Positions 1 to 64,000 of a stretch of DNA of 64,000 bases are shown here, one piece after another. The notes beneath the pieces were generated by a model. The model was given only the letters and a program-made list of their open reading frames with translations. It did no database searches and had not been told where the DNA came from. The stretch spans positions 864,001 through 928,000 of the forward strand of contig CBDCOX010000002.1 in NCBI GenBank assembly GCA_965219995.1, written 5' to 3'. Both the position numbers and the translations under genes were made by a program. Positions within the stretch are counted from its first letter, which is position 1, and each line of letters opens with the position of its first letter. The stretch is from Candidatus Latescibacterota bacterium. Its GTDB lineage: Bacteria; Latescibacterota; UBA2968; GCA-2709665.

Positions 1-810
1 GAAGTGATGACGCGCGACACGATGCGGTCGATCCTGACGTTTCTCGCCTCGACGGATATTCCAGTCGTGGACATTACCGGCGGCGCGCCGGAGGTGAACC
101 CCGAATTCAGGTATCTGGTTCATCAGATCCGTGTGCTTGGACGGCACGTGATGGTCCGGTGCAATCTAACCGTGATTTTCGAACCCGGTCTCGAGGATCT
201 GCCTGACTTCTACCGCGAACATCAGGTGGAACTGGTATGCTCACTGCCCTGTTATCTTGAGGAAAACGTAGACCAACAGCGTGGAAAGGGCGTGTTTTAC
301 GATAGCATCGAGGCGCTGCGGCGCCTGAATGCGATCGGTTACGGACAGCCGGACTCGGGATTGACGCTTCACCTCGTATACAATCCGGTCGGGGCCTCCC
401 TTCCGCCGCCGCAGGCCGAACTGGAAGCGGACTATAAGAAGGTTCTTGCAGAGCGGTACGACATTTCGTTCAACCGACTCCTGACCATAACGAATATGCC
501 GATCAGCCGGTTCAACGACTATCTGAAGCGTCGGGGGGAGTACGAAGGCTACACGCAGACGTTATACGACCATTTCAACGCCCAGACGATTGATCGCCTG
601 ATGTGTCGTTTTCTCGTGAGCGTGGATTGGGAAGGCAATATCTACGACTGCGATTTCAACCAGATGCTGGACATGCATCTGTCCGGCCGGCCGAAAAAAC
701 TGTGGGAGGTGTCGCCGGGATGGCTGGTGAACAGGAGAATCCGGATCGCCGACCACTGTTTCGGCTGCACTGCCGGGGCCGGAAGCAGTTGCGGAGGTGA
801 ACTGGCCTGA
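1..810 (+). CDS. arsS: ArsS-like (arsenosugar biosynthesis) radical SAM protein, 5' end outside window
   Basis: VDITGGAPE, RCNLT, SLPCY, CDFNQM and C-terminal HCFGCTAGAGSSCGG (DUF3641-type tail). The frame is open from base 1, and the CxxxCxxC motif lies outside the window. Confidence 0.8.
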   Translation, partial: EVMTRDTMRSILTFLASTDIPVVDITGGAPEVNPEFRYLVHQIRVLGRHVMVRCNLTVIFEPGLEDLPDFYREHQVELVCSLPCYLEENVDQQRGKGVFYDSIEALRRLNAIGYGQPDSGLTLHLVYNPVGASLPPPQAELEADYKKVLAERYDISFNRLLTITNMPISRFNDYLKRRGEYEGYTQTLYDHFNAQTIDRLMCRFLVSVDWEGNIYDCDFNQMLDMHLSGRPKKLWEVSPGWLVNRRIRIADHCFGCTAGAGSSCGGELA

Positions 811-848
811 GAAAAACCGTTTCGGCATTCAGGCGGTACGCAAGTGAG

Positions 849-877
849 GGGGTCGGCCGACTTGAGCGGTCGACCCC
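849..877. terminator. GC hairpin between convergent arsS and arsC
   Basis: GGGGTCGGCCG-N7-CGGTCGACCCC; no strong U-tract. Confidence 0.35.
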
Positions 878-896
878 GATCTATTGCGTACCGGTT

Positions 897-1328
897 TTAT
901 TCGAAACGACGCCCACCGGTATCGAGGAACTTACGAATCCGGCCGTGTATTTCGTCTCTGACCCTTCGAAAGACCGCCATTCGCTCGTCCTCGGTGCCGG
1001 TTGCTTCCGCCGGGTCGTCAAGGCTCCAGTGAAGACGTTCAGTTGCGTCGAAGTAGACGGGGCAGTTGTCATTTGCCCGGTCGCATACGGTGATGACGAC
1101 GTCCACGTTCGGGTCCGCGAAGGCGTCGGGCGCCTTCGATATTTGGACTGAGATATCGACGCCGATTTCGGCCATCGCCTTGACCGCCAGCGGATTCAGG
1201 GTGGTGGGCCGGGTGCCCGCGCTCAGAGATTCGAATCGGTCATTCGCGAGTTGACGGAGAAGTCCTTCCGCCATCTGGCTCCTGCAGGAATTCCCGGTGC
1301 ATAGGAACAACACGCGTTTCATGCGCAT
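897..1328 (-). CDS. arsC: Thioredoxin-coupled arsenate reductase (LMW-PTP fold)
   Basis: P-loop FLCTGNSCRSQMAEG, TVCDRANDNCP resolving cysteines, HWSLDDP. Confidence 0.9.
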   Translation of the reverse strand: MRMKRVLFLCTGNSCRSQMAEGLLRQLANDRFESLSAGTRPTTLNPLAVKAMAEIGVDISVQISKAPDAFADPNVDVVITVCDRANDNCPVYFDATERLHWSLDDPAEATGTEDERMAVFRRVRDEIHGRIRKFLDTGGRRFE

Positions 1329-1386
1329 ATGTGTACCCTTATAATGCGCGACTGAAGGGAAAAAGGAGCATCGATCGACGGGGGGA

Positions 1387-2634
1387 TCAACGGGTAAATG
1401 CGCGCTTGATCTTACTCACGGCCTCTACGATGTCGTCCATGTCTTCCGGCGTGCCCAGGAGCATGGACTGATAGAACCACACGCTGTGCCGGCAGACATG
1501 TTCAACCCGGGGACACGGCAGCCTGCGTACACGATCGGGGTATGCTTCCGAGACGCTTTTCAGCGCGCCCTCGTCGGTCAGTGGTCGCTGGTAACCGGGT
1601 GTGCAGTCTATTCCTTCAGCGGAGAGGGCGTTGACGAATTCCTCTCTGCTTCTGCCGCCGAATTGACGGGGATCGTAGAGCGTCATGTAGAGATGATACC
1701 CGTGCCGTGTTGTCCAGGGGCGCGTCTCCGGCGGGGTGACGCCTCCGATGCCAGTCAGTTCCCGTGTGAGATAGGCCGCGTTTCGACATCGAACCCCGGT
1801 CTGAAGCTCCAATCGCCTGAGCCGTACCAGAAGAATGGATGCGAGGTACTCGGAGGTGCGGTAGTTCCATCCGTGGCGCGGGTATTCCCATCGTTCGCCG
1901 CCGGGGCGCCGTCCGACGTCCTTGAATGCGCACGCCCGTTCGTAAATGTACCGATGGTTGGTGACAAGACAGCCGCCCTCACCGACCGTCAGGTTCTTGC
2001 TGGACTGGAAGCTGTAAGCGCCGACATGGCCCAGCGGGCCTGCCTGCCTTCCGTTATGCTCCGAGCCGTGGGCCTGCGCGGCATCTTCGACAACCACCAG
2101 GCCGTGTTTTTCGGCGATGGCGTTGAGGGCGTCCATATCCGCGGGGTGCCCCCCCATGTGCACCGGAAGAAGGCCAACCGTCCTTCCGGTTATGGCCGCC
2201 TCTACCGCGTTTGGGTCGAGAGTAAAACTCACCGGGTCGATGTCCGCCAGTGCCAGCCGGCAACGTACCGAAAGGGCCGCACTGGCCGTGGCGATGAAGG
2301 TATAATTCGGAATGATGATTTCCCCGCCCTCACCGAGACCGTCCAGGTCGAGCGCGCCGACGATGGACGCGGAAATCGCGTCGGTTCCATGCGGCATCAT
2401 CAGGCCGTAGCCGGCGCCGCAATATGCCGCGAACGCCTTGCCGAACCGGTCGCTCATGCTTGCCGGAAGACCCTCTGTCCTTCCCAGATAGACTTCTCGG
2501 AGGGCCGGTTCGATTTCGTTCTCCCACTCCGATTCGGTGTTGTGGGGCCAGGAAGGCCATGGTTTCTCTTTGGAATCGCGAACGGGCGTGCCCCCGTCGA
2601 CTGCCAGCCGGTTCGATGAAATTACATCTGGCAT
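1387..2634 (-). CDS. DegT/DnrJ/EryC1/StrS family PLP aminotransferase
   Basis: TFIATA, EDAAQAHG, SFQSSKNLTVGEGG (PLP lysine). Start moved to ATG 2634, which has an AGGAG RBS. Confidence 0.9.
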   Translation of the reverse strand: MPDVISSNRLAVDGGTPVRDSKEKPWPSWPHNTESEWENEIEPALREVYLGRTEGLPASMSDRFGKAFAAYCGAGYGLMMPHGTDAISASIVGALDLDGLGEGGEIIIPNYTFIATASAALSVRCRLALADIDPVSFTLDPNAVEAAITGRTVGLLPVHMGGHPADMDALNAIAEKHGLVVVEDAAQAHGSEHNGRQAGPLGHVGAYSFQSSKNLTVGEGGCLVTNHRYIYERACAFKDVGRRPGGERWEYPRHGWNYRTSEYLASILLVRLRRLELQTGVRCRNAAYLTRELTGIGGVTPPETRPWTTRHGYHLYMTLYDPRQFGGRSREEFVNALSAEGIDCTPGYQRPLTDEGALKSVSEAYPDRVRRLPCPRVEHVCRHSVWFYQSMLLGTPEDMDDIVEAVSKIKRAFTR

Positions 2635-2769
2635 CGGATCTCCTGTGGATGCGCCGGAAGACTCCCAACTTGCCGTGGCCCGCCGGGGTGACGTCACTGT
2701 TGCAGAAAGCCGGACGTTGCGGTCAGCGGGGATCCGGGAACGCGCGTGGCCGAGAGCCGGCCATCTGGT

Positions 2770-4002
2770 TCAACCGGCCACCATTTCGCAGGCGGCCGCT
2801 CGGACCAGCCGCTCTCCTTCTACCGCAAGGCCGGCATACCTGGGTTCCATGCCGCCTTCCCTGTGGGCCCTGGGGGTACTCAGATAACCGACGTCGGCGG
2901 TCGGGCCGGAAAGGACGATCGTGAGAGGAGCGCGAGAGGCAGACTTGATCGCGAACGCCGTTTCGACGAAGATTTCACCTGGAAGATGGACAATTTCAAC
3001 GCCCGACGCGGAAACGCGCGTGATCGTGTAGTCCAGGGTTCGCCTGCCGGATGCGTAGTGCCTGCTGCCGTATGCCTGGAAACGCTGAAGCCCGTCAGAC
3101 CGTTGCGGCGTCGATTTCAGTTCGGTCTCGACGGCATCCGGATCATCGTACGAAAACGTGGGCAACCGAATGTTCTTCTGCGAGACGCCGAAGTTTCCGG
3201 AACCGTTCGTGCCCGCCTGTTCCAGGGCGTATAGCGCCGCCCCTCCCACACTGTGCCCCACCCGTTTATAGGTCCGACCGGCGCGGCTGACGGGCACCAC
3301 GTTTCCGATACTCCCTGGCAGAAACAGCGTGCGCAGGCCCGCCGCCTCGACCACTTGCCGGGCGACGCCGGGATAGTCGGCGGAGACGTGCCCGTACTTG
3401 TCGGTGTTGCAAAGTGCGTGACACCCGAATACGATGGCGCAACAGGTGGGATTGCCCTCCAGGTCGTCGATTCGGAGCACGTAGACGTTGTCGTCCACGT
3501 CGTCATAGGTGAGTTCGGGGCGGGGGTAGGGAAACTTGAAATTGCTCATCACCAGATTGCCGTTCCGGTCGTATGAGCGCCGGTTGTACAGGATGTTGGG
3601 AGCGGAACTGGCGCCTGCGCACAATCGGGAGGGCTCCATCGCCCGGGCGGCATTGCGGACGGCCGCCGCCATGTTTTCCGCGAAATAATCCTCCCTGCCG
3701 TAGTACTTGAGCGCTTCGCAGGGTATGCTGACGTACGATTGGAATAAAATCGGCGTGGTGCCCACGTGGGACGCGCAGGGCAGGATGTGGTTCAGATTCA
3801 GCCAGGCAATGTCCCGGAGCCGTTCCCTGACGCGAGTCATGATGTCCTCTTCGATGCTGAAACAATCCCCGGCCAGAAAGGTGACGTTGGTGTCCCCGTC
3901 CCGCAGGATCAGGGCGCGGAAGGAGATTGGATCGTAAACGCGGAAGGAGCCGTCCCGCGGTTCCTGCGGCGTAAAGTCCTTCATGCCAAAGCCGGTTTCC
4001 AT
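2770..4002 (-). CDS. Neutral/alkaline ceramidase N-terminal-domain-like metallohydrolase
   Basis: ASHVGT, NRR, FGCHA, SADYPG, GSIGNV, LPGEIFVE and GGME motifs. Start at ATG 4002, preceded by GGAGG. Confidence 0.65.
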   Translation of the reverse strand: METGFGMKDFTPQEPRDGSFRVYDPISFRALILRDGDTNVTFLAGDCFSIEEDIMTRVRERLRDIAWLNLNHILPCASHVGTTPILFQSYVSIPCEALKYYGREDYFAENMAAAVRNAARAMEPSRLCAGASSAPNILYNRRSYDRNGNLVMSNFKFPYPRPELTYDDVDDNVYVLRIDDLEGNPTCCAIVFGCHALCNTDKYGHVSADYPGVARQVVEAAGLRTLFLPGSIGNVVPVSRAGRTYKRVGHSVGGAALYALEQAGTNGSGNFGVSQKNIRLPTFSYDDPDAVETELKSTPQRSDGLQRFQAYGSRHYASGRRTLDYTITRVSASGVEIVHLPGEIFVETAFAIKSASRAPLTIVLSGPTADVGYLSTPRAHREGGMEPRYAGLAVEGERLVRAAACEMVAG

Positions 4003-4115
4003 CGCGTCGGGCCTCCACGGCAACGGTTGTTGTGTAAATGCGGTCAATTGATAGGGTAATATTCACGGTGCGTCAAGCGTTTTCCGCCCTTGCGCACCCT
4101 CCCGGACGGCGGACC

Positions 4116-4144
4116 TTGACGTTTCCGCGGGTATGGGTTACATT
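4116..4144 (+). promoter_or_regulatory. Putative sigma70 promoter
   Basis: TTGACG-N17-TACATT upstream of the 4273 gene, in a divergent intergenic region. Confidence 0.5.
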
Positions 4145-4272
4145 ATCGTTTTGTCCACGCACGAGTTCAGGATTTGCGTCGCGCGGGAATGCCGCGCAGG
4201 GGCGCGACACACGGTCCCCGTCCACGTGGCGAATCGGGCGGATTCCGTACAAGGCGAAGCACGGGAGACTCG

Positions 4273-7140
4273 ATGCAGGCCCTGATTTCCGCACTTGAAA
4301 GAGAACTGTCCGGCGAAGTCCGGTTCGATCGGGCGTCGCGGATCCTGTACAGCACCGATGCAAGCATGTATCAGATCGAGCCGGTCGGGGTCGTGCTGCC
4401 CAGGCACCGGCAGGACGTCTTGCGGGTCATACGCCTCGCCGGGGAATTCGGGGTGCCGGTGCTGCCGCGCGGTGGCGGCACGGCGCTTGCGGGGCAATGT
4501 GTTGGCCCGGCCGTAATTATGGATTTGTCCAAGTACATGAATCAAGTCCTCGAATTGAACGAGGAAGAGGGATGGGTGCGTGTACAACCCGGCGTGGTAC
4601 TGGACGAATTGAATTCGTTCCTGCAGCCCTATGGACTCCAGTTCGCCCCGGACGTGGCGACGAGCAGCCGGGCAACGATCGGGGGGATGATCGGCAACAA
4701 TTCGGCGGGCGCCCACTCGGTCATCTACGGGAAGACCATCGACCACGTACTCGAACTCACGGTGGCCCTCGCGGACGGTACGGAAACCCGGTTCGCCGAC
4801 ATGACGGACGAGGAAGTCACCGCGAAGACGGTTCAGAGAGACCTGGAGGGGCGGGCATACAGGGAAGTCGCCCGGCTTGCCCGGCGGCACCGCGCTGAAA
4901 TCGAACGGAGGTACCCGAAGATTTTGAGGCGGGTGGGCGGCTACAACCTGGATGAATTCACGAAACCACAGACCTTTAATCTGTCTCGCATGATCGTGGG
5001 TTCGGAGGGCACCCTGGCCACCGTCCTGGAAGCCAGGCTGCGCGTGATTCCACTTCCGCATGCCAGGGTACTGGGGGTTGTGCAATTCGAGGATCTGATT
5101 GACGCCATGCGTGCGGTCGCGCCAATTCTCGAAACCGGACCCGCGGCGGTGGAACTGGTGGACCGCATGATTCTGGAGCAGACCAGGGGCTCCATTGCGT
5201 TGTCCCGGGCGCGGGGGTGGGTTGAAGGAGATCCCAAAGCCGTACTCGTGGTGGAGTATTTCGGAGACTCGACGGCCGAACTGACAACACGCCTGGATGC
5301 ACTCGAGGCCGCCATGTCGCATCACGGGCTCGGATATGGATTCCGGCGCGCCGTGTCGGGCGAAGAACAGGCGAACGTATGGAACGTGCGCCGGTCGGGT
5401 CTCGGATTGCTGATGGGCGTCAAGGGAGATACGAAACCGGTGGCTTTCGTGGAGGATTCCGCCGTTTCGCCCGAAAAGCTCCCGGATTACATCGGCGATT
5501 TCGAGCGGATTGTACGCGAGCACGATACGACCGCCGGCTATTACGCGCATGCCAGCGTGGGACTGCTGCACATCCGGCCGATGGTGAACCTGAAAACAGC
5601 GGCCGGCGTGGCCAAGATGCGGTCGATCGCGGAGGCGGTACGCGAGCTGGTACTCAGTTACGGCGGCGCGATGAGTGGCGAGCACGGGGACGGCCTCGCC
5701 CGCAGCTGCTGGAACGAGAGGGTATTCGGGCCCACGCTTTATAATGCGTTCCGGGAGATCAAACGTGCGTTCGATCCGCAAGGACTGATGAATCCGGGCA
5801 AAATCACGGACGCGCCCCTGATGACCGAAAACCTGCGGTTCGGTTCCGCATACCGCGCTCAAGAGCCTCGCACCCACTTCGACTTTTCGGCCGACGGGGG
5901 ATTTCACCGGGCGGTGGAAATGTGCAACGGCGTGGGCGCCTGCCGGAAGAAGCTCCAGGGGACAATGTGCCCTTCCTACATGGCAACTCTCGACGAGGCC
6001 CACTCCACACGCGGACGGGCGAACGCGCTCCGTGCGGCCATTTCGGGTGGACTCGAGGACGGCCTCGCCGACGCGCAGGTCTACGAAATTCTGGACCTGT
6101 GTCTGGAGTGCAAGGCGTGCAAGTCGGAATGCCCGTCCAACGTGGACATGGCCAAGATCAAGTATGAGTTCCTCGCACACTATTACGAGGCGCATGGAAG
6201 ACCGCTGCGGGAGTGGCTCTTCGGCAATATTGAAACCTTGAACCGCGTCGGTTGCGCGCTGGCGCCGCTGTCGAACTGGATCGCCGGTACCGGAATTGCC
6301 AGACTGGGGATGCAGTTTCTCGGCCTCGCGCCCGAACGGGCATTGCCAAGGTTCGCGCCCCGGACGTTTACGGACTGGTTTTCGCGGCGCGAAAAGCGAC
6401 CGCGCGAACGGAAAGTGGTGCTGTTCAACGATACGTACCTCACGTTCAATGAACCCGAAATCGGCATTTCCGCCACGCGTTTTCTGGAGGCCGCCGGATA
6501 TGAGGTGATCCTTCCCGAGAAGCGGTGTTGCGGCAGGCCTCTCCTGTCCAGCGGAATGATCGAGCAGGTCAAGGAGAATCTGGAATTCAACGTGCGCCAC
6601 CTCCATACATACGTAACGCAGGGGTACGAAATCGTGGGTTTCGAGCCCAGTTGCGTCTCGATGTTGACGGACGATTACCCCGATCTGAACGCGGATCCTC
6701 GCGTCCGGGAGGTATCGGAGAAGTGCTATACCCTGGAGTCTTATCTGAGCCGGCTGGCGCAACGGGGGGAACTCCATGTGACGTTTACGGATCTGAAGAA
6801 GGAGATTCTGGTCCACGGGCACTGCCATCAGAAAGCGCTCTGGGGCATCACGCCTTCGCTCGAGGTATTGAATCTTCCCCCCGGATTCTCGGCATCGGCC
6901 ATCGATTCGGCCTGCTGCGGAATGGCCGGCGCATTCGGTTACCAGGCCGAACACTACGATATCTCGCTGAGAATGGGCGAGGACCGGCTCCTGAAGGTTG
7001 TCAGGCAGGCGGGACCGGAAGCGGAGATCGCTGCCGCCGGACTTTCGTGCAGACAGCAGATTCACCACGCAACCGGACGGACAGCGCGTCATCCGATTCA
7101 AATTCTGTGGGAGGCGGTCGCGTCCGCAAATGAAGAATGA
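4273..7140 (+). CDS. FAD-linked oxidase fused to Fe-S/CCG domains (YdiJ/GlcDF-like 2-hydroxyacid dehydrogenase)
   Basis: PRGGGT, GSEGTL, GEHGDG, CNGVGAC...CP, CLECKACKSECP, CCG and HGHCHQK. ATG 4273 follows GGGAG. Confidence 0.85.
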   Translation: MQALISALERELSGEVRFDRASRILYSTDASMYQIEPVGVVLPRHRQDVLRVIRLAGEFGVPVLPRGGGTALAGQCVGPAVIMDLSKYMNQVLELNEEEGWVRVQPGVVLDELNSFLQPYGLQFAPDVATSSRATIGGMIGNNSAGAHSVIYGKTIDHVLELTVALADGTETRFADMTDEEVTAKTVQRDLEGRAYREVARLARRHRAEIERRYPKILRRVGGYNLDEFTKPQTFNLSRMIVGSEGTLATVLEARLRVIPLPHARVLGVVQFEDLIDAMRAVAPILETGPAAVELVDRMILEQTRGSIALSRARGWVEGDPKAVLVVEYFGDSTAELTTRLDALEAAMSHHGLGYGFRRAVSGEEQANVWNVRRSGLGLLMGVKGDTKPVAFVEDSAVSPEKLPDYIGDFERIVREHDTTAGYYAHASVGLLHIRPMVNLKTAAGVAKMRSIAEAVRELVLSYGGAMSGEHGDGLARSCWNERVFGPTLYNAFREIKRAFDPQGLMNPGKITDAPLMTENLRFGSAYRAQEPRTHFDFSADGGFHRAVEMCNGVGACRKKLQGTMCPSYMATLDEAHSTRGRANALRAAISGGLEDGLADAQVYEILDLCLECKACKSECPSNVDMAKIKYEFLAHYYEAHGRPLREWLFGNIETLNRVGCALAPLSNWIAGTGIARLGMQFLGLAPERALPRFAPRTFTDWFSRREKRPRERKVVLFNDTYLTFNEPEIGISATRFLEAAGYEVILPEKRCCGRPLLSSGMIEQVKENLEFNVRHLHTYVTQGYEIVGFEPSCVSMLTDDYPDLNADPRVREVSEKCYTLESYLSRLAQRGELHVTFTDLKKEILVHGHCHQKALWGITPSLEVLNLPPGFSASAIDSACCGMAGAFGYQAEHYDISLRMGEDRLLKVVRQAGPEAEIAAAGLSCRQQIHHATGRTARHPIQILWEAVASANEE

Positions 7141-7418
7141 GCCCCCGTCGACGGGTTCATGTACGGGTAACGGGCGTTGTTCAGGGGGTGGGTTTTCGTT
7201 TTTTCGTGTGTCGCGTGGCACGGAAGATGGGACTCGTCGGGTACGTGCGCAATCACCCGGACGGGAGTGTGGAACTCGAGGCTGAAGGGGAGTCTTCCTG
7301 CGTATCGGCTCTCGTCGATTCGGTCGGCAGTGGTCCTCCGGGCGCTCGGGTTGGGAATACATCGGTACGTTCACGACCTGTTGAGGGGTCCGAAACCGGA
7401 TTCGACATCCGGTGGTAG
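7137..7418 (+). CDS. acyP: Acylphosphatase
   Basis: VTGVVQGVGFR...GYVRN..DGSVE; ATGA overlap with upstream gene. Confidence 0.9.
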   Translation: MSPRRRVHVRVTGVVQGVGFRFFVCRVARKMGLVGYVRNHPDGSVELEAEGESSCVSALVDSVGSGPPGARVGNTSVRSRPVEGSETGFDIRW

Positions 7419-7433
7419 AAAGCGGGGCGCATC

Positions 7434-7946
7434 GTGGATTTATTGGGTTATATTCGTGAAGTACCGGATTTTCCGAAACCGGGTATTCTGTTCAAGGACA
7501 TCACAACGCTCCTGAAAGAACCCGCGGCGCTCGATGCCGCCGTTCGAGACCTTGCGAACCCGTACCGGCATGCGGACGTGTCCCTTGTGGCCGGGATCGA
7601 ATCCAGGGGTTTCATCCTCGGGGCGGCCGTGGCCCGGGATCTGGGTGCAGGATTCGTGCCCATTCGAAAATCGGGAAAGTTGCCCGCGGAGACGGCGTCG
7701 GAGCGCTTTGAACTGGAATACGGCACCGACTGCATTGAAATCCATACCGACGCAATCGTTCCCGGTCAGCGTGTACTTCTCGTGGACGATCTGCTGGCGA
7801 CCGGCGGCACCATGGAGGCAGCGGTCAAACTCGTGAAGGGACTCCACGCCCGGGTCGTGGGTATCGCGTTCCTGATTGAGTTGACCTCACTCGAAGGGCG
7901 CTCCAAATTGCCAGGGGAAGACGTGATGGCGCTGGTTGCCTGTTAA
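7434..7946 (+). CDS. apt: Adenine phosphoribosyltransferase
   Basis: PDFPKPGILFKDIT, RKSGKLP, LEYG, LVDDLLATGGT. Confidence 0.95.
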   Translation: MDLLGYIREVPDFPKPGILFKDITTLLKEPAALDAAVRDLANPYRHADVSLVAGIESRGFILGAAVARDLGAGFVPIRKSGKLPAETASERFELEYGTDCIEIHTDAIVPGQRVLLVDDLLATGGTMEAAVKLVKGLHARVVGIAFLIELTSLEGRSKLPGEDVMALVAC

Positions 7947-8054
7947 CCGCGGGAAGCCACTTGCGGGCATGCGTCCGCCGGCAACTCGCCGCTGATATCT
8001 TACGCTGTTCGAAACATACTAATGTCGCCGATAGCGCCCGCCTTTCCGGTCTAT

Positions 8055-8127
8055 GCCCCTGTAGCTCAGAGGATAGAGTAGCGGATTCCTAATCCGTTGG
8101 TCGCAGGTTCGAGTCCTGCCAGGGGCA
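8055..8127 (+). tRNA. tRNA-Arg(CCT), CCA not encoded
   Basis: Acceptor stem GCCCCTG/CAGGGGC, D-arm TAGCTCAG..GGATAGAG, anticodon loop TTCCTAA, T-arm GCAGGTTCGAGTCCTGC. Confidence 0.93.
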
Positions 8128-8353
8128 TTTTAACCATCCGCAACGGGCGCGAGCGTCCGCCCCGCAGACCGTATCCCATAGGGTCAAACCTCAAGGGACG
8201 TTGCGTTTCCGTGCATCGCCGACCCGAATAAACGAACTTCGATCGCTCCGTCCGGCGTCCGTTGCAGCGTCGAATTCCACCCTGGAGCAATTTGACCGGC
8301 GCGCCGTACCGCGTTTCACGTGGGCATCAACGATCCACCTGGACCTGGCCATT

Positions 8354-8794
8354 GTGGGCTTTCAGATCAACGAGGCGTTGCTGTTACATTACCCGCGTGA
8401 GCATGTGTTCGGTTTCTTTTCCGACGCCGGAAATCTGGACCGGCTCACTCCGCCGTGGCTCGGGTTTTCAATAAAGAGCAAGCTGCCGATCGAATTGGCG
8501 CAGGGGACGGTCATCAGATACGGGATCAGGATTCGGGGCGTGCCCATGAATTGGGAGAGTGAGATAACCGATTGGCGGCCGCCGTTCGAATTCTGCGACG
8601 TCCAGCGGAAGGGACCGTACCGTTACTGGATCCATCGGCATATATTCGAGGAAGCGCAAGGCGGCACCCTGGTGACTGACAGGGTCGATTACGCCGTATA
8701 CGGCGGCGCACTGGTGAATCGCCTGTTCGTAGCACGCGACCTCATGAAGATTTTCGAGTACCGAAAGGCGAAGCTGATCGAGCAGTTTCCCTGA
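8354..8794 (+). CDS. SRPBCC family protein
   Basis: VFGFFSDAGNLDRLTPPW, FCDVQRKGPYRYWIHRHIF, IFEYR. GTG start is approximate. Confidence 0.8.
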   Translation: MGFQINEALLLHYPREHVFGFFSDAGNLDRLTPPWLGFSIKSKLPIELAQGTVIRYGIRIRGVPMNWESEITDWRPPFEFCDVQRKGPYRYWIHRHIFEEAQGGTLVTDRVDYAVYGGALVNRLFVARDLMKIFEYRKAKLIEQFP

Positions 8795-8861
8795 GACAGA
8801 CGTGCGCGCGTACGGGCCGGAAAAACTGCCCGGGACGAACGCCGGCGCAGCCGCGGGACGA

Positions 8862-9917
8862 ATGCAGACAATGGGGCGAATCAGGTCGGTCAGAGCAGTT
8901 CAGCCGGCGTCCGCCGGCAGCCCGAACGACTGGCGGACGTCGATGGGCCAGTTCGCGGTCGGCGTTGAGACGGACGACGGGTTGACGGGTTATGGCGCCG
9001 GCGGCGGGGGTGCGGCGGGCGTTCACGTTGTTGAGACCGAACTGCGCAGGATTCTGGTCGGCAGCGACGCGACCCGGGTCGAAGACCTGTGGGAGGAAAT
9101 GTACCGGGCGACAAGGCCCTACGGGCGCAAGGGCATCGCGGTGATGGCTATCAGCGGCGTGGATCTCGCGCTGTGGGATCTGAGAGGAAAACGCGAAGGC
9201 AAGTCGGTTGCAGGCCTGCTTCCCTGCGTGGGGCGATCTGCCGGGACCGTTCCCTGCTATATGACGGGCTTTTCGGTCGACGAGGTTATCCGAAACGGCG
9301 CCAAAGGGTTTCGAGCGCTCAAGTTTCACGCCGGGTTCGAACGGAACCGGAACGTCGCCGACGTCGCGGCTCCGATTCGGCGCGTGAGAGACGCCCTCGG
9401 GCCCGACGTGTGCCTGATGGCGGACGCGGCGATGAATCTGGACGCTGATTCGGCGCTGCGCCTGGCGGACGCACTGCAGGGCTGCAAGCTTGCATGGCTT
9501 GAGGAACCGCTACCGCCTGAGGATCTGGAAGGGTATCGGAAACTGCGCGATCAGAGTCCGATACCGATCGCGGGCGGCGAGCATGAATACACGGCGAACG
9601 CTTTCGACGTTCTGATGAGGGAACGTCTGCACGCAATTGTACAACCGGACGCCACGTGGTGCGGCGGCCTCACGGAGATGTTGAAGATCTACAAATTGGG
9701 CGAACAGTACGGGATTCGGGTCTGTCCGCATCGTGGCAGCGAAGTCTGGGCGCTGCACGCGATCGCGTCCCTGGATCCGGATCCGCTGGCCGAATCGGGA
9801 AGACCCTGGGTCGACTGGGTAGACGGGCAACCAGAAATTGCAGATGGCAGTATCACGGTCGGAAACGCGCCCGGCTTCGGGGTGCGGTTGCCCGTTCCGG
9901 GTGGGCAAAAGTGTTGA
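8862..9917 (+). CDS. Enolase-superfamily (mandelate racemase/rhamnonate dehydratase-like) enzyme
   Basis: AISGVDLALWDL, LMADA, WLEEP, GGEHE, QPDATWCGG. Start could be 8862 or 8871. Confidence 0.85.
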   Translation: MQTMGRIRSVRAVQPASAGSPNDWRTSMGQFAVGVETDDGLTGYGAGGGGAAGVHVVETELRRILVGSDATRVEDLWEEMYRATRPYGRKGIAVMAISGVDLALWDLRGKREGKSVAGLLPCVGRSAGTVPCYMTGFSVDEVIRNGAKGFRALKFHAGFERNRNVADVAAPIRRVRDALGPDVCLMADAAMNLDADSALRLADALQGCKLAWLEEPLPPEDLEGYRKLRDQSPIPIAGGEHEYTANAFDVLMRERLHAIVQPDATWCGGLTEMLKIYKLGEQYGIRVCPHRGSEVWALHAIASLDPDPLAESGRPWVDWVDGQPEIADGSITVGNAPGFGVRLPVPGGQKC

Positions 9918-9942
9918 CATCGGACCGGGAATGCCATACTAT
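9914..9942 (+). promoter_or_regulatory. Putative sigma70 promoter
   Basis: TTGACA-N17-TACTAT overlapping the upstream stop codon. Confidence 0.6.
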
Positions 9943-10072
9943 TTGGTGACGCTGCCGCCTCTGATTGGACGTATGTTGGTACGTGCATCAGCGCCGGGAG
10001 CATGTTCAACTTGCCGCCGGGACGCCCCGGTGCACGCATCCCCGCATGCGACGAGAGATCGGGAGGGATACG

Positions 10073-10420
10073 ATGTCTCCTGACCGTGACGAATTTCTCG
10101 AAGACGATCGGATATTGGCGCTTCTCGATGATCCGGTTGATGCCGAAGCGTTTACAAACCTGATGGAACACGCGCACCAGAGGGGCATGAGCGCTGCGGA
10201 TTTTATCCGCGAAGTACCGGAACGCACGTCCCGCAAGGCCATCAGGAGGCTGTGCCTGAAGGACAGGAAACGAACGTTGCGTGCAAGATTGTCGTCCGTC
10301 GCCAGGAATCTGTGGGCGCGCCCGGTCGAGGATCCGGAGACCGGATACATACAGACACTTTACCCGCCCCGAGACGGGCCGCCGATGCCCGGCGGAAACG
10401 GACAGAAACCCAAACCATGA
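10073..10420 (+). CDS. Hypothetical protein (115 aa)
   Basis: GGGAGG RBS before the ATG, upstream promoter, protein-like composition. Confidence 0.6.
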   Translation: MSPDRDEFLEDDRILALLDDPVDAEAFTNLMEHAHQRGMSAADFIREVPERTSRKAIRRLCLKDRKRTLRARLSSVARNLWARPVEDPETGYIQTLYPPRDGPPMPGGNGQKPKP

Positions 10421-10599
10421 TGCGGGAAAAGCGACAGGCGCTGCAGGTGCATATTCACGAACTGGAAGAACTGGTCGAATCAATGCTCGCCCATGCGCGG
10501 TCCGGAAGCCAGGAGGCCAGGGAACGGCTTGTCCATGTACATCGCGAGGTGATGGATAAGCGGCATCGTCTAAAGGATCTATCCAGACAGGACGGATGA
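10417..10599 (+). CDS. Small helical hypothetical protein (60 aa)
   Basis: ATGA translational coupling to the upstream ORF; heptad-like charged sequence. Confidence 0.5.
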   Translation: MMREKRQALQVHIHELEELVESMLAHARSGSQEARERLVHVHREVMDKRHRLKDLSRQDG

Positions 10600-10699
10600 C
10601 GGTTGGGGTTGATCATGCGGAATATGGCGGGCGGGCTCCGGGATGCTTCCGGAAGTGAGGCCGCATTTTTCGCATTTTTTTTATTCTGTGCGGACTGAA

Positions 10700-11122
10700 A
10701 TGCGAGTACTTGCGGTTGACTACGGAACGAGACGCGTGGGCATGGCCGTTTCAGACGAACTCGGTGTGGCGGCGCGGGGTTTGCCGACTGTGCATGCGGC
10801 CTCACAGCGCTCAGCGGTGCTATCGGTCGCGCAGGTGGCCTCAGACGTCGGAGCAACCGCGCTGCTCGTCGGTCTGCCGCTCAACATGGACGGCAGCCGC
10901 GGGCCGATGGCTGAAGCTGCCGAAGCGTTCGCTACCGAACTGAGTCGAACGACGGAGTTGCCCGTTCGCCTCTGGGACGAGCGGCTGACCACGGTTGCCG
11001 CGCGTCGTGCGATCCGCGAGACAGGGTCGAGGCAGAGGAAGAAAGAGGGCGCGGTGGATCGAATGGCGGCGGTCCTGCTGCTGAATAACTTTCTGCAGGC
11101 GCAGGATTCAGAGATAACATGA
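10700..11122 (+). CDS. ruvX: YqgF/RuvX pre-16S rRNA nuclease
   Basis: MRVLAVDYGTRRVGMAVSD, VGLPLNMDG, WDERLTT, VDRMAA. Confidence 0.93.
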   Translation: MRVLAVDYGTRRVGMAVSDELGVAARGLPTVHAASQRSAVLSVAQVASDVGATALLVGLPLNMDGSRGPMAEAAEAFATELSRTTELPVRLWDERLTTVAARRAIRETGSRQRKKEGAVDRMAAVLLLNNFLQAQDSEIT

Positions 11123-12213
11123 CGCAACTCAATGGGAGAGACAACGTGGTGCCGGACGGTCCGGACGGCCGCCGGTCCTGGATGTCCCACAACCGCGGAC
11201 CGGCGATCGTCCGTACAATTGTCGCGCTCACGTGCATTGGCGCCGTGGGCTTCGTGCTGCTGGTCCTGACTTTGAACCGTTCCACGGGGTGGGGCCCCGG
11301 AGACGTCGTCATTCAGAAGGGCATGTCGGTCGAACAGATCGGCGGGCTTTTGCATAAGGAGGGCGTCATCAGGAGTCCGCGGCTGTTCATACTGTTTTCC
11401 CTCGCCGACCGTAACAGCAAAAACCTCAAAGCCGGAATTCACCATTTCCCGGAAGGCATGGACACCTGGGAGATCTTGCAGGAGCTGACCGTATCCAAAG
11501 CCGAATTCCACGAAGTGACGATACCGGAAGGGAGGACACTCCTTCAGACGCTCACGCGCCTCGCGGCAACGGCAGACCTCGACGAGCGCGAGTTGAGGCG
11601 AATCGCAACCGACCCGGGGTTTTGTCGCCGGCTGGGTGTCGATGCGGACAATCTCGAGGGTTACCTCTTTCCTGAAACCTACCGGTTCTCGCTGACAATG
11701 GACGAAGAACAGGTCATCCGGATGCTGATCGGGCAGTTCTTCGCGGTCTTCAACGGGAAGCTGAAGGAGCGCGCGCAGGAAATCGGAATGTCGGTGCATG
11801 AAGTTGTCACACTGGCCTCGATTATCGAAGGCGAGGCACAACTGGATGCGGAGCGATCGACAATCTCGGCGGTGTATCACAACCGGCTCAAGCAAGGGAT
11901 GTACCTCCAGGCCGACCCCACGATTCAATACGCCATCGAAGGGGGTCCACGCAGGTTGTTTTACAGAGATTACAAGATTGACTCCCCCTACAATACCTAT
12001 CGGCACAGGGGGCTGCCGCCGGGCCCCGTGATGAATCCGGGAGCGGCGTCGCTTACGGCGGCGCTGTTCCCGGCGAACGTGGACTACCTCTATTTTGTGG
12101 CGAGAGGCGACGGATCGCACGTGTTCAGCAGGACATCCCGGGAACACGACCAGGCGAAGCACAAGACAAGGCGCGCCAGAAGACGCAATTGGAAGCCGTT
12201 AGAGACGCCCTGA
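11119..12213 (+). CDS. mltG: Endolytic transglycosylase MltG
   Basis: N-terminal TM helix, TIPEG, LEGYLFPETY, LASIIEGE, LQADPT, SPYNTY, GLPPGP. Confidence 0.93.
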   Translation: MTQLNGRDNVVPDGPDGRRSWMSHNRGPAIVRTIVALTCIGAVGFVLLVLTLNRSTGWGPGDVVIQKGMSVEQIGGLLHKEGVIRSPRLFILFSLADRNSKNLKAGIHHFPEGMDTWEILQELTVSKAEFHEVTIPEGRTLLQTLTRLAATADLDERELRRIATDPGFCRRLGVDADNLEGYLFPETYRFSLTMDEEQVIRMLIGQFFAVFNGKLKERAQEIGMSVHEVVTLASIIEGEAQLDAERSTISAVYHNRLKQGMYLQADPTIQYAIEGGPRRLFYRDYKIDSPYNTYRHRGLPPGPVMNPGAASLTAALFPANVDYLYFVARGDGSHVFSRTSREHDQAKHKTRRARRRNWKPLETP

Positions 12214-12230
12214 AACAGGAAAGCAAAGGT

Positions 12231-14462
12231 ATGCAAGACATTCTGGAGGGGTTGAACGAACGACAGAAAGAAGCGGTGAGCATTGTGGATCGCCCGGTGC
12301 TCGTCCTGGCGGGGGCCGGGTCCGGAAAGACGCGTGTGCTGACCCACCGTCTCGCGTACCTGATCGAAGTCTGCGGCGTGAGCCCGGGCGCAATCGTGGC
12401 CATGACGTTCACCAACAAGGCAGCGGGGGAGATGAACGGCCGCGTCGAGGAACTGTTGAACCGAAACACCCGGAGCATGTGGCTTGGGACGTTTCACTCC
12501 CTGTGCGCGCGCATTTTGAGGCGGGAGTCCGGGGCGGCCGGCCTCGACGCCGATTTCTCCATCTACGATGCCGACGATCAGCTTGCGCTGATGCGGCAGG
12601 TGCTCCGGGATCAGGAGATCTCGGAGCGGCAGTTCCCCCCACGGCAGGTTCGGGCGCGCATCAGTTCCGAGAAAAGCCGGATGGTCGATCCGGTCGGTTT
12701 TGCGAAGCGTGCCGGCACCTATTACGAACAGCAGGTCGCCCGGATATATCGGCAGTACCAATCGGCCCTGCAACGGAACAATGCAGTAGATTTCGACGAC
12801 CTGCTTATGCTGACCGTACAGGCTTTCAGTGAATGTCCCGAGGTTCTGGCGAGGTACCGGGAACGGTTCGCGCACGTTTTGATCGACGAGTACCAGGACA
12901 CGAACCGCCCCCAATACCTTTTTGCGCGTCTGCTGGCAGAAGAACACGGCCGCATCTTCGTGGTCGGGGACGACGACCAGAGCATTTACGCGTGGCGCGG
13001 CGCGGACCTGGGAAATATCCTGAATTTCGAAAGGGATTTTCCCGATGCCTGCGTCATCCGTCTCGAACAGAACTATCGGTCGTCACAGGTGATTCTCGAC
13101 GCGGGAAACGCGGTGATCCGCAACAACCTCGGGCGTAAGGGAAAAGAGCTCTGGACGAATCGGGATCGGGGGGAACCCATTCAGTTGTTCCGATGTTCGG
13201 ATGAAGTGGATGAGGCCCAGCGGATCGCTCGTGAATTGAAACGCCTCCGGGCGTCGTATTCGTACGGACAGATTGCCGTGTTGTACCGTACGAACGCACA
13301 GTCCCGCGCGCTGGAAGACGGACTGCGGTTCCAGGCGATCCCGTATGTGATTGTGGGAGGCGTCAGATTTTACGAAAGAATGGAAGTCAAGGACATTCTG
13401 GCTTACCTGAGGCTGATCGTGAATCCCGGTGACTCAATCAGCCTGTACCGGATTGTCAATACGCCTCGACGCGGCATCGGGAAGACGTCACTCGCCAGGT
13501 TGGAATCCTATGCGGCAGGGAACGGAATCGCGCCGTTTGAGGCAATGTCCCGAGCCGCGGACATAGACGGGCTTACGGGCCGCGCGAAGAAAGCGATGGG
13601 TGGATTCTACGGGATGATGGAAGGATTCCGGCGCCGGGCGGAGGATGAACCGGCCCATATGCTGGCAGCGCGCGTCGTACAGGAAACCGGTTATCTGCAG
13701 ACACTCGAGGATCTGACGCCGGCCGAGACCGTCACCCGCTCGGAGAATGTGCAGGAACTGCTGGCGGCCATCGAGGATTTCGTACACAGGTCCGACCCGC
13801 CGACGTTGTCGGCTTTCTTGCGGGAAGTCGCACTGATCACCGACGTGGACCAGTGGCGTGAGGAAGCCGACGCCGTCACGTTGATGACGTTGCACAGCGC
13901 GAAGGGCCTGGAGTTTCCCGCTGTTTTCATTGCGGGTCTGGAAGAGGGCCTGTTCCCTATCCTCAGGGATCAGGACGATCCGGCTGCCGAAGAGGCGGCC
14001 GTGGAGGAAGAGCGGCGGTTGTTCTACGTCGGGGTGACGCGGGCGCAGGATCTGCTCCACCTGACCCATGCCGCGCAGCGCAGGCGGTACGGTGGCGCAA
14101 CGGTCAATGCCGAATCCAGATTCCTGCGGGAGATTCCGGATGGTCTGATCGTGCGCGCGGGCGCACTCCGTGAAGAATTACCGATAACGGAACCGCGAAA
14201 ACGGCCGAACGTCGTCGGCCCGATCCCCAGGGAAGCGGTCGCCGCTCGAGAGGATCCTCCAACGTCTGCGCCGATGGATGAATCGAATGACGGCGAACCG
14301 TTCCCTCTGGAAGCGGGTACCGCCGTTATCCATCCAAAACTGGGACGGGGGCGGGTCCTGGGTCGGACCGGAAGCGGTCCTGATACGAAACTCACGGTAT
14401 CCTTTCAGAACGGTTCCACGAAAAAGCTCGTTGTCCGTTTTGCCCGTCTTCGGCCGGGATGA
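12231..14462 (+). CDS. pcrA: UvrD/PcrA SF1 DNA helicase
   Basis: AGAGSGKT, TFTNKAA, DEYQDTN, VGDDDQSIY, HSAKGLEF, EERRLFYVG, Tudor-like C-terminus. Confidence 0.93.
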   Translation: MQDILEGLNERQKEAVSIVDRPVLVLAGAGSGKTRVLTHRLAYLIEVCGVSPGAIVAMTFTNKAAGEMNGRVEELLNRNTRSMWLGTFHSLCARILRRESGAAGLDADFSIYDADDQLALMRQVLRDQEISERQFPPRQVRARISSEKSRMVDPVGFAKRAGTYYEQQVARIYRQYQSALQRNNAVDFDDLLMLTVQAFSECPEVLARYRERFAHVLIDEYQDTNRPQYLFARLLAEEHGRIFVVGDDDQSIYAWRGADLGNILNFERDFPDACVIRLEQNYRSSQVILDAGNAVIRNNLGRKGKELWTNRDRGEPIQLFRCSDEVDEAQRIARELKRLRASYSYGQIAVLYRTNAQSRALEDGLRFQAIPYVIVGGVRFYERMEVKDILAYLRLIVNPGDSISLYRIVNTPRRGIGKTSLARLESYAAGNGIAPFEAMSRAADIDGLTGRAKKAMGGFYGMMEGFRRRAEDEPAHMLAARVVQETGYLQTLEDLTPAETVTRSENVQELLAAIEDFVHRSDPPTLSAFLREVALITDVDQWREEADAVTLMTLHSAKGLEFPAVFIAGLEEGLFPILRDQDDPAAEEAAVEEERRLFYVGVTRAQDLLHLTHAAQRRRYGGATVNAESRFLREIPDGLIVRAGALREELPITEPRKRPNVVGPIPREAVAAREDPPTSAPMDESNDGEPFPLEAGTAVIHPKLGRGRVLGRTGSGPDTKLTVSFQNGSTKKLVVRFARLRPG

Positions 14463-14594
14463 TCCGAAGCCGGACGAACATCCGGCTGTCCGTCTTCGTC
14501 GCCAGAATCCTCTTGATTTCGAGGTGAATTTGCCACATATTACAATCGCGGTGAAGACGAGATATAGTGCCAATCCATTCCCATGGGTTTGTTG

Positions 14595-14882
14595 ATGTCG
14601 GTTACGCTGGAAGACGTACGAAAGGTGGCGCAACTTGCACGGCTGAGGTTCGACAGGGAAGAGGAAGAACGGCTGGTTGTCGACCTGAATCAGATGCTGG
14701 ACTATGCGACCGCCCTCGAAAACCTGGATACGTGCGGCGTTTCGCCCACGTCGCACGTACTGCCTGTATACAACGTGTTTCGCGAGGATACGCCCGTTCC
14801 CTGTCTTTCACAGACGGAAGCCCTGTCGAATGCGCCCAGTTCCGGCCACGGCCATTTCAGGGTTCCCAAAGTTATCGAATGA
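14595..14882 (+). CDS. gatC: Asp/Glu-tRNA amidotransferase subunit C
   Basis: VRKVAQLARL...NVFRED...ALSNAP...FRVPKVIE. Confidence 0.92.
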   Translation: MSVTLEDVRKVAQLARLRFDREEEERLVVDLNQMLDYATALENLDTCGVSPTSHVLPVYNVFREDTPVPCLSQTEALSNAPSSGHGHFRVPKVIE

Positions 14883-14939
14883 CTCCCGGCGGTGGTTTTA
14901 TCAACACCGCCGTTCTTTGTTGTATGCGTGGAGGAGCGG

Positions 14940-16727
14940 ATGGCCAAGCGGAGTGATTACTACGGCCCCAAATACATCGTCGTCGCCGGCGGTGTGATGA
15001 GCGGTGTGGGCAAGGGCCTTGCCACGGCGTCCATCGGCAAAATCCTGCAGCAGCACGGATACAAGGCGACAGCGATAAAGATCGATCCGTATCTCAACTA
15101 CGACGCCGGCACCCTGCGTCCGACCGAACACGGAGAAGTGTGGGTCACGGACGACGGCGGCGAGATCGACCTGGACCTCGGGAACTACGAGAGATTCCTG
15201 GGACTCGATCTTCCCAGGACGAACAACCTGACCACGGGCCAGATCTACCATACCGTCATCGAGCGGGAACGCCGCGGAGAGTATCTGGGCAAGACCGTTC
15301 AGCCGATACCCCACATCACCGACGAGATCAAGCAGCGAATCACCGACTCGGCAGACGGGTTCGACATTGCGCTGGTTGAAATCGGTGGCACAATTGGCGA
15401 CGACGAGAATCGGCCCTTCCTGTTTGCAATGAAAAGCCTCGAACGGGAGGTAGGCGAGGAAAACGTCATCTACGTGCTGGTTACGTATCTTCCGGTGCCC
15501 GGTCACGTGGGGGAAATGAAAACCAAGCCCACTCAGCATGCGATCCGGTCCTTGAGCGAAAACGGAATATTCGCGGACTTCATCATCTGCCGCGCGGTTG
15601 AGGCGCTCGATGACGTGAGGAAGCGAAAAATCGAGGTTTCGGCGAATATCTCGGCGGACCGGATTATCTCCGCACCCGACGTGGACAGCATCTACCAGGT
15701 TCCGCTGGAATATGAAAAAGACCGGCTGGGCGAGAAAATCCTGGATGAGTTCGGTCTGGCTCCCAAGAAGGCCCCCGACTGGGAGCGATGGTGTGAGTTG
15801 CTGGAGATGATTCGCGTACCGAGGGAACGGGTGCGCGTGGCGATGGTAGGCAAATATGTCGGAATAGGGGATTATGAATTTCAGGATTCCTATATCTCCG
15901 TCAACCAATCCCTGGAACACGCGGGCGCACTGCTCGACACCAAGGTGGAAATCGACTGGATAGATTCCAACCGCCTGGAACACCACGACGTCGGCGAAGT
16001 GCTCGCCGGATATCATGGTATTATTGTGCCCGGAGCGTTTGGAGAAGGCGGCGCCGAAGGCGCCATCAACGCCGTCCGTTACGCCAGGGAAAACGAGGTG
16101 CCCTTCCTGGGGCTGTGTTACGGCCTGCAGATGGTCGTGGTGGAATACGCGCGCCACGTGGCCGGATTGAGCGATGCGAATTCCGCCGAAATGGATCCCG
16201 ATTCGCCGCACGCAGTCATCGACATTCAGTATGCGCAGCGGCAGATCATCGAAGAAAACCGGTACGGAGGCACCATGAGGCTGGGAGGATACGCGGCCGT
16301 ATTGCGACGGGAATCCCGGGTGCTGGACCTCTACGAGCGAACGGGAAGGCTGGAGGAGGACTCATGGCGGATCCGACAACTGCGGGAGCGCCCCGATCAG
16401 ATGTTCCGGTGCGGTGTGATTCTTCCCAGCGAGAATGCGGTGGTTGAGCGGCATCGGCACCGGTATGAAGTCGCACCGAAATACGTGGACCTGCTCGAGG
16501 AATACGGGCTGTTCTTTTCGGGTTTCCACCGGAGGGAGGATGGCACCAAGCTGATGGAGTTCGCGGAACTGCACGATCATCCGTTCTTTGTCTCAACCCA
16601 GGCGCATCCCGAGTTCAAGTCCCGTCTGGAACGCCCTGCGCCGCTGTTTTATGGACTGATCAACGCGTGCATCCGCTATTCCGGTACGGGCCGGGAGGAA
16701 TCCGTGCAAATCGAGATAGAGACGTGA
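14940..16727 (+). CDS. pyrG: CTP synthase
   Basis: GGVMSGVGKG, KIDPYLN, EHGEV, KTKPTQH, GLCYG, RHRHRYE, QAHPEF; GAGGAG RBS. Confidence 0.95.
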   Translation: MAKRSDYYGPKYIVVAGGVMSGVGKGLATASIGKILQQHGYKATAIKIDPYLNYDAGTLRPTEHGEVWVTDDGGEIDLDLGNYERFLGLDLPRTNNLTTGQIYHTVIERERRGEYLGKTVQPIPHITDEIKQRITDSADGFDIALVEIGGTIGDDENRPFLFAMKSLEREVGEENVIYVLVTYLPVPGHVGEMKTKPTQHAIRSLSENGIFADFIICRAVEALDDVRKRKIEVSANISADRIISAPDVDSIYQVPLEYEKDRLGEKILDEFGLAPKKAPDWERWCELLEMIRVPRERVRVAMVGKYVGIGDYEFQDSYISVNQSLEHAGALLDTKVEIDWIDSNRLEHHDVGEVLAGYHGIIVPGAFGEGGAEGAINAVRYARENEVPFLGLCYGLQMVVVEYARHVAGLSDANSAEMDPDSPHAVIDIQYAQRQIIEENRYGGTMRLGGYAAVLRRESRVLDLYERTGRLEEDSWRIRQLRERPDQMFRCGVILPSENAVVERHRHRYEVAPKYVDLLEEYGLFFSGFHRREDGTKLMEFAELHDHPFFVSTQAHPEFKSRLERPAPLFYGLINACIRYSGTGREESVQIEIET

Positions 16728-17281
16728 AATCCGGCCGGAGGTCCCCGGTCCCACTCGGGATTTGCCTGATCTTCGCTTTGATATCGTGCTGTTCGCCGCC
16801 TACCCGGCATTCATCATCACATGAAATATCCAAACCACCGGATCAGGAGGCCTGGGGATGGAACACGGTGGTCACCCGAAACGGCAGAAAACGCGCCGAG
16901 GTGGCAGCCGGTCATTTCCGGAAATATGATCGCACGTTAACGGCCCTCCTCGACAGCGGGGTGGCGGTTTCATTTTACGACGGGTCCGGGCGAAACAAAG
17001 TATCGGAATTAACCGCACTGGAGGCGGAGATTCACGAAGCGACCGGTGAATTGGTGGCCATGGGCCAGGTCGCCGTGGTCGCCAGTAACGGAACCACACT
17101 GGAAACCGAAACGCTGCGCTGGAACCGCGAAACAGATCGAATCAACGGAAACGGGAGGATGACCCTCACGCGTCCTGACGGCGAAGAGACCGGGGTTGGA
17201 TTCGAGGCGTCATCCGATCTGACATGGTGGAAGATGCACCAGGTCTCTACGCGCCTGAGCGGTTCAGATTCCCTCCGGTAG
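16724..17281 (+). CDS. lptC: LPS export protein LptC
   Basis: Hydrophobic N-terminus ending in Cys, beta-jellyroll pattern (LETETLRWN, GVGF), GTGA coupling to pyrG, gene context. Confidence 0.75.
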   Translation: MKSGRRSPVPLGICLIFALISCCSPPTRHSSSHEISKPPDQEAWGWNTVVTRNGRKRAEVAAGHFRKYDRTLTALLDSGVAVSFYDGSGRNKVSELTALEAEIHEATGELVAMGQVAVVASNGTTLETETLRWNRETDRINGNGRMTLTRPDGEETGVGFEASSDLTWWKMHQVSTRLSGSDSLR

Positions 17282-17323
17282 CTGTTCGTCCATCCGCTCA
17301 TCGTCCCCGTCCCTTCCCTCTTT

Positions 17324-18646
17324 ATGCGCTTCTCCGGTCTTTTTTTGGTTTTCCTCGCCACGGCCTTCCCTGCACACGCGACAGAGCTGATTCGTGCCGA
17401 CCGCAGTGAAACCGTTCTGCGTGATTCCGGCGTTTTGCGGATTGAAGCGGGCAATGTGTCGTATCGGCAAACGGAACGGCTGCTCAGCGTCAATGCAGAT
17501 TCCGCGCGTCTGTGGATTCCGGGCGAGGGGTTGTCGGAAGCGAAATTTTTCGGTCGGGTCGTTTACCGGGATTCGGCAAGACAGCTGGACGCCGACAACC
17601 TGACGTACCTTCCCCGCACGGAGGTGGGGACCTTTTCCGGTAAGGTGCGAGTCACCGAAAATGACCGCCTCCTGACGGCACGGAGGGTGGCATACCACAA
17701 GAATGAGCACCGGTTGGATGCCGACGGCGGGGTGACGTTGAGTTACGGCCGGCAGGGTATCTTTCTGCGTGCACCGGAAATGACGTATCATGTGTTGCCG
17801 GATTCGGGTTCAGGCACCGGTGGCGTTCAAGCCGTACGTGTGCCGGAACCATCGGGTGATTCGCTTACGGTCCGGTCGGATTCGATGGTCTTCGCCAACC
17901 GTGGTGATCGCATCGAGTTCCGGGGCCGGGTCCGTATGAAACACGCCGGAATGGTGGCGGGTGCGCCTCTCGGCCGCTTTTCCCGGGGGGCGGACCGGCT
18001 GGAACTGGACGGAGGGACATCCGCTGTCTGGATTCAGCACGATGAAGCTCGGGCCGATTCGGTGACATTGAACGCCGAAAGGATGCAGGTTCACGGCGCT
18101 GGCGGGAGTACGCTGGATGAAATTGTACTTGTCGGCGACTCCCGGCTGTGGATGGAATCCGCACTACCGGAGCCTGACAGATCGCAAACGGTCAACGGAG
18201 ACTCTGTTGTGCTGGGCATGGCACGGGGGAGGATCGTTACTGTAGATGCATCGGGCGATGCGTCAGCAATGGTGACCGCGCGGAACGGCGCCACCGTGGA
18301 CCTCAAGGGTCAACAGATATCCTTGAACTTTCTGAATGGGGATCTCGACAGCCTGACGGTTCAGGGGATCGGCAATGGCGCCTACGTCTCATCAGACAGC
18401 GCAACCGTAAGTCGGATTTCCGGCGGCACGATCGCGTTCGGTTTCGACCAGGGCGCCGTACGTTACGTCGCGGTCATTGAATCCGCCCGATGTACGCACC
18501 GTTCGGAGACCGACAAAACCGGAGACATCCAGCTCTCGGGAGATCGTGTGGACCTGGTCTTCAGTGGCGACCGGCTTACCGATGTTCGGGCCGAAGGCGG
18601 GGTTCGTGGCCGATACAAGCCGGTTGAAACCGGAGAAGCGCCGTGA
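17324..18646 (+). CDS. Long OstA/LptA-like beta-jellyroll protein
   Basis: Signal peptide, repeated G-x-V / L-x-A-D-x-x-x-Y strands, located between lptC and lptB. Confidence 0.7.
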
Positions 18647-19365
18647 TTCTGAAGGCCCGGAACCTGGTAAAGTCGTACCAGCGCCAGCGGGTTGTCGACG
18701 GCGTCGGCCTCGAGGTGAATCCCGGTGAGGTCGTGGGTCTTCTGGGCCCGAATGGGGCGGGAAAAACCACTACCTTTCATCTGATTGTGGGGCTGATTCC
18801 GTGCAACCAGGGGGAAATCTTCCTCGGCAACGAGGAAATAACCGGCCTGCCGATGTACATCAGGGCGCGAAAGGGCATCGGTTATCTCGCTCAGGAACCC
18901 TCTGTCTTTCGAAGACTCTCCGTGAGACTGAACATTCTTGCGGTGCTGGAAACACTTCACCTGACGCACGCAGAACAGGAATGCCGGCTCGAAGAACTTC
19001 TGCAGGAACTTGGACTCTCCGGTCTCGCTGATCGCAGGGCGGACCGGCTCTCGGGCGGCGAAGCCCGCAGATTGGAGATTACCCGCGCTCTGGCCAGGCG
19101 TCCCAGGTTCCTGCTGCTGGATGAACCGTTTGCGGGAATCGATCCGAAGGCGGTCGAAGATATCCAGGCGATCATCCAGACACTGAAGAAACGTCGCATC
19201 GGACTTCTGATTACCGATCACAATGTACGCGAAACCCTGGCGATCACCGACAGGTCTTATATACTCTCCAGCGGCAGGATTCTGACCTCCGGCAGCCCGG
19301 TCGCACTGGCAGAAAATCCGGAAGTGCGGCGCGTATACCTCGGGGACAGGTTCCGATTGGACTGA
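18643..19365 (+). CDS. lptB: LPS export ABC ATPase
   Basis: [47 protein letters not shown]. Confidence 0.95.
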
Positions 19366-19378
19366 CAGAAAAATGGGA

Positions 19379-19407
19379 TTGTCAGGCGATCCTGTTTTCC
19401 TTATAAT
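19379..19407 (+). promoter_or_regulatory. Putative sigma70 promoter of rpoN
   Basis: TTGTCA-N17-TATAAT. Confidence 0.65.
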
Positions 19408-19540
19408 TTCCTCACGCAGCCAACGGGCTCCGGATCGAACGTCGACCAGGTTGATCGGCCGGATCACGCGAGTGTCGCAATTCGCAACACTTTGATAATA
19501 CAGATTTTAAACGTATTTTCGTCAGTGACCCTGGACGCCT

Positions 19541-21010
19541 ATGATTCAACTGACCCAGACCGTTTCTCTTCAACAGAAGCTGGCGCCGCAACTCATCCAG
19601 TCCTTGCGGCTCCTGCAGATGCCTTCGCTGGAATTGGAGCAACTGATTCAGCAGGAATTGCAGTCCAATCCGCTTCTGGAAATCTCCGAAGAGACCAATC
19701 GAGACGACGAGGAATGGGACCTGGAGTCGGACCGTTCGGATGCGGAAGATACCGACACCGGAAGGAAGGATCCGGACGACGGGGATCCACCGGAGCTTGA
19801 ATTCGGCGACGCGGCAATGGCCGACGGCCGGTTCGATGAAAACCAGTGGAACGAACTCCTTAACGACGCCGGATATACCGCGCCCCGTCAGGAGTTCGAC
19901 CCCAATGCCGAAGATTGGGAGTACGACGGCGCGGGGCAGCAGTCATTGGAAGCGGAATTGCGAGCCCAGCTCTCCCTTTCCGACTTGGACGATGACGAGC
20001 GAAAGATCGGTGAGTACATCATCGGCAACATCGATGAAGATGGCTTTCTACAGGCACAAGTCGGGGACGTTGCCGACGTGCTGGGCGAAGATCCGGGGAC
20101 CGTGGAACGGATTCTGCTTGTAATACAGGCCTTCGATCCACCTGGCGTGGGCGCAAGAAATCTCCAGGAATGCCTGGCGATCCAGCTCCGAGAGAAGGGG
20201 CTGGAGGATTCGCTCGCAATGAGGATCGTGTGCGACCACTGGGACGACCTGGTAAACCGCCGATACATGAAAATAGGCAGGTCACTTGGGGCGGACCGGG
20301 CCGCAATTGCCCACGCCGAAGGCGTGATCTCCGGCTTGAATCCCAAGCCGATGATCTACAGGGAAGGCCGTATCAACCACAATCTGGTTGTACCCGACCT
20401 CGAGGTTCAGAAGGTCGGCGATGAGTACGTGGTGTCGCTGATCGACCGCGATCTGCCCACCCTGCGAGTCAGCCCGGTCTACAGGACACTGTTGAGCAAG
20501 TCGGGTAAACCGGGGAGCCAGGCCAGGAAATTCGTGGTGGATCGCCTGAATTCGGCCCGCTGGTTCATCAGCGCCATCAATCAGCGCCGAACCACCATGC
20601 TCAAGGTGATGCGGTGTATTGTCGACAACCAACTCGCATTCTTCGACAAGGGCGTCGGATTCCTGAAGCCCATGGTTCTGCAGGAGGTTGCCGACCGGGT
20701 CGACATGCACGTTTCGACGATCAGTCGCGTCAGTAACGGGAAATACGTACAGACGCCACACGGTGTATTCGAACTGAAGTACTTTTTCGACGGCGGGTTG
20801 TCCCGCAACAACGGCGAAGACATCGCTGCGCGGAGCGTAAAACAGAAGATCGCCAGGCTGATTGCGGAGGAGAACGCCACCAGGCCCCTGAGCGATCAGA
20901 AAATCGCCAACCTGCTGAAAGACGACGGTATCGCGATTGCCCGCCGCACGGTAGCCAAATACAGAGATCAGTTGAAGATCAATCCGGCCAGGTACAGAAA
21001 GTCAATCTGA
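19541..21010 (+). CDS. rpoN: RNA polymerase sigma-54 factor
   Basis: Gln/Leu-rich region I, HVSTISR, ELKYFF, RpoN box ARRTVAKYR. Confidence 0.97.
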   Translation: MIQLTQTVSLQQKLAPQLIQSLRLLQMPSLELEQLIQQELQSNPLLEISEETNRDDEEWDLESDRSDAEDTDTGRKDPDDGDPPELEFGDAAMADGRFDENQWNELLNDAGYTAPRQEFDPNAEDWEYDGAGQQSLEAELRAQLSLSDLDDDERKIGEYIIGNIDEDGFLQAQVGDVADVLGEDPGTVERILLVIQAFDPPGVGARNLQECLAIQLREKGLEDSLAMRIVCDHWDDLVNRRYMKIGRSLGADRAAIAHAEGVISGLNPKPMIYREGRINHNLVVPDLEVQKVGDEYVVSLIDRDLPTLRVSPVYRTLLSKSGKPGSQARKFVVDRLNSARWFISAINQRRTTMLKVMRCIVDNQLAFFDKGVGFLKPMVLQEVADRVDMHVSTISRVSNGKYVQTPHGVFELKYFFDGGLSRNNGEDIAARSVKQKIARLIAEENATRPLSDQKIANLLKDDGIAIARRTVAKYRDQLKINPARYRKSI

Positions 21011-21037
21011 AAGCGGAAATACCACCAGCATCGGAAT

Positions 21038-21098
21038 AAAAAAACCGGCGGAATCTGGAGCGCAGGCGGTTAGCGGCTCCGGTCCCGCCGGTTTTTTT
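21038..21098. terminator. Bidirectional intrinsic terminator
   Basis: A7-CCGGCGG..TGGAGC-loop-GCTCCGG..CCGCCGG-T7 between convergent genes. Confidence 0.75.
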
Positions 21099-21150
21099 GT
21101 CACTGTGTACGTGTTGTCGGCGCCACGTCGCTGTTTTTGTCGTATTGAGG

Positions 21151-21936
21151 CTAATCTCCGGATTGAACGGCGCTGATTTCGTCCTTCGATATCTTGTGCA
21201 CGCTCTTGGGATTGAAGGTCTGCCGTGTGCCCGATCGGAGTGCAACTTCGATTCTTCCTCCGTTCAATACGAAAAACTGGAGCAGGAACCCGCCGCCCTG
21301 CATCGACTCGACCTGATATTCGTCTGGATCCATCCCGCGGACCCATTCAGGAAGGCGCGCCCCGAAACGGGCATCGGTGCAGACGGATTCCGGCAGTGCC
21401 ATGACCAGCGCACCGGGTGACTGGCCGAGGGCCTCACCGATGTTCCTTCGGATCCGTGCCAGATAGGGAATTACCTTCCCCGCGTAATCGAATTCGTCAT
21501 CCGCGCCGCGTCCGGGCGGCACGATACCCCACGTCATATGGTGGATGAAAGGATTGCCGTGACCCTGGGCGAGCATGTGGTCGAGGGCCGCTTCATCCAC
21601 GGGATGTACGACCGCGACGTAGTCAAACCAGCCCATTCCGCGAGCGGGGCTGTCCTCGGGGAGACCTGATGGCACATTGATGTAGTCGTGACCGTCCACC
21701 GGCGACGGATAGCAGCGAGTGTCCCAGCCGGAGACGTAACCGATGCGCTTCAACCGGCCGGCAACGAGATGCGGGGGATCCACGAATATGGCCGCATGGT
21801 CAGGATTCGGCAATAAAGGGACGCCGGCGGCTGAGATTCTTCGAGCGACGTCGAGCGCCTCACACAGTCGCTCCGGCGCATTGGAGATACCGAGTTGCTC
21901 ATTGAAATCGTCAGGCAGGATCACGTTACCGGACAT
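21151..21936 (-). CDS. Hypothetical protein, possible VOC-fold (HPPD/HglS-like) metalloenzyme
   Basis: AAGGAG RBS before ATG 21936; DHAAI, IHHMT, FLLQFF and IEVALR motifs. Confidence 0.6.
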   Translation of the reverse strand: MSGNVILPDDFNEQLGISNAPERLCEALDVARRISAAGVPLLPNPDHAAIFVDPPHLVAGRLKRIGYVSGWDTRCYPSPVDGHDYINVPSGLPEDSPARGMGWFDYVAVVHPVDEAALDHMLAQGHGNPFIHHMTWGIVPPGRGADDEFDYAGKVIPYLARIRRNIGEALGQSPGALVMALPESVCTDARFGARLPEWVRGMDPDEYQVESMQGGGFLLQFFVLNGGRIEVALRSGTRQTFNPKSVHKISKDEISAVQSGD

Positions 21937-21950
21937 CTTTTTCTCCTTTC

Positions 21951-22040
21951 GTGTTCTGTCCCGGAGATAAGTTGCCAAAATTCGGCCGTCGAATCGCCCG
22001 GCTCGGATCGACTCTATCAACCGGCCTTTGGGGACAGGAC
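21951..22040. mobile_element. Short, internally deleted copy of a MITE-like repeat
   Basis: 21951-22003 matches the reverse complement of 42777-42829 at 44/53 nt; ends GTTCTGTCCC / GGGACAGGAC. Confidence 0.55.
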
Positions 22041-22437
22041 GGCCGCGCTCAGCTATGAGTTGCAGAACATGAAAAACGGACGATGGGCTTCGGCACGAAT
22101 CACAGGAGGCTTCGGCAGGTAAAATTGCCTGACCCCGACACGGTGTCAAGCGGAATCCGGTTTGGGGAGGCGAAAGGGGTTCGATCTGCAACCGGTCATT
22201 TAAGCCGCAGCCGCGCCTGTGCGAAGATCCGATGAGCCGATGATTGAAACGCGAGGCGACAGACTCGCGTAAACACCCGTCGCGACCGGGAAAGCGGTCG
22301 TTTTTTTCCGGTTTGCAGGCAAGTTTTCAAATTCGTCATCCGATCTGAACACTCTATTCAAATCAGCGCGGAACGCGTCAGCCGTTCTTCAATTGCAATC
22401 CCTTGTTAAATTACCATTTACGTTCGATTATTCCCAC

Positions 22438-22453
22438 TGGCACAGTGATTGCA
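22438..22453 (+). promoter_or_regulatory. Sigma54 -24/-12 promoter
   Basis: TGGCACAGTGATTGCA matches TGGCAC-N5-TTGCW and ends 42 nt before the GTG start at 22496. Confidence 0.75.
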
Positions 22454-22495
22454 GCGGACTGATTGGCGTGTCGGTGTGTGCGGAAGGAGAATCGC

Positions 22496-25400
22496 GTGAA
22501 ACAGGTCTTTTTGCTCATTATCGTGTTTCAGTTGCTGGGACAGGACGCGTTGCTGGCCGAGATGATCGCAACCCCGGATACGCTTCGCTTCGGTCCTGTA
22601 CGCACGGGGACTTCCGTCATGGACAGTGTCGTTTTGGTGAACAGAGGGCAGGGCGAAATAGCATTGACATCGGCTGATATTGACGGGACTGCATTCCATC
22701 CGCCGGAGGATCTCCCTTACGCCGAAGGCGTCACGCTGGCACCCGAACAGGCCATGAGCGTGCAGGTCAGGTTTGCACCAGAGAACCAGGCCGACTATTC
22801 CTCAACGCTGACCATCGGGACAGGCAGCGGCATCCTGAATATAACCCTGGAGGGGGAAGGCGTTCGCGAAGTGATTGTTATTCAGGAGGTTCTCGCCGAC
22901 CCGCCGGCGGACGCGGACGGTGATTCCAACCTGGACGGGACACGTCACTCCGGTCAGGACGAATTCGTTGAACTGCTCAACATCGGAACCAGGACGGTCG
23001 ATCTGGGCGGATGGCAACTGAGCGACGCGGGGACAGCGCCTGCATCGAGGTTTACGTTTCCTGACGACACCTCGTTGGGTCCCGGCGAGCGCGTGGTTCT
23101 GTTCGGGGGCGGCACACCCACAGGTTTTACGGGATCCGTGTTCGTGGATGATGGGTCGATTGGCGGCGGTCTGAGAAACGGGGGCGATACGGTTTTCCTG
23201 ATCGATCCGAACGTGCCCGATACCGTTGCATCCGCGGCCTACGGTACCGAAGGTGACAAGAATCAGTCGCTGGTGCGCCATCCGCAAGGACGCGGCCCTT
23301 TCGTCCTCCATAGTGCATTTCCCGGTGACGGCGCATTGTTTTCGCCGGGCCGGGCCCGAACGGTCATCGACGGGACCGATGTCGCACCCGGCGATTCCTC
23401 CGTGGCTTCGATCGGCGAAGACGCCGAACAGGCGCTCGTTCCATCCGAAAGCGCGGGTGGACGCGTGGTGATCGATGAAATCCTGGCGGACCCGGCTTCA
23501 GGTCCGGCTGGTGACGCCAACCGGGACGGTGTCAGAGACGGCAAGGAGGACGAGTTTGTGGAAATCTGGAACGTTGACTCGAAGCCGGTGACGATTGGGG
23601 GCTGGTGGCTCAGCGACGACGACGTCGGGTCCGACGGGCGGTTTTATTTTCCGGACGGCCTGGTACTTGAGCCTGGAATGCGCGCGGTGCTGTTTGGCGG
23701 CGGAAGCCCGCGGGATCTCACCGGTCCCGTATTTGCGGACGACGGCAGCATCGGAAACGGGTTAACCAATAAGGGAGATCTGGTACTGCTGGTCGATCCG
23801 GTATCCGATGATACGGTGGCAGTGGCCCGGTTCGAGGTCGCTGGAGACCTGAACCGATCCCTGGTGAGATTCGCGGAAGGGGTTTACGTTCCACATCCCG
23901 ATTTGCCGGACGGTGGGCGTATCTCCCCCGGCCTGCCGCACCCGAGACCCGCACCTCCGGGGGGATCGGAACGATCCCTCCGACCCGAATTTCTGGATGC
24001 GCCTCCGTCCTGGTGTCGGGTTGGCGCGCTCTGCCGGTTCGTGCCCAGAATCCGCAATCTGGACGGTGGATTTGTGAATCTGGAAACGCGCGTGCAGGGC
24101 GTTGTGTGGGATCGACTCACGGGTGAAATACGATGGCGGCCGGATAAGGAAGGGCGTTTTCGTTTCTGGCAGACCGCGGTCAGTGGCTCGGGGGCAAAGA
24201 CCGTCAGGCAGTTTGACGTGCGGGTCGAACCGCGGCCGCAGATTGCCATCGTGGAAATTCTGGCCGACCCCCCGCCGGGCCCGGTAGGAGACGCGAATCG
24301 GGACGGGACCCGGGACGGCCAGGCGGATGAATTCGTGGAGATCAGGAATAGAGGGCCGGATTCGGTATGGCTTTCAGGCTGGCGGTTGAGCGACGATGAT
24401 GTCTCGTCGCGCCGGCAATTCAGGTTTCCGGACTTCACGAGACTTCATCCCGGAGAACGCGCCGTTCTGTTCGGCGGAGGGCGACCTGTAGGGTTCGACG
24501 GCCAGGTTTTCGTGGACGACGGCAGTATAGGCGACGGATTAACCGACACGGCGGACGTGATCCTGCTGATCGATCCCGCATTGAACGATACGCTCGCCAG
24601 GGCAGCCTATCACGTAGAAGGTGAGCTTGACCAGTCTCTGGTGTGGGACGGGGCCGGCTGGGTCCCCCACCGGACCCCTCCGGGAATAGGGGGTTATTCG
24701 CCGGGGTTGCCTTCAGAATCGGGCGTCGTCTTCGCGGAAGACGACGAAAAACAGCAAAGCGGCGGAACAGACGACGACAAGGCAGGTTCGAATGCCGGAG
24801 ACACGGGACATGGCGATCCGTCAGGGCCGGCTGGGGTGATCATCAGCGAAATCCTCGCGAATCCCGCCTCCGGTACACCCGGCGACGCCAACGGCGATGG
24901 AGAACGTCACGGATATCGGGATGAGTTTGTGGAACTGGGGAATACCGGGCCGGACACGGCCCGTCTGGACGGATGCAGACTCGGGGACGACGATACCCCG
25001 TTGAACCGTATGTTCGGATTTCCCGATGGAACGATGCTTCCGCCGGGAGGGTTCCTGGTTCTCTTCGGCGGTGGTTCGCTCAAGGATTTCCCGGAGGCGG
25101 CGTTTACGGATGACGGTCGGATCGGCGACGGCCTCTCAAATTCGGGCGATACCGTCGTCTTTCTGTCACCCGACGGCGAGGACACGCTTGACGTGGTCAA
25201 CTTCGGGAGCGCTCCCTCGGGGACCTCGCTGGTCCGCCGTGAGGATGCCACGCTCCAGCGTCACGATCTTCTGCCATACACCGGGTCGATCTCACCGGGC
25301 CGAGCGGCGCCGTTGCTGGTCGGCATTCGCGTTGTACCTGACACGATGGACATGGAACCCGGTTCCCTCCGAGATGTCGCCGCGGAGGGGGTTTTCGACT

Positions 25401-26920
25401 CAGAAGACCTGGCGGATGTAACGGACGATCTGACCTGGATCGTGGAGGACTCCTCGGTAGCCCGACTTGAACCCGGGCTGCAAATACGTGCTCTCGCGGC
25501 GGGCGAGACGTCGGTGCAGGGGCGATTCGGGCGTCTCACGTCACATGCCGTCGTCAGGGTTCTTACGGGGAAGACGGGCGAAAGCGGTAATTCGGACGAT
25601 CCGGACGACGAAGATAGCGACGGTGCGGACCCTTCTGCAAATCTCCCGCCGGTGATCGTTTCACACCCCGATACGCTGGTCATCGCCGGCCTCAGGTACG
25701 CGTACCGGCCGACCGCCGAGGATCCGGAAGGCGATTCTGTGGTCTTCTCCGCACCACGGAAACCGGCATGGCTGCACTGGACGGGCTTCCGATTGGACGG
25801 GTTGCCTGAAGACGCCGGATTCTGGCCGGTTGCCGTCATGGCGACCGACGGTCGTAACACGACCGAACAGGCGTTCACCATCCGGGCTGTGAAACCCGGT
25901 TTCTCACGGGCAGGCCGACCGGACAGCATCGCCTACGTCGATGTGACATGGCGGTTGTCTCTGGATCTCAGCGACGGGATTCAGGTTCAGGCAGAAGGCG
26001 GACCCGTTCCGGAAGCCTCGGGGAAATCCCTGGTGTGGCGCCCGCAAGCCGGCGACGAAGGCCGTCGAAAAATCACGGTCTCCATAAGCGGACACGGCTC
26101 GGAGAGCCTGGTCCTGACATTCCGGATCACGGTCCGTCCACGGCCGCAGGTCCAAGTCGCGGAGATCCTGGTGGATCCGGTCGCGGATGTAAGCGGAGAT
26201 GGAACGCTTGACCGTTTCGGCGATCAATTCATCGAGTTATTCAATCCCGTCGAATACGAAGTGGACCTGTCCGACTGGACGCTCGGCGACGACGACGGGG
26301 AGCCGTTTGAATTTCCAAAGGGAACGGTTTTGAATGGGGGAGAACGTCTCACCCTTTTCGGGGGCGGGCTGCGTGGGGCCCGGAACGGCCGGTTTTCCGC
26401 GGACGGGCGCATCGGAAACGGGCTGGACGAATCGGACCGGATCCTGTTGATCGCGCCGGGCGGACCGGATACGCTGGTCGACGTCCGCTATACCGGAGGG
26501 CTGATTGGCGCGTCTCTCGTTCCCGACCCGATGAAACCCGGCGGGTGGCTGCCCCACAACCAGATTTCCAGTCTGCCGTTTTCGCCGGGTCTTGCCACAC
26601 TGACGGCGGATTCCGCTGCAGCCGCCGCGGAATACACCGCCAACGGAGCTGAGGTGTATCCGGCTCACCCATTTCCAAACCCGTTTAATATTCACACGAC
26701 CATCGGGATCCGCAGCGCCGGCGATCCGGCCGAATTAATGGTGTATAACATTCTCGGACAACCGGTTCGGAGGTTTCCGGTCACCGGGGGATCAGGTTTT
26801 CAGCAACTGGTGTGGGACGGACGCGACGATCTGGGGCGACCTGTGGGAACGGGCGTATACCTCATTCGTTTTCGAAACGGATTGCATGTCCGCACAATGC
26901 GAGTGGTACTGGTAAAATGA
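22496..26920 (+). CDS. Secreted multi-lamin-tail-domain protein with Ig-like modules and a FlgD-Ig/T9SS-like C-terminal domain
   Basis: GAAGGAG RBS, signal peptide, five repeats of EILADP..GDANxDG..DEFVE..W.L.D..F.FP..LFGGG, Big_2/He_PIG-like segments, C-terminal PNPFN...VYNILGQ...WDGRDD.G...GVY. Confidence 0.8.
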   Translation: MKQVFLLIIVFQLLGQDALLAEMIATPDTLRFGPVRTGTSVMDSVVLVNRGQGEIALTSADIDGTAFHPPEDLPYAEGVTLAPEQAMSVQVRFAPENQADYSSTLTIGTGSGILNITLEGEGVREVIVIQEVLADPPADADGDSNLDGTRHSGQDEFVELLNIGTRTVDLGGWQLSDAGTAPASRFTFPDDTSLGPGERVVLFGGGTPTGFTGSVFVDDGSIGGGLRNGGDTVFLIDPNVPDTVASAAYGTEGDKNQSLVRHPQGRGPFVLHSAFPGDGALFSPGRARTVIDGTDVAPGDSSVASIGEDAEQALVPSESAGGRVVIDEILADPASGPAGDANRDGVRDGKEDEFVEIWNVDSKPVTIGGWWLSDDDVGSDGRFYFPDGLVLEPGMRAVLFGGGSPRDLTGPVFADDGSIGNGLTNKGDLVLLVDPVSDDTVAVARFEVAGDLNRSLVRFAEGVYVPHPDLPDGGRISPGLPHPRPAPPGGSERSLRPEFLDAPPSWCRVGALCRFVPRIRNLDGGFVNLETRVQGVVWDRLTGEIRWRPDKEGRFRFWQTAVSGSGAKTVRQFDVRVEPRPQIAIVEILADPPPGPVGDANRDGTRDGQADEFVEIRNRGPDSVWLSGWRLSDDDVSSRRQFRFPDFTRLHPGERAVLFGGGRPVGFDGQVFVDDGSIGDGLTDTADVILLIDPALNDTLARAAYHVEGELDQSLVWDGAGWVPHRTPPGIGGYSPGLPSESGVVFAEDDEKQQSGGTDDDKAGSNAGDTGHGDPSGPAGVIISEILANPASGTPGDANGDGERHGYRDEFVELGNTGPDTARLDGCRLGDDDTPLNRMFGFPDGTMLPPGGFLVLFGGGSLKDFPEAAFTDDGRIGDGLSNSGDTVVFLSPDGEDTLDVVNFGSAPSGTSLVRREDATLQRHDLLPYTGSISPGRAAPLLVGIRVVPDTMDMEPGSLRDVAAEGVFDSEDLADVTDDLTWIVEDSSVARLEPGLQIRALAAGETSVQGRFGRLTSHAVVRVLTGKTGESGNSDDPDDEDSDGADPSANLPPVIVSHPDTLVIAGLRYAYRPTAEDPEGDSVVFSAPRKPAWLHWTGFRLDGLPEDAGFWPVAVMATDGRNTTEQAFTIRAVKPGFSRAGRPDSIAYVDVTWRLSLDLSDGIQVQAEGGPVPEASGKSLVWRPQAGDEGRRKITVSISGHGSESLVLTFRITVRPRPQVQVAEILVDPVADVSGDGTLDRFGDQFIELFNPVEYEVDLSDWTLGDDDGEPFEFPKGTVLNGGERLTLFGGGLRGARNGRFSADGRIGNGLDESDRILLIAPGGPDTLVDVRYTGGLIGASLVPDPMKPGGWLPHNQISSLPFSPGLATLTADSAAAAAEYTANGAEVYPAHPFPNPFNIHTTIGIRSAGDPAELMVYNILGQPVRRFPVTGGSGFQQLVWDGRDDLGRPVGTGVYLIRFRNGLHVRTMRVVLVK

Positions 26921-27105
26921 CGCAGGGAGATCCTGTGCGAAGCCGCGTGCCCGTAAGAAAATTCACTGCACGTCGCCGTTCTGTACGCAGCGATTGGTTG
27001 CGAGAGGCCGTCTCCTTGCGGACGCTGAGAACACGCGCCGTTTTTCTCAGGCATATGGTCGATCATGATTGGCACAAAAATCATCGTGGAAAGGGGGTGG
27101 AATTC

Positions 27106-27366
27106 ATGGCGCAACCCGAGATTACGTTCAGGCATGGTTCCTGCAGCGCCTCGGTATTTGAAAACGAATACAACCGCGGCAAGGAAAGCTTCAACGTCCG
27201 TACGGTTTCGTTCCAGAGGAGCTACCGGGACAAGCAAGGCGAGTGGCAGCGTTCCAGCAGCCTGCGGGTGAACGATATCCCGAAGGCGATTCTGGTACTC
27301 AACAAGGCCTATGAGTACCTGACGTCCAACGGTCAGGCCGAAGTCGAAGAAGAATCTGCAAGCTGA
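27106..27366 (+). CDS. Small conserved-looking hypothetical protein, possibly single-stranded nucleic acid binding
   Basis: GGGGTG RBS; beta-rich ASVFEN...VSFQRSYRDKQGEW followed by a C-terminal helix and acidic tail. Confidence 0.65.
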   Translation: MAQPEITFRHGSCSASVFENEYNRGKESFNVRTVSFQRSYRDKQGEWQRSSSLRVNDIPKAILVLNKAYEYLTSNGQAEVEEESAS

Positions 27367-27391
27367 AACAGGATCTGCCGTAAATTGCGAC

Positions 27392-27430
27392 GAGGGGTAA
27401 CCGGTTTCGTTTTCCGGTTATCCCTCTTTT
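27392..27430 (+). terminator. Intrinsic terminator
   Basis: GAGGGGTAACCGG-N9-CCGGTTATCCCTC-TTTT. Confidence 0.65.
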
Positions 27431-27511
27431 GCTTATTCAAGGTTCTATTGTTGTTTCCAGAACGATTTGTTCGTATCTTCGGTGGAACGTGAATTGGAAG
27501 GGTTGCCGAGC

Positions 27512-28447
27512 ATGCGGAGCGTTCTCATGGTAGACGAACAGGTCGATGTCGAGCAATCTCTGCGTCGCCTGACCGGCGAATTGCAGAATTTCCAGGAAAT
27601 CGTCAAGCACATCATACCTCCGTCGGGTGAGATTCCCGTGTTGAAGGGAATTGACATCTATGGAGAAACCATTCCGCTGGACGGCCTGATCGGCGGCGAT
27701 CATATCATCTACGTCGATTTCAAGAACCGGTACGATCTCGAGGCGAGAATCAGGCAGGCGGAGAAAGACGGTCGCGTCTGTGTCGCCGAAAATCTGAGGA
27801 GATGCCAGCGTATGGCCGGGATCGCGCTCGTGGACGTATCGGGTCACCAGATTACGGACGCGATGCTGGCCGGTATGCTGCACGAGGCCTTCCTGCTGGG
27901 GGCCACCTACGAATTGGACCAGTTCGGCACGATCACCGAGAAACTGTTCGAGAATCTGAATACCCGGATTTACAATTCCTCCAGCGTCAGCAAATTCCTC
28001 ACGATGATTTATGGCGAGATCAGCGAAAACGATACGTTCAAGTTTCTTTCTGCCGCGCACCCCATGCCGATTGTATTTTCAAATTCGCAGGACCGGATTA
28101 CGGACGTGAGCGAGGGTCTGTTCGCGAATTTCCCTCCTATTGGCACATTGCCGTCGCAGGAGGATATCGACCGGCAGGCGGTCCGGAGCGTGCTTGGCTT
28201 CAAGAAAAAATACGAGATCAATGAGTGGGCGCTTCGGGGATCCGGAGACATTCTGTTGCTGTATACGGACGGGCTGGCGGACCACCGAAGAGGCGAGGAA
28301 GATTATTTCCCATGCCGGCTCGAGGCCGTGCTGCGACGGGTCAAGGGGTTGCCGGCCCATGAGATATTCGAAGCCATCAAGGAGGACCTGCTCGACTTCG
28401 GCCAACCCATAGACGATATCAGTCTTGTTGTAATAAAGAGGACCTAG
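27512..28447 (+). CDS. PP2C/SpoIIE-family Ser/Thr phosphatase without sensor domain
   Basis: IGGD, DVSGH, LLLYTDGL, DDISLV. Start uncertain (27467-27527). Confidence 0.8.
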   Translation: MRSVLMVDEQVDVEQSLRRLTGELQNFQEIVKHIIPPSGEIPVLKGIDIYGETIPLDGLIGGDHIIYVDFKNRYDLEARIRQAEKDGRVCVAENLRRCQRMAGIALVDVSGHQITDAMLAGMLHEAFLLGATYELDQFGTITEKLFENLNTRIYNSSSVSKFLTMIYGEISENDTFKFLSAAHPMPIVFSNSQDRITDVSEGLFANFPPIGTLPSQEDIDRQAVRSVLGFKKKYEINEWALRGSGDILLLYTDGLADHRRGEEDYFPCRLEAVLRRVKGLPAHEIFEAIKEDLLDFGQPIDDISLVVIKRT

Positions 28448-28523
28448 CAATTATCCTCCGGCCACGGGCGTCGAAAAGCCGGACCGGATCCGATGCGGAC
28501 GAATTACCGCAGGGGGCAATGCC

Positions 28524-29933
28524 ATGAAGATGTTTGTCGATTCCCGCTGGATGGACAAGGGAGAGAAGATCGAAGTGCTGAATCCGTACGATGGCTCGGT
28601 GATCGACACGGTACCGCGGGCGGATAGCGCCGACGTTCAGGCCGCCCTCGCGACCGCGGCCAGGGGCGCGGAAATCATGGGGGCGATGCCGGCACACGAG
28701 CGATACCGCATTCTTCACCGCGCCGCGGATTTGATGGCGGACCGTCAGGAAGACTTCGGATGGACCATCTCCGCCGAAGAGGGAAAGATTATATCCGAGG
28801 GGCGCGGGGAAGCCGCAAGGGCGGTCGATACGATGACGCTTTCGGCTGAAGAGGCGAAACGGCTTTATGGAGAGACCATTCCGCTGGACGGCGCGACCGG
28901 TGCGGAGGGCAAATTCGGGTTTACCGTAAGGGTGCCCTGCGGCGTTGTCGTTGCCATTACACCATTTAATTTCCCCTTGAATCTGGTCTGCCACAAAGTT
29001 GGCCCAGCGCTGGCGGCCGGAAATTCCGTGATCGTAAAGCCGGCCACAGACACGCCTCTTTCCGCCATGAAGCTTGTGAAGGTGCTTCTGGACGCGGGCG
29101 CACCGGCCGAAGCCGTGCAGTGTATCACCGGGCCCGGCGGCGAAATTGGAGATATGCTGTCGTCCGATCCCAGAGTGCGTAAGATCTCCTTCACCGGCAG
29201 CAGGGACGTCGGCGAACAAATCTGCAGAACGGCAGGGCTGAAGAAGGTAACGATGGAACTGGGGTCCAATTCGCCGCTGATTGTGATGCCGGACGCCGAT
29301 CTGGAAAAGGTGGCTGAAGCGACAGCCGCGACCGGATTCGCAAATGCCGGGCAGGTCTGCATTTCAGCGCAGCGGGTAATGGTCAACAAGGACGTTTACG
29401 AGGACTTCATCGACGTACTCCGGCCTCGGGTGGAGGCCATGACAACGGGCGACCAACTGGATGAATCGGTATCCATGGGGCCGATGATTCGAGAGAACGA
29501 TGCGGTGCGGGTAAGCGACTGGATACACGAGGCGAGCCAGGGCGGCGCGAGGGTAATCGTGGGCGGAGACCGGAACGGTACATTACACACGCCCACGGTG
29601 GTCGCCGACGTCGATCCCAGGATGCGGATCTCCTGCGACGAACTCTTCGGCCCGGCCGTCGGACTGACCCGATTCGAAGCCATCGATGAGGCCATCGCCT
29701 CGGCCAACGACACGAATTACGGTTTGTCGGCCGCGCTGTTCACCGAGAATCTGGACCACGCGATGCAATTCGTTAACAAAGTGCAGTCAGGAAATATTAT
29801 GGTGAATTGGGGACCTCAATGGCGGGCGGACCTGATGCCGTACGGAGGACTCAAGGAAAGCGGTATGGGCAAGGAAGGCCCCAAGTACGCGGTGGAGGAG
29901 ATGACAGAGTTGAAGATGGTGGTTTTTCACTAA
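28524..29933 (+). CDS. NAD(P)-dependent aldehyde dehydrogenase
   Basis: ITPFNFP, SFTGS, MELGSN, NAGQVCIS, ELFGP, PYGGLKESG. Confidence 0.93.
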   Translation: MKMFVDSRWMDKGEKIEVLNPYDGSVIDTVPRADSADVQAALATAARGAEIMGAMPAHERYRILHRAADLMADRQEDFGWTISAEEGKIISEGRGEAARAVDTMTLSAEEAKRLYGETIPLDGATGAEGKFGFTVRVPCGVVVAITPFNFPLNLVCHKVGPALAAGNSVIVKPATDTPLSAMKLVKVLLDAGAPAEAVQCITGPGGEIGDMLSSDPRVRKISFTGSRDVGEQICRTAGLKKVTMELGSNSPLIVMPDADLEKVAEATAATGFANAGQVCISAQRVMVNKDVYEDFIDVLRPRVEAMTTGDQLDESVSMGPMIRENDAVRVSDWIHEASQGGARVIVGGDRNGTLHTPTVVADVDPRMRISCDELFGPAVGLTRFEAIDEAIASANDTNYGLSAALFTENLDHAMQFVNKVQSGNIMVNWGPQWRADLMPYGGLKESGMGKEGPKYAVEEMTELKMVVFH

Positions 29934-30100
29934 TCGCAAGGGCGTGAACCCACCGGACGAAGGTCGAGGCGTGGAGACTGCAGGAAATGGGCGAATCCAG
30001 CCGTTCGAACGCCCTGCGTCGCGCGTGAACCGGTCGTATTCAGCGTTTGACCGCGAGTGAAATGCGCAGTTGTGTAAAATCAAGCCCGTTATCGGGCATC

Positions 30101-30135
30101 AAAAAAAGCGGAGTGCCCTGTTGGGGCTCCGCTTT
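30101..30135 (-). terminator. Intrinsic terminator downstream of the HU gene
   Basis: A7-GCGGAG..CCC-loop-GGG-CTCCGC-TTT. Confidence 0.65.
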
Positions 30136-30250
30136 CTGCGTTTGCTATGAATCTATCCGGACGTGCGCCCGGCTGTTTCTTTGACGATTGAAACCCAGTG
30201 CGACGCCATGCCTGCAGAACCGGCCGGAGATTTCGTCATCTGTACAGAGG

Positions 30251-30565
30251 TCAGGAATCCATCTGATCGGTTGGATCGAGCGGCTGGTGGAGCGCTTTCT
30301 TGATGAGTACGCCGGCCTTGAAATAGCTCTTCTTCCGTGCGGGCACGTACACGATTTCACCTGTTCTTGGGTTGCGCGCCGCTGGTTTGGGCTTGGTATT
30401 CTTTACGCCCAGAACGCCGAAACCGCGAATCTCGATGCGGTCTCCTGAAATGAGGCTCTCGCGCATAGCCTTGAAGAGCGTGTCTACAACCTCGTAGGCG
30501 AGTTGCTTCTTCACGCCCAGGCGCTCGGAAATCTCGAGCGCCAGGTCTTTCTTGGTTGTTGTCAT
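30251..30565 (-). CDS. HU/IHF family DNA-binding protein
   Basis: TKKDL...RIEIRGFG...ARNPRTGE..VPA..YFKAG; GGAGGAG RBS. Confidence 0.92.
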   Translation of the reverse strand: MTTTKKDLALEISERLGVKKQLAYEVVDTLFKAMRESLISGDRIEIRGFGVLGVKNTKPKPAARNPRTGEIVYVPARKKSYFKAGVLIKKALHQPLDPTDQMDS

Positions 30566-30605
30566 TTTCTCCTCCCGATTGGCCTGCTCGACTGAGCCGA
30601 AGCGT

Positions 30606-30635
30606 AATATAGACCCAAAGTGTCGATTGTTGCAA
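30606..30635 (-). promoter_or_regulatory. Putative sigma70 promoter of the HU/IHF gene
   Basis: TTGCAA-N18-TATATT on the minus strand, with an AT-rich upstream region. Confidence 0.5.
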
Positions 30636-31094
30636 GAAAAAAATTTACTAGAAGTTACACGGATTTCCACCAAAACGGAACCGGGCTGCAGGATTCAGGT
30701 TTATCTGTAATTGATTGTTTTTAATAAACTTGCATGAAAACCCACATATCTTATTGAATTTTAAACACTTATACGAATTGTGTCTCGTTTGCTTTTTTCG
30801 TCGAGTGCGCCGACACGACACGGGGAGGCGTGTGGCCCCCGTACAATGCGGCGGTCCTCGGACCGACAATGCCCGCAATCGCCGATGCCGGCAACAGTCG
30901 TGCATGACGTTCGGTTTACGTCGTACTGGAGAGTCGGTTCTCTTGCGGTAGAATTTAACGGTGCGGGATCTTGCGCGGGAATTGGACGGCAGCCATCCGG
31001 CGATTCAGTGAGCCGTCGTTTCTTGAACCCCGGGATGCCCGGGCTGCGCATCGGAAACGAGCTATTGTATGTAGACCGGGGTGCGTGGCGGAGC

Positions 31095-32309
31095 TCAGCC
31101 GCTTCGCTGATTGCTCAAGGCCTCCAACAGGCGGTCGACGTGGTCAAATCCGTTCATGATGTGGGTGGACACCCGGATCCAGTGGGCCCCTTCGATCCTT
31201 TCCACCGGCACGGTGATCCGAAATCTCTCGTAGAGGTCGAGGCTCTCGAATCCATTTACGTGGAACGCCGAGATTGAACCGGACATGTCGGCGCCGGACG
31301 GTGTGAGCAGCCTTGCCCATCCTGTTTCCGCCAGGCTTTCCCGAAGATAGGCCGCCAGGGCCCTTCCTCTCTTCAGAATTCGTTGTTTGCCGACCTTTTC
31401 CTGGAAATCGACGGCGTCGCCCACGGCGGCGAATGCGGCCTGATCCCGGGTGCCCCAGTTCTCGAGCCCCCACATATACGGACGGTCGCCCAGTCTCAAC
31501 ACGCCGTGCCCATCACGCCTTGGGCCCTCGCGGCTATATCCCCAGCTAACGATGACATGATCCAACAGCTCTTGTACGCGTGGAGACGCATAGAGGAACC
31601 CCGTGCCTTTCGGCGCGCATAGCCACTTGTGACAATTGCCGCCGTAAAAATCACAATCCATTGCATCCAGATCCAGAGGGATCATGCCCGGGGCGTGGGC
31701 GCCGTCGACCGCCAACATCGCTCCGCGCTGGCGGGCAAGGCGCGCCAGCGCGCCAATTGGCGCGATCAGGCCGGTACGGGTGAAAATGTGACTGCAGAGG
31801 ACCAACCGGGTGCGGGCGGTGAATCCGACTTCAAAGGCATGCACAATATCATCGGGATTGTCCGTCGTCAGCGGAATCCGGGCGCGCTTCACGACGACCC
31901 CGCGGCGCCGTTCCACGTGATGCAGGCAGTGATCGATTGCGCCATATTCCTGGTCCGAGGCAAGTATCTCGTCTCCGGGGCGCCAACTCAGGCCATTGAT
32001 CACCATATTGACAGCAACGGTGACGTTGCAGGTAAACGCGATGTCCTCAGGCGGCGCGTTGATAAAGCCGCCCAGCCGGCGGCGACCTTCGTCCACGGCG
32101 CCCGAGTGTTTCGCTCGATTCCGGATCGGGCTGCGCTCAACGTCCTCAAGAATCGCGATCGTCTTCTCGAAGACCCGCCTGGGCTGTACGCCAACGGATC
32201 CGGTGTTGAGATAGACCTCGTCGGCGCCGATCATAAATGCATTGCGAATCTTCCGCCAATAGGCTTCCTCGACCGTGGAAGTGGGCCAGGGCGCGTCAGG
32301 AGAGTTCAC
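31095..32309 (-). CDS. Class V PLP enzyme (isopenicillin N epimerase/cysteine desulfhydrase-like)
   Basis: YLNTGSVG, VDGAHAPG, GNCHKWLCAPKGTG, GTRD; GGAGGT RBS before GTG 32309. Confidence 0.85.
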   Translation of the reverse strand: MNSPDAPWPTSTVEEAYWRKIRNAFMIGADEVYLNTGSVGVQPRRVFEKTIAILEDVERSPIRNRAKHSGAVDEGRRRLGGFINAPPEDIAFTCNVTVAVNMVINGLSWRPGDEILASDQEYGAIDHCLHHVERRRGVVVKRARIPLTTDNPDDIVHAFEVGFTARTRLVLCSHIFTRTGLIAPIGALARLARQRGAMLAVDGAHAPGMIPLDLDAMDCDFYGGNCHKWLCAPKGTGFLYASPRVQELLDHVIVSWGYSREGPRRDGHGVLRLGDRPYMWGLENWGTRDQAAFAAVGDAVDFQEKVGKQRILKRGRALAAYLRESLAETGWARLLTPSGADMSGSISAFHVNGFESLDLYERFRITVPVERIEGAHWIRVSTHIMNGFDHVDRLLEALSNQRSG

Positions 32310-32685
32310 CGGTACCTCCGGGTCTTGCAGCGAATAAAGGTGTGAGCCAGGTACAGTCAAGGCAAGGGCAGCCTGAGGGTTGCCGCACAATTGTAAATCC
32401 CAGACCGTCTCCAATCAAGCCCTTTGTGAACGAAACCGGAACCGACCCAGGGAATACCGGGCGCGTCTCCGGGGCCCGTTTCAGTTGCCGCGTCGTTCTC
32501 CTTGCGGAAACCTGGACGACTGGCGACAGCCAGCGACGCCTGCAGCTGTTCCGGGGGTGGCGCAGGCCGGAAACCTTCGCGGGGTCGCAACCCGGCCGAT
32601 CAGGGACTCCTGATCCCCGCGGCCCGTCGGCGTCTGGCGTGATTGTCCCGGCGAAACCACGAGGTGCGGTCTGCCGTAACCTGCC

Positions 32686-32714
32686 TTGACAGCTTGATTT
32701 ATCTTATCTATATT
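32686..32714 (+). promoter_or_regulatory. Putative sigma70 promoter of the fdh operon
   Basis: TTGACA-N17-TATATT. Confidence 0.65.
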
Positions 32715-32988
32715 ATCTTGAGCAGGCGGCTGTCGGTCGCAAGGCGCCGGCTTGCGGTTTACGTCGCTTCGAATCATACAGGCAAACGATTTCTTCATCA
32801 CGCCTCGATCGCTTCGGGTTTCATTCTGCATTGATGCACCCGTTTCTTTTTGGACTCCGTAAACTGAAGCGCGGCCGAATTGCGACCTGAAACCGTCTTT
32901 ACGGTACCGGCCGGTTCCCGGCGAAAACGGCCCGGTTGATCCGGATTCAGACGGTTTGTTTGTATATTGGCATCGATGGGAGCGTTCA

Positions 32989-34653
32989 ATGGCGGGCCTT
33001 CGGGACGACGAGCTGGTTCGACGCTGGAAAGACGAGCCTGCGCCCCTGTTGCCGTTGTTGCACGCGTTCCACGATCGGGATGGATATATCTCCGATGAAG
33101 CCATTCGATCCATATCCGCGGGCTTGAAAACCCCACTGGCGGATCTGTTTGGAACCGTTACCTTCTACCATCACTTATCCCGCAAGCCCGGGGGTCTGGA
33201 TGAATATCGGGTGTGCACCGGCCCGGTATGCGTGCTTCAGGGAGCGCAGGAGATGTGCGATGCCCTTAACGGCGTACCTATGGCCTGTCCGGGCAGATGC
33301 GACCAACCGGTACCCGTAATTCAGCACCACCGCGTGCTCGTGGGTCCGAATGCAGGGAGTCTGCGGGAGGTCCCGACGCCACTGCCGGACGACAACCCGG
33401 GCGGCTTCGAGGAATGCGTCTTTCGTCATATTCGCGCGTCGAGCCGCTCGGCTCTCCGGGGGTATCGCGAGACCCGCGGATACGACGGTCTGGAAGAAGC
33501 CGTAACCAGGATGGCGCCCTCGGAGGTCGTGGAACGGGTCACGGAGAGCGGGCTGGCGGGGCGCGGAGGGGCCGGCTTCCCAACGGGCGCGAAATGGAAG
33601 GCGGTTGCGGACGCCGGCGGCGGTACGAAGACGGTTGTCTGCAACGCCGACGAAGGGGAGCCCGGCTGCTTCAAGGACCGCGCCCTGATGGACCACGATC
33701 CCCACGCGGTGCTGGAGGGTATGGCCATTGCGGCGTACGCAACGGGCGCCACGCGCGGGTTCATCTATCTCCGGTACGAATATCCGCAGACGTTGAACGT
33801 CCTGGAACGCGCCGTGGGAGAAGCCGAGGCCGCCGGATTGCTCGGCAATGGCATTCTGGGGACTGACTTCGAATTTCGGGTGCATCTTCGGCGCGGGGGA
33901 GGGGCGTATGTGTGCGGAGAAGAGGGGTCGCTGCTCAACAGCCTGGAGGGAAAACACCCGTTCCCGAGAAACCGCCCGCCCTATCCCGTAACCCACGGGT
34001 TCGAGGATATGCCCACGGCGGTGAACAATGTTGAAACGCTGGTTGCCGTGCCACAAATCCTCCGGAAAGGTGCGGCTTGGTACCGGGCACTCGGGCTGAA
34101 CGGACATCCGGGCACCAAAGTCATCAGTCTGTCGGGCGATATTTCGAAGCCGGGGAATTACGAGGTGCCATTCGGCCTGCCGCTGAAGACCCTGCTGTAT
34201 GACTGGGGCGGCGGCGCACCAGGGAGCCGGGACATCCAGGCGGTCACCATGGCGGGGTTGTCCGGAGGGTTCATCGCGGGTGAAGCGCTGGAAGCCACGC
34301 TCGACGAACCCAGCCTCCGCAGTTTCGGGTCGTTTCTGGGCGCCGGCGGCATCATCGTCTTCGACGCCGGGCGGGACATGGTCGAGATTGCCCACGGAGC
34401 GATGGCCTTTTTTGCAGACGAGTCCTGCGGCAAGTGTTTTCCGTGCCGCATCGGGACTCGCCGGTTGTCCGAGCGGCTTGATGGTGACGGCGGCCCCCGG
34501 CAGGTCGGACCATGGCGGGCGGAGGTCCATGATATCGGCCAGACCATGATCGCGACCAGCGCGTGCGGACTGGGCACGGCGGCGCCTCTGGTGACCGAAA
34601 GCCTTATGAAATACTTTCCGAATCAGGTGGAGACGCACGTCGCGCGCCTGTAG
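32989..34653 (+). CDS. NAD-linked formate dehydrogenase beta subunit (NuoE-NuoF fusion)
   Basis: N-terminal TFY, C-x4-C...C-x3-C; then GRGGAGFP, CNADEGEPG, YVCGEE, ESCGKCFPCRIG, CGLG. Confidence 0.88.
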   Translation: MAGLRDDELVRRWKDEPAPLLPLLHAFHDRDGYISDEAIRSISAGLKTPLADLFGTVTFYHHLSRKPGGLDEYRVCTGPVCVLQGAQEMCDALNGVPMACPGRCDQPVPVIQHHRVLVGPNAGSLREVPTPLPDDNPGGFEECVFRHIRASSRSALRGYRETRGYDGLEEAVTRMAPSEVVERVTESGLAGRGGAGFPTGAKWKAVADAGGGTKTVVCNADEGEPGCFKDRALMDHDPHAVLEGMAIAAYATGATRGFIYLRYEYPQTLNVLERAVGEAEAAGLLGNGILGTDFEFRVHLRRGGGAYVCGEEGSLLNSLEGKHPFPRNRPPYPVTHGFEDMPTAVNNVETLVAVPQILRKGAAWYRALGLNGHPGTKVISLSGDISKPGNYEVPFGLPLKTLLYDWGGGAPGSRDIQAVTMAGLSGGFIAGEALEATLDEPSLRSFGSFLGAGGIIVFDAGRDMVEIAHGAMAFFADESCGKCFPCRIGTRRLSERLDGDGGPRQVGPWRAEVHDIGQTMIATSACGLGTAAPLVTESLMKYFPNQVETHVARL

Positions 34654-34701
34654 CTGGCACGGGCGCGCGGTTTCACCGTAACCGAATCCGGAAGGCGGGG
34701 A

Positions 34702-37431
34702 ATGATGGTTGCAGATGGGGATAAAGCCGTTACCGCGACAATGACGCTGGACGGCCAGACAGTCAGGTTTTCCGACGGTGAAACCGTTTTTGACGTTGCG
34801 CAAAGGCACTCGAAATTCGTGCCGACCCTGTGTTACGATTCCCGCCTGGAGCCCTTTGGCAGTTGTCGCCTGTGCGTGGTCGACGTGGAAGGCGCGCGAA
34901 CCCCTCTTGCATCTTGCACGACGCCTGCAACGACCGGGATGGTCGTTCGCACGCAGACGGATGCGATACAGAAACACCGTAAGGTGTTGCTGGAGTTGGT
35001 GGCCTCCGAAAACCCTGAAGTGGATGTAGACCCCCTTAGCGGCTATGCCTCCCAGGAACTTGCCACGCTTGTCGATCAATACGGCGCGCGGACGCGCCGG
35101 TTCAGAGGCGACCGTTCCGGACGCAGCAAGCCGGAGGACGACAACCCGTTTCTGCTGCGAGATTATGACAAGTGCATTTCCTGTTACCGTTGCGTCCGGG
35201 TGTGCGCCGAGCAGGAGGGAGACGACGCAATCAGCGTGATGAACCGCGGCTTCGACACGCAGATCGTTACGGAATTCGACGGCTTGCTGAAAGAGTCGTC
35301 GTGTACATTCTGCGGGCAGTGTATTCAAACGTGCCCAACGGGTGCCCTTGCGGACCGGAAGGCGCTCCGGGCGGCCGGCGAACCGGGGAAAATAGAAAAG
35401 ACCCGGACTGTCTGTCCGTATTGCGGGGTGGGTTGTTCGGTGGACATGATGACGAAAGGGGAGAAGATCGTAGGCATCCAGCCCGCGATGGACGGTCCTG
35501 CGAACCTGGGCGCGCTTTGTGTAAAGGGGCAGTTTGCGTTCGATTTCGTGCAGCACCGCGACAGGTTGCAGACGCCGCTGGTGCGGCGGGAAGACGGCAG
35601 GCTGCACGAAGCCGGCTGGGAGGAGGCGCTGGATCGTGCGGCGCAGGGATTCATGGATGCGCGGGCGACACATGGAGACCTGAGCGCGTACGGCGTCGCG
35701 TCCGGCCGCGCGCCAACGGAGGCCGCTTACGTGATGGGCAAATTCATCCGCGCCGGATTCGGTACCAACTATATAGACAACTGCAGCCGTGCCTGACACG
35801 CCCCTACGGTTGCCGGTCTGGCAGCCACGGTCGGACGGGGCGCGATGTCGAATCCGCTGGTCGACATGGAAAAGCCCGATGTGTTCTTCTGCATCGGGAC
35901 GAATATGACCGAGTGTCATCCGGTGGCGGCCACGCGGATGAAGAAAGCGGTACGCGGGGGTGCGAAGCTGATCGTGGCGGATCCTCGGCGCATCCCGCTG
36001 GCGGAGATGGCGGATCTGTATCTTCCGCTGCGTGTGGGGTCGGATGTCGCCCTTCTGCTTGCGATGGCGCACGTGATTGCGAGGGAGGGATTGATCGACA
36101 GGGGGTTTGTCGAGAGCCGGACGACGAGGGCCGGGGACTTTCTCGAGCACGTGAAGGAATATCCCCCGGAGTGGGCCGAACGGATTACGGGAGTGCCGGC
36201 GAAGGATATCGAACTCGCCGCGATCTGGTACGGCATGGCGGATAGGGGCGCCATCTACTATACGCTGGGCATCACCGAACACATCTGCGGCGTCGACAAC
36301 GTTCAGAGCCTGTGCAACCTGGCGCTGATGACGGGAAACGTGGGCCGCGAAGGCACGGGCATCAATCCCATGCGCGGTCAGAACAATATCCAGGGCGCGG
36401 GGGATGCGGGCGCTATCCCGGACAAGTTCCCCGGGTTCCAGGCGTGTGATGATCCCGGGACGGCGGCGAGATTCTCGCGAATTTACGGCCGGACTCTGAA
36501 ACCGGAAAAGGGAATAACGAAGGTGGCGGCGCTGAACCTGTGCGGCGACCGGATCCACGCCATGATGATCGACGGCGAGAATACGGTCGTATCCGATCCT
36601 GACAGGGCGCACTGCGAGCGCGCATTGCGGAGCCTCGACCACCTTGTGGTGATCGACATCTTTTTGACCGAAACGGCCAGACTTGCCGACGTCGTGCTGC
36701 CGGCGACGGCCTGGGGCGAAACGGATGGGACGTGTTCGAACACGGAGCGGCGCGTCCAGCGCCTGCGGGCCGCGGTTCCGCCCCCCGGGGAGGCCCGCCC
36801 GGATTGGTCGATTGTCAGTGAGATTGCGAAACGCATGGGAATGCGCGGGTTCGCCTTCACTTCCGCGAAGGACGTGTTCAACGAGCTGTGCGCCGTGTCC
36901 CCCATCTACGCGGGATTGAATTGGGATCGAATCGAACATGGCCAGTACCATTGGCCGGTCCCTGACGCCGATCATGCGGGCACGCCGATGCTGCACGAAG
37001 GCGAATTCGAGAATGGCCGTGGCATCTTCACAAAGCATCGCTATCGCAATCCGGCGGAGACGGTCAGCGACGAGTTTCCCGTATGGTTGACGACCGGCCG
37101 CAGACTGCACGCATACCATACGCGGACTCAGACCGGAAGGGCCGCGGGGATGGACTATTTTCTGTCCGAAGAGTCGCTGGAGGTGCATCCGTCGGACGTG
37201 GCGGCCTGGGGGCTTACCAACGGCGGCTGGTGCCGGATGTCGAGCGCACGCGGTTCCATCCGGATCAAGATCAGGGCGACCCGGCAGTCTCCCCCGGGGA
37301 CCGTGTTCGCCAGTTTCGGCTTCAACGACGTTCCGGTGAATATCCTGACGGGTTCGGGCTACGATCCGGTGACGGAAACGGCCGAATTGAAGGTATGTCC
37401 GGTTCGCATCGAATCCGATGTGCCGGAATGA
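34702..37431 (+). CDS. fdhF: Selenocysteine-containing formate dehydrogenase alpha subunit (about 909 aa, Sec at codon 365)
   Basis: ORFs 34702-35796 and 35845-37431 are in the same frame, joined by TGA at 35794 in DNCSRA-U-HAPTVAGL. Also [2Fe-2S], two CxxCxxCxxxC, CPYCGVGC and RGQNNIQG motifs. Confidence 0.93.
35797..35830 (+). promoter_or_regulatory. Bacterial SECIS element
   Basis: GGTTGCC-GGTCT-GGCAGCC stem-loop starting 11 nt after the UGA, resembling the E. coli fdhF SECIS. Confidence 0.8.
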
Positions 37432-37452
37432 CTTAAATTCGAAGGTTGAAGG

Positions 37453-38283
37453 TTGAATTCAAGCATTACACAGCGAGACGTCTCCCGGGTGAACAACGGC
37501 TTTCCGACGCGTCCGGTTCAGGACGATATTGCGGTTGAAGAGCCCCTTGAAATCCGTGTGGCCGGAGACCCGGTTGCCGTTACCATGCGATCGCCGGGGG
37601 ACGACGCCCGGCTTGCGGTGGGCTTCCTCTTTTCGGAAGGGATTATTGCGTCCATCGAGGACGTGGGCCGCGTATACCACTGCGGGAGGCCGGGGACGGA
37701 GGCGTACGGAAACGCGATCGACGTGCTGCCCGCACCCGGCCACAGCCTGGATATCGAGCGGGTCGCCGCCAGCCGCCGGGGAACACTCACGACATCGGCG
37801 TGCGGGGTCTGCGGTCGGCAGGGGGTCGAAGACCTGATGGCGCGTTGTTCTGTTTTGCCGCCCGGGCCGCAGATATCGGCAGAACTGCTCCTGGATACGG
37901 TTGAACAGATGACGCGGATTCAGCCCACGTTCGCCCATACCGGCGGCGTGCACGCCGCCGCCGCGTTCGGTCGGGACGGCCGACCGCTTGTGTGTTCCGA
38001 GGACGTGGGCCGCCACAATGCCGTAGACAAGACCATCGGCGCCCTGCTGTTCGACCGTCTGGTGGGCGCGTCGTCGGACGCCGTCCTGCTGGCCGTAAGC
38101 GGTAGGGCGAGCTTTGAGATCGTGCAGAAAGCGGCGGTCGCGAAAATCCCGATTGTCGCAAGCGTTTCCGCGGCCAGTTCTCTGGCGGTCGATCTTGCAG
38201 CCGATGCGGGCATCACCCTTGCGGGTTTCGTTCGCCGCAAGGGCTTCAACCTGTACGCGCACCCCGAACGGATCGGACAATAA
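37453..38283 (+). CDS. fdhD: Formate dehydrogenase accessory sulfurtransferase
   Basis: AVEEPL, TMRSPG, SACGVCG, TGGVHAAA, EDVGRHNAVDK, SGRASFEIVQK. Confidence 0.93.
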   Translation: MNSSITQRDVSRVNNGFPTRPVQDDIAVEEPLEIRVAGDPVAVTMRSPGDDARLAVGFLFSEGIIASIEDVGRVYHCGRPGTEAYGNAIDVLPAPGHSLDIERVAASRRGTLTTSACGVCGRQGVEDLMARCSVLPPGPQISAELLLDTVEQMTRIQPTFAHTGGVHAAAAFGRDGRPLVCSEDVGRHNAVDKTIGALLFDRLVGASSDAVLLAVSGRASFEIVQKAAVAKIPIVASVSAASSLAVDLAADAGITLAGFVRRKGFNLYAHPERIGQ

Positions 38284-38511
38284 ATGCCAATCTTCGAGTT
38301 CATCTGCGGCAGTTGCCGCCATCCCTTCGAGGCGTTCATTCAGGGGTCCCGGGAGCCGCGCTGTCCGTCCTGTGGCAGCGCCGAACTTGAGAAGCAGCTT
38401 TCGGTTTTCGCTGTCAGCGGGGGCAGCGGTCGGACGGAGGCGCCCGCGCCCAGGGGACCATGCGGAACCTGCGGAGATCCCAGGGGCCCCGGCGCCTGTT
38501 CGATCGCCTAG
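38284..38511 (+). CDS. FmdB-family zinc-ribbon protein
   Basis: MPIFEFICGSCRHPFE...CPSCGS..LEKQLS. Confidence 0.85.
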   Translation: MPIFEFICGSCRHPFEAFIQGSREPRCPSCGSAELEKQLSVFAVSGGSGRTEAPAPRGPCGTCGDPRGPGACSIA

Positions 38512-38669
38512 GGCCCTGTCACCCTCGCGGCCGTTCCTGGACGATCGAGCGGGACGGACTCGCGCGGAATCCGCTACCATCGGGCGGGCAGAAGGTCCTC
38601 CGGCAACGTCAATCTCACGTTTTCGTGGGCGTTCCGCCGTTTGCCTTTTCGTGTTTGTCTTTGGTTTTG

Positions 38670-38814
38670 GCTGACAGCTGATTGCTGAATTTTGTTTCTC
38701 GTGGCAACCCCTGTGTTTGCCCGCTTTCAGGGTTCCCTTTGTGTCTTTGTGTCTCCGTGTGAGCTGATCTTCGTTTCTGGCTTACTGCTGAAGGCTGATG
38801 GCTGAAAGTTGCAA
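38670..38814 (+). repeat. Degenerate short tandem repeats (GCTGANN heptamers, CTTTGTGT octamers) in a T-rich spacer
   Basis: Three heptamers at 38670-38690, three octamers at 38737-38760, four to five heptamers at 38780-38814. Confidence 0.55.
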
Positions 38815-38865
38815 ACCCGCGGCCGAATTCAGGCGATCGATCTCCGGTACGGAATACCAGGCATC

Positions 38866-38896
38866 AAAACCCGGTTCATAACACCGGGTTTTTTTT
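38866..38896 (+). terminator. Intrinsic terminator
   Basis: AAAACCCGGT-N7-ACCGGG-T8. Confidence 0.7.
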
Positions 38897-39132
38897 GTAC
38901 AAAAGACGAGGAATCGAACGCATTTTCAACCGAGCCGGACGAATTCGAGATTCGTTTTCCGCGTTAACGTTGCACGAAATGCATTTGTGCATTTTGACAT
39001 ACGAACCTATCTTTGGCGGCGTCGGCTGTTTCTCACGTTATCCCGCGAGATCGACCACGTGAACGGATATCTTGCGTGGTCCCGGTCGAACCGGAACGGA
39101 CGCGGTCCGGTCAGACCCGGGGAGAATGCTGT

Positions 39133-40869
39133 ATGAGCGGCCTTTGCTCGAGAGCCTACCTGCGGATACGACGACTGTTCGACGAGGACCGTTGCGTGAT
39201 TCTGGACGGCGGCGTTGCAACCGAACTGGAACGCATGGGGCTTCGGGACCACGCCATCAGCGATCACAGCCTGTGGGGCACCTGGGCCCTGTTCCACGAA
39301 CCCTATTCGGTTCTGGATGTACACAGACGGTTCGCAGAGGCCGGCTGCGACCTGATTTCAACCAACACGTGGGGGATCCTCGACGCGGCGGAGATAGGCG
39401 GACAACGGCTGGAATCCATGGCCGGCGCCTCGCACTGGATGGACGTTGCGCGACGCGGTATCCGGTTGGCCCGACAGGCGAACCGGGAGTCGGGCAGGGA
39501 AGACGAGTGTGCGGTGGCTTTCAGTATGAATGGAGACATCGATACGCCTCAACGCCTGGAACGACTGCATCTGCTTTCAAGGGCATTTGCAGACGACCCG
39601 CCCGATCTCATTTTGTTGGAAACGATGTCCATTATCCGGGACGAACTGACGCTGCCCGCGGTCGAGCTGATGATTCAAACGGGGATTCCGGTGTGGCTGA
39701 GCTTTCGGCGCTGCCGGGAGGGTCTGTGCGGGGTTCACGGGCAGCACTGGGGCGGCCCGGAGGGCGATTATTTCGGCAGATTGGCCGGCCGTTTTGAACG
39801 AATGAACATAGGCGCCCTCCTGATCAACTGTCTCCCGGTGGATCACGTACCGGGAATGATCTCCTGGCTGAGGGATTTTACGGATCTCCCGCTGGGCGTG
39901 TACCCCAACCTGGGGCGTTACCTGGACCCGGGCTGGAAGTTCGACGAGACCGTCGGACCCCCGCGCTTTGCCGCGCTGGCCCGTGCCTGGCGCGACGAGG
40001 GCGCGCAGATCGTCGGCGGGTGCTGCGGTGTCACACCCGATCACATTGCCGAAGCAAGGGAGGCGCTGGCCGGTACCATGCCGGGACGCAAGCGGGTCCG
40101 GCCTCAGACAGCCGCGGCGGCCGGAAGCCGCAAGAACGACCCGGTCGTTCCACGCCCGTGGGTGGACACGGACGGGAGAACGCTCTTTCCGCTGCCGTTC
40201 CCTGAAATTATGTGCGATCCGGGGGTGTTTGCTCCCACGCAGGGGAGCTTTCTGATCTGGAAGCACCTCTTTCGAACGGGCGCCGGGCGGGGCAAACGCT
40301 GTCTGGACGTGGGTTGCGGCACCGGGATCCTCTCCGTACAACTTGCGTTGAACGGCGCGGAAACGGTTGTGGCAATCGACATCCAGAAAGAAGCCATCGG
40401 CAACACGATGACGAACGCATTTCGAAACGGCGTGGACGACCGTATTTCCGCACGGGTCGCGGACCTCTACACCTACATTCCGGAAGAGCGGTATGACCTG
40501 GTCATCGGCAGCCTTTATCAGATGCCTGTGGATCCGGTCCGTCAGACAACGGGGCACCGGCCTGCAGATTTCTGGGGCAGGAATCTGTTCGATCACCTCA
40601 TCGCTTTGCTGCCTGAGATGCTGGCTGACGACGGTGTCGCATACCTGATGCAGATTTCGGCCTTGAGTCAGCTTCGGTCATCCGAACTGATCTCGGCCGC
40701 CGGGCTGAAAGCGAAGGTCATCGACTTCAGCTTCTTTCACTTCGGCCCGGTATTCGATGAAAACACCGATCAGATCCGGCGGGTCGCCGAGCTGTCGGAC
40801 GCTTTTCATTTGAGCTTCGGCCAGGACAACGTCATGGTGATGTACCTGCTTGAAATCAACTCGAATTGA
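39133..40869 (+). CDS. Homocysteine S-methyltransferase domain fused to a class I SAM-dependent methyltransferase
   Basis: ILDGGVATELE, LLINC, GVYPN, VGGCCG; then LDVGCGTG, AIDI, ADLY; GGAG RBS. Confidence 0.85.
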   Translation: MSGLCSRAYLRIRRLFDEDRCVILDGGVATELERMGLRDHAISDHSLWGTWALFHEPYSVLDVHRRFAEAGCDLISTNTWGILDAAEIGGQRLESMAGASHWMDVARRGIRLARQANRESGREDECAVAFSMNGDIDTPQRLERLHLLSRAFADDPPDLILLETMSIIRDELTLPAVELMIQTGIPVWLSFRRCREGLCGVHGQHWGGPEGDYFGRLAGRFERMNIGALLINCLPVDHVPGMISWLRDFTDLPLGVYPNLGRYLDPGWKFDETVGPPRFAALARAWRDEGAQIVGGCCGVTPDHIAEAREALAGTMPGRKRVRPQTAAAAGSRKNDPVVPRPWVDTDGRTLFPLPFPEIMCDPGVFAPTQGSFLIWKHLFRTGAGRGKRCLDVGCGTGILSVQLALNGAETVVAIDIQKEAIGNTMTNAFRNGVDDRISARVADLYTYIPEERYDLVIGSLYQMPVDPVRQTTGHRPADFWGRNLFDHLIALLPEMLADDGVAYLMQISALSQLRSSELISAAGLKAKVIDFSFFHFGPVFDENTDQIRRVAELSDAFHLSFGQDNVMVMYLLEINSN

Positions 40870-41005
40870 AGGGATCTGTTGACGCTGCGCACCGGGACAT
40901 CATGCGGTTCGATGGGCTGCGTGACGGTATCGCACGCCTCCGGACCCTGCGTGCAGGAGTGGTTTGTCCGGGCAGAATGAATTGGAACTACGCAGGGAAT
41001 GCAAG

Positions 41006-41836
41006 ATGGACGATCGGTTCCTGAAGGGACGCGCCGCAATTGTCACGGGAGGCGCGAGTGGACTGGGCAGGGCAATCGCGCTGCGCCTGGCGCACCGGGG
41101 CGCGGACGTCTGCATCATGTCCTTGAGCAGCCGGCGGGTGGAAAAAGTCGACAGCGAGGTCAAATACTTCGCGGACGTTGGCGAGATCGAGACGACCCGC
41201 AGGGAGATACGGGAAACGGGTGTACGGTGTATCGGTCTGGACGGAGACGTCAGTTCGACGCCGGACGTAGAGGAAATGATCGGCCGGACCGTCGAGACAT
41301 TCGGCAGGCTGGACGTCCTCGTGAACAACGCCGCGACAAACGTGATACATCCCGTCCTCGGCCACGACAACCGGGCCTGGCGGCGCGTGGTCGATGTCAA
41401 TCTGTTCGGGCCCTACCTTTGCGCCAGGAACGCGCTGCCCCATATGATCGAGAATGGGTGGGGACGTATCGTCTCCATCGGTTCCACGAATTCTCACGTC
41501 GGTACGTCCAGTTACAGTGCCTACGCCGCATCGAAGCACGGACTCCTGGGGTTCAGCAGATCCCTCGCGCTGGAAGTGGCCCGGCACCATATTACGGCCA
41601 ATACCATCAGCCCGGCGACGATCGAGACACCATCCGGCCAGATGCATCTGCTCCGGTGGGCGGAAGACCAGGGCCTTTCCCCCGAAGCCATGCGCGGGGA
41701 GTTCATGAAATCCTATCCGCAGGGGAGATTCCTTCGCCCGGAGGAAATCGCAGACCTGGTTGTCTATCTGTGCCGGGAAGAAGCGCGGGGAATCAACGGC
41801 GAAGATATCCGAGTGACAACGGGCGCGATGTACTGA
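41006..41836 (+). CDS. Short-chain dehydrogenase/reductase
   Basis: TGGASGLG, VNNAA, YAASKHG. Confidence 0.9.
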   Translation: MDDRFLKGRAAIVTGGASGLGRAIALRLAHRGADVCIMSLSSRRVEKVDSEVKYFADVGEIETTRREIRETGVRCIGLDGDVSSTPDVEEMIGRTVETFGRLDVLVNNAATNVIHPVLGHDNRAWRRVVDVNLFGPYLCARNALPHMIENGWGRIVSIGSTNSHVGTSSYSAYAASKHGLLGFSRSLALEVARHHITANTISPATIETPSGQMHLLRWAEDQGLSPEAMRGEFMKSYPQGRFLRPEEIADLVVYLCREEARGINGEDIRVTTGAMY

Positions 41837-41885
41837 GATGAACGTACGTTCCTCTCCCTGGTTTCCAATGGTGAAGGAGACGTTG

Positions 41886-42668
41886 ATGGATCTGGGGTTG
41901 AAAGGCCGCAGGGCGCTGGTGACCGGCGCGAGCAAGGGCATCGGTCGGGCAATTGCATACGAGTTGGCAACGGAGGGCGCAGACCTGGCTATCTGCGCCC
42001 GCGGGTCCCGCGCCCTTGAGGATACGGCGGCCGCGTTGAAGGCGGCAACGGGCGTGAACGTGTTCTCGGGCACCGCGGACGTAACGGTCGACCGGGAGGT
42101 CCGTGCTTTCGTGGAAGAGGCCGCCGCCGCGTTGGGCGGAATCGACATCCTCGTGAACAACGCCGGCAGTGCGCTTCCGGGTACCATCGAAGAGGTGGAC
42201 GAGGTTCGCTGGCGCGCGGACCTGGACGTAAAACTGTTCGCCGCAATACGCTGCGTGCGCACAGCCCTGCCTCATCTTAAGGAGAGTCCGCAGGCCAGAA
42301 TTATCAATATCAACTCCATTGTCGGACGCCAGATTGCGCCTGAATACATCGCCAACAGCACCGATCGGGCGGCGTGTCTGGCGCTCAGCAAGGGCCTGGC
42401 GGACAATCTGGCACAGTACGGCATTCTTGTAAACAGCGTGAATCCGGGCAACGTCAGAAGCCAGGCCTGGGACAGCACGCTGGAATACTTCGCGCCGGAC
42501 GCTGAACTGGAAGACTATTACGTCCAGGCGAGCCGGGAAACGCCGCTGGGCAGGGTGGCAGAAGCGGCCGAGATCGCGGCGGTGGTGGCCTTTCTCGCGA
42601 GCAAGCGGGCAAGTTACATCACGGGAGCTTCCATTGACGTGGACGGCGGACTGGTGAGGTACATTTAG
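41886..42668 (+). CDS. Atypical short-chain dehydrogenase/reductase
   Basis: TGASKGIG, VNNAG, VDGG; catalytic YxxxK replaced by NSTDR. Confidence 0.85.
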   Translation: MDLGLKGRRALVTGASKGIGRAIAYELATEGADLAICARGSRALEDTAAALKAATGVNVFSGTADVTVDREVRAFVEEAAAALGGIDILVNNAGSALPGTIEEVDEVRWRADLDVKLFAAIRCVRTALPHLKESPQARIININSIVGRQIAPEYIANSTDRAACLALSKGLADNLAQYGILVNSVNPGNVRSQAWDSTLEYFAPDAELEDYYVQASRETPLGRVAEAAEIAAVVAFLASKRASYITGASIDVDGGLVRYI

Positions 42669-42829
42669 TGTCCCGTCCCGAAAATACCTCACCATTCTTC
42701 CGCAGATTCATCCCGTCTCGCTGCGTTGCCATCGCTCGCCGACCGTGCCAGGTCGCCTGCGCTCCGGCGCCTTGCTAGCCGGGCGACTCTGCGGCCGAAT
42801 CAAGGCAATCTATTTCCGGGACAGAACAC
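42668..42829. mobile_element. 162-bp MITE-like element
   Basis: 19-bp terminal inverted repeats (16/19 match), no coding capacity, inserted at a TAG stop codon, related copy at 21951. Confidence 0.6.
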
Positions 42830-42831
42830 CA

Positions 42832-45087
42832 GTGTCCAATCCTCGTTTCGAGAGACTGTCGCCCGTCCCCGGCCTCGGGCTGGAGGGCTACGCCGACGAG
42901 ATGACGCTCCCGGCCGGTTCGGAAATCGCGTTCAAACTGGGAGGGCCGCCCGGTGAGGTTCAGGTAAACCTCGCGAGGCTGATCCACGGAGACCCCAATC
43001 CCCAGGGACCGGGCTACCGGGAAGAATGCGTCTCGTGGGGGCAACCCGAACGGATTTCGGTGGACGAGCGAACAACGGATTACGGATCGTTTGTCGAAAT
43101 TCCGCATGCCGCAACCCTGAACCCGGCAGGCGCATTCACCCTGGCGCTCTGGTTTCTGCCGACGCTGGGCGGCGGGGGATGGCGCGCACTTATGGTGAAG
43201 TGGGCGCGTGAAAACCTGAGCTACGGGATTTTCTTCGCCGGCGAGCGCTTTCTGACCGCTGCCGTGTCTCACGACGGCAGGAAGGCGCACTGGGCAACGG
43301 CCAGAGAGAACATCCATGTCGGCAACTGGCAGTTCGCGGCCTTCTCGTACCATCCGGAACCGGGTGAAATTCGTCTGTATCAGCTGGTCGGGGATACCGC
43401 GGGCGTGGTAGAAACCCGTTCGTCTTCCGATGCACTGAGTTGCATATCGAAAAAAACCGAAACAGGACCGGTCTTCGCGGGTACTGCGCCGCTGGTGTTC
43501 GGCGCCTGCCCGGACCCCAACGGGGAAGGCAGCCATTGGGCGCATTTTACGGGAAAAATCGGACACCCGGTGCTTTTTGGAACCGCTCTGGATCGCGAGG
43601 CGATCCAGGGCCTCGCGGGGGGACGGGACCCCTCGTCCCTCGGCCCGCTGCTGGGTTGCTGGCATTTGGGCGAGGAGGTGACAGGCGCTCGCGTCGTCGA
43701 TCTCTCCGGAAACGGGCATCACGGGCACGCCGCAAATGCGCCGGGGCGTGCGGTTACGGGCCCGTTCTGGCGCGGAATGCCGTCCCGGCTCTATACGGAT
43801 CAGCCCGACGATTACAACGCGGTCTACCTGCACGAAGACGACCTGGAAGACGCCGGCTGGCCGACTTCGTTCGTGGCCGAAGTACCCGCCGACGCCAGGT
43901 CAGGGATCTATACGCTCCGTGCCGAGACGGATGCGGACACACTCTTCGTTCCGTTCATCGTGACGTCGAAGGCGCCGCGGTCGGAACTGGCATGCCTGAT
44001 CCCCACGCTTACCTGGCAGGCGTACCGAAGCAACCGCGCGGCGTACAGTTATACGGAAGACGGTGTGCTGGACCGCACCTTGTGCACCTACGACGTTCAC
44101 AGCGACGGGTCGATGGTAACCTATTATTCACGCCTGCAGCCCACGCGGGGCTGGAATCCCGGTGCCGGCTTCCAGAACTGGGGCGCACACAATATCACCG
44201 CGAATCTCTACCTGATTGACTGGCTGGAAGCGCTTGACTTCGAATACGATGTCTTTGCGGACGAAGACCTGCATCGCGGGGGTGCCGGGCTCCTCTCGAA
44301 ATATCGATGTGTAATTCTGGGCAGCCACCCCGAATACCACACGGAAACCATGGTGGACAGCCTGGCGGCATACGTCCGAAACGGGGGCCGCCTCGTCTAT
44401 CTGGGCGGCAATGGCCTGTACTGGGTGATGACCATCGACCCCCGCCGTCCGCACCTGATCGAACTTCGCCGGGGAGGAGAAGGCGACTACGGTCCCACGT
44501 ACGATCCCCCACCGGGGGAATCCCAGCACAGCACGACGCTCGAACTGGGGGGCCTGTGGGCAAGGCGCGGGCGTCCGCCCCGCAGGACGGTCGGTGTTGA
44601 ACATGCATCGAACGCCTGGATCGAAGCGGGAGAAAGGAGGGGCTTTCGTCGCCTGCCTTCGAGCAGAGACGCCAGGTACGCGTGGATTTTCAACGGCGTC
44701 GGTGACGATGAGGCCATCGGAGACTTCGGCCTGAATCTGGGCAGTGCGGCCGGATTCGAAATGGATGCCGTGCAGTCCTGGGCATGGGACGAGTCCACGC
44801 CCGAACCCGTCGTCCTCGCACGGGCGGCGCATCCCGGATTCATCCCCGCCCGTCGCACGCACGTTCCGCCCGCCGCGGACCTGGCCATTATGGCATATCC
44901 GCGGGGAGGCGCGGTCTTTTCGGCGGGTTCCGTAACCTGGACCGGAAGCCTCTCCCACAACGATTATCTGAACAATGTTTCCGCCATCACCCGAAACGTG
45001 ATTCGCAGGTTCCTGGATGCGCCCGTAGGACGCACGGTGATCGGAAGCGCCGTCGAGACATCACCGCCGGACGCATCCTCGACATGA
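42832..45087 (+). CDS. N,N-dimethylformamidase large (beta) subunit family protein with LamG-like insert
   Basis: RLIHGDPNPQGPG, HEDDLEDAGW, TWQAY, TYDVHSDG, HPEY, YLGGNGLYW, AGFEMD, GAVFSAGSVTW. Start approximate. Confidence 0.82.
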   Translation: MSNPRFERLSPVPGLGLEGYADEMTLPAGSEIAFKLGGPPGEVQVNLARLIHGDPNPQGPGYREECVSWGQPERISVDERTTDYGSFVEIPHAATLNPAGAFTLALWFLPTLGGGGWRALMVKWARENLSYGIFFAGERFLTAAVSHDGRKAHWATARENIHVGNWQFAAFSYHPEPGEIRLYQLVGDTAGVVETRSSSDALSCISKKTETGPVFAGTAPLVFGACPDPNGEGSHWAHFTGKIGHPVLFGTALDREAIQGLAGGRDPSSLGPLLGCWHLGEEVTGARVVDLSGNGHHGHAANAPGRAVTGPFWRGMPSRLYTDQPDDYNAVYLHEDDLEDAGWPTSFVAEVPADARSGIYTLRAETDADTLFVPFIVTSKAPRSELACLIPTLTWQAYRSNRAAYSYTEDGVLDRTLCTYDVHSDGSMVTYYSRLQPTRGWNPGAGFQNWGAHNITANLYLIDWLEALDFEYDVFADEDLHRGGAGLLSKYRCVILGSHPEYHTETMVDSLAAYVRNGGRLVYLGGNGLYWVMTIDPRRPHLIELRRGGEGDYGPTYDPPPGESQHSTTLELGGLWARRGRPPRRTVGVEHASNAWIEAGERRGFRRLPSSRDARYAWIFNGVGDDEAIGDFGLNLGSAAGFEMDAVQSWAWDESTPEPVVLARAAHPGFIPARRTHVPPAADLAIMAYPRGGAVFSAGSVTWTGSLSHNDYLNNVSAITRNVIRRFLDAPVGRTVIGSAVETSPPDASST

Positions 45088-45118
45088 ATGGCGACGCCAC
45101 AAGGGAGAGACCGATCCG

Positions 45119-46186
45119 ATGAAATCCGGACATTCAGAAGACCCCCGGGACCTGATGCAGCGCCTCGACGAAGACGCCGTCATCTGCGCCGAGGGATATC
45201 TGTTTGAACTCGAGCGTCGAGGGTATCTGCAGGCGGGGCCCTTCGTGCCTGAAGTCGTACTGGAGCATCCCGAAGTCGTCGCGGGTTTGCATCGGGAATT
45301 CTGGCGCGCGGGTTCGGACGTGATCGAGGCGTTTACATATTACGGCCACCGCGAAAAGCTGCGCCTTATCGGCAAGGAACACCTTCTGGAACCCCTCCAG
45401 AAGCGCGCGCTGGCGATCGCGAAATCGGTCGCCGCCTCGGTCGACGGAGAACGTCCGCTGGTTGCCGGAAATATCTGCAATACCAACATCTGGGATCCGG
45501 CCGATCGCGCGACCGACGTTCAGGTTTCGGAGATGTTCGACGAACAGGTGGCCTGGGCGGTCGAAGCAGGCGTCGATTTCATGATTGGAGAGACATTCTC
45601 CTTTTTCGGCGAGGCCGCCCTGGCGTTGGCAGCCATAAAGCGCGCCGGAATAACGGGGGTCGTGACGTTTGCCCACCATCGGGAGAAGGGGCTGCGGGAC
45701 GGGATCATGCTGGATGAGGCCGCAAAGCGTCTGGAACAGGCCGGCGCAGACGTGGTGGGGGTAAACTGCACCAGAGGGCCGCAGACGATGCTGCCCGACG
45801 TGGAACGCATTCGGCGTGCGGTCTCCTGTCACGTGGCGGCATTGCCGGTGCCGTATCGAACGACGACGGAGCAGCCCACGTTTCAGTCGCTTCGGGAGGA
45901 GGGCTCCGAACCGCCGCCCGTGGGACGTTCGTTTCCAACGGCCTTGGATCCATTTGTCTGCCACAGGTACGAAATGGCCGCGTTTGCACGCCGGGCCTTC
46001 GATATGGGTGTCCGGTACCTGGGGGTCTGCTGCGGTTCCGGACCCCATCACGTCCGATCCATCACCGAAGAACTGGGGCGTACTCCACCGGCCAGCCGGT
46101 ACTCTCCCGATATGTCCGGGCATTACGCGCTGGGGAACGACTCCAGCCTCAAGAGCCACAATCGGGCGTATGTCGAAAAGCTGTGA
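45119..46186 (+). CDS. Betaine-homocysteine methyltransferase-like protein (HMT family)
   Basis: AEGYLFELERRGYLQAGPFVPE, AFTYY, GVNC..GP, PTALDPF, GVCCG. Confidence 0.85.
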   Translation: MKSGHSEDPRDLMQRLDEDAVICAEGYLFELERRGYLQAGPFVPEVVLEHPEVVAGLHREFWRAGSDVIEAFTYYGHREKLRLIGKEHLLEPLQKRALAIAKSVAASVDGERPLVAGNICNTNIWDPADRATDVQVSEMFDEQVAWAVEAGVDFMIGETFSFFGEAALALAAIKRAGITGVVTFAHHREKGLRDGIMLDEAAKRLEQAGADVVGVNCTRGPQTMLPDVERIRRAVSCHVAALPVPYRTTTEQPTFQSLREEGSEPPPVGRSFPTALDPFVCHRYEMAAFARRAFDMGVRYLGVCCGSGPHHVRSITEELGRTPPASRYSPDMSGHYALGNDSSLKSHNRAYVEKL

Positions 46187-46262
46187 GGCATCCCGCGGCC
46201 GCGCAGTACCTTCATTTGTACGTTCGACCGGAAGCTGCCGGCGCCACGGAGCGTTCAAGTCG

Positions 46263-47867
46263 ATGCGATCATGTGCGGAGGCCATTGCCGAATCCCTGTA
46301 CGAAGAAAACGTCCGGTACGTTTTCGGTCATCCCGGCGGGGAGGTCGTGGATCTGATCGACGCGCTGGAGAATACCGGTATCCGGTTCGTACTGACGGGG
46401 CACGAGGCCGCGGCCGCCTTCATGGCCAGCGCGGTCGGACGGCTCACCGGGACGCCCGGCGTGTGCCTGGCGACGCTTGGACCGGGTGCATGCAATCTGG
46501 TGCTGGGCGTCGGCGCCGCTTTTCTCGACCGGGACCCGATGCTGGCCATTTCCGCGCGCAGTCCGGCATCGCGGTCCGGAGTCAGCCAGAAACAGAATCT
46601 GTCTCTCCATGAAGTGTTCGATCCCGTCTGCAAATGGTCCGTTGCCGGTGAAAATAACGGCATTGAGACCACCGTGCGGTCCGCTATGGGGCTGGCGACG
46701 GCGGCGCCGGCCGGTCCGGTGTACCTCACGATTCCCAATGACGTTGCCGTGGCCGACGCGTCGCCGGGCGGTGGGGTAAGGACGCCCGATCGCCTGAATT
46801 GCGAGCGCACCGGAGATCCCGATACAATCTTAAAGGCGCTGAATCGGGCGAGACGCCCCGTCGGCATTGTCGGCGTCGCGTTGAACGTGCGGCAGGATTC
46901 CGCCGCAGTGCGCCGGTTTTTCGCAACGTCACACATTCCGTATGTGGTCCTGCCGCAGGCCAAGGGCGTCGTGGACGAATTCGGCGCGGGGTATCTGGGC
47001 ACGGTGGCGTCGGCCGCGGGAGACGCCGCCCTTGTGAAGCTGATCCGGAAAAGCGATTGCCTGCTGGGCGTGGGCTTCGACCCCGTCGAGTCGGCGCAGG
47101 AATGGCATTTGCGCCAACCCGTCTTCTCCGTGGCCAATGCCTCGATCGCCTTTGGCGACTTCGCGCCGGCGTCCGAGTGCGTGGGCGACGTCACATTCCT
47201 GCTCGATCGGCTGCTGGAAGGGTACAACGGGCGACAGTCGTGGACGGCGGGCGAAATCCGTGAATCTCAGAACACGGTCGGGGATGCGATCCGTCCCGGG
47301 ACCGACGCCACCGCCCTGGGCGCTTCTCCATACCATCTGCTGCGTGAATTGAACGAGACGATGCCCGGGGAGACGATTCTCTCGGTGGACGTTGGCGCCC
47401 ACAAGATGCTGATTTCGCAGGTGTGGCGAGCGCGTTCGCCCGGGTCGTTTCTAACGTCAAACGGCCTGTCCGCGATGGGCTACGGGCTGCCGTCGGCACT
47501 GGCGGCGGCGCTCATCCTGCCGGACCGGCCGGTGGCGGGCGTGTTTGGCGACGCCGGATTCGCGATGATGGTCCAGGAGTTGGAAACGGCGCGCAGGCTG
47601 GGCGTGCGCCCGTTACTGGTGGTGCTGTGCGACCGGTCTCTGGCCATCGTCAAGGTCGCCCAGGCCATGCGGCGCATTCCGTTCCGGGGCGTGGATTTCC
47701 AGCCGGTGGACTGGGCGAAGGTCGCCGAGGGCTTCGGCGCCAGGGGCGTGAACGTGACGCGTCCGGAGGAAATGCGAAGGGTGGGGGAGGAGTGGCTGGC
47801 AAAACCGGAACTGACGGTTGTGGCCGCCCATGTGGACGAGGGATTATACACCGCGATGGAATATTGA
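46263..47867 (+). CDS. Thiamine diphosphate-dependent enzyme (acetolactate synthase-like family)
   Basis: VFGHPGGE, HEAAAAFMA, TLGPG, DVGAHK, NGLSAMGYGLP, GDAGF. Confidence 0.88.
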   Translation: MRSCAEAIAESLYEENVRYVFGHPGGEVVDLIDALENTGIRFVLTGHEAAAAFMASAVGRLTGTPGVCLATLGPGACNLVLGVGAAFLDRDPMLAISARSPASRSGVSQKQNLSLHEVFDPVCKWSVAGENNGIETTVRSAMGLATAAPAGPVYLTIPNDVAVADASPGGGVRTPDRLNCERTGDPDTILKALNRARRPVGIVGVALNVRQDSAAVRRFFATSHIPYVVLPQAKGVVDEFGAGYLGTVASAAGDAALVKLIRKSDCLLGVGFDPVESAQEWHLRQPVFSVANASIAFGDFAPASECVGDVTFLLDRLLEGYNGRQSWTAGEIRESQNTVGDAIRPGTDATALGASPYHLLRELNETMPGETILSVDVGAHKMLISQVWRARSPGSFLTSNGLSAMGYGLPSALAAALILPDRPVAGVFGDAGFAMMVQELETARRLGVRPLLVVLCDRSLAIVKVAQAMRRIPFRGVDFQPVDWAKVAEGFGARGVNVTRPEEMRRVGEEWLAKPELTVVAAHVDEGLYTAMEY

Positions 47868-47922
47868 CGTCACGCGGCGTTTTCTGCGCCGGACGGATCA
47901 GGATGCAAATGCGAGGCAACCC

Positions 47923-49260
47923 ATGCGCTTACCGGAACACACGACCTATCTCATTATAGGCGCAGGCGTGCACGGTCTGAGCACCGGTTATCACCTGGCG
48001 CGGGAATTGAAACGGCGGCGCAGAGGCGGCGGTGCCGAGGTACTGATTGTAGACAAGACGGGGGTGGCCGCGGGCGCTTCCGGCATCGCCTGCGGCGTGA
48101 TCCGCAACAACTATTTCCAGCCGGCCATGCGCGAACTGATGGCGCACAGCGTCGAAATATGGGAGTCCGATCCGGAATCGTTCAGTTACCACCCCGTTGG
48201 CTACATGCAGATCAGCCCCGAGTCCATGCACGAGGACGTCGCCGGCATCGCGCAACAGCAGCGTGAGATCGGTTACGAATCCGAGTTCATAGAAGGCGGC
48301 GCAGACTGTATGAAATATATGCGGGGTCTCTTTCACGACTGGCAGGCGAAGGGCGTCACGTCGGTACTTCACGAGAAAAGAGGGGGTTACGCGAACAATC
48401 GCGCATCGATGACGGGCCTGGCAGCAAAGGCGGAAGCCGAAGGCGTCAGGATTCTGGAGGGCGTCCAGGTGACCGGATTCCGGTTCGGCGGAGGGGCAAT
48501 TTCGGCGGTGGAAACGGATTGCGGCGCGGTCCGGGCAGACGAAGTCGTCATCGCCGCGGGACCCTGGACAAAACTGCTCTGGGACATGCTGGATCTGCCC
48601 GGATCGGTGAGCATCAAGGGCGCGGACGGGGGCCTGCACCACAATATTCCGATGTGGAGCTACTGGTGTCTGCAGGAAGGCACATTGGGCGTAGACCCCC
48701 ACTGTCTCAAGACCAACGACGGGAGGATGCCCCCCGTCATCCATCTGGACACGGACGCGCCGCTTTATTCAGATGTCGACGGTTCGTTGATTACGGACCG
48801 CGAATGGGGCATCTACTACAAACCGGATTTTCACTTCGGGGGGGTACAGGGGGGGGCAATGCCCTACCGCGTGGAGAGACCTGCGGACGAGGTGGCGGTG
48901 GATCCCTACGGACCGGAATCCCCCGATTTCATCGTCGGCGACCGGTTTGCGCATCAGTGGTGTTCCGCCCTGGCATTCTGCCACAAACGCTTTGAAGGTA
49001 AGTCCACGCTCTTCAGGAAAGAACCATCCGGCGGCATCGGCGCGTTCACACCCGACAGTTTCCCGGTGTTCGACCGGTTTCACGGGAACGGATATATAAT
49101 CGCGGATTCCAACCACGGGTACAAGATGATCGGCGTGGGTCGGCTGGTCGCCGAGGAACTCGTGGGCGGATGCTCCCACCTCCTGGAGCCGTTCCGCTTC
49201 TCCCGTTACGCCGAGGGCAGGCTGCATCCGGTTTCCAACAGCCCGTTTCCCTGGAGCTGA
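47923..49260 (+). CDS. DAO-family FAD oxidoreductase (sarcosine oxidase beta/dimethylglycine dehydrogenase-like)
   Basis: IIGAGVHGLS, GAS, AAGPW, TPDSFP, HGYK, PFRFSRY. Confidence 0.8.
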   Translation: MRLPEHTTYLIIGAGVHGLSTGYHLARELKRRRRGGGAEVLIVDKTGVAAGASGIACGVIRNNYFQPAMRELMAHSVEIWESDPESFSYHPVGYMQISPESMHEDVAGIAQQQREIGYESEFIEGGADCMKYMRGLFHDWQAKGVTSVLHEKRGGYANNRASMTGLAAKAEAEGVRILEGVQVTGFRFGGGAISAVETDCGAVRADEVVIAAGPWTKLLWDMLDLPGSVSIKGADGGLHHNIPMWSYWCLQEGTLGVDPHCLKTNDGRMPPVIHLDTDAPLYSDVDGSLITDREWGIYYKPDFHFGGVQGGAMPYRVERPADEVAVDPYGPESPDFIVGDRFAHQWCSALAFCHKRFEGKSTLFRKEPSGGIGAFTPDSFPVFDRFHGNGYIIADSNHGYKMIGVGRLVAEELVGGCSHLLEPFRFSRYAEGRLHPVSNSPFPWS

Positions 49261-49330
49261 CCACCGACCGCGTGGATGCCGGAAGGAAGTCCCGGGATTC
49301 AGTCCGGGAACGCAGACGGAGCATGCACCG

Positions 49331-50578
49331 ATGTTAGAACCCGACGTCCGGCGGTACATGCGGGTCCGGCTTACGGACTGGGGCGACGCTGTGCGCATCG
49401 ATCTCAACCAACTCGGCGCGCGGCTGCCGGCGCAGGGTGCGCCCGGCGCAACATGGTCGGAAGCAACGGGGGAGTCGTTGCGGGACGAATGGGCCGAATC
49501 TCAGAACGAGGCGCTTTGCGACACGATGGCGGACGTCGCCGCCTGTTCCGGAGGGGGCTTCGATTCGTTCGCCGAGTGGACCGTGCTGCACAACAGGCGG
49601 TACGACGGCGCCCATATGCGCGAATTGCGGCGGGCGCGGTTCCGCCGGGGCTACCGGGCAGCGATCACGACGCTCGGCTGGGCGCATCCGGGAACTCCCC
49701 TTTCCACTTCCATTCAGGCCGTGGCTTACGTGCCGAAAACCGGTGCCGGTTTCAAACAGTCCGTGTGGCGGCCCGAGTCGCTATACGACACCGAATTCAT
49801 GGCGCTCGCGCCCGCCGTGGTGACGGATTTCGGCGGAGGCCGGCAGATCCATCTGTCGGGCGTTGTCGCGTGGGACGAGCGAATCAATCCGCTCTTCGAA
49901 GGCCAGCCGGAACGCCAGATTTCCCATGTATTCGACCTCATCCAGGACGTTTTCAGTGAAGGCGGCGGATCGCTGGGCGACGTTGTGCGGCTGCGTCCAT
50001 TCGCCCACTCTTCGGAGATCGCGCGGATCATCCGGGCGGAGGTCAGCCGCCGCTGGGCGGGGAGTCCGAAGCCCGTGGTGATGATGTCGGACAGCCGGAA
50101 ATTCGGCGATCCGCCCAGTCTGTACGCGGAAATACAGGTCATGGGCGTGACGTCGGACGGCCACGGCAGGGTTCGCCACCGCGAAGCGGAACTCCCCGTG
50201 GAGACGATCGACGAAGGTGCTACCCGCATCCGCTGCAGCCGGACGCGCGAGTGGGAAATGGTCCATGTGGGTGAACTTCGGGCGCGCCCGGACGCCAGTT
50301 GGATGCGGGAAGCCGAGCAGGTCACCGGTCAGATCAGTGCGGTCCTCGAAAGGATGTCCCTCACTCCCGACGACGTCTGTCTGACACTGGCCTATGTGAG
50401 TTCACCCGAAGCCGCCGCGGCCTTCCCGGAAACGGTGACCGGGGCGGTACCGGTTGAAACCGTGCACGTGCTGCCGTGTCCGGCAATGCCCGAATTGGAC
50501 GGCAGCTGCATCAAGGTGGAGATGACGGCTCGAAGACGTCTGGATCCGGCCTCCAGGTCGCAGGCCGGTCCCTCCTGA
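49331..50578 (+). CDS. Multi-domain Rid/YjgF-like protein
   Basis: IHLSGVV...QISHVF...GGSLGDVVRL...AEIQV, plus two more degenerate units ending SIQAVA and KVEMTA. Confidence 0.55.
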   Translation: MLEPDVRRYMRVRLTDWGDAVRIDLNQLGARLPAQGAPGATWSEATGESLRDEWAESQNEALCDTMADVAACSGGGFDSFAEWTVLHNRRYDGAHMRELRRARFRRGYRAAITTLGWAHPGTPLSTSIQAVAYVPKTGAGFKQSVWRPESLYDTEFMALAPAVVTDFGGGRQIHLSGVVAWDERINPLFEGQPERQISHVFDLIQDVFSEGGGSLGDVVRLRPFAHSSEIARIIRAEVSRRWAGSPKPVVMMSDSRKFGDPPSLYAEIQVMGVTSDGHGRVRHREAELPVETIDEGATRIRCSRTREWEMVHVGELRARPDASWMREAEQVTGQISAVLERMSLTPDDVCLTLAYVSSPEAAAAFPETVTGAVPVETVHVLPCPAMPELDGSCIKVEMTARRRLDPASRSQAGPS

Positions 50579-50694
50579 CGGGGTGGTCCGTGAAGGATCG
50601 CTCGGCGCTTTTTGCCCACGGGCCCACGCGGGAACGATCCGCACCGCAGAAATGTCCAATGCATAGAGCGCAGTTTTTCATGATGGGGCTGGAA

Positions 50695-51585
50695 ATGCGT
50701 ATATCGGCAACGGGATTGACAAAAGTCTATCCGAAGGGGACTGTACCCGCGCTGAACAACGTCGACCTGGAAATTGGACGGGGAACGTTCGGTCTGCTGG
50801 GCCCGAACGGCGCCGGAAAAACCACGCTGATCAAGGTTCTTTCAACGCAGATGGCGCCAACGGCCGGCCAAGTCAGAATTGGCGCCTGGGACCTGCAGCG
50901 AAACCGTTCCGAAGTGCGGCGGCGGCTGGGCTACCTTCCCCAGCACTTCGGAGCGTATCCGCAACTGACGGCGTGGGAATTTCTGGACTACATGGACCGG
51001 CTGGCAGCCGGGCGACGTCGGATCGGGCGGAGGGCGCGAGTGCGTCGTGCGCTCGAAAACGTGGGGCTTTACGACGCGCGGGACCGACGGACCGGCACTT
51101 TTTCCGGTGGAATGATGCGGCGGCTCGGGATTGCCCAGGCCATTGTCGGCGATCCGGAAATCCTGATTGTGGACGAGCCCACCGTGGGGCTCGATCCGGA
51201 AGAACGCATCCGTTTTCGAGGGATTCTCGCTCGACTGAGCCGGGACAGGACAATCCTGATTTCCACCCATATCGTCGGCGATGTTTCGAGCACCTGCGAC
51301 GACCTGGCGGTGCTGAATGAAGGGCGGATCGTCTACAGGGGGTCGCCCGATGCCCTCGTCGCTCGTGCGGATGACAAGACCTGGCGGGTACGGGCGGACG
51401 ACTCGGAGTTCGAGACGATATCCCGGCGATTTCTGGTTGTGACGGTCGCTGTGGACGGCGGGCGAATGGACCTCCGGTTCGTGGGCGACGGCCACCCGCC
51501 CGCCCACGCCGAACCGGTACCGCCGAACCTCGAAGACGCATACGTGTACTTTATGGGCCGGGAGAGTCAGGAAAGGGCGGCGTAG
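50695..51585 (+). CDS. ABC-2 type exporter ATP-binding protein
   Basis: [32 protein letters not shown]-terminal PNLEDAY. Confidence 0.93.
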   Translation: MRISATGLTKVYPKGTVPALNNVDLEIGRGTFGLLGPNGAGKTTLIKVLSTQMAPTAGQVRIGAWDLQRNRSEVRRRLGYLPQHFGAYPQLTAWEFLDYMDRLAAGRRRIGRRARVRRALENVGLYDARDRRTGTFSGGMMRRLGIAQAIVGDPEILIVDEPTVGLDPEERIRFRGILARLSRDRTILISTHIVGDVSSTCDDLAVLNEGRIVYRGSPDALVARADDKTWRVRADDSEFETISRRFLVVTVAVDGGRMDLRFVGDGHPPAHAEPVPPNLEDAYVYFMGRESQERAA

Positions 51586-51588
51586 GCC

Positions 51589-54500
51589 ATGGAGACGGTT
51601 TATACCGTATTGTCGGTCGCCAGATACGAGCGCAAGATGCTGATGCGGACGATCCGATTCCGTATCCTGGGTGGAATCGGCGTGCTCATTCCCGTTGCTC
51701 TGGGCGTCGGCCTGGCGATCGCGGAATCCAGGGGCATCGCATTCGAGTCTGTCAGCGGCATCGGCGCCTATATGCCCTTTTTTGTCTACAGTCTGCTGCA
51801 GACCGTCGTGATCGCGTTTATCGTCGGTGATTTCCGCGCCTCGGACGAGCGCGCCGGAATCTACGAAGTGGTTGCCGCCCGGCCGCTTTCTACAGCCGAA
51901 CTGGTCATGGGCAAATACCTCGGGGTCCTGGGTGCGCTGATTACGCTGAGCCTTGTCGTGCTGGTGCTCAGCCTGGCGGTGCAGGCGGCCAAGATCAGCG
52001 TTACCGGCGCGCCGTTTGCGATCCGACCCTATCTGACGTACCTGCTGCTGCTGAACCTCCCCGGGCTGGTCTATATGTCCGCTCTTACGTTTTTCCTCGG
52101 GGCGGTATTTCGCCGGCAGGCTGCGGTGACCGTGCTGACCATCGCTTACGTCCTGATCGTCCTGCTGTTTCTTGGAAGTCGATACGGCGGCATCTACGAT
52201 TTCGGCGCATTCTTCGCCCCGGTGTTCTACTCGGATATGCTCGGCCTTGGCGATATCCGGAAGGTGGTGGAGATCCGGGTCTTCTACACGTTTCTCGCCC
52301 TGTTTTTCTTCGGTTTGTCTATCGACCGGTATCCACGGCTTCCGCAGTCCCGGGCCTGGCGCAGGTTCGGTCGATGCCTGACCGCCGGCGGTCTCGTCGC
52401 CGCGGTGTGCCTGTACGCGTATATGGTAGGGCGGGACTCGTCAGACCTCGACTACCGGATGGCGCAGCTGGAAGTTCAGGAAGGAATCGCCGGGCAGCCA
52501 ACGTCGGCTGTTACGCATTACGCGCTCGACCTGGACCTCGCGAATGACCGTACGCCGCTGCAGGGCAGGGCGGTTCTCAGCGTTTCGAACCCTCATCCCG
52601 TAACGCTCGACACGCTCGTTTTCAGTCTCAACCCCGGACTGGAATTGCGTTCGGTGAATGCAGTTGAGGAAAAGGGCGCTGAAATCAGTTGGCAGCGCGA
52701 GTATTCTGTCGTGAGAATCGCCCGTCCGCTCCAGCCCGACAGTCTGGCGACGTTGGAGTTCGTATACGACGGCTCGATCGACCTCAGCGGATTCGATCTG
52801 AGGCGTCAACCGGAAGCAAGACGTTTGCAGAAGCGGCGAACGGGGCCGGGACGGAAGGGGGACCTGACCGCCTGGATCCGCCGGAATTCCGTATTCCTGC
52901 CGCCACGCAGCAGGTGGTACCCCTCGCCGGGCGTGGACTACGGTCATCAGGAAGGCCGACCCCAATCCTTCGCCACCGCAGATCTGGATATTGCGCTTCC
53001 CGAAGGACTGGAAGTCGTGACCCAGGGTGTGCCGGTGGGCCGGAAGAAAGAGGGCGGCCGCGAGGTTCATACATGGAAAGTGGAACGCCCCGTACCCGTT
53101 CTCTCGCTCAACGCGGGCGTGTACCATGTTTTTCAGGCCGAAGTCCACAATATCCAATGCGCCATATACGTGCATCCGGCCCACGCCAGGCAGGTTACCT
53201 TCTTCCACGACGCCAGGGACGACGCATTGAATACGCTGGGCGAGATCCTGGATAGCGTTGAACAGGAAACCGGCCTGCCCTATCCGTACCAGCGCCTGTC
53301 GGTTGTGGAGGTGCCATTCCAGGTACAGTGGTATTACGACGGATGGGAGGAAGCCGGCGGATTGGTGCAGCCCGGCGTGCTGATGCTTGAAGAGGACGTC
53401 CTGATGCGGCTGAATCTGCAACGTCGTCTGAAGTGGATGCAGCGGCGACAGCGACGTAACGACGACCCGGGCAGAATCAAGCGGGACCTGCTGGTCAGGA
53501 CGGTGCTGAACACGTTCCTCGCGCGGGAATCGACTCAGAGCGGCATCTACAGGAGTCCGGTTGCGCAACTCTGGTCGTTCAACCGGGGATTCGAAGGCGA
53601 ACACTATTCCCTGCTCAAACGCGGCATGCCAGTCTATATGCAGCAGAATCTCGGGACCACACTGCAACAGAGCTTCTACTCGAGGCGAGGACGATTTCGA
53701 GGCCGGTTCCGGCGGAACAGGGGGGCGCGCGGCGTTTCCTGGGATACCGTAACGGCCAGGATGCGGCAGCGTTCTTTCGCGGAACTTGACCCGACTGCCG
53801 ACGCGGAACTCTACCGGGCGGTCGTCGACGCCAAGGGCGCCTCCATGTTCGGGATGATGCAGGCCGTGGTGGGTGAAGACGCATTCAGAGACGTGGTCAG
53901 CGGATTCGAGGAGGCGAGCCGGCACGCGGGCGTCGACTTTGCGTCGTTTGAGCGCGCGGCTGTTGGCGATTCGTCGAAGCAGGCGGATCGGCCCGGCCTG
54001 AATCGACTCGTCCGGGACTGGCTTCACGGCACCCAGGTCCCGGGCTACACCCTGACAAGGGCAAAAGCATATAAGGTGGACGACGGATGGGGCATGATGA
54101 CGTATCAGGTCATCGTGCGTATCCGGAACGGCGAGCCGGGGCGCGGATTTGTCCAGATTCGAGCCATGGGAACCGAAGACGAGGCGGTAAAGGGCGTTGA
54201 GATCGAGGGCGGGCAGGAAGTTGAGGTGGGGCTGATCCTCTGGGAACGGCCTTCGAGGATAAGCGTCGAGCCGTTCTTTGCCCGCAACCGCCGGGTCCTG
54301 ATGGCGCCGTTGCGCATACCCGAGCAGCCGATGGATGGATCCGCCACGACCTATGTGAGGGAGGTCGCTCCGGACGAGACCGGATTGACCGAGATAATTG
54401 TGGACAACGATGACGAAGGCTTCGAAATGCCAGTCCGCCGGGTGCGGCGTTATCTCCGGCCGCAGTTGAAAGGCGACAACTGGCAGGAACGCCAGATGCC

Positions 54501-54951
54501 ATTCTCGTTCGGCAGGTACGAAAACAACTACAGGTGGAAGAAACCGGGCGATGGCGCGCAGCCGGCCGTCTGGACGGCCCGATTGCCGCATGGCGGGGAT
54601 TACGACGTCTACTATTATTTCCTTCATCCCAGGTTCTCAAGGCGCATGCGTATGGCGTCGGAATTCAGTCTGGCCGTCAGTTACGGCGGCGAGGTGGATA
54701 CGCTGGCGGTCGAATCGAACAACCTGAAGGCCGGCTGGAACGTCCTGGGACGATACCGGTTCGAGGGCGGAGAACTGGCCCGGGTCGAGCTGTCCGACCG
54801 CGCCAACGGCCGCCTCTACGCCGACGCGGTGCGCTGGCGATACGTGGATCCCGACCATCCGGAAGAGGTGTACGAAGAGGATCTGCCGTCCTGGAATTTC
54901 GGTCGCGGCGGCGGCCGGGGCGGCGGATCGTCGCGTGGGAGAAGCTGGTAA
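51589..54951 (+). CDS. ABC-2 permease fused to an M1-peptidase-like domain lacking HEXXH and a golvesin/Xly-CBD-like C-terminal domain
   Basis: About 7 TM segments with RPLS..ELVMGK; FSLNPGL, WYP, YPYQRLSVVEVP; C-terminal IIVDNDD...GDYDVY...GWNVLGRYRF...ADAVRW. Confidence 0.75.
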   Translation: METVYTVLSVARYERKMLMRTIRFRILGGIGVLIPVALGVGLAIAESRGIAFESVSGIGAYMPFFVYSLLQTVVIAFIVGDFRASDERAGIYEVVAARPLSTAELVMGKYLGVLGALITLSLVVLVLSLAVQAAKISVTGAPFAIRPYLTYLLLLNLPGLVYMSALTFFLGAVFRRQAAVTVLTIAYVLIVLLFLGSRYGGIYDFGAFFAPVFYSDMLGLGDIRKVVEIRVFYTFLALFFFGLSIDRYPRLPQSRAWRRFGRCLTAGGLVAAVCLYAYMVGRDSSDLDYRMAQLEVQEGIAGQPTSAVTHYALDLDLANDRTPLQGRAVLSVSNPHPVTLDTLVFSLNPGLELRSVNAVEEKGAEISWQREYSVVRIARPLQPDSLATLEFVYDGSIDLSGFDLRRQPEARRLQKRRTGPGRKGDLTAWIRRNSVFLPPRSRWYPSPGVDYGHQEGRPQSFATADLDIALPEGLEVVTQGVPVGRKKEGGREVHTWKVERPVPVLSLNAGVYHVFQAEVHNIQCAIYVHPAHARQVTFFHDARDDALNTLGEILDSVEQETGLPYPYQRLSVVEVPFQVQWYYDGWEEAGGLVQPGVLMLEEDVLMRLNLQRRLKWMQRRQRRNDDPGRIKRDLLVRTVLNTFLARESTQSGIYRSPVAQLWSFNRGFEGEHYSLLKRGMPVYMQQNLGTTLQQSFYSRRGRFRGRFRRNRGARGVSWDTVTARMRQRSFAELDPTADAELYRAVVDAKGASMFGMMQAVVGEDAFRDVVSGFEEASRHAGVDFASFERAAVGDSSKQADRPGLNRLVRDWLHGTQVPGYTLTRAKAYKVDDGWGMMTYQVIVRIRNGEPGRGFVQIRAMGTEDEAVKGVEIEGGQEVEVGLILWERPSRISVEPFFARNRRVLMAPLRIPEQPMDGSATTYVREVAPDETGLTEIIVDNDDEGFEMPVRRVRRYLRPQLKGDNWQERQMPFSFGRYENNYRWKKPGDGAQPAVWTARLPHGGDYDVYYYFLHPRFSRRMRMASEFSLAVSYGGEVDTLAVESNNLKAGWNVLGRYRFEGGELARVELSDRANGRLYADAVRWRYVDPDHPEEVYEEDLPSWNFGRGGGRGGGSSRGRSW

Positions 54952-54995
54952 ACCATCGGACAACGTCAGGCGATAACCCTTTTGCGAGGTGCAAT

Positions 54996-56072
54996 TTGAA
55001 CAGGCGATTCCTGAACGATTCCTGCATTGCATTCACGGCTGTTGTCGTTATGGCCGGCTGCGGCGGGCAAACCGAGCAGCGGTCCGTGGACCTGACCGTC
55101 CCCGTCACCGTCCAGGCCGTTCGCCTGGACACCATGGAGGCGACGGTGGCGGCCACCGGTACGCTCCGGCCCTCCCGGGAGGCCCGTATACAGACCGAGG
55201 TCGAGGGTATACTTCAATATGTCGCGCGGGGCGTCGGCGGACGACCGAACGAAGGAATGCGGGTCACCCGGAACCAGGAGATTGCCCGGCTTGTGAACAA
55301 GGAGCTGGTCGTGAACGCGCGCCTGGAATCCCGGCAACTCGCGCGCGCCACCGCGAAACGAACGCTGCGCGAGCAGGAGGTACTCGTTGAACGAAGACTG
55401 GGCACGGAGAGAGACCTGGACGAAGCCCGCCGCGCCCTCGCCGAGGCCGAATCCAATTACGAAGACGCGCTCGTTCAAATCGCCAAGACGACGATCCGGA
55501 CGCCAATCAGCGGTTTTCTGACGGGTTTGGCCGACATTACCGAGGGTACGCTGGTGGAAGCCCGAACGACCATCGCTACCGTGATGGATTACAGGCAGGT
55601 GCTCGTCGATCTGAAGATTCCGAACGCCTATATCGCATCCGTTTCACCCGGCCAGGTCGTGCGAGTGGAAAACTATGCATTGCCCGGAAGGCGGTTTCTG
55701 GGAACCATCAAGGTGGTTGATCCGGCCATCGATCCGACCACGCGTACCTTCCGGGTCGTTGGGGTCGTGAAGAATCCGAACCTGATGTTGCGACCGGGCA
55801 TGTTTGTGAAAGCCGAGATTGTCACGGAGTCACACGAAGACGCGGTGGTGATCCCTCGCCGCTTTGTCCTGACCCGCCAGAATCGCAAAGTGGTGTTCGT
55901 GGAAGAGGAGGGGAGGGCGCAGATGCGCGACGTGGAACTGGGGCTGGAGGGCCCAGAACAGGTCGAGATTCTGGAAGGGCTTGAAGCGGGCGAGCGCCTC
56001 ATTACCAGCAATTACGAGACGCTGCGCCCCCGTACCCGCGTGCGTGTTACCGGCGTGGGCTTGCAGCAATAA
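54996..56072 (+). CDS. RND periplasmic adaptor (membrane fusion protein), lipoprotein
   Basis: GAGGT RBS plus TTG start, MAGC lipobox, IRTPISG, DPTTRTF, LRPGMF, GLEAGE. Confidence 0.88.
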   Translation: MNRRFLNDSCIAFTAVVVMAGCGGQTEQRSVDLTVPVTVQAVRLDTMEATVAATGTLRPSREARIQTEVEGILQYVARGVGGRPNEGMRVTRNQEIARLVNKELVVNARLESRQLARATAKRTLREQEVLVERRLGTERDLDEARRALAEAESNYEDALVQIAKTTIRTPISGFLTGLADITEGTLVEARTTIATVMDYRQVLVDLKIPNAYIASVSPGQVVRVENYALPGRRFLGTIKVVDPAIDPTTRTFRVVGVVKNPNLMLRPGMFVKAEIVTESHEDAVVIPRRFVLTRQNRKVVFVEEEGRAQMRDVELGLEGPEQVEILEGLEAGERLITSNYETLRPRTRVRVTGVGLQQ

Positions 56073-56179
56073 ATGCGAAGACCGTGCGACTGTCGCCGCG
56101 AGCGCCCGTCGCAATTCCCTGGAAACTGTTCGCCGCAGGCGAAACATCATCCGAATTGATCTGGTGAGTTGTCGTTTGG

Positions 56180-56229
56180 ACCCCTCTGGGGCCCAGGGAC
56201 TGCGTGTGGGCCTTCCGGAGGGTTTTTTT
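56180..56229 (+). terminator. Terminator-like hairpin inside the transporter cluster
   Basis: ACCCCTCTGGGGCCCA...TGGGCCTTCCGGAGGG-T7. Confidence 0.55.
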
Positions 56230-56303
56230 GATCTTGATCCGTCACTTCTCGGGGACGTCAATTCGAGTATGTGCAAGCGGATCTCATTCAAAGGGCCGAT
56301 ACA

Positions 56304-59300
56304 ATGCCATTGCCCGAATTTTCGACGAAATACCCGGTAACGGTTGCCATGGCAACGCTGGCCGTCGCGCTCCTGGGCTGGATTTCGCTGGAGCGGCTGG
56401 AAGTGGACCTGTTGCCCGACCTGCGTTCTCCCGTGGTTACCGTGGACCTGCGATTTCCGGGCAAAACCCCCATGGAGATGGAGGAACGATATGCGCGTCG
56501 GCTGGAAGGGGATATCGGCACGGTACGCCACGTCAAACGCGTACATTCCGTGTCCCGTTCCGGGCAGGCCGTGGTGATCGCGGAATTCGAATGGGATGCG
56601 GACATGGATTTCGCCCTGCTCGACGTGCAGAAGAAGGTGGCGCGGTACGCTTCGGATCCCGATATCACGAGTCTGGACGTCACACAGGAAGACCCCCAGG
56701 CGTTGCCGGTGATGCGCCTGGCCGTCTCCGGAGCGGACTGGCAGGATCCGGATGAATTGCTGGGCAACGCGGAAACCGTCATCCGGCCCAAACTCGAGGG
56801 GTTGTCCGGGGTGGCTTCGGTGGAAATCGAGGGAGGCGCCGAGAAAGAAATCCGGATCACACTGGATTCCTATCTCCTTCAAGCATTCGGCGTCAACTCG
56901 GAGACGGTCGTCTCACGGATACGCGAGGCCAATTCGGACGTCTCCGGCGGAACGTTGAAAGACGGACAACGTTCCTATCTGGTAAAAGGCCTGGGACGTC
57001 TGACCGACTTGACAGACGTGAACAACCTGGTTGTGGGTGAGCGCGGGGGCGAATCTGCGACTGGCGAGAACGACGCCTCGACCCAGCGCGTGCCTGTCAC
57101 GGTGAGCGACGTGGGTACCGTCGGCCTGCTTTATAAGGAGAGGGAAACCATCGTGCGCCTCGACGGCTTCGAGTGCGTCGGACTCTCCGTTTACAAGGAA
57201 GCCGGCGCGAATACCTCGTCGGTGGTCAAGGGGGTTCTCCGGGAACTGGAAAGCCTCGAGGCCGATCTGACCGGCATCCGGTTTACGGTGGTGGAGAACC
57301 AGGCCCGTTTCGTCGAACGCGCGGTGAGTGAAGTGGAAGAGGCGGCCGTTCTTGGCGCGCTGCTTGCGGTGGGCGTGCTTCTGGCCGCGCTCCGGCAGTG
57401 GACCGCCACGCTGGTGATCGGACTTGCCATTCCGATTTCCGTTCTGGCCACGTTCACGCTGATGTATTTCCAGGGGCTGACGCTGAACATCATGACCCTC
57501 GGCGGCCTGGCGCTGGGCGCCGGCATGCTGGTGGACAACGCCATTGTCGTGATTGAGAACATCTACCGGCACCTCGAGAGGGGAGAAACGGCCGCAGAAG
57601 CCTCCGTCAGGGGCGCGAGTGAGGTCGGGGTCGCGATTCTGGCGTCCACGCTGACCACGGTGTCCGTATTTCTGCCCATTGTCTACCTTCACGGGTTGGC
57701 CGGTGAACTCTTCAGGGAACAGGCCTGGACGGTTGCGTTCTCACTGGTTTCGTCTCTCGCGGTGGCGATGACCGTGGTACCCATGCTGACCGCCCGGCTT
57801 TTCAGGCGGTATCCTCGACGATCCGCAGGGATCGCGGGAGCACGGTCCTTCAGGCGCTTTCTGGGCCGGTCGCTCAACCATAAGGGCCGCACGATGGCGG
57901 TGCTCGCGGCCTGCCTTCTGGCTGCCTTCCATATGGCCCGGTCCATCCATACTTCTTTTATTCCCACGGAAGACGAGGGTGTCCTTCACGTGGACCTCGC
58001 GCTGCCGGAGGGCACAAGACTTGAGTCGACAGACAGGGTGGCGAGGCGCGTTGCCGCCATTACGCAGGCGGTTGCCAGAGAGGAAGCGCGGCACATCTAC
58101 CTGCGCGTGGGAACCGATCCGAACCGGTTTACCGCCGTGGGAGAACCTACGGGCCCGAACAGAGCCGAGCTGACGGTCGTGCTGAGCCGACAGGCGGACC
58201 GTCGCGGCGTCTCCGAACTCACCACGGTTCTGGATGCAGCCCTCCTGGAAGTCCCGGACGTTAAGGTTAATTATCGGCTTCAAAAGGCTGCATTGGAAGG
58301 ACTTATACGAGGTGCAACGGCGCCGGTCCAGGTCGAGGTCAGCGGCGAGAACCTGGAACTGCTTCAGGAACTGACCGCAGATCTGAAACGGCGCATGGAC
58401 GCGTTGTCCACGGTATACAACGTGCGGAGCAGCTTCCAGGACGGTCAGCCCGAGGTGGACGTTGTGCTGCGGCCCGACATCACAGCGGCGTTCGGGCTGA
58501 CCTCGCAGAATCTCGTGCGAGAGCTGGAGCGCAGGCTCGGCGGCGAGGAAGCCGGAGAACTCTCCAAGGACCAGCGGGCGCGAACGATCCGGGTGGGTTT
58601 CGAGGACGTGGACCTTCGGGAGCTGCAACACGCGAGAATCGACGGTCCCGACGGGGCGATGCTCACGCTGGGAGATCTCGCCGACCTTCGGGTCGTACAG
58701 GGCCCCAGGGAAATCCTGCGGGACGGGCAGCGCAGGGTGGGGCGGGTGTCCGCGTTCCTCACCGACGGGGTGGTCTTGAGCCAGGCGGCAACGCAGATCA
58801 GGCAGGCGGTGAGACAGATGGCCATCCCGCACGGATACCAGGTGACCATAACCGGCGAGGAACGGGAGCGGGCCGAATCATTCGGCGGCCTGCAATTCGC
58901 CCTTCTGCTTTCGGTGGTGCTCGTCTATATGGTCATGGCTTCGCTCTTCGAGTCTCTGCTCCATCCGTTTACCGTCATGCTGACGGTGCCGCTGGCGGGC
59001 ATTGGCGTGGTGGTCGCATTCTGGAGCCTGGGAGAAGCGTTCGGCGTGATGGCGTTCATCGGCGCGATCATGCTGGGAGGTATCGCCGTCAACGACGCCA
59101 TCATTCTGGTGGACCACATCAACCAGTTGCGGCGCGAGACGGACGACGTGCGACAGGCCGTACTCCAGGCCGCGCAGGATCGGCTGCGTCCAATCCTGAT
59201 GACCAGCGCCACGACCATTCTGGCGCTGTTGCCGATGGCGGTGGGCGTCGGCGAGGGAGCGCGCCTCCGGGCCCCGATGGCGGTGGCCGTTATCGGCGGT

Positions 59301-59387
59301 CTGGTCACATCCACATTGATGACCCTTGTGGTGATTCCCGTCGTTTACGAACTGATCGAAGGGCTCAGAAGGAGGAGGGCGGCGTGA
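56304..59387 (+). CDS. RND efflux permease (AcrB/AcrD/AcrF family)
   Basis: YPV..LPDL, AIPIS, GMLVDNAIVVIENI, ASTLTT, FES, GIAVNDAI, RLRPILMT. Confidence 0.93.
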   Translation: MPLPEFSTKYPVTVAMATLAVALLGWISLERLEVDLLPDLRSPVVTVDLRFPGKTPMEMEERYARRLEGDIGTVRHVKRVHSVSRSGQAVVIAEFEWDADMDFALLDVQKKVARYASDPDITSLDVTQEDPQALPVMRLAVSGADWQDPDELLGNAETVIRPKLEGLSGVASVEIEGGAEKEIRITLDSYLLQAFGVNSETVVSRIREANSDVSGGTLKDGQRSYLVKGLGRLTDLTDVNNLVVGERGGESATGENDASTQRVPVTVSDVGTVGLLYKERETIVRLDGFECVGLSVYKEAGANTSSVVKGVLRELESLEADLTGIRFTVVENQARFVERAVSEVEEAAVLGALLAVGVLLAALRQWTATLVIGLAIPISVLATFTLMYFQGLTLNIMTLGGLALGAGMLVDNAIVVIENIYRHLERGETAAEASVRGASEVGVAILASTLTTVSVFLPIVYLHGLAGELFREQAWTVAFSLVSSLAVAMTVVPMLTARLFRRYPRRSAGIAGARSFRRFLGRSLNHKGRTMAVLAACLLAAFHMARSIHTSFIPTEDEGVLHVDLALPEGTRLESTDRVARRVAAITQAVAREEARHIYLRVGTDPNRFTAVGEPTGPNRAELTVVLSRQADRRGVSELTTVLDAALLEVPDVKVNYRLQKAALEGLIRGATAPVQVEVSGENLELLQELTADLKRRMDALSTVYNVRSSFQDGQPEVDVVLRPDITAAFGLTSQNLVRELERRLGGEEAGELSKDQRARTIRVGFEDVDLRELQHARIDGPDGAMLTLGDLADLRVVQGPREILRDGQRRVGRVSAFLTDGVVLSQAATQIRQAVRQMAIPHGYQVTITGEERERAESFGGLQFALLLSVVLVYMVMASLFESLLHPFTVMLTVPLAGIGVVVAFWSLGEAFGVMAFIGAIMLGGIAVNDAIILVDHINQLRRETDDVRQAVLQAAQDRLRPILMTSATTILALLPMAVGVGEGARLRAPMAVAVIGGLVTSTLMTLVVIPVVYELIEGLRRRRAA

Positions 59388-62300
59388 TTCTCCCCGATCT
59401 TGCGGTCCGGCGCCCTGTAACGACGTCGATGTTCTTCGCCGCATTCGCCATATTGGGAATCGTGTCGTGGACTCGGCTTCCGGTACAGCTCTTTCCGGAG
59501 CTGATCTTTCCGGAGGTGTTCGTCACGCTGTCGCTGCAGGGGGCCTCTCCTGAACAGGTGGAACGAGATCTTCTGATTCCCGTTGAAGGGGAGATCGGCA
59601 AGCTGGACGGCGTCCAGGAGATGGAGTCGTTCGCGATGGCCAACAGGGGGGGTATTCGTATATCCTACGCGCCCGACGTGGATATGAAATTCGCCCTTCT
59701 TCAACTGCAGAGCAACCTGAACAGATTGCAGCCGACGCTGCCCGAACGTACTCAGTCCGACGTCAGGAGGTTCGATTCGACGGATCTCAGCAGCAGCATT
59801 ATGGAGCTTCACGTGCTCGCCGACTGGGACCTGAACCCGTTGCGGGAGTTCACGGAGGAGAAAATCCGGCCCAAGCTGGAGTCTGTCGACGGTGTCGTCA
59901 ATGTGTCCGTATTGGGCGGACGGCGCAGCGCCGTGGAAATCGTCCTGGATCCGTTCCTGCTGGAGGCGCATGGCCTTTCGACGGGACAGGTTCGGGCACG
60001 CCTGAACAGCTATAACCGGCGGCGTGAGTACCTGGGGCGTGTATACGAAGGGAATCGGGCCTATTCGGTGAGCATTCAGGGGCAGTTTACGGACCTGCGT
60101 CAGATTCGCGATCTCGTCCTGAACGCGGACGGCACGCTCAGGCTGGGCGACGTTTCCCGGGTGGGATTCGGACTCCAGGATCAGGCCGATCGTCACAGAG
60201 TCAATGGAAGACCGTCGGTGGGCGTCCGGATCCAGAAGGACGACGAAGCAAATCTGATCGAGGTTGCCGCGGCGGTCGAAGCCGCCATCGGCCGTCTGAA
60301 TCGGGACTTCGCGAGCGAGGGTGTGGAACTGGGCGTGAGTTCCTCACAGGCGGATCTGATGACCGGAGCGCTTTCCACCCTGAAGCAGGCGGCCATTGCC
60401 GGCGCCGTGCTCGGACTGATCGTGCTCTTTCTGTTTCTTCGGAACCTTCGCTTCGTCTCGGTCCTCCTGCTTGCCATTCCGATTTCTCTCCTGATGACCT
60501 TCAATCTGATGTACCTCGGCGGACTGTCCGTCAACGTGCTGTCTCTGTGCGGTCTCGCCCTGGCGATGGGCATGCTTGCTGACAACGGCATCGTGGTGAT
60601 GGAGAACATCTTCAAACACTACGAGCGTGGCAAGTCGCCCGCCGACGCGGCACGGGACGGGGCGGCCGAGGTCGGGCGGGCCGTGGTTGCGGCAACCGCA
60701 ACCACCGTAACCGCTTTCCTGCCGGTTCTGTTCATCGAGAGCGACGCGCGGGACCTGCTGCGGGAACTCGCGTTGTCCATGGCGTTTCCGCTGCTGGCGT
60801 CACTGCTGGTGGCCCTGACGCTGGTTCCGGCCCTCGCCGTACGGGCGCTGAGCCGCGGGGTCCGGCAGCCGCCCGACGTTCGCGGGTTGCTCGAGCGGTA
60901 TACGCTGCTGCTGAAGACTGCGCTGCGTCACCGCGCATCGGTGGTCCTGTCCGCAGGGGTGGCGCTCGCGCTGACACTCGTGCTGGCGTTCTTCTACCTG
61001 CTGCAACAGCAGGTGCGCAGGGAGGAGACACGTTTTACGGTCTACGTGAACCTTCCGGAAGGGGCCACGCTGGACGCGACGGACGAGGTCGTGAAACAGG
61101 TGGAAGCGTCCGTACGGGATGTGCCCGGTCTGGACCGGTTTACGACGTCGGTCCGTGAGGCGGAAGCCGACGTGAACGTATTGCTTGACAGACGTTCTGA
61201 CCGGCCAGGCGGCATCTCGCTGGATGAAATCAAAGAGCAACTCGACGACAAACTGCAGAATGTACAGGGAGGTGTTGTCGGATACGAACCCAGGCCCCGT
61301 GCGGGGAGGGGCGGCCGCGGGCAGGGGATCGGTCAACGTCGGAGACGCAGTTCAGGTGGATTCGATCTGACCGGGGCCACGCCGAACGAGCAGGTTGTGG
61401 TTCGAGGGTACGACTTTACGATACTGACGATGATTGCCAATGACCTGGTTTACCGCCTCGAAGAACTGGAGGAGGTGGATGCCAACAGTGTGCGCGCCGA
61501 CGCCGAACGGAGTTCGCCCGAGGTGCAGGTGATACCCGATGCGGCCGCCCTGTTCGACCGGCGACTTGGCGCACAGGAAGTGCTCGCCGCCATGGGTGAC
61601 ACCCGTTGGGACGGGTTTCGCACAACGGTCCCGTTCCTGCTGCCCGATGCAACCGAGGTACCCATCGAAGTGCGTACGATCGAAGAGGAGGAACGCGACC
61701 GGTACGGGCTGGCTGAGTTCAGGCGTTCACGCATTCTGAACCGGGACGGGCATTTCGTACCGCTTTCCGAAGTGGCGAGGGTCCGGACGGATGAGGGACG
61801 GAGCAGCCTGTTGCGGACCGACCAGACCCGTCGGATTGTGGTTTCCTACCGGTTTCCTTCGGAGATTCTGGATTCCCAGCCGCGTTTGGATCTTGCGAGA
61901 CGGGTCGTGCGAACAACGCTGCAGGACATGGTTCTGCCGGAGGGGTATTCGATCGAAATCATCGAGGCGCACGAGGAGATGATCTACTATTGGATGATGG
62001 CGATCGCCGCGGTCCTCATCTATATGATTCTGGCGTCGTTGTTTGAATCTTTCGCCTCTCCGGTCATCATTCTGTGTACGCTGCCGCCCGCGGCCATCGG
62101 CTCCTGCTGGGCGCTGATGATGTCGGGCACGGGCCTCAGCCAGCAGGAGGGTCCCATGGCGCTTCTGGGCTTTATCGTCCTGCTGGGCATTGCGGTAAAC
62201 AACGGAATCATCCTGATCGACGCGGTCGGCGTGCTCAGGACCCGATTCGGCTTTCGCCGGGAACGCGCGGTGCTGACCGCGGCGCGGTCGCGTGTTCGAC

Positions 62301-64000
62301 CCATCCTGATGACAACGGCCACGACGCTTCTGGGCGTTCTTCCACTGGCGCTCGAATACGGCGGCGATTTTGAGATCTGGCCACCTTTCGCAATTACCGT
62401 TCTGGGCGGGCTTTCGGTATCCATGGTCTCCACGCTGATCCTGATTCCGGTGGTATACATGGGGCTGGATCAGATCCGCGCCTGGCTTGCCGACATGGGG
62501 GTTATTGCCGTCACGCTGTCGCTGCTGGCGACTGCCGCGGCCGGCTACGGAGTTTACGTCAGGTATGAAAGCGTTTTCTGGGCTACTCTGTCGATTTTAC
62601 CCATCTGGTGTGCATTTCTTACGGCGGTATGGATCGTCCTGAGGGTACATCGCGCTCGAGTCGCAGCCCGGCGCGCATCCGGCGCCGTTCATTCCATTCA
62701 GCTGAGAAATCTTACCAAGGTTTACGGCGCGCCGGGGCGCTTTGTACGGGAGTGGGCACGCAATGAGCGCCGGCGAGGGCGGTTGATGGAAACCGGGCCG
62801 GGTCCACATGACCGCAAGGCGGTTCGTGACGCGCTCATCTGGAAGCTGCCATTGCTCGCGCTGTTATCGGTCTTCACGACCTATTTCGAGGACGAAATCT
62901 GGATCTATCTACACGGGCTGGCGCTGGCATTCATGCTTTGGCACGTGGGTCGATGCGTCGGAGAACTGAGGGAAACGCAATTTCCGGCGCCGATCGCCCG
63001 CATTGGCAATCTGCTGCTCAAAACCGTGCTGCCATTGACGTTTGTCGCTTATGTGCACTGGCGGCTGAACCTGCTCTCGGTCACGCTTGCCTCGTTCGGG
63101 CTATGGGCGGCCTATCGGCTGGTGCGGCGGCTCGCCGACAGGGTGCGTTCGGGGGAGATCAATCCCGACGGACTGTCCGGACGTTTCGCGCGGCCGCGCC
63201 GGTGGTGCTATCGGTTGGCCTCGGCCATGCCGATCGTCGGCGTTCCCCGGCCGGAATTTCGGGCGCTGGCGGGCGTCAATCTGGAAATCGGCAGGGGGAT
63301 GTTCGGACTTCTGGGTCCCAATGGCGCCGGAAAGACCACACTGATGCGCATTCTCTGCCGGGTACTCGAACCCAGCTACGGCTCCATTCTGATCGACGGT
63401 CGAAACATCCTGAATCGGGAGTCGATTCACGGTCTGATTGGCTACCTGCCGCAGCACTTCGGCAACTACGGACACCTTTCCGCATACGAGTATCTGGAGT
63501 ACCGGGCGCTTCTGGAGGGCTACAAGGACCGGAAAACCCGCGACGCCCGGGTGATCGAATCTCTGGAACAGGTCAATCTGATCGAACGGAAAGACGATCC
63601 CGTCGGCTCCTTTTCAGGCGGAATGAAGCAGCGCCTCGGCATCGCTCAGACCCTCCTGCACACCCCGCGGATCGTGGTGGTGGACGAGCCCACGGCGGGG
63701 CTCGATCCCCTGGAGCGCATCCGGTTCCGAAACCTGCTTGCCAGGTTGAGCCAGGATCGCATTGTCATTTTCTCCACGCACATCGTGGAAGATATCTCCG
63801 GTAGCTGCAATCGCCTGGCAGTGCTGGACCAGGGGTGTCTTCTGTATACGGGAACGCCGGTGGAAATGAGGAATCTGGCGAAAGGACGGGTGTGGGACGC
63901 GGTGGTTTCGGAGGGGCGCTTTTCCGGGATGGAGGACGAACTGAGGCTCATATCACATCAGCGAACCCCCGCTGGAGTCCGGATGCGGTTCCTCTCGGAA
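59384..64000 (+). CDS. RND permease - extra TM - ABC ATPase fusion protein (at least 1539 aa, runs off the window)
   Basis: GTG overlapping the upstream TGA, with GGAGG RBS. RND motifs GMLADNGIVVMEN, GIAVNNGI and RVRPILMT. The 62462-63340 junction was translated by hand with no stop. Then [24 protein letters not shown] and STH. Confidence 0.9.
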   Translation, partial: MILPDLAVRRPVTTSMFFAAFAILGIVSWTRLPVQLFPELIFPEVFVTLSLQGASPEQVERDLLIPVEGEIGKLDGVQEMESFAMANRGGIRISYAPDVDMKFALLQLQSNLNRLQPTLPERTQSDVRRFDSTDLSSSIMELHVLADWDLNPLREFTEEKIRPKLESVDGVVNVSVLGGRRSAVEIVLDPFLLEAHGLSTGQVRARLNSYNRRREYLGRVYEGNRAYSVSIQGQFTDLRQIRDLVLNADGTLRLGDVSRVGFGLQDQADRHRVNGRPSVGVRIQKDDEANLIEVAAAVEAAIGRLNRDFASEGVELGVSSSQADLMTGALSTLKQAAIAGAVLGLIVLFLFLRNLRFVSVLLLAIPISLLMTFNLMYLGGLSVNVLSLCGLALAMGMLADNGIVVMENIFKHYERGKSPADAARDGAAEVGRAVVAATATTVTAFLPVLFIESDARDLLRELALSMAFPLLASLLVALTLVPALAVRALSRGVRQPPDVRGLLERYTLLLKTALRHRASVVLSAGVALALTLVLAFFYLLQQQVRREETRFTVYVNLPEGATLDATDEVVKQVEASVRDVPGLDRFTTSVREAEADVNVLLDRRSDRPGGISLDEIKEQLDDKLQNVQGGVVGYEPRPRAGRGGRGQGIGQRRRRSSGGFDLTGATPNEQVVVRGYDFTILTMIANDLVYRLEELEEVDANSVRADAERSSPEVQVIPDAAALFDRRLGAQEVLAAMGDTRWDGFRTTVPFLLPDATEVPIEVRTIEEEERDRYGLAEFRRSRILNRDGHFVPLSEVARVRTDEGRSSLLRTDQTRRIVVSYRFPSEILDSQPRLDLARRVVRTTLQDMVLPEGYSIEIIEAHEEMIYYWMMAIAAVLIYMILASLFESFASPVIILCTLPPAAIGSCWALMMSGTGLSQQEGPMALLGFIVLLGIAVNNGIILIDAVGVLRTRFGFRRERAVLTAARSRVRPILMTTATTLLGVLPLALEYGGDFEIWPPFAITVLGGLSVSMVSTLILIPVVYMGLDQIRAWLADMGVIAVTLSLLATAAAGYGVYVRYESVFWATLSILPIWCAFLTAVWIVLRVHRARVAARRASGAVHSIQLRNLTKVYGAPGRFVREWARNERRRGRLMETGPGPHDRKAVRDALIWKLPLLALLSVFTTYFEDEIWIYLHGLALAFMLWHVGRCVGELRETQFPAPIARIGNLLLKTVLPLTFVAYVHWRLNLLSVTLASFGLWAAYRLVRRLADRVRSGEINPDGLSGRFARPRRWCYRLASAMPIVGVPRPEFRALAGVNLEIGRGMFGLLGPNGAGKTTLMRILCRVLEPSYGSILIDGRNILNRESIHGLIGYLPQHFGNYGHLSAYEYLEYRALLEGYKDRKTRDARVIESLEQVNLIERKDDPVGSFSGGMKQRLGIAQTLLHTPRIVVVDEPTAGLDPLERIRFRNLLARLSQDRIVIFSTHIVEDISGSCNRLAVLDQGCLLYTGTPVEMRNLAKGRVWDAVVSEGRFSGMEDELRLISHQRTPAGVRMRFLSE

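Follow-up and report, generated by a model that had tools for sequence, protein, structure and literature searches.

A conserved gene joining an RND permease to an ABC ATPase in one chain, and a possible two-engine export relay

RND pumps are held to be strictly proton-driven. In a 64,000-nucleotide stretch of a Candidatus Latescibacterota genome (contig CBDCOX010000002.1, positions 864,001 to 928,000, henceforth the window), we find one reading frame whose 1570-residue product carries an RND permease and an ABC ATPase in a single chain. The fusion is a real, ancient, single-chain gene that is conserved across several phyla, and it lies in a conserved cluster with a second RND permease, a periplasmic adaptor and candidate ABC components. 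We tentatively favor a two-engine export relay, in which an ATP-driven module would be tethered to a proton-motive-force (PMF)-driven trans-envelope pump.

A single-chain gene conserved across several phyla

The fusion frame starts at position 59384 on the forward strand and is still open at the end of the window (64000); in the genome its stop codon ends at window-equivalent 64096, 96 nt beyond. Pfam places ACR_tran (PF00873) on residues 5-1027 (E 2.4e-181; 605.4 bits against a gathering cut-off of 28, covering profile positions 3-1019 of 1021) and ABC_tran (PF00005) on residues 1297-1438 (E 6.6e-28; 98.4 bits against a cut-off of 25), and the domains reported for the chain are ACR_tran, MMPL, ABC_tran, AAA_21 and AAA_23, with no others. 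An earlier note on this DNA had read the frame as an RND permease followed by two more transmembrane (TM) helices and an ABC nucleotide-binding domain (NBD) with all its motifs. It also described the frame as missed by the ORF track, perhaps because the ORF listing includes it only on request for open-ended frames. The open frame and the Pfam matches bear the reading out, and the motif positions proved exact: Walker A at 63314, the signature FSGGMKQR at 63611, Walker B at 63671-63694 and the H-loop at 63770 in the NBD, with ADNG at 60578 and RPILMT at 62297 in the RND part.

The frame runs uninterrupted between the RND and ABC parts, and is full-length, in 35 of 41 related genomes, while two further copies end at contig edges; the gene is also covered, free of indels, by contigs from three independent DNA runs. 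Among 18 distant loci it is open in 16 and, in one more, up to the contig end. Synonymous and nonsynonymous changes tell the same story for every part of the gene, all of which are under purifying selection (dN/dS 0.07 for the RND part, 0.16 for TM13-14 with strand 1, 0.27 for the insertion described below and 0.10 for the NBD). An error of assembly or annotation, with two genes merged by a lost stop or a frameshift, finds some footing in L031, a MAG with a stop 18 codons past the RND part and the NBD in a different frame, and in genome G084, which looked split; but the split in G084 is a run of 10 N, the adjoining RND permease gene is also broken in L031, and with the open frames, the indel-free runs and the junction dN/dS of 0.16-0.27 this reading is refuted for practical purposes.

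The earlier note had also raised the prospect that the fusion might be restricted to this assembly, and we found it to be far more widespread. Both PF00873 and PF00005 are carried by 120 of the 120 database homologues listed, which come from Gemmatimonadota, Latescibacterota, KSB1 and Acidobacteriota; a separate genome scan found relatives in Bacteroidota, where the fusion linker also occurs, and of 168 genomes in the phylum 84 have this linker. Among the hosts that carry the system, Marivirga tractuosa and Draconibacterium mangrovi are cultured and non-pathogenic. The fusion RNDs form a single group in the tree (20 of 20 rows, SH-aLRT 100), and the length of the RND-ABC linkage is constant among full-length family members. 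One contig from an RNA library, X19, spans the RND/linker border with 44 substitutions and thus comes from a relative; its origin in an RNA library does not prove transcription.

The RND module and a nucleotide-binding domain split by membrane helices

The RND module (henceforth RND2; residues 1-1034, 59384..62485, forward strand) has 12 TM helices and periplasmic domains and ends near 62463-62485. Its nearest solved relative is MdtB (9lyq_B, E 8e-86). The best NCBIfam model, NF033617 (RND_permease_2), gives 522 bits against a cut-off of 1250, so that the fusion is not a member, and it falls far under the cut-offs for MdtB and MdtC (NF007798, 336.8 against 1584; NF007905, 366.7 against 1774).

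The proton relay of AcrB is formed by D407, D408, K940, R971 and T978. Mapping onto the E. coli AcrB sequence showed that every one of the 123 fusions retains the TM4 aspartate (D407) and the TM11 threonine (T978), and 122 of them the TM11 arginine (R971), whereas the D408 and K940 positions are both asparagine in all 123. This signature is shared by four RND paralogues that stand alone in the genome, and none of its 12 RND paralogues has a lysine at AcrB position 940. The signature is thus a trait of the subfamily, and relay loss as an outcome of the fusion is ruled out. The earlier note had argued from the TM4 and TM11 motifs that proton coupling may survive; with those residues kept and the other two replaced by asparagine, survival is reasonable but weaker than first stated, and we assume PMF coupling of the fusion by analogy with unstudied paralogues.

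Past the RND part, two extra helices occupy 62495..62641 on the forward strand (TM13 at 62495-62560, TM14 at 62573-62641) by hydropathy, and are modeled by AF2 as helices 11-32 and 35-68 of the C-module, a 541-residue segment. The loop after TM14 holds 10 Lys/Arg, which fits a predicted return of the chain to the cytoplasmic side. The NBD itself is split. Its first beta-strand and A-loop (IQLRNLTKVYG, 62696..62728, forward strand), which resemble the N-terminus of a free ABC ATPase encoded upstream (ATPase A, see below), are detached from the NBD core by an insertion of about 175 residues (62729..63253, forward strand) delineated by AF2 helices and family-wide hydropathy. The core and the start of a C-terminal domain follow on the same strand (63254..64000, continuing to window-equivalent 64093) and contain the ABC_tran match. 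From A-loop/strand 1 to Walker A there are 195 residues in the fusion compared with 23 in ATPase A, and across 122 fusions this spacing is 180-276 residues with a median of 196. The contiguous hairpin of A-loop, strand 1 and strand 2 found in an ordinary ABC ATPase is therefore absent from the fusion NBD.

In the prediction the insertion consists of a basic helix, four hydrophobic membrane helices of 24-27 residues each and then a short helix (C-module residues 90-108, 112-135, 142-167, 173-199, 202-226 and 240-252), while the AF2 model (pLDDT 81) renders the detached segment, residues 75-85, as a strand. The motif of this strand was found in 122 of 123 fusions, and its Lys and Tyr are invariant in the 26 aligned C-modules. 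All 123 fusions have Walker A, signature, Walker B and H-loop, and 122 have the Q-loop. A structure search with the insert gave no fold match (TMq about 0.4), and the best ESM Atlas match, with a score of 0.76, was rejected as lying in the noise range. Pfam at E<=1 found nothing in the linker of two of three sequences and a sub-threshold DUF4271 match in the third. To our knowledge there is no other example of an NBD with membrane helices between A-loop and strand 2.

The insertion is essentially confined to fusion-length proteins. Only 17 shorter proteins match the linker, and 34 of 52 representative clusters are below 1480 residues. Eleven short linker-matching sequences and P0175 were inspected for an unfused C-module. 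Eight of them (P0127, P0131, P0134, P0135, P0140, P0141, P0158 and P0167) begin in the RND part, TM14 or the insert and cannot be taken as free-standing genes, although P0131, from a contig of 27 kb, and P0134, from one of 7.4 Mb, are not obviously contig-cut. P0128 and P0129 have an internally deleted RND part, and P0153 looks chimeric. P0175, with 526 residues and a Met start at TM13, could be a free-standing form of the C-module.

The closest relatives of the fused NBD core are ABCA NBDs by sequence (E 1e-55 to 1e-47) and TM_1403 (4yer), NosF and ABCA NBDs by fold, and the domain C-terminal to it is similar to the regulatory domain of TM_1403 and of ATPases of the NosF type. In core sequence and fold the NBD is thus like those of ABC-2/ABCA-like systems (type V: ABCA1/3/4/7, NosDFY, DrrAB and GldA). 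It differs from them in its inserted helices, in the lack of a Pfam family for the neighboring membrane protein F, and in its scores, which stay below the cut-offs of the best NCBIfam models, DrrA (TIGR01188, 167.7 against 312.45) and GldA (TIGR03522, 158.6 against 402.6). As a permease-fused ATPase accompanied by an adaptor, the fusion also recalls MacAB-TolC, in which, as PMC8277102 describes, such an ATPase works across two membranes with an adaptor and an outer-membrane channel. MacB, however, has a four-helix FtsX-type permease and an N-terminal NBD, whereas the fusion has a 12-TM RND permease and a C-terminal NBD, and Pfam detected no MacB or FtsX domain in it.

The gene cluster and protein F

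The fusion belongs to a cluster ordered as ABC ATPase A, ABC-2-like permease B, an outer-membrane channel (OMF) gene where present, the periplasmic adaptor MFP, the second RND permease RND1, the fusion and F, with overlaps of stop and start codons between neighboring genes. The OMF gene is present in the Bacteroidota cluster that we examined; this genome has none in its cluster and seven elsewhere. ATPase A (50695..51585, forward strand; ABC_tran E 8.7e-32) is the top match of the fused NBD in its own genome (241.7 bits, the next being 132.5), groups with the fused NBDs (SH-aLRT 99), and lies directly upstream of B in three of three Bacteroidota genomes.

B (51589..54951, forward strand) is a membrane protein of 1120 residues that combines an ABC-2-like TM domain at its N-terminus with a region resembling M1 peptidases and with Golvesin_C (E 2.7e-15); its ABC2_membrane_3 (E 1.2e-6) and Peptidase_M1 (E 0.0012) matches are both below cut-off. 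The HExxH and GxMEN motifs were sought in B and neither was found, which makes M1 peptidase activity doubtful. B occurs, always upstream of the fusion, in 36 of the 41 relatives, namely every one of the 35 whose fusion is full-length plus G018, where the fusion is cut by the contig end, as well as in three of three Bacteroidota genomes. It was not found in the four genomes without a fusion-length match or in G036, a genome of 82% completeness whose fusion is in two contig pieces. A and B are co-inherited with the fusion.

The MFP gene (54996..56072, forward strand), two genes upstream of the fusion, encodes a periplasmic adaptor (RND_mfp TIGR01730, 192 bits against a cut-off of 94.9; Pfam HlyD_D23). 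RND1 (56304..59387, forward strand; ACR_tran E 3.3e-224), for which we took the ATG at 56304 as start in place of the GTG at 56271 of the listed frame, ends in a stop codon that overlaps the fusion start by 4 nt (GTGA). In the 17 loci with enough flank, the MFP gene is always upstream of RND1 and the order MFP, RND1, fusion, F is always kept. RND1 and the RND part of the fusion share 35-37% identity, and are neighbors in relatives too, and RND1 forms its own tree group (7 of 7 rows, SH-aLRT 100). What is seen of a possible MdtB2C-like heterotrimer is the tandem, overlapping arrangement of the RND genes and their co-inheritance.

This arrangement resembles MdtABC and MuxABC, where an MFP gene precedes two tandem divergent RND genes, and MdtB is the closest solved structure to the RND part of the fusion. 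According to PMC4338810, MdtB2C is a heterotrimer of 2:1 composition in which energy and substrate roles fall to different subunits. Unlike MdtB and MdtC, the fusion carries an NBD and extra TM helices, scores far below their models and has Asn at D408 and K940, and RND1 and RND2 are not sister paralogues.

F, a membrane protein of 240 residues, is encoded directly downstream of the fusion, outside the window, with a start that overlaps the fusion end. Its scores with the ABC-2 permease profiles are below cut-off (PF12698, 18.8 bits against 27.2; PF12679, 17.1 against 31.6), as are the matches among 19 F members (ABC2_membrane_3 in two and ABC2_membrane_2 in one, at E<=0.01). No Pfam domain was found in the top 120 database relatives of F, and hhalign of F against the B TM domain found no profile similarity (probability 0.6%). 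Since F has no Pfam family and no likeness to the B TM domain, it may not be an ABC permease. It had 3710 matches at E <= 0.001 among 8000 database candidates scored. Complex prediction for the C-module (541 residues, 26-row alignment) with F (240 residues, 19 rows) gave a score of 0.58 (runs of 0.59, 0.56 and 0.58, sharing at least 83% of contacts, with partner pLDDT of at least 72), the best of three controls scoring 0.00. Of 80 solved complexes 58 reach the mark for such predictions, as do 2 of 110 mismatched pairs; at scores of 0.60 or less only 7 of the 80 complexes and both mismatches reach it, and we do not count this weak support as evidence.

How the fusion might work

In the relay that we tentatively favor, a subunit of a tripartite RND pump would be covalently tied, through TM13 and TM14, to an ATPase of the ABC-2/ABCA-like class. 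The ATP-driven module, made up of the NBD and the six extra helices and probably F, would take its substrate from the cytoplasm or the inner leaflet and hand it on to the proton-driven RND1/RND2 pump, which would expel it via the MFP and an outer-membrane channel. The pump is probably heteromeric. One RND1 and two fusion chains per heterotrimer would bring together exactly the pair of NBDs required by an ABC engine; this stoichiometry we purely infer, and likewise the physical assembly, the energy sources and which way the substrate is handed over. As partners of the NBD, the six additional helices of the chain itself are likeliest, together with the translationally coupled F, and B, which is co-inherited with the fusion, may take part as well. 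The earlier note had proposed either a dual-energised machine or a tether docking an RND trimer onto the neighboring ABC-2 permease. We retain the tether and change its partner to the chain's own helices and F, and "dual-energised" is plausible if it means that one assembly contains two engines.

Both elements have precedents in PMC4338810, which describes MdtB2C as a 2:1 RND heterotrimer with split roles and inner-membrane transporters that supply trans-envelope pumps. In the AcrAB-TolC-type networks described there, one transporter crosses the inner membrane and the RND pump expels from the periplasm, but these steps are performed by separate, unlinked proteins, whereas the fusion would join both in one polypeptide. 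Several points stand against the relay: F may not be an ABC permease, the D408 and K940 positions are asparagine in all fusions, the cluster of this genome has no OMF gene, and ATPase A is the closest paralogue of the fused NBD, which could therefore partner A in place of another fusion chain.

Such pairing is the core of an unlikely alternative, a heterodimeric ABC transporter in which the single fused NBD of a (RND1)2(RND2::NBD)1 assembly would pair with A, B and F would be the TM partners, and the seven-gene cluster would encode one complex. A and the fused NBD are mutually closest paralogues (SH-aLRT 99; 241.7 against 132.5 bits), their joint presence in the cluster predates the Gemmatimonadota/Bacteroidota split, and B tracks the fusion among the 41 relatives. 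B and F are without detectable paralogy, as two different halves would be, and the 2:1 ratio again finds its precedent in MdtB2C (PMC4338810). A and B by themselves, however, resemble a complete ABC-2 pair. Both NBDs also carry fully canonical motifs, so that neither has the degenerate site that often, though not always, marks heterodimeric NBDs.

We regard as less likely still that the chain is a true hybrid, the strict form of the dual-energised machine of the earlier note, in which ATP hydrolysis by the NBD would be passed through TM13-14 and the inserted helices, so that ATP would drive, assist, prime or gate the RND permease. The covalent linkage of constant length in full-length members, the conservation of TM13-14 and the inserted helices under purifying selection, and the absence of two residues from the classical five-residue AcrB relay are consistent with this. 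But stand-alone RND paralogues free of an NBD carry the same relay signature, and the small dedicated membrane protein F is always there, pointing to a conventional ABC partner. We know of no coupling helix for an NBD in RND proteins, which also counts against a hybrid.

It is improbable that the NBD transports nothing and only senses cellular ATP, or dimerizes to switch pump assembly: the C-terminal domain, with its likeness to the regulatory domain of TM_1403 and of ATPases of the NosF type, would suit such a sensor, as would the fact that a recognized ABC permease domain is neither fused nor clearly adjacent. But 122-123 of 123 fusions retain the H-loop, the Q-loop and the catalytic Glu that follows Walker B, as is typical of hydrolyzing, TMD-coupled NBDs.

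We found no description of an RND-NBD fusion in the openly accessible literature searched, and the family appears unstudied. Among the multidrug and envelope exporters of double-membraned bacteria, RND pumps are the principal ones, and ABC exporters are strictly ATP-driven; the fusion welds both kinds in a conserved seven-gene cluster that occurs in five phyla or more. With it come two modules that lack annotation and a family name, the linker with its insert and F. The cultured hosts make the system testable now. It offers a ready setting for testing the physical coupling of inner-membrane transport to outer-membrane expulsion and a natural test of a three-fold RND pump docking a two-fold ABC engine. 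If the hybrid were true, ATP would power, prime or gate a pump family so far known only as proton-driven.

One open frame for an RND permease and an ABC ATPase

An RND permease and an ABC ATPase had been proposed, in an earlier note made from the sequence alone, to share one frame from 59384 to the end of the window, and the ORF listing and translation bear this out: the fusion starts with a GTG at 59384 and remains open up to the window end. On the genome contig it continues for 31 further codons, with the stop ending at window-equivalent position 64096, giving a chain of 1570 residues. Pfam places a full AcrB-type RND domain at residues 5-1027 (E 2.4e-181) and, in the same plus-strand chain, an ABC ATPase domain at residues 1297-1438 (E 6.6e-28). 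The two extra transmembrane helices claimed after the permease are present as well, following RND helix 12 at 62495-62560 (TM13) and 62573-62641 (TM14) by hydropathy, and all motif coordinates of that note proved exact on recheck. The loop after TM13-14 holds ten Lys/Arg residues, and the chain is therefore back in the cytoplasm. A Gly/Arg-rich loop of 15-30 residues lies in the periplasmic domain (61301-61387, residues about 640-668), opposite an alignment gap near AcrB residues 668-675; it occurs in all eight fusion rows displayed, whereas AcrB and RND1, the second RND permease of the cluster, are without it. A C-terminal Cys (...GQPC, L004:5086-5097, on the source-genome locus that runs past the window end) closes the protein, as it does in 24 of 123 family members.

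The fusion is not an artefact, an explanation to which we give almost no credence. The whole 1570-residue query corresponds to one stop-free open frame in 35 of 41 same-order genomes (source genome included), with full-length matches ranging from 96% down to 59% identity in related genomes, so the stop or frameshift that could have parted the two halves is not seen in these close relatives. Two further copies are truncated by contig ends, and four of the 41 genomes gave no fusion-length match. Contigs from three independent DNA runs span the RND-ABC junction (61800-63900) and differ by substitutions only, no insertion or deletion being found over this interval; a single 3271-nt contig covers it entirely and gap-free. 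Nor is the architecture confined to the source assembly or its phylum. When residues 1035-1570 were searched against long database proteins, all of the best 120 matches listed carried both PF00873 and PF00005, most were 1486-1646 aa long, and their source names include Gemmatimonadota, Latescibacterota, Acidobacteriota and KSB1. The linker alone, compared with 1.84 billion cluster representatives, matched 52 clusters, and the 18 clusters of 1550-1590 aa all have it at about residues 1025-1316. Half of the genomes of the source phylum (84 of 168) carry the linker, as do 34 of the 52 of high quality, and the same architecture occurs in Bacteroidota, including the cultured Marivirga tractuosa, Draconibacterium mangrovi and Parabacteroides massiliensis.

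Eighteen distant loci were inspected for the continuity of the frame. In sixteen the frame runs unbroken from the RND part through the nucleotide-binding domain (NBD) before it stops, and in one it is open to the contig end. The sole locus with an earlier stop comes from a MAG (L031:9920-9973, just past the RND part, with the NBD in another frame), and the RND1 gene next to it is also broken. An apparent split in one further genome (G084, locus L101) was rejected, as it reflects a scaffold gap of ten N. Two natural variants on contigs of 3.95 Mb (P0128) and 458 kb (P0129) have most of the RND part deleted, and in both a piece of the periplasmic domain directly abuts the end of TM14. Their NBD module is intact; these may be decaying copies.

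A membrane insert within the NBD

The ATPase of the fusion is split, a feature unseen by the earlier note. The motif IQLRNLTKVYG (62696-62728) corresponds to the N-terminus of A, the free ABC ATPase encoded upstream (50695 product), which reads RISATGLTKVYPKG. All 26 aligned C-terminal modules (the part after the RND domain) have its Lys and Tyr, and we take the Tyr to be that of the A-loop, which stacks on adenine. From this motif to Walker A there are 23 residues in the free paralogue and 180-276 (median 196) in 122 fusion proteins. AlphaFold2, run on the C-terminal module with a 26-row alignment (mean pLDDT 81.2, pTM 0.62), predicts a beta-strand at residues 1104-1114, the next strand at 1292-1303, and six helices in between, four of them 24-27 residues long and coinciding with two hydrophobic stretches found family-wide. 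DSSP assigns a strand only where it finds bonding to a partner strand, and the model has no strands outside the NBD apart from this one, so the detached strand most likely docks onto the NBD sheet in the predicted structure. For the insert no Pfam family was found and no fold match either, Foldseek aligning the NBD part only (TMq about 0.4). Across nine same-genus genes, compared in 36 non-independent pairs, dN/dS was lowest in the RND part (0.07), followed by the NBD (0.10), TM13-14 with the first strand (0.16) and the insert (0.27).

Catalytic residues and relatives of both engines

The NBD motifs noted as intact in this chain are kept throughout the family: Walker A, the SGG signature, Walker B with its Glu and the H-loop in all 123 full-length members, the Q-loop and A-loop in 122. 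On the permease side, D407, D408, K940, R971 and T978 have roles in AcrB, and we mapped the relay residues of the fusion on the E. coli protein. The TM4 aspartate read earlier as retained, residue 400, is indeed there, the D407 position being kept in 123/123 fusions, together with T978 (123/123) and R971 (122/123); D408 and K940 are both replaced by Asn in all 123. Nor does the relay signature set the fusion apart: it recurs in four stand-alone RND paralogues of the source genome, the pattern Asp-Asn in TM4 plus Asn-Asn in TM10 (60578-60589 and 62192-62206 in the fusion) occurs in five RND paralogues there, and a Lys at the K940 position occurs in none of 12. Since stand-alone paralogues share the signature and none of the 12 has this Lys, the RND part looks like an ordinary member of a little-studied RND subfamily, which as a whole seems to use a relay other than that of the AcrB model.

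In quick maximum-likelihood trees the fusion RNDs form one group (20/20 rows, SH-aLRT 100) and the RND1 proteins a separate one (7/7 rows, SH-aLRT 100), with no sister relationship between them. Taken together, 12 rows of fused NBDs and four of A ATPases are set apart from the 14 next-best NBDs of the source genome (SH-aLRT 99). Among solved NBDs, the closest to the fused one are those of ABCA4/7/1/3 by sequence and of TM_1403, NosF and ABCA by fold.

The gene cluster and a possible tethered exporter

All genes of the cluster lie on the plus strand. RND1 (56304-59387) has a stop that overlaps the fusion start by four bases; upstream of it lie a gene for a periplasmic adaptor (MFP, 54996-56072) and, further upstream, A (50695-51585) and B (51589-54951). 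A terminator-like hairpin, a weak consensus match only, is found 5' of A. The order MFP, RND1, fusion and F, the membrane protein gene downstream, is seen in all 17 distant loci with sufficient flank, and A and B are upstream in the three Bacteroidota genomes examined. B is 1120 aa long and combines an ABC-2-like TM region, a part resembling M1 peptidases and a Golvesin_C domain; the catalytic M1 motifs HExxH and GxMEN are both missing, and the protein belongs to no NCBIfam family. It occurs in 36 of 41 same-order relatives, and was not found in the four without the fusion or in one 82%-complete genome; its co-inheritance with the fusion extends from Gemmatimonadota to Bacteroidota. In the Parabacteroides cluster a gene for an outer-membrane factor (OMF) sits between B and MFP (L025:939-2438), and in the source genome all seven OMF genes lie away from the fusion cluster.

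F is an unannotated family. Its gene (240 aa; L004:5091-5813, equivalent to 64090-64812 and thus outside the window) is on the fusion's strand, is preceded by a GGAGG motif and has a GTG start that overlaps the fusion stop (GTGCTGA). The protein has about six hydrophobic segments. Of 8000 candidates scored in a profile search of the database, 3710 proteins reached E <= 0.001; the best 120 listed are about 239 aa long, carry no Pfam domain and, where named, are called 'hypothetical protein'. Matches to ABC-2 were sub-threshold only (2/19 and 1/19 members). A CdaA-type diadenylate cyclase gene (DAC + CdaA_N; L004:5861-7213, minus strand) is convergent with the cluster end.

We know of no precedent for a covalent link between an RND permease and an NBD, or for a membrane insertion inside an NBD. 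Automatic database names for the fusions are 'efflux RND transporter permease subunit' or 'AcrB/ABC-type ... ATPase subunit'. In the main texts of open-access papers that we searched, we found no account of an RND-NBD fusion; the passages on MacB-type fusions and MdtBC in a 2021 review (PMC8277102) do not mention one, and the list of non-typical pumps in PMC4338810 does not include an NBD fusion.

The known kinds combined here are a tripartite RND pump and an ABC exporter. The reading we favour, at slightly less than even chances, is that the covalent link is a tether that keeps an ATP-driven module of the inner membrane up against a proton-driven RND1/RND2-MFP-OMF conduit, RND2 being the RND part of the fusion. 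A single machine, in which A would partner the lone fused NBD and F would partner B, to whose TM region it shows no profile similarity, seems unlikely to us. That ATP directly drives or gates the RND cycle, for which proton coupling is plausible by analogy, is less likely still, and a sensor role for the NBD, its catalytic motifs all kept, is improbable. In the tethered arrangement, the NBD and its six extra helices would make up the ATP-driven module, probably along with F. Inner-membrane transporters that feed trans-envelope pumps are an existing concept, and MdtB2C is a 2:1 heterotrimer with split roles (passages in PMC4338810). One RND1 with two fusion chains, a stoichiometry that we infer, would reconcile three-fold with two-fold symmetry, and the module would take substrate from the cytoplasm or the inner leaflet and hand it directly to the trans-envelope pump.

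Follow-up and report, generated by a model that had tools for sequence, protein, structure and literature searches.

An RND efflux permease fused to an ABC ATPase whose first hairpin carries a predicted four-helix membrane insert in Latescibacterota

We analyzed a 64,000-nucleotide stretch of contig CBDCOX010000002.1 from a Candidatus Latescibacterota genome (hereafter, the window). Its right-hand end is occupied by a 1570-aa single open frame that combines an RND efflux pump with an ABC ATPase, starting at 59384 and ending 96 bases beyond the window. From the N- to the C-terminus, the protein consists of an AcrB-type RND permease, two extra transmembrane (TM) helices, the first strand of an ATPase domain, a basic helix, four TM helices, a return helix and the remainder of a DrrA/GldA-type ATPase domain. 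The initial annotation had described only the last part, as a nucleotide-binding domain (NBD) split by a membrane segment. This feature is real, although it was not recognized that it forms the C-terminal third of a 1570-aa RND fusion. The fusion and its upstream neighbors are located as follows.

50476..51585, plus strand: stand-alone ABC ATPase paralog whose strand 1-strand 2 hairpin is uninterrupted (Pfam ABC_tran, 111 bits).
51589..54951, plus strand: ABC-2-type membrane protein whose large outer domain is M1-peptidase-like and contains Golvesin_C (Golvesin_C, 57 bits against a cut-off of 31.6).
54534..56072, plus strand: periplasmic adaptor (MFP/HlyD) gene (Pfam HlyD_D23; TIGR01730 RND_mfp, 190 bits against a cut-off of 94.9).
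56271..59387, plus strand: partner RND permease gene, directly upstream of the fusion (Pfam ACR_tran, 747 bits).
59384 to 96 bases past the window end, plus strand: fusion ORF with a GTG start.
59384..62473, plus strand: RND (AcrB-type) permease domain, aa 1-1030 (Pfam ACR_tran; its GTG start and the stop codon of the preceding RND gene overlap).
62501..62674, plus strand: two extra membrane helices, TM13 and TM14, aa 1040-1097, which connect the RND domain with strand 1 (AlphaFold2, hydropathy).
62696..62728, plus strand: strand 1 and A-loop of the ABC ATPase domain, IQLRNLTKVYG, aa 1105-1115 (AlphaFold2 strand, alignment to solved domains, conservation).
62738..62791, plus strand: basic helix after the A-loop, aa 1119-1136, with a conserved REW motif (AlphaFold2 helix 89-106).
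62813..63148, plus strand: four-helix membrane insert, TM15-TM18, aa 1144-1255 (AlphaFold2 helices 114-137, 141-166, 172-198 and 201-225).
63188..63226, plus strand: return helix to the ATPase core, aa 1269-1281 (AlphaFold2 helix 239-251).
63257..64000, running 96 bases past the window, plus strand: ATPase core from strand 2 on, aa 1292-1570 (Pfam ABC_tran, aa 1297-1438).
63314-63337, plus strand: Walker A motif, GPNGAGKT (sequence).

Several features of the neighboring genes were examined. The ABC-2-type protein contains about seven hydrophobic segments in aa 26-281, and its matches to ABC2_membrane_3 and Peptidase_M1 were below cut-off. Distant adaptors match only aa ~150-510 of the adaptor listed here, and its true start is probably near 54980. 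The partner RND permease and the fused RND domain share 34% identity (BLASTP). On the other side, the stop codon of the fusion overlaps the GTG start of a six-helix ABC-2 permease (GTGCTGA). With such overlaps at both ends, the fusion is predicted to be translationally coupled to the upstream partner RND and the downstream ABC-2 permease.

This gene organization is maintained over considerable distances. The cluster was kept in all 14 close loci, and the order of adaptor, RND, fusion and ABC-2 permease was also kept in distant metagenome loci, where the ABC-2/M1 protein gene was again found upstream of the fusion. Among the distant loci, the ABC-2 permease was directly downstream in 32 of 34 (the exceptions being L037 and the frame-broken L054), the partner RND was upstream in all 19 intact loci with upstream sequence, and the adaptor preceded the partner RND in 16 of 16. 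A full cluster including ABC ATPase and outer-membrane factor was present in L080 and L093. In the lineage studied here, no outer-membrane factor gene was detected in the cluster, as none of the 14 OEP matches of the genome was inside the window. Since the cluster also conserves another ABC ATPase and another ABC-2 permease, the true partner set could differ from the one discussed below.

The RND part of the fusion is complete by profile. PF00873 (ACR_tran) matched aa 5-1027 with 605.4 bits (cut-off 28), covering profile positions 3-1019 of 1021. MdtB was the best solved relative by sequence, and the best equivalog models were MdtC and MdtB/MuxB, both far below cut-off; NF033617 (RND_permease_2) likewise scored 522 bits against a cut-off of 1250. 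Conservation was assessed in 108 relatives of 1450-1700 aa, with attention to the charged residues in TM4, TM10 and TM11, which serve proton coupling in AcrB. In TM4, an Asp followed by an Asn was present in all 108 sequences; in TM10, an Asn replaced the Lys in 108 of 108 (position by alignment to MdtB); and the TM11 Arg was also found in 108 of 108. We considered whether loss of the proton relay makes the fused RND dependent on ATP, and rejected this argument, as the genome also encodes stand-alone RND paralogs with the identical Asp-Asn/Asn-Asn pattern in TM4 and TM10 (L102, L105, L106 and L110/L114). Because at least four stand-alone paralogs share this pattern, the fused RND bears no mark of lost proton coupling.

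More than 100 full-length homologs of the fusion were detected in many sources, with names that include Latescibacterota, Gemmatimonadota, Acidobacteriota and KSB1. Among the 120 matches listed, most were ~1550-1620 aa long, contained both Pfam families and showed 39-92% identity over the last 540 aa. Within the phylum, matches covering the insert were counted in 77 of 151 sampled genomes, from the matches listed. The architecture is conserved across several uncultured bacterial phyla. In addition, contigs of independent sequencing runs show no indels across the junction (X8 record 30, for instance, covers 61260-63259, and X5 records cover 62425-62908 and 62977-63498), and therefore the frame is not an assembly artefact. 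These data bear on a trivial explanation, in which the fusion results from misassembly or a frameshift, or the IQLRNLTKVY segment is a chance or vestigial motif outside the ATPase fold. A few database entries do look like separate proteins composed of two TM helices, strand 1, four TM helices and ATPase (P0154, 526 aa; P0224, 539 aa), and locus L032 has the fusion in two frames. However, the abundance of full-length homologs, the intact junction contigs, and the conservation and canonical modeled position of strand 1 described below leave this explanation effectively refuted.

A metatranscriptome run, the one RNA library with matches, gave short contigs that were 90-99% alike on 15 of 30 bins. 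They derive from a relative, and carry-over of DNA is possible, so that these matches do not demonstrate expression. In a full-text literature search, whose coverage lay outside subscription journals, we found no paper describing an RND-ABC fusion, and the passages of the review PMC8277102 with the terms 'fused to', 'fusion of' and 'hybrid' are likewise free of it.

Translation of 62696-63998 gives IQLRNLTKVYGAPGRF, followed by 179 residues that separate strand 1 from the next ATPase element, the strand ALAGVNLEI, which begins at 63263 (ALAGV starts at aa 1294). The distance of about 179 codons originally estimated between IQLRNLTKVY (62696-62725) and this element was therefore exact. The comparison with the stand-alone paralog was also accurate: its sequence, RISATGLTKVYPKGTVPALNNVDLEIGRG, has 6 residues between KVY and AL. 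Strand 1 is highly conserved in the 108 aligned family members, with K1112 present in all, Y1114 in 107 (Phe in the remaining one) and L1110 in 103.

Structure prediction places the separated strand back in the ATPase fold. AlphaFold2 modeled residues 74-84 as a strand only when the ATPase core was present; when the core was removed, the same residues were coil with pLDDT of 66-72. The model with the core was confident (pLDDT 92.6, pTM 0.84). In VIA-align, it matched 1vpl with a Z score of 28.6 and an rmsd of 1.5 A over 234 of 238 residues (model 73..533, chain 2..239), and LptB (4p31_B) over 225 of 230 residues with an rmsd of 1.9 A; strand 1 of the model therefore superposes on the canonical strand 1. 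More generally, solved ATPase domains aligned from their residue 1-2 onward to model residue 71-74 and were covered over nearly their full length. At the level of the model, an A-loop aromatic residue ends strand 1 and the strand packs in the antiparallel sheet, so strand 1 with its adenine-stacking Tyr is still part of the predicted ATPase fold. The initial annotation had proposed asking whether both halves fold into one NBD and whether homologs keep the insertion point, and had named an unpacked or unconserved IQLRNLTKVY as the contrary outcome. The model has a single ATPase domain, the insert is present in 108 of 108 relatives, and the segment is both packed in the model and conserved.

The ATPase itself is canonical. 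Pfam PF00005 matched aa 1297-1438 with 98.4 bits (cut-off 25). No variation was found among the 108 sequences in Walker A, the Q-loop Gln, SGGM, DEPT..GLD or the H-loop His, and the complete motif set, from Walker A, Q-loop and signature to Walker B (including the catalytic Glu), D-loop and H-loop (STH), is invariant or at least 90% conserved. By these motifs, the fused ATPase is catalytically intact. The best NCBIfam models were DrrA, GldA, RbbA and NodI, pointing to the ABC-2 subtype, with scores below the curated cut-offs; DrrA (TIGR01188) was the best ABC model, although its score of 167.7 bits is below the cut-off of 312.45. These matches start at profile position 5-17 (position 5 for DrrA), with strand 1 lost to the insert. 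Foldseek returned TM_1403 and NosF as top structural relatives. Over 278 aa, the core is 45% identical to that of the stand-alone paralog (BLASTP), and the alignment starts exactly at the strand-2 point.

Six extra TM helices surround strand 1. TM13 and TM14 correspond to AlphaFold2 helices 10-31 and 34-67 of P0004 (pLDDT 93-98) and have best 17-residue hydropathy values of 1.71 and 2.19. The basic helix that follows the A-loop contains seven Lys/Arg residues (hydropathy -1.6), and its W1124 is conserved in 106 of 108 relatives. The roughly four hydrophobic segments noticed in the insert correspond to four long AlphaFold2 helices (aa 1144-1167, 1171-1196, 1202-1228 and 1231-1255 in full-protein numbering). 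Their pLDDT by block is mostly 94-98, with lower values for the first turn (79) and for the loop that follows the second helix (85). On the Kyte-Doolittle scale, the best 17-residue averages of these helices range from 1.3 to 1.7 here, and the family medians are 1.5-2.0. The two short loops presumed to face outward lack Lys/Arg, whereas 7 and 6 of these residues are found in the flanking segments toward the ATPase. Conserved motifs, GR..(R)R..Y and P.IG, are found around the return helix. In the family, insert length varies from 163 to 259 aa, with a median of 179.

We searched for relatives of the insert by several approaches. Pfam gave no match (best E = 0.22, PhoR). The membrane part alone, modeled with pLDDT 91.3, matched no specific solved fold among 48,161 chains; the best Z score was 9.1, to generic helical hairpins, which is below the meaningful level for helical bundles. 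A protein-atlas feature search yielded no usable match. The possibility that the extra helices are a diverged ABC-2 permease was rejected, as hhalign of the family against the profile of the downstream permease gave a probability of 0.1. Because no relative was detected by Pfam, hhalign, fold or atlas searches, the role of the insert is argued from its position alone. The suggestion in the initial annotation that a TM bundle could anchor the NBD is plausible but incomplete, since the NBD is already covalently tethered to the 12-helix RND through two further TM helices. Its other suggestion, that the bundle transmits conformational change, may hold by analogy with the hairpin of WzmWzt described below.

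The interpretation that we favor, and hold with moderate confidence, is a tripartite RND pump into which an ABC-2 exporter module is hard-wired. The fused ATPase would energize the downstream ABC-2 permease, and the six extra TM helices would keep this module in contact with the membrane domain of the RND and relay the ATP-driven movement of the hairpin into the membrane. An ATP-driven first step, from the cytoplasm or inner leaflet to the periplasm, would be coupled as one machine to a proton-driven second step through RND, adaptor and outer membrane. Complex prediction for the C-terminal 540 aa and the ABC-2 permease gave a median of 0.58 (runs 0.58, 0.58 and 0.61) against 0.00 for the best control, with contact agreement of at least 96% and partner pLDDT of at least 72. 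This result is graded as 'weak support': 116 of 157 solved complexes reach this mark, as do 2 of 215 mismatches; only 18 of the 157 solved complexes, together with both passing mismatches, scored 0.60 or less; and an ATPase-permease pair may pass by resembling solved ABC transporters. The trimeric state of RND pumps does not fit the dimeric action of ABC ATPases, and this symmetry mismatch counts against the hard-wired module.

The mismatch would be eased if the cluster encoded one asymmetric ABC-2 transporter, in which the fused and stand-alone (50476-51585) ATPases pair, the M1/Golvesin_C and small permeases pair, and one ABC heterodimer is attached to a single RND protomer. The two ATPase genes and the two permease genes stay together in the cluster in both close and distant lineages, and in many genomes of the phylum survey the paralog match shares a contig with the fusion, at a distance of ~11-13 kb; the ATPase cores are also 45% identical. 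However, both ATPases have fully canonical motifs and neither has a degenerate site, and we view this arrangement as unlikely. In a quick tree of ATPase cores, 40 of 41 stand-alone ATPases grouped in one clade (support 98), separate from the fused ATPases; this grouping is silent on pairing either way.

The fusion might also be an ATP-assisted or ATP-gated RND pump, in which the ATPase acts on the RND through the linker helices and the insert (powering, priming or gating it) with no separate ABC-2 step. The covalent connection of the ATPase, via membrane helices, to the last TM helix of the RND fits such a design. Moreover, shorter RND-ABC fusions (1389-1458 aa) exist that lack the four-helix insert, and at least one of them (L055) lacks a small ABC-2 permease downstream; therefore, fusion to RND appears to be the common theme. 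Nevertheless, long-type fusions are followed by the small ABC-2 permease, with overlapping start and stop, in nearly all distant loci (32/34), the fused ATPase is of the type that partners ABC-2 permeases, and the TM4/TM10 residues match those of the stand-alone RND paralogs of this genome. L055 itself has an ABC-2/M1 permease immediately upstream as a possible partner. We therefore consider an ATP-gated pump quite improbable.

A further variant deserves mention as speculation, and we would give it little credence as it stands. In this hybrid-energy machine, the RND trimer would be built from two copies of the fusion and one unfused RND, and its ATPase domains, exactly two in number, would suffice for a single ABC dimer. 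The ATP-driven closure of this dimer would be transmitted via the insert and linker helices into both the RND and the ABC-2 permease, such that ATP hydrolysis and proton flow would be joined in one transport cycle across the envelope.

RND pumps (proton-driven and trimeric) and ABC exporters (ATP-driven and dimeric) are treated as separate energy classes. The fusion family unites them in one polypeptide; about half of the genomes sampled from the phylum have it, and it is found in other phyla as well. Cooperation between inner-membrane exporters and RND pumps exists; if the hard-wired, two-step export proposed above is true, this cooperation would here be built into the protein rather than kinetic. 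The family also offers a natural test case for how A-loop movement could be passed to the membrane and how a three-fold and a two-fold machine could be combined.

Comparison with known systems places each part of the protein in context. Like DrrA/GldA/NosF-type ATPases, the fused ATPase has a core followed by a C-terminal domain, with all catalytic motifs; the paralog at 50476-51585 in the window belongs to this type, TM_1403 (4yer_A) aligned with a Z score of 30.1 and an rmsd of 3.7 A over 268 of 285 residues, and NosF was among the top Foldseek matches. In contrast, members of this type are soluble subunits of ~290-310 aa with a hairpin turn of ~6 residues. The shorter RND-ABC fusions also consist of an RND permease followed by an ABC-2-type ATPase (ACR_tran and ABC_tran in L055), and strands 1 and 2 are again separated. 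However, the separation consists of ~25-60 mostly polar residues, and both the four-helix bundle and the two linker helices are missing; in addition, L055 is flanked by an M1-type ABC-2 permease and an outer-membrane factor instead of the small permease. As the short type fell into three unresolved groups in the quick tree, which left its relation to the long type unresolved as well, we propose no order of events for the two types.

At the level of the cluster, the arrangement resembles MdtABC/MuxABC-type systems, in which one adaptor gene is followed by two different tandem RND genes; here these paralogs are 34% identical and the pair is kept in all informative loci. MdtBC has the stoichiometry MdtB2C. 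The difference is that the second RND of the present cluster has six extra TM helices and an ABC ATPase, and that its heterotrimer is putative.

With regard to the insert, the nearest parallel is the 'gate helix' of Wzt, the ATPase of the O-antigen ABC-2 exporter WzmWzt, which, according to excerpts of PMC6379404, is also found in teichoic-acid ABC transporters. In the same excerpts, the connection between strands 1 and 2 of WzmWzt lies at the interface with the membrane and shifts by ~8 A when ATP binds. Wzt has no RND fusion, and the likeness of the insert is one of position, sequence relatedness aside. In contrast to the single short amphipathic helix described there at the cytosolic membrane surface, the fusion family has 163-259 aa forming six helices, namely four hydrophobic TM helices of 24-27 residues and two flanking ones. 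As modeled, the ABC ATPase fold thus appears to tolerate a four-helix membrane domain in its first hairpin (model strands 74-84 and 262-273), at the site that those excerpts assign to the gate helix. Both proteins are ABC-2/type V exporter ATPases with an extra element after the A-loop Tyr, between strands 1 and 2, at a membrane-facing site (PMC6379404, in the excerpts considered).

Translation of positions 62696-63998 gave IQLRNLTKVYGAPGRF, followed by an extended segment containing hydrophobic runs and by the remainder of an ABC ATPase. Both an RND permease and an ABC ATPase domain were detected in this chain, and the split ATPase noticed in the initial annotation is therefore the tail of an RND-ABC fusion protein.

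Features of the fusion gene and its neighbors (window coordinates unless stated)
59384 (GTG start) to 96 bases beyond the window end, plus strand: fusion ORF, 1570 aa, frame open throughout (ORF list)
Fusion aa 5-1027: full-length RND permease, AcrB-type (Pfam, 605 bits, cut-off 28)
Fusion aa 1297-1438: ABC ATPase domain, same chain as the RND permease (Pfam, 98 bits, cut-off 25)
56271-59387, plus strand: upstream RND gene, stop codon overlapped by the GTG start of the fusion
GTG start overlapping the fusion stop (GTGCTGA): downstream ABC-2-like permease, 240 aa, six helices
51589-54951: M1-type ABC-2 protein, 1120 aa, about seven N-terminal hydrophobic segments
61260-63259: indel-free metagenome contig over the junction (record 30 of contig set X8)
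62425-62908 and 62977-63498: indel-free metagenome contigs over the junction (records of contig set X5)

On the opposite strand, this region contained only ORFs of up to 124 aa (ORF list), which we saw no reason to treat as genes. Contigs from independent metagenome runs on sponge and marine samples cover the RND-linker-strand 1-insert junction, and no insertions or deletions were listed in them. The periplasmic part of the fused RND includes a low-complexity loop rich in Gly and Arg, PRPRAGRGGRGQGIGQRRRRSSGG (window 61265-61350, fusion aa ~628-655); it is missing in the upstream RND paralog in a pairwise alignment, and the family consensus has a Gly run there.

Strand 1 of the ATPase occupies aa 1105-1115. 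A span of 179 residues separates the A-loop Tyr from the next conserved element, which begins at aa 1294 (window 63263); the initial annotation, which had put this distance at about 179 codons, was accurate. In the stand-alone ATPase paralog (50476-51585), which reads RISATGLTKVYPKGTVPALNNVDLEIGRG, six residues separate the corresponding elements. The two ATPase cores are 45% identical over 278 aa (BLASTP), and the alignment begins exactly at PKGTVPAL / PRPEFRAL. Stand-alone ATPases of a 1.84-billion-protein library aligned to the last 540 aa of the fusion (P0004; add 1030 for full-protein numbers) only from its residue ~259-268, starting at their own residues 13-27. Thus, the query has no contiguous equivalent of the first strand of those ATPases.

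The same 540 aa were modeled by AlphaFold2 with a 108-row alignment (mean pLDDT 92.6, pTM 0.84).

Predicted elements of the fusion tail (P0004 residues, AlphaFold2)
10-31 and 34-67: linker helices
74-84: strand 1
89-106: helix after strand 1
114-137, 141-166, 172-198 and 201-225: four long insert helices
239-251: helix after the insert bundle
262-273 onward: strand, then ATPase core

Roughly four hydrophobic segments had been counted in the insert from the sequence, and four long hydrophobic helices were found by both the model and hydropathy. Placement of strand 1 was judged by structural alignment ranges (VIA-align). Solved ATPase domains matched model residue 71-74 with their own residue 1-2 and were covered over nearly their full length, including 1vpl (Z 28.6, rmsd 1.5 A, 234/238 residues) and LptB 4p31_B (225/230 residues, rmsd 1.9 A), which is only possible if the modeled strand 74-84 sits in the canonical strand-1 position. 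Poor packing of this segment into the sheet, or its lack of conservation in homologs, would have spoken against a split domain; the model places it as in other ATPases, and its Lys and Tyr are kept in the family (below). When residues 1-262 were folded without the core, membrane helices stayed at pLDDT 96-98 and residues 74-84 became coil (pLDDT 66-72), a behavior that fits a predicted strand 1 requiring the ATPase sheet.

A word-indexed search with the 540-aa query returned at least 120 matches, the majority of those listed being 1550-1620 aa long; most of these contained both Pfam families and were 39-92% identical across 540 aa, and source names among the listed matches include Latescibacterota, Gemmatimonadota, Acidobacteriota and candidate division KSB1. 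The family alignment (n=108) comprised the query and 107 matches of 1450-1700 aa. The insertion point, whose conservation had been left to be examined, was shared by the family: the insert was present in 108/108 (163-259 aa, median 179), its length varying chiefly in one loop between insert helices two and three. In strand 1, K1112 was kept in all 108 sequences and Y1114 in 107, with F in the remaining one; L1110 was found in 103/108, G1115 in 91/108 and, in the helix that follows, W1124 in 106/108. Walker A, the Q-loop Gln, the SGGM signature, DEPT..GLD and the H-loop His were invariant across the alignment, so that the fused ATPase looks catalytically competent. Within a phylum sample of 151 genomes, 83 had a match at E <= 1e-60, a threshold also passed by the stand-alone paralog. 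Among the matches listed, at least 77 genomes had one starting at query residue <=176, thus spanning at least the last two insert helices, and in at least 73 of these it started at residue <=73 and spanned the whole insert.

The best 17-residue hydropathy of the four insert helices was 1.3-1.7 in the fusion and 1.5-2.0 as family medians. Loops 1-2 and 3-4 contain 2-3 residues and zero Lys/Arg; the flanks adjoining the ATPase contain 7 and 6 Lys/Arg. Together with two linker helices past the twelfth RND helix, the four insert helices bring the number of predicted membrane helices in the chain to 18; in this topology, all cytoplasmic elements are on one side. No relative of the insert was found in Pfam or by a protein-atlas feature search; its comparison with the downstream permease family gave an hhalign probability of 0.1, and the best match of a fold search (Z 9.1) was to generic hairpins.

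The upstream RND is 34% identical to the fused RND domain, and the downstream permease had weak, below cut-off Pfam ABC2_membrane matches. Three genes further upstream encode the RND adaptor, an ABC-2-type membrane protein that carries an M1-peptidase-like and Golvesin_C outer domain, and the stand-alone ABC ATPase. In the 1120-aa membrane protein, the ABC-2 membrane and M1-peptidase matches were weak, the C-terminal Golvesin_C match was above cut-off, and no NCBIfam model matched; this protein is kept with the cluster in distant lineages. At its start (window 54534-54980), the listed adaptor ORF shares ~418 bases with the end of the gene before it. Distant adaptors have nothing that corresponds to its first ~150 residues, which in close relatives are separated from the rest; the true start is probably near 54980. 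Cluster order was kept in 14/14 close genome loci. A CdaA-type diadenylate cyclase gene (DAC domain and N-terminal membrane domain; L004:5860-7212 of this genome, minus strand), just outside the window, is convergent to the cluster and directly follows it, a position kept in 14/14 close relatives. Public-record labels of close relatives are Latescibacterota or Gemmatimonadota. Metagenome runs from several studies, on sponge, coral and marine material, contained sequence near-identical to window 62400-63700 (sampled-word shares 0.23-0.95), and three of the runs were compared along the window; this occurrence points to a sponge-associated organism.

In a distant set of 34 metagenome loci (L021-L054), the fusion tail was 37-50% identical in most and 55-68% identical in L050 and L051, which are short pieces. 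The small permease directly followed the fusion in 32 of the 34, the exceptions being L037 and L054, the latter with a broken frame. The partner RND preceded the fusion in 19/19 intact distant loci having upstream sequence, the adaptor preceded the partner RND in 16/16, and the M1-type permease lay further upstream in 13. Distant loci also had an outer-membrane factor gene (OEP, 148 bits) between M1-type permease and adaptor (e.g., L080:14510-16024), and loci L080 and L093 contained the complete series, from ABC ATPase through to fusion start. No outer-membrane factor gene was found in the cluster of the present lineage; elsewhere in its genome, 14 matches to the OEP domain were spread over about 7 genes.

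This conserved cluster suggests that its genes encode one machine, in which an ATP-driven ABC-2 module would carry out the first step and the RND/adaptor/outer-membrane part the second. The fused ATPase belongs to the ABC-2 partner type: its best NCBIfam models were DrrA, GldA, RbbA and NodI, each below cut-off, and its closest structural relatives were TM_1403 and NosF. Complex prediction for the 540-aa tail and the downstream permease returned 'weak support' with a median of 0.58 (runs 0.58, 0.58, 0.61), although scores <=0.60 are wrong more often than right unless the guess is likely beforehand, and resemblance to solved transporters may also let an ATPase-permease pair pass. Of three controls, the highest scored 0.00; contact agreement was at least 96% and partner pLDDT at least 72; the mark was passed by 116/157 solved complexes and 2/215 mismatches. 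A possible alternative is pairing of the fused ATPase with the stand-alone ATPase, the two different permeases forming the membrane pair. Another reading is that the target of the fused ATPase would be the RND itself. A degenerate proton relay was sought in support of this reading: the fused RND has an Asp-Asn / Asn-Asn pattern that is invariant in the family, but this proves nothing on this point because stand-alone RND paralogs of the same genome have it too.

RND pumps assemble as trimers, and ABC ATPases function as dimers. The two tandem RND paralogs, of which only one is fused, invite a two-plus-one RND trimer, which would supply exactly two ATPase domains; MdtB2C is a precedent for such a trimer.

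Shorter RND-ABC fusions of 1389-1458 aa (P0170, P0175, P0176, P0186, P0192, P0212, P0225, P0270 and L055:2394-6674) separate strands 1 and 2 by ~25-60 mostly polar residues and, unlike the long type, have no linker helices or other extra membrane helices. The L055 fusion has an M1-type ABC-2 permease on one side and an outer-membrane factor on the other. Two further proteins, P0154 (526 aa) and P0224 (539 aa), start with Met and a membrane helix, followed by strand 1, insert and ATPase; they are possibly free-standing 2TM-strand1-4TM-ATPase modules or post-frameshift gene calls. In a quick tree of ATPase cores, 40/41 stand-alone ATPases formed a single clade (support 98), 27/28 long-type ATPases grouped together weakly and the short type fell into three unresolved groups.

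The fusion is already predicted in databases under automated names, for example 'multidrug efflux pump subunit AcrB/ABC-type multidrug transport system ATPase subunit'. Full-text searches of openly accessible literature returned no account of an RND-ABC fusion or of membrane helices inside an ABC ATPase domain, and the relevant passages of a tripartite-pump review (PMC8277102) describe no RND-ABC fusion. The hairpin that bears the insert is the site of the gate helix in Wzt of WzmWzt, an element between strands 1 and 2 that faces the membrane in the pertinent passages of PMC6379404. Because of this location, we read the insert as a putative membrane-embedded enlargement of the gate-helix element. 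By this analogy, it would stand at a site from which nucleotide-dependent motion is known to be passed to the membrane, and it would fix the ATPase there, next to its permease and the RND domain. We regard the fusion as a combination, undescribed in the literature searched, of known elements, in which an RND permease and an ABC-2 ATPase are joined with an insertion at the gate-helix site.
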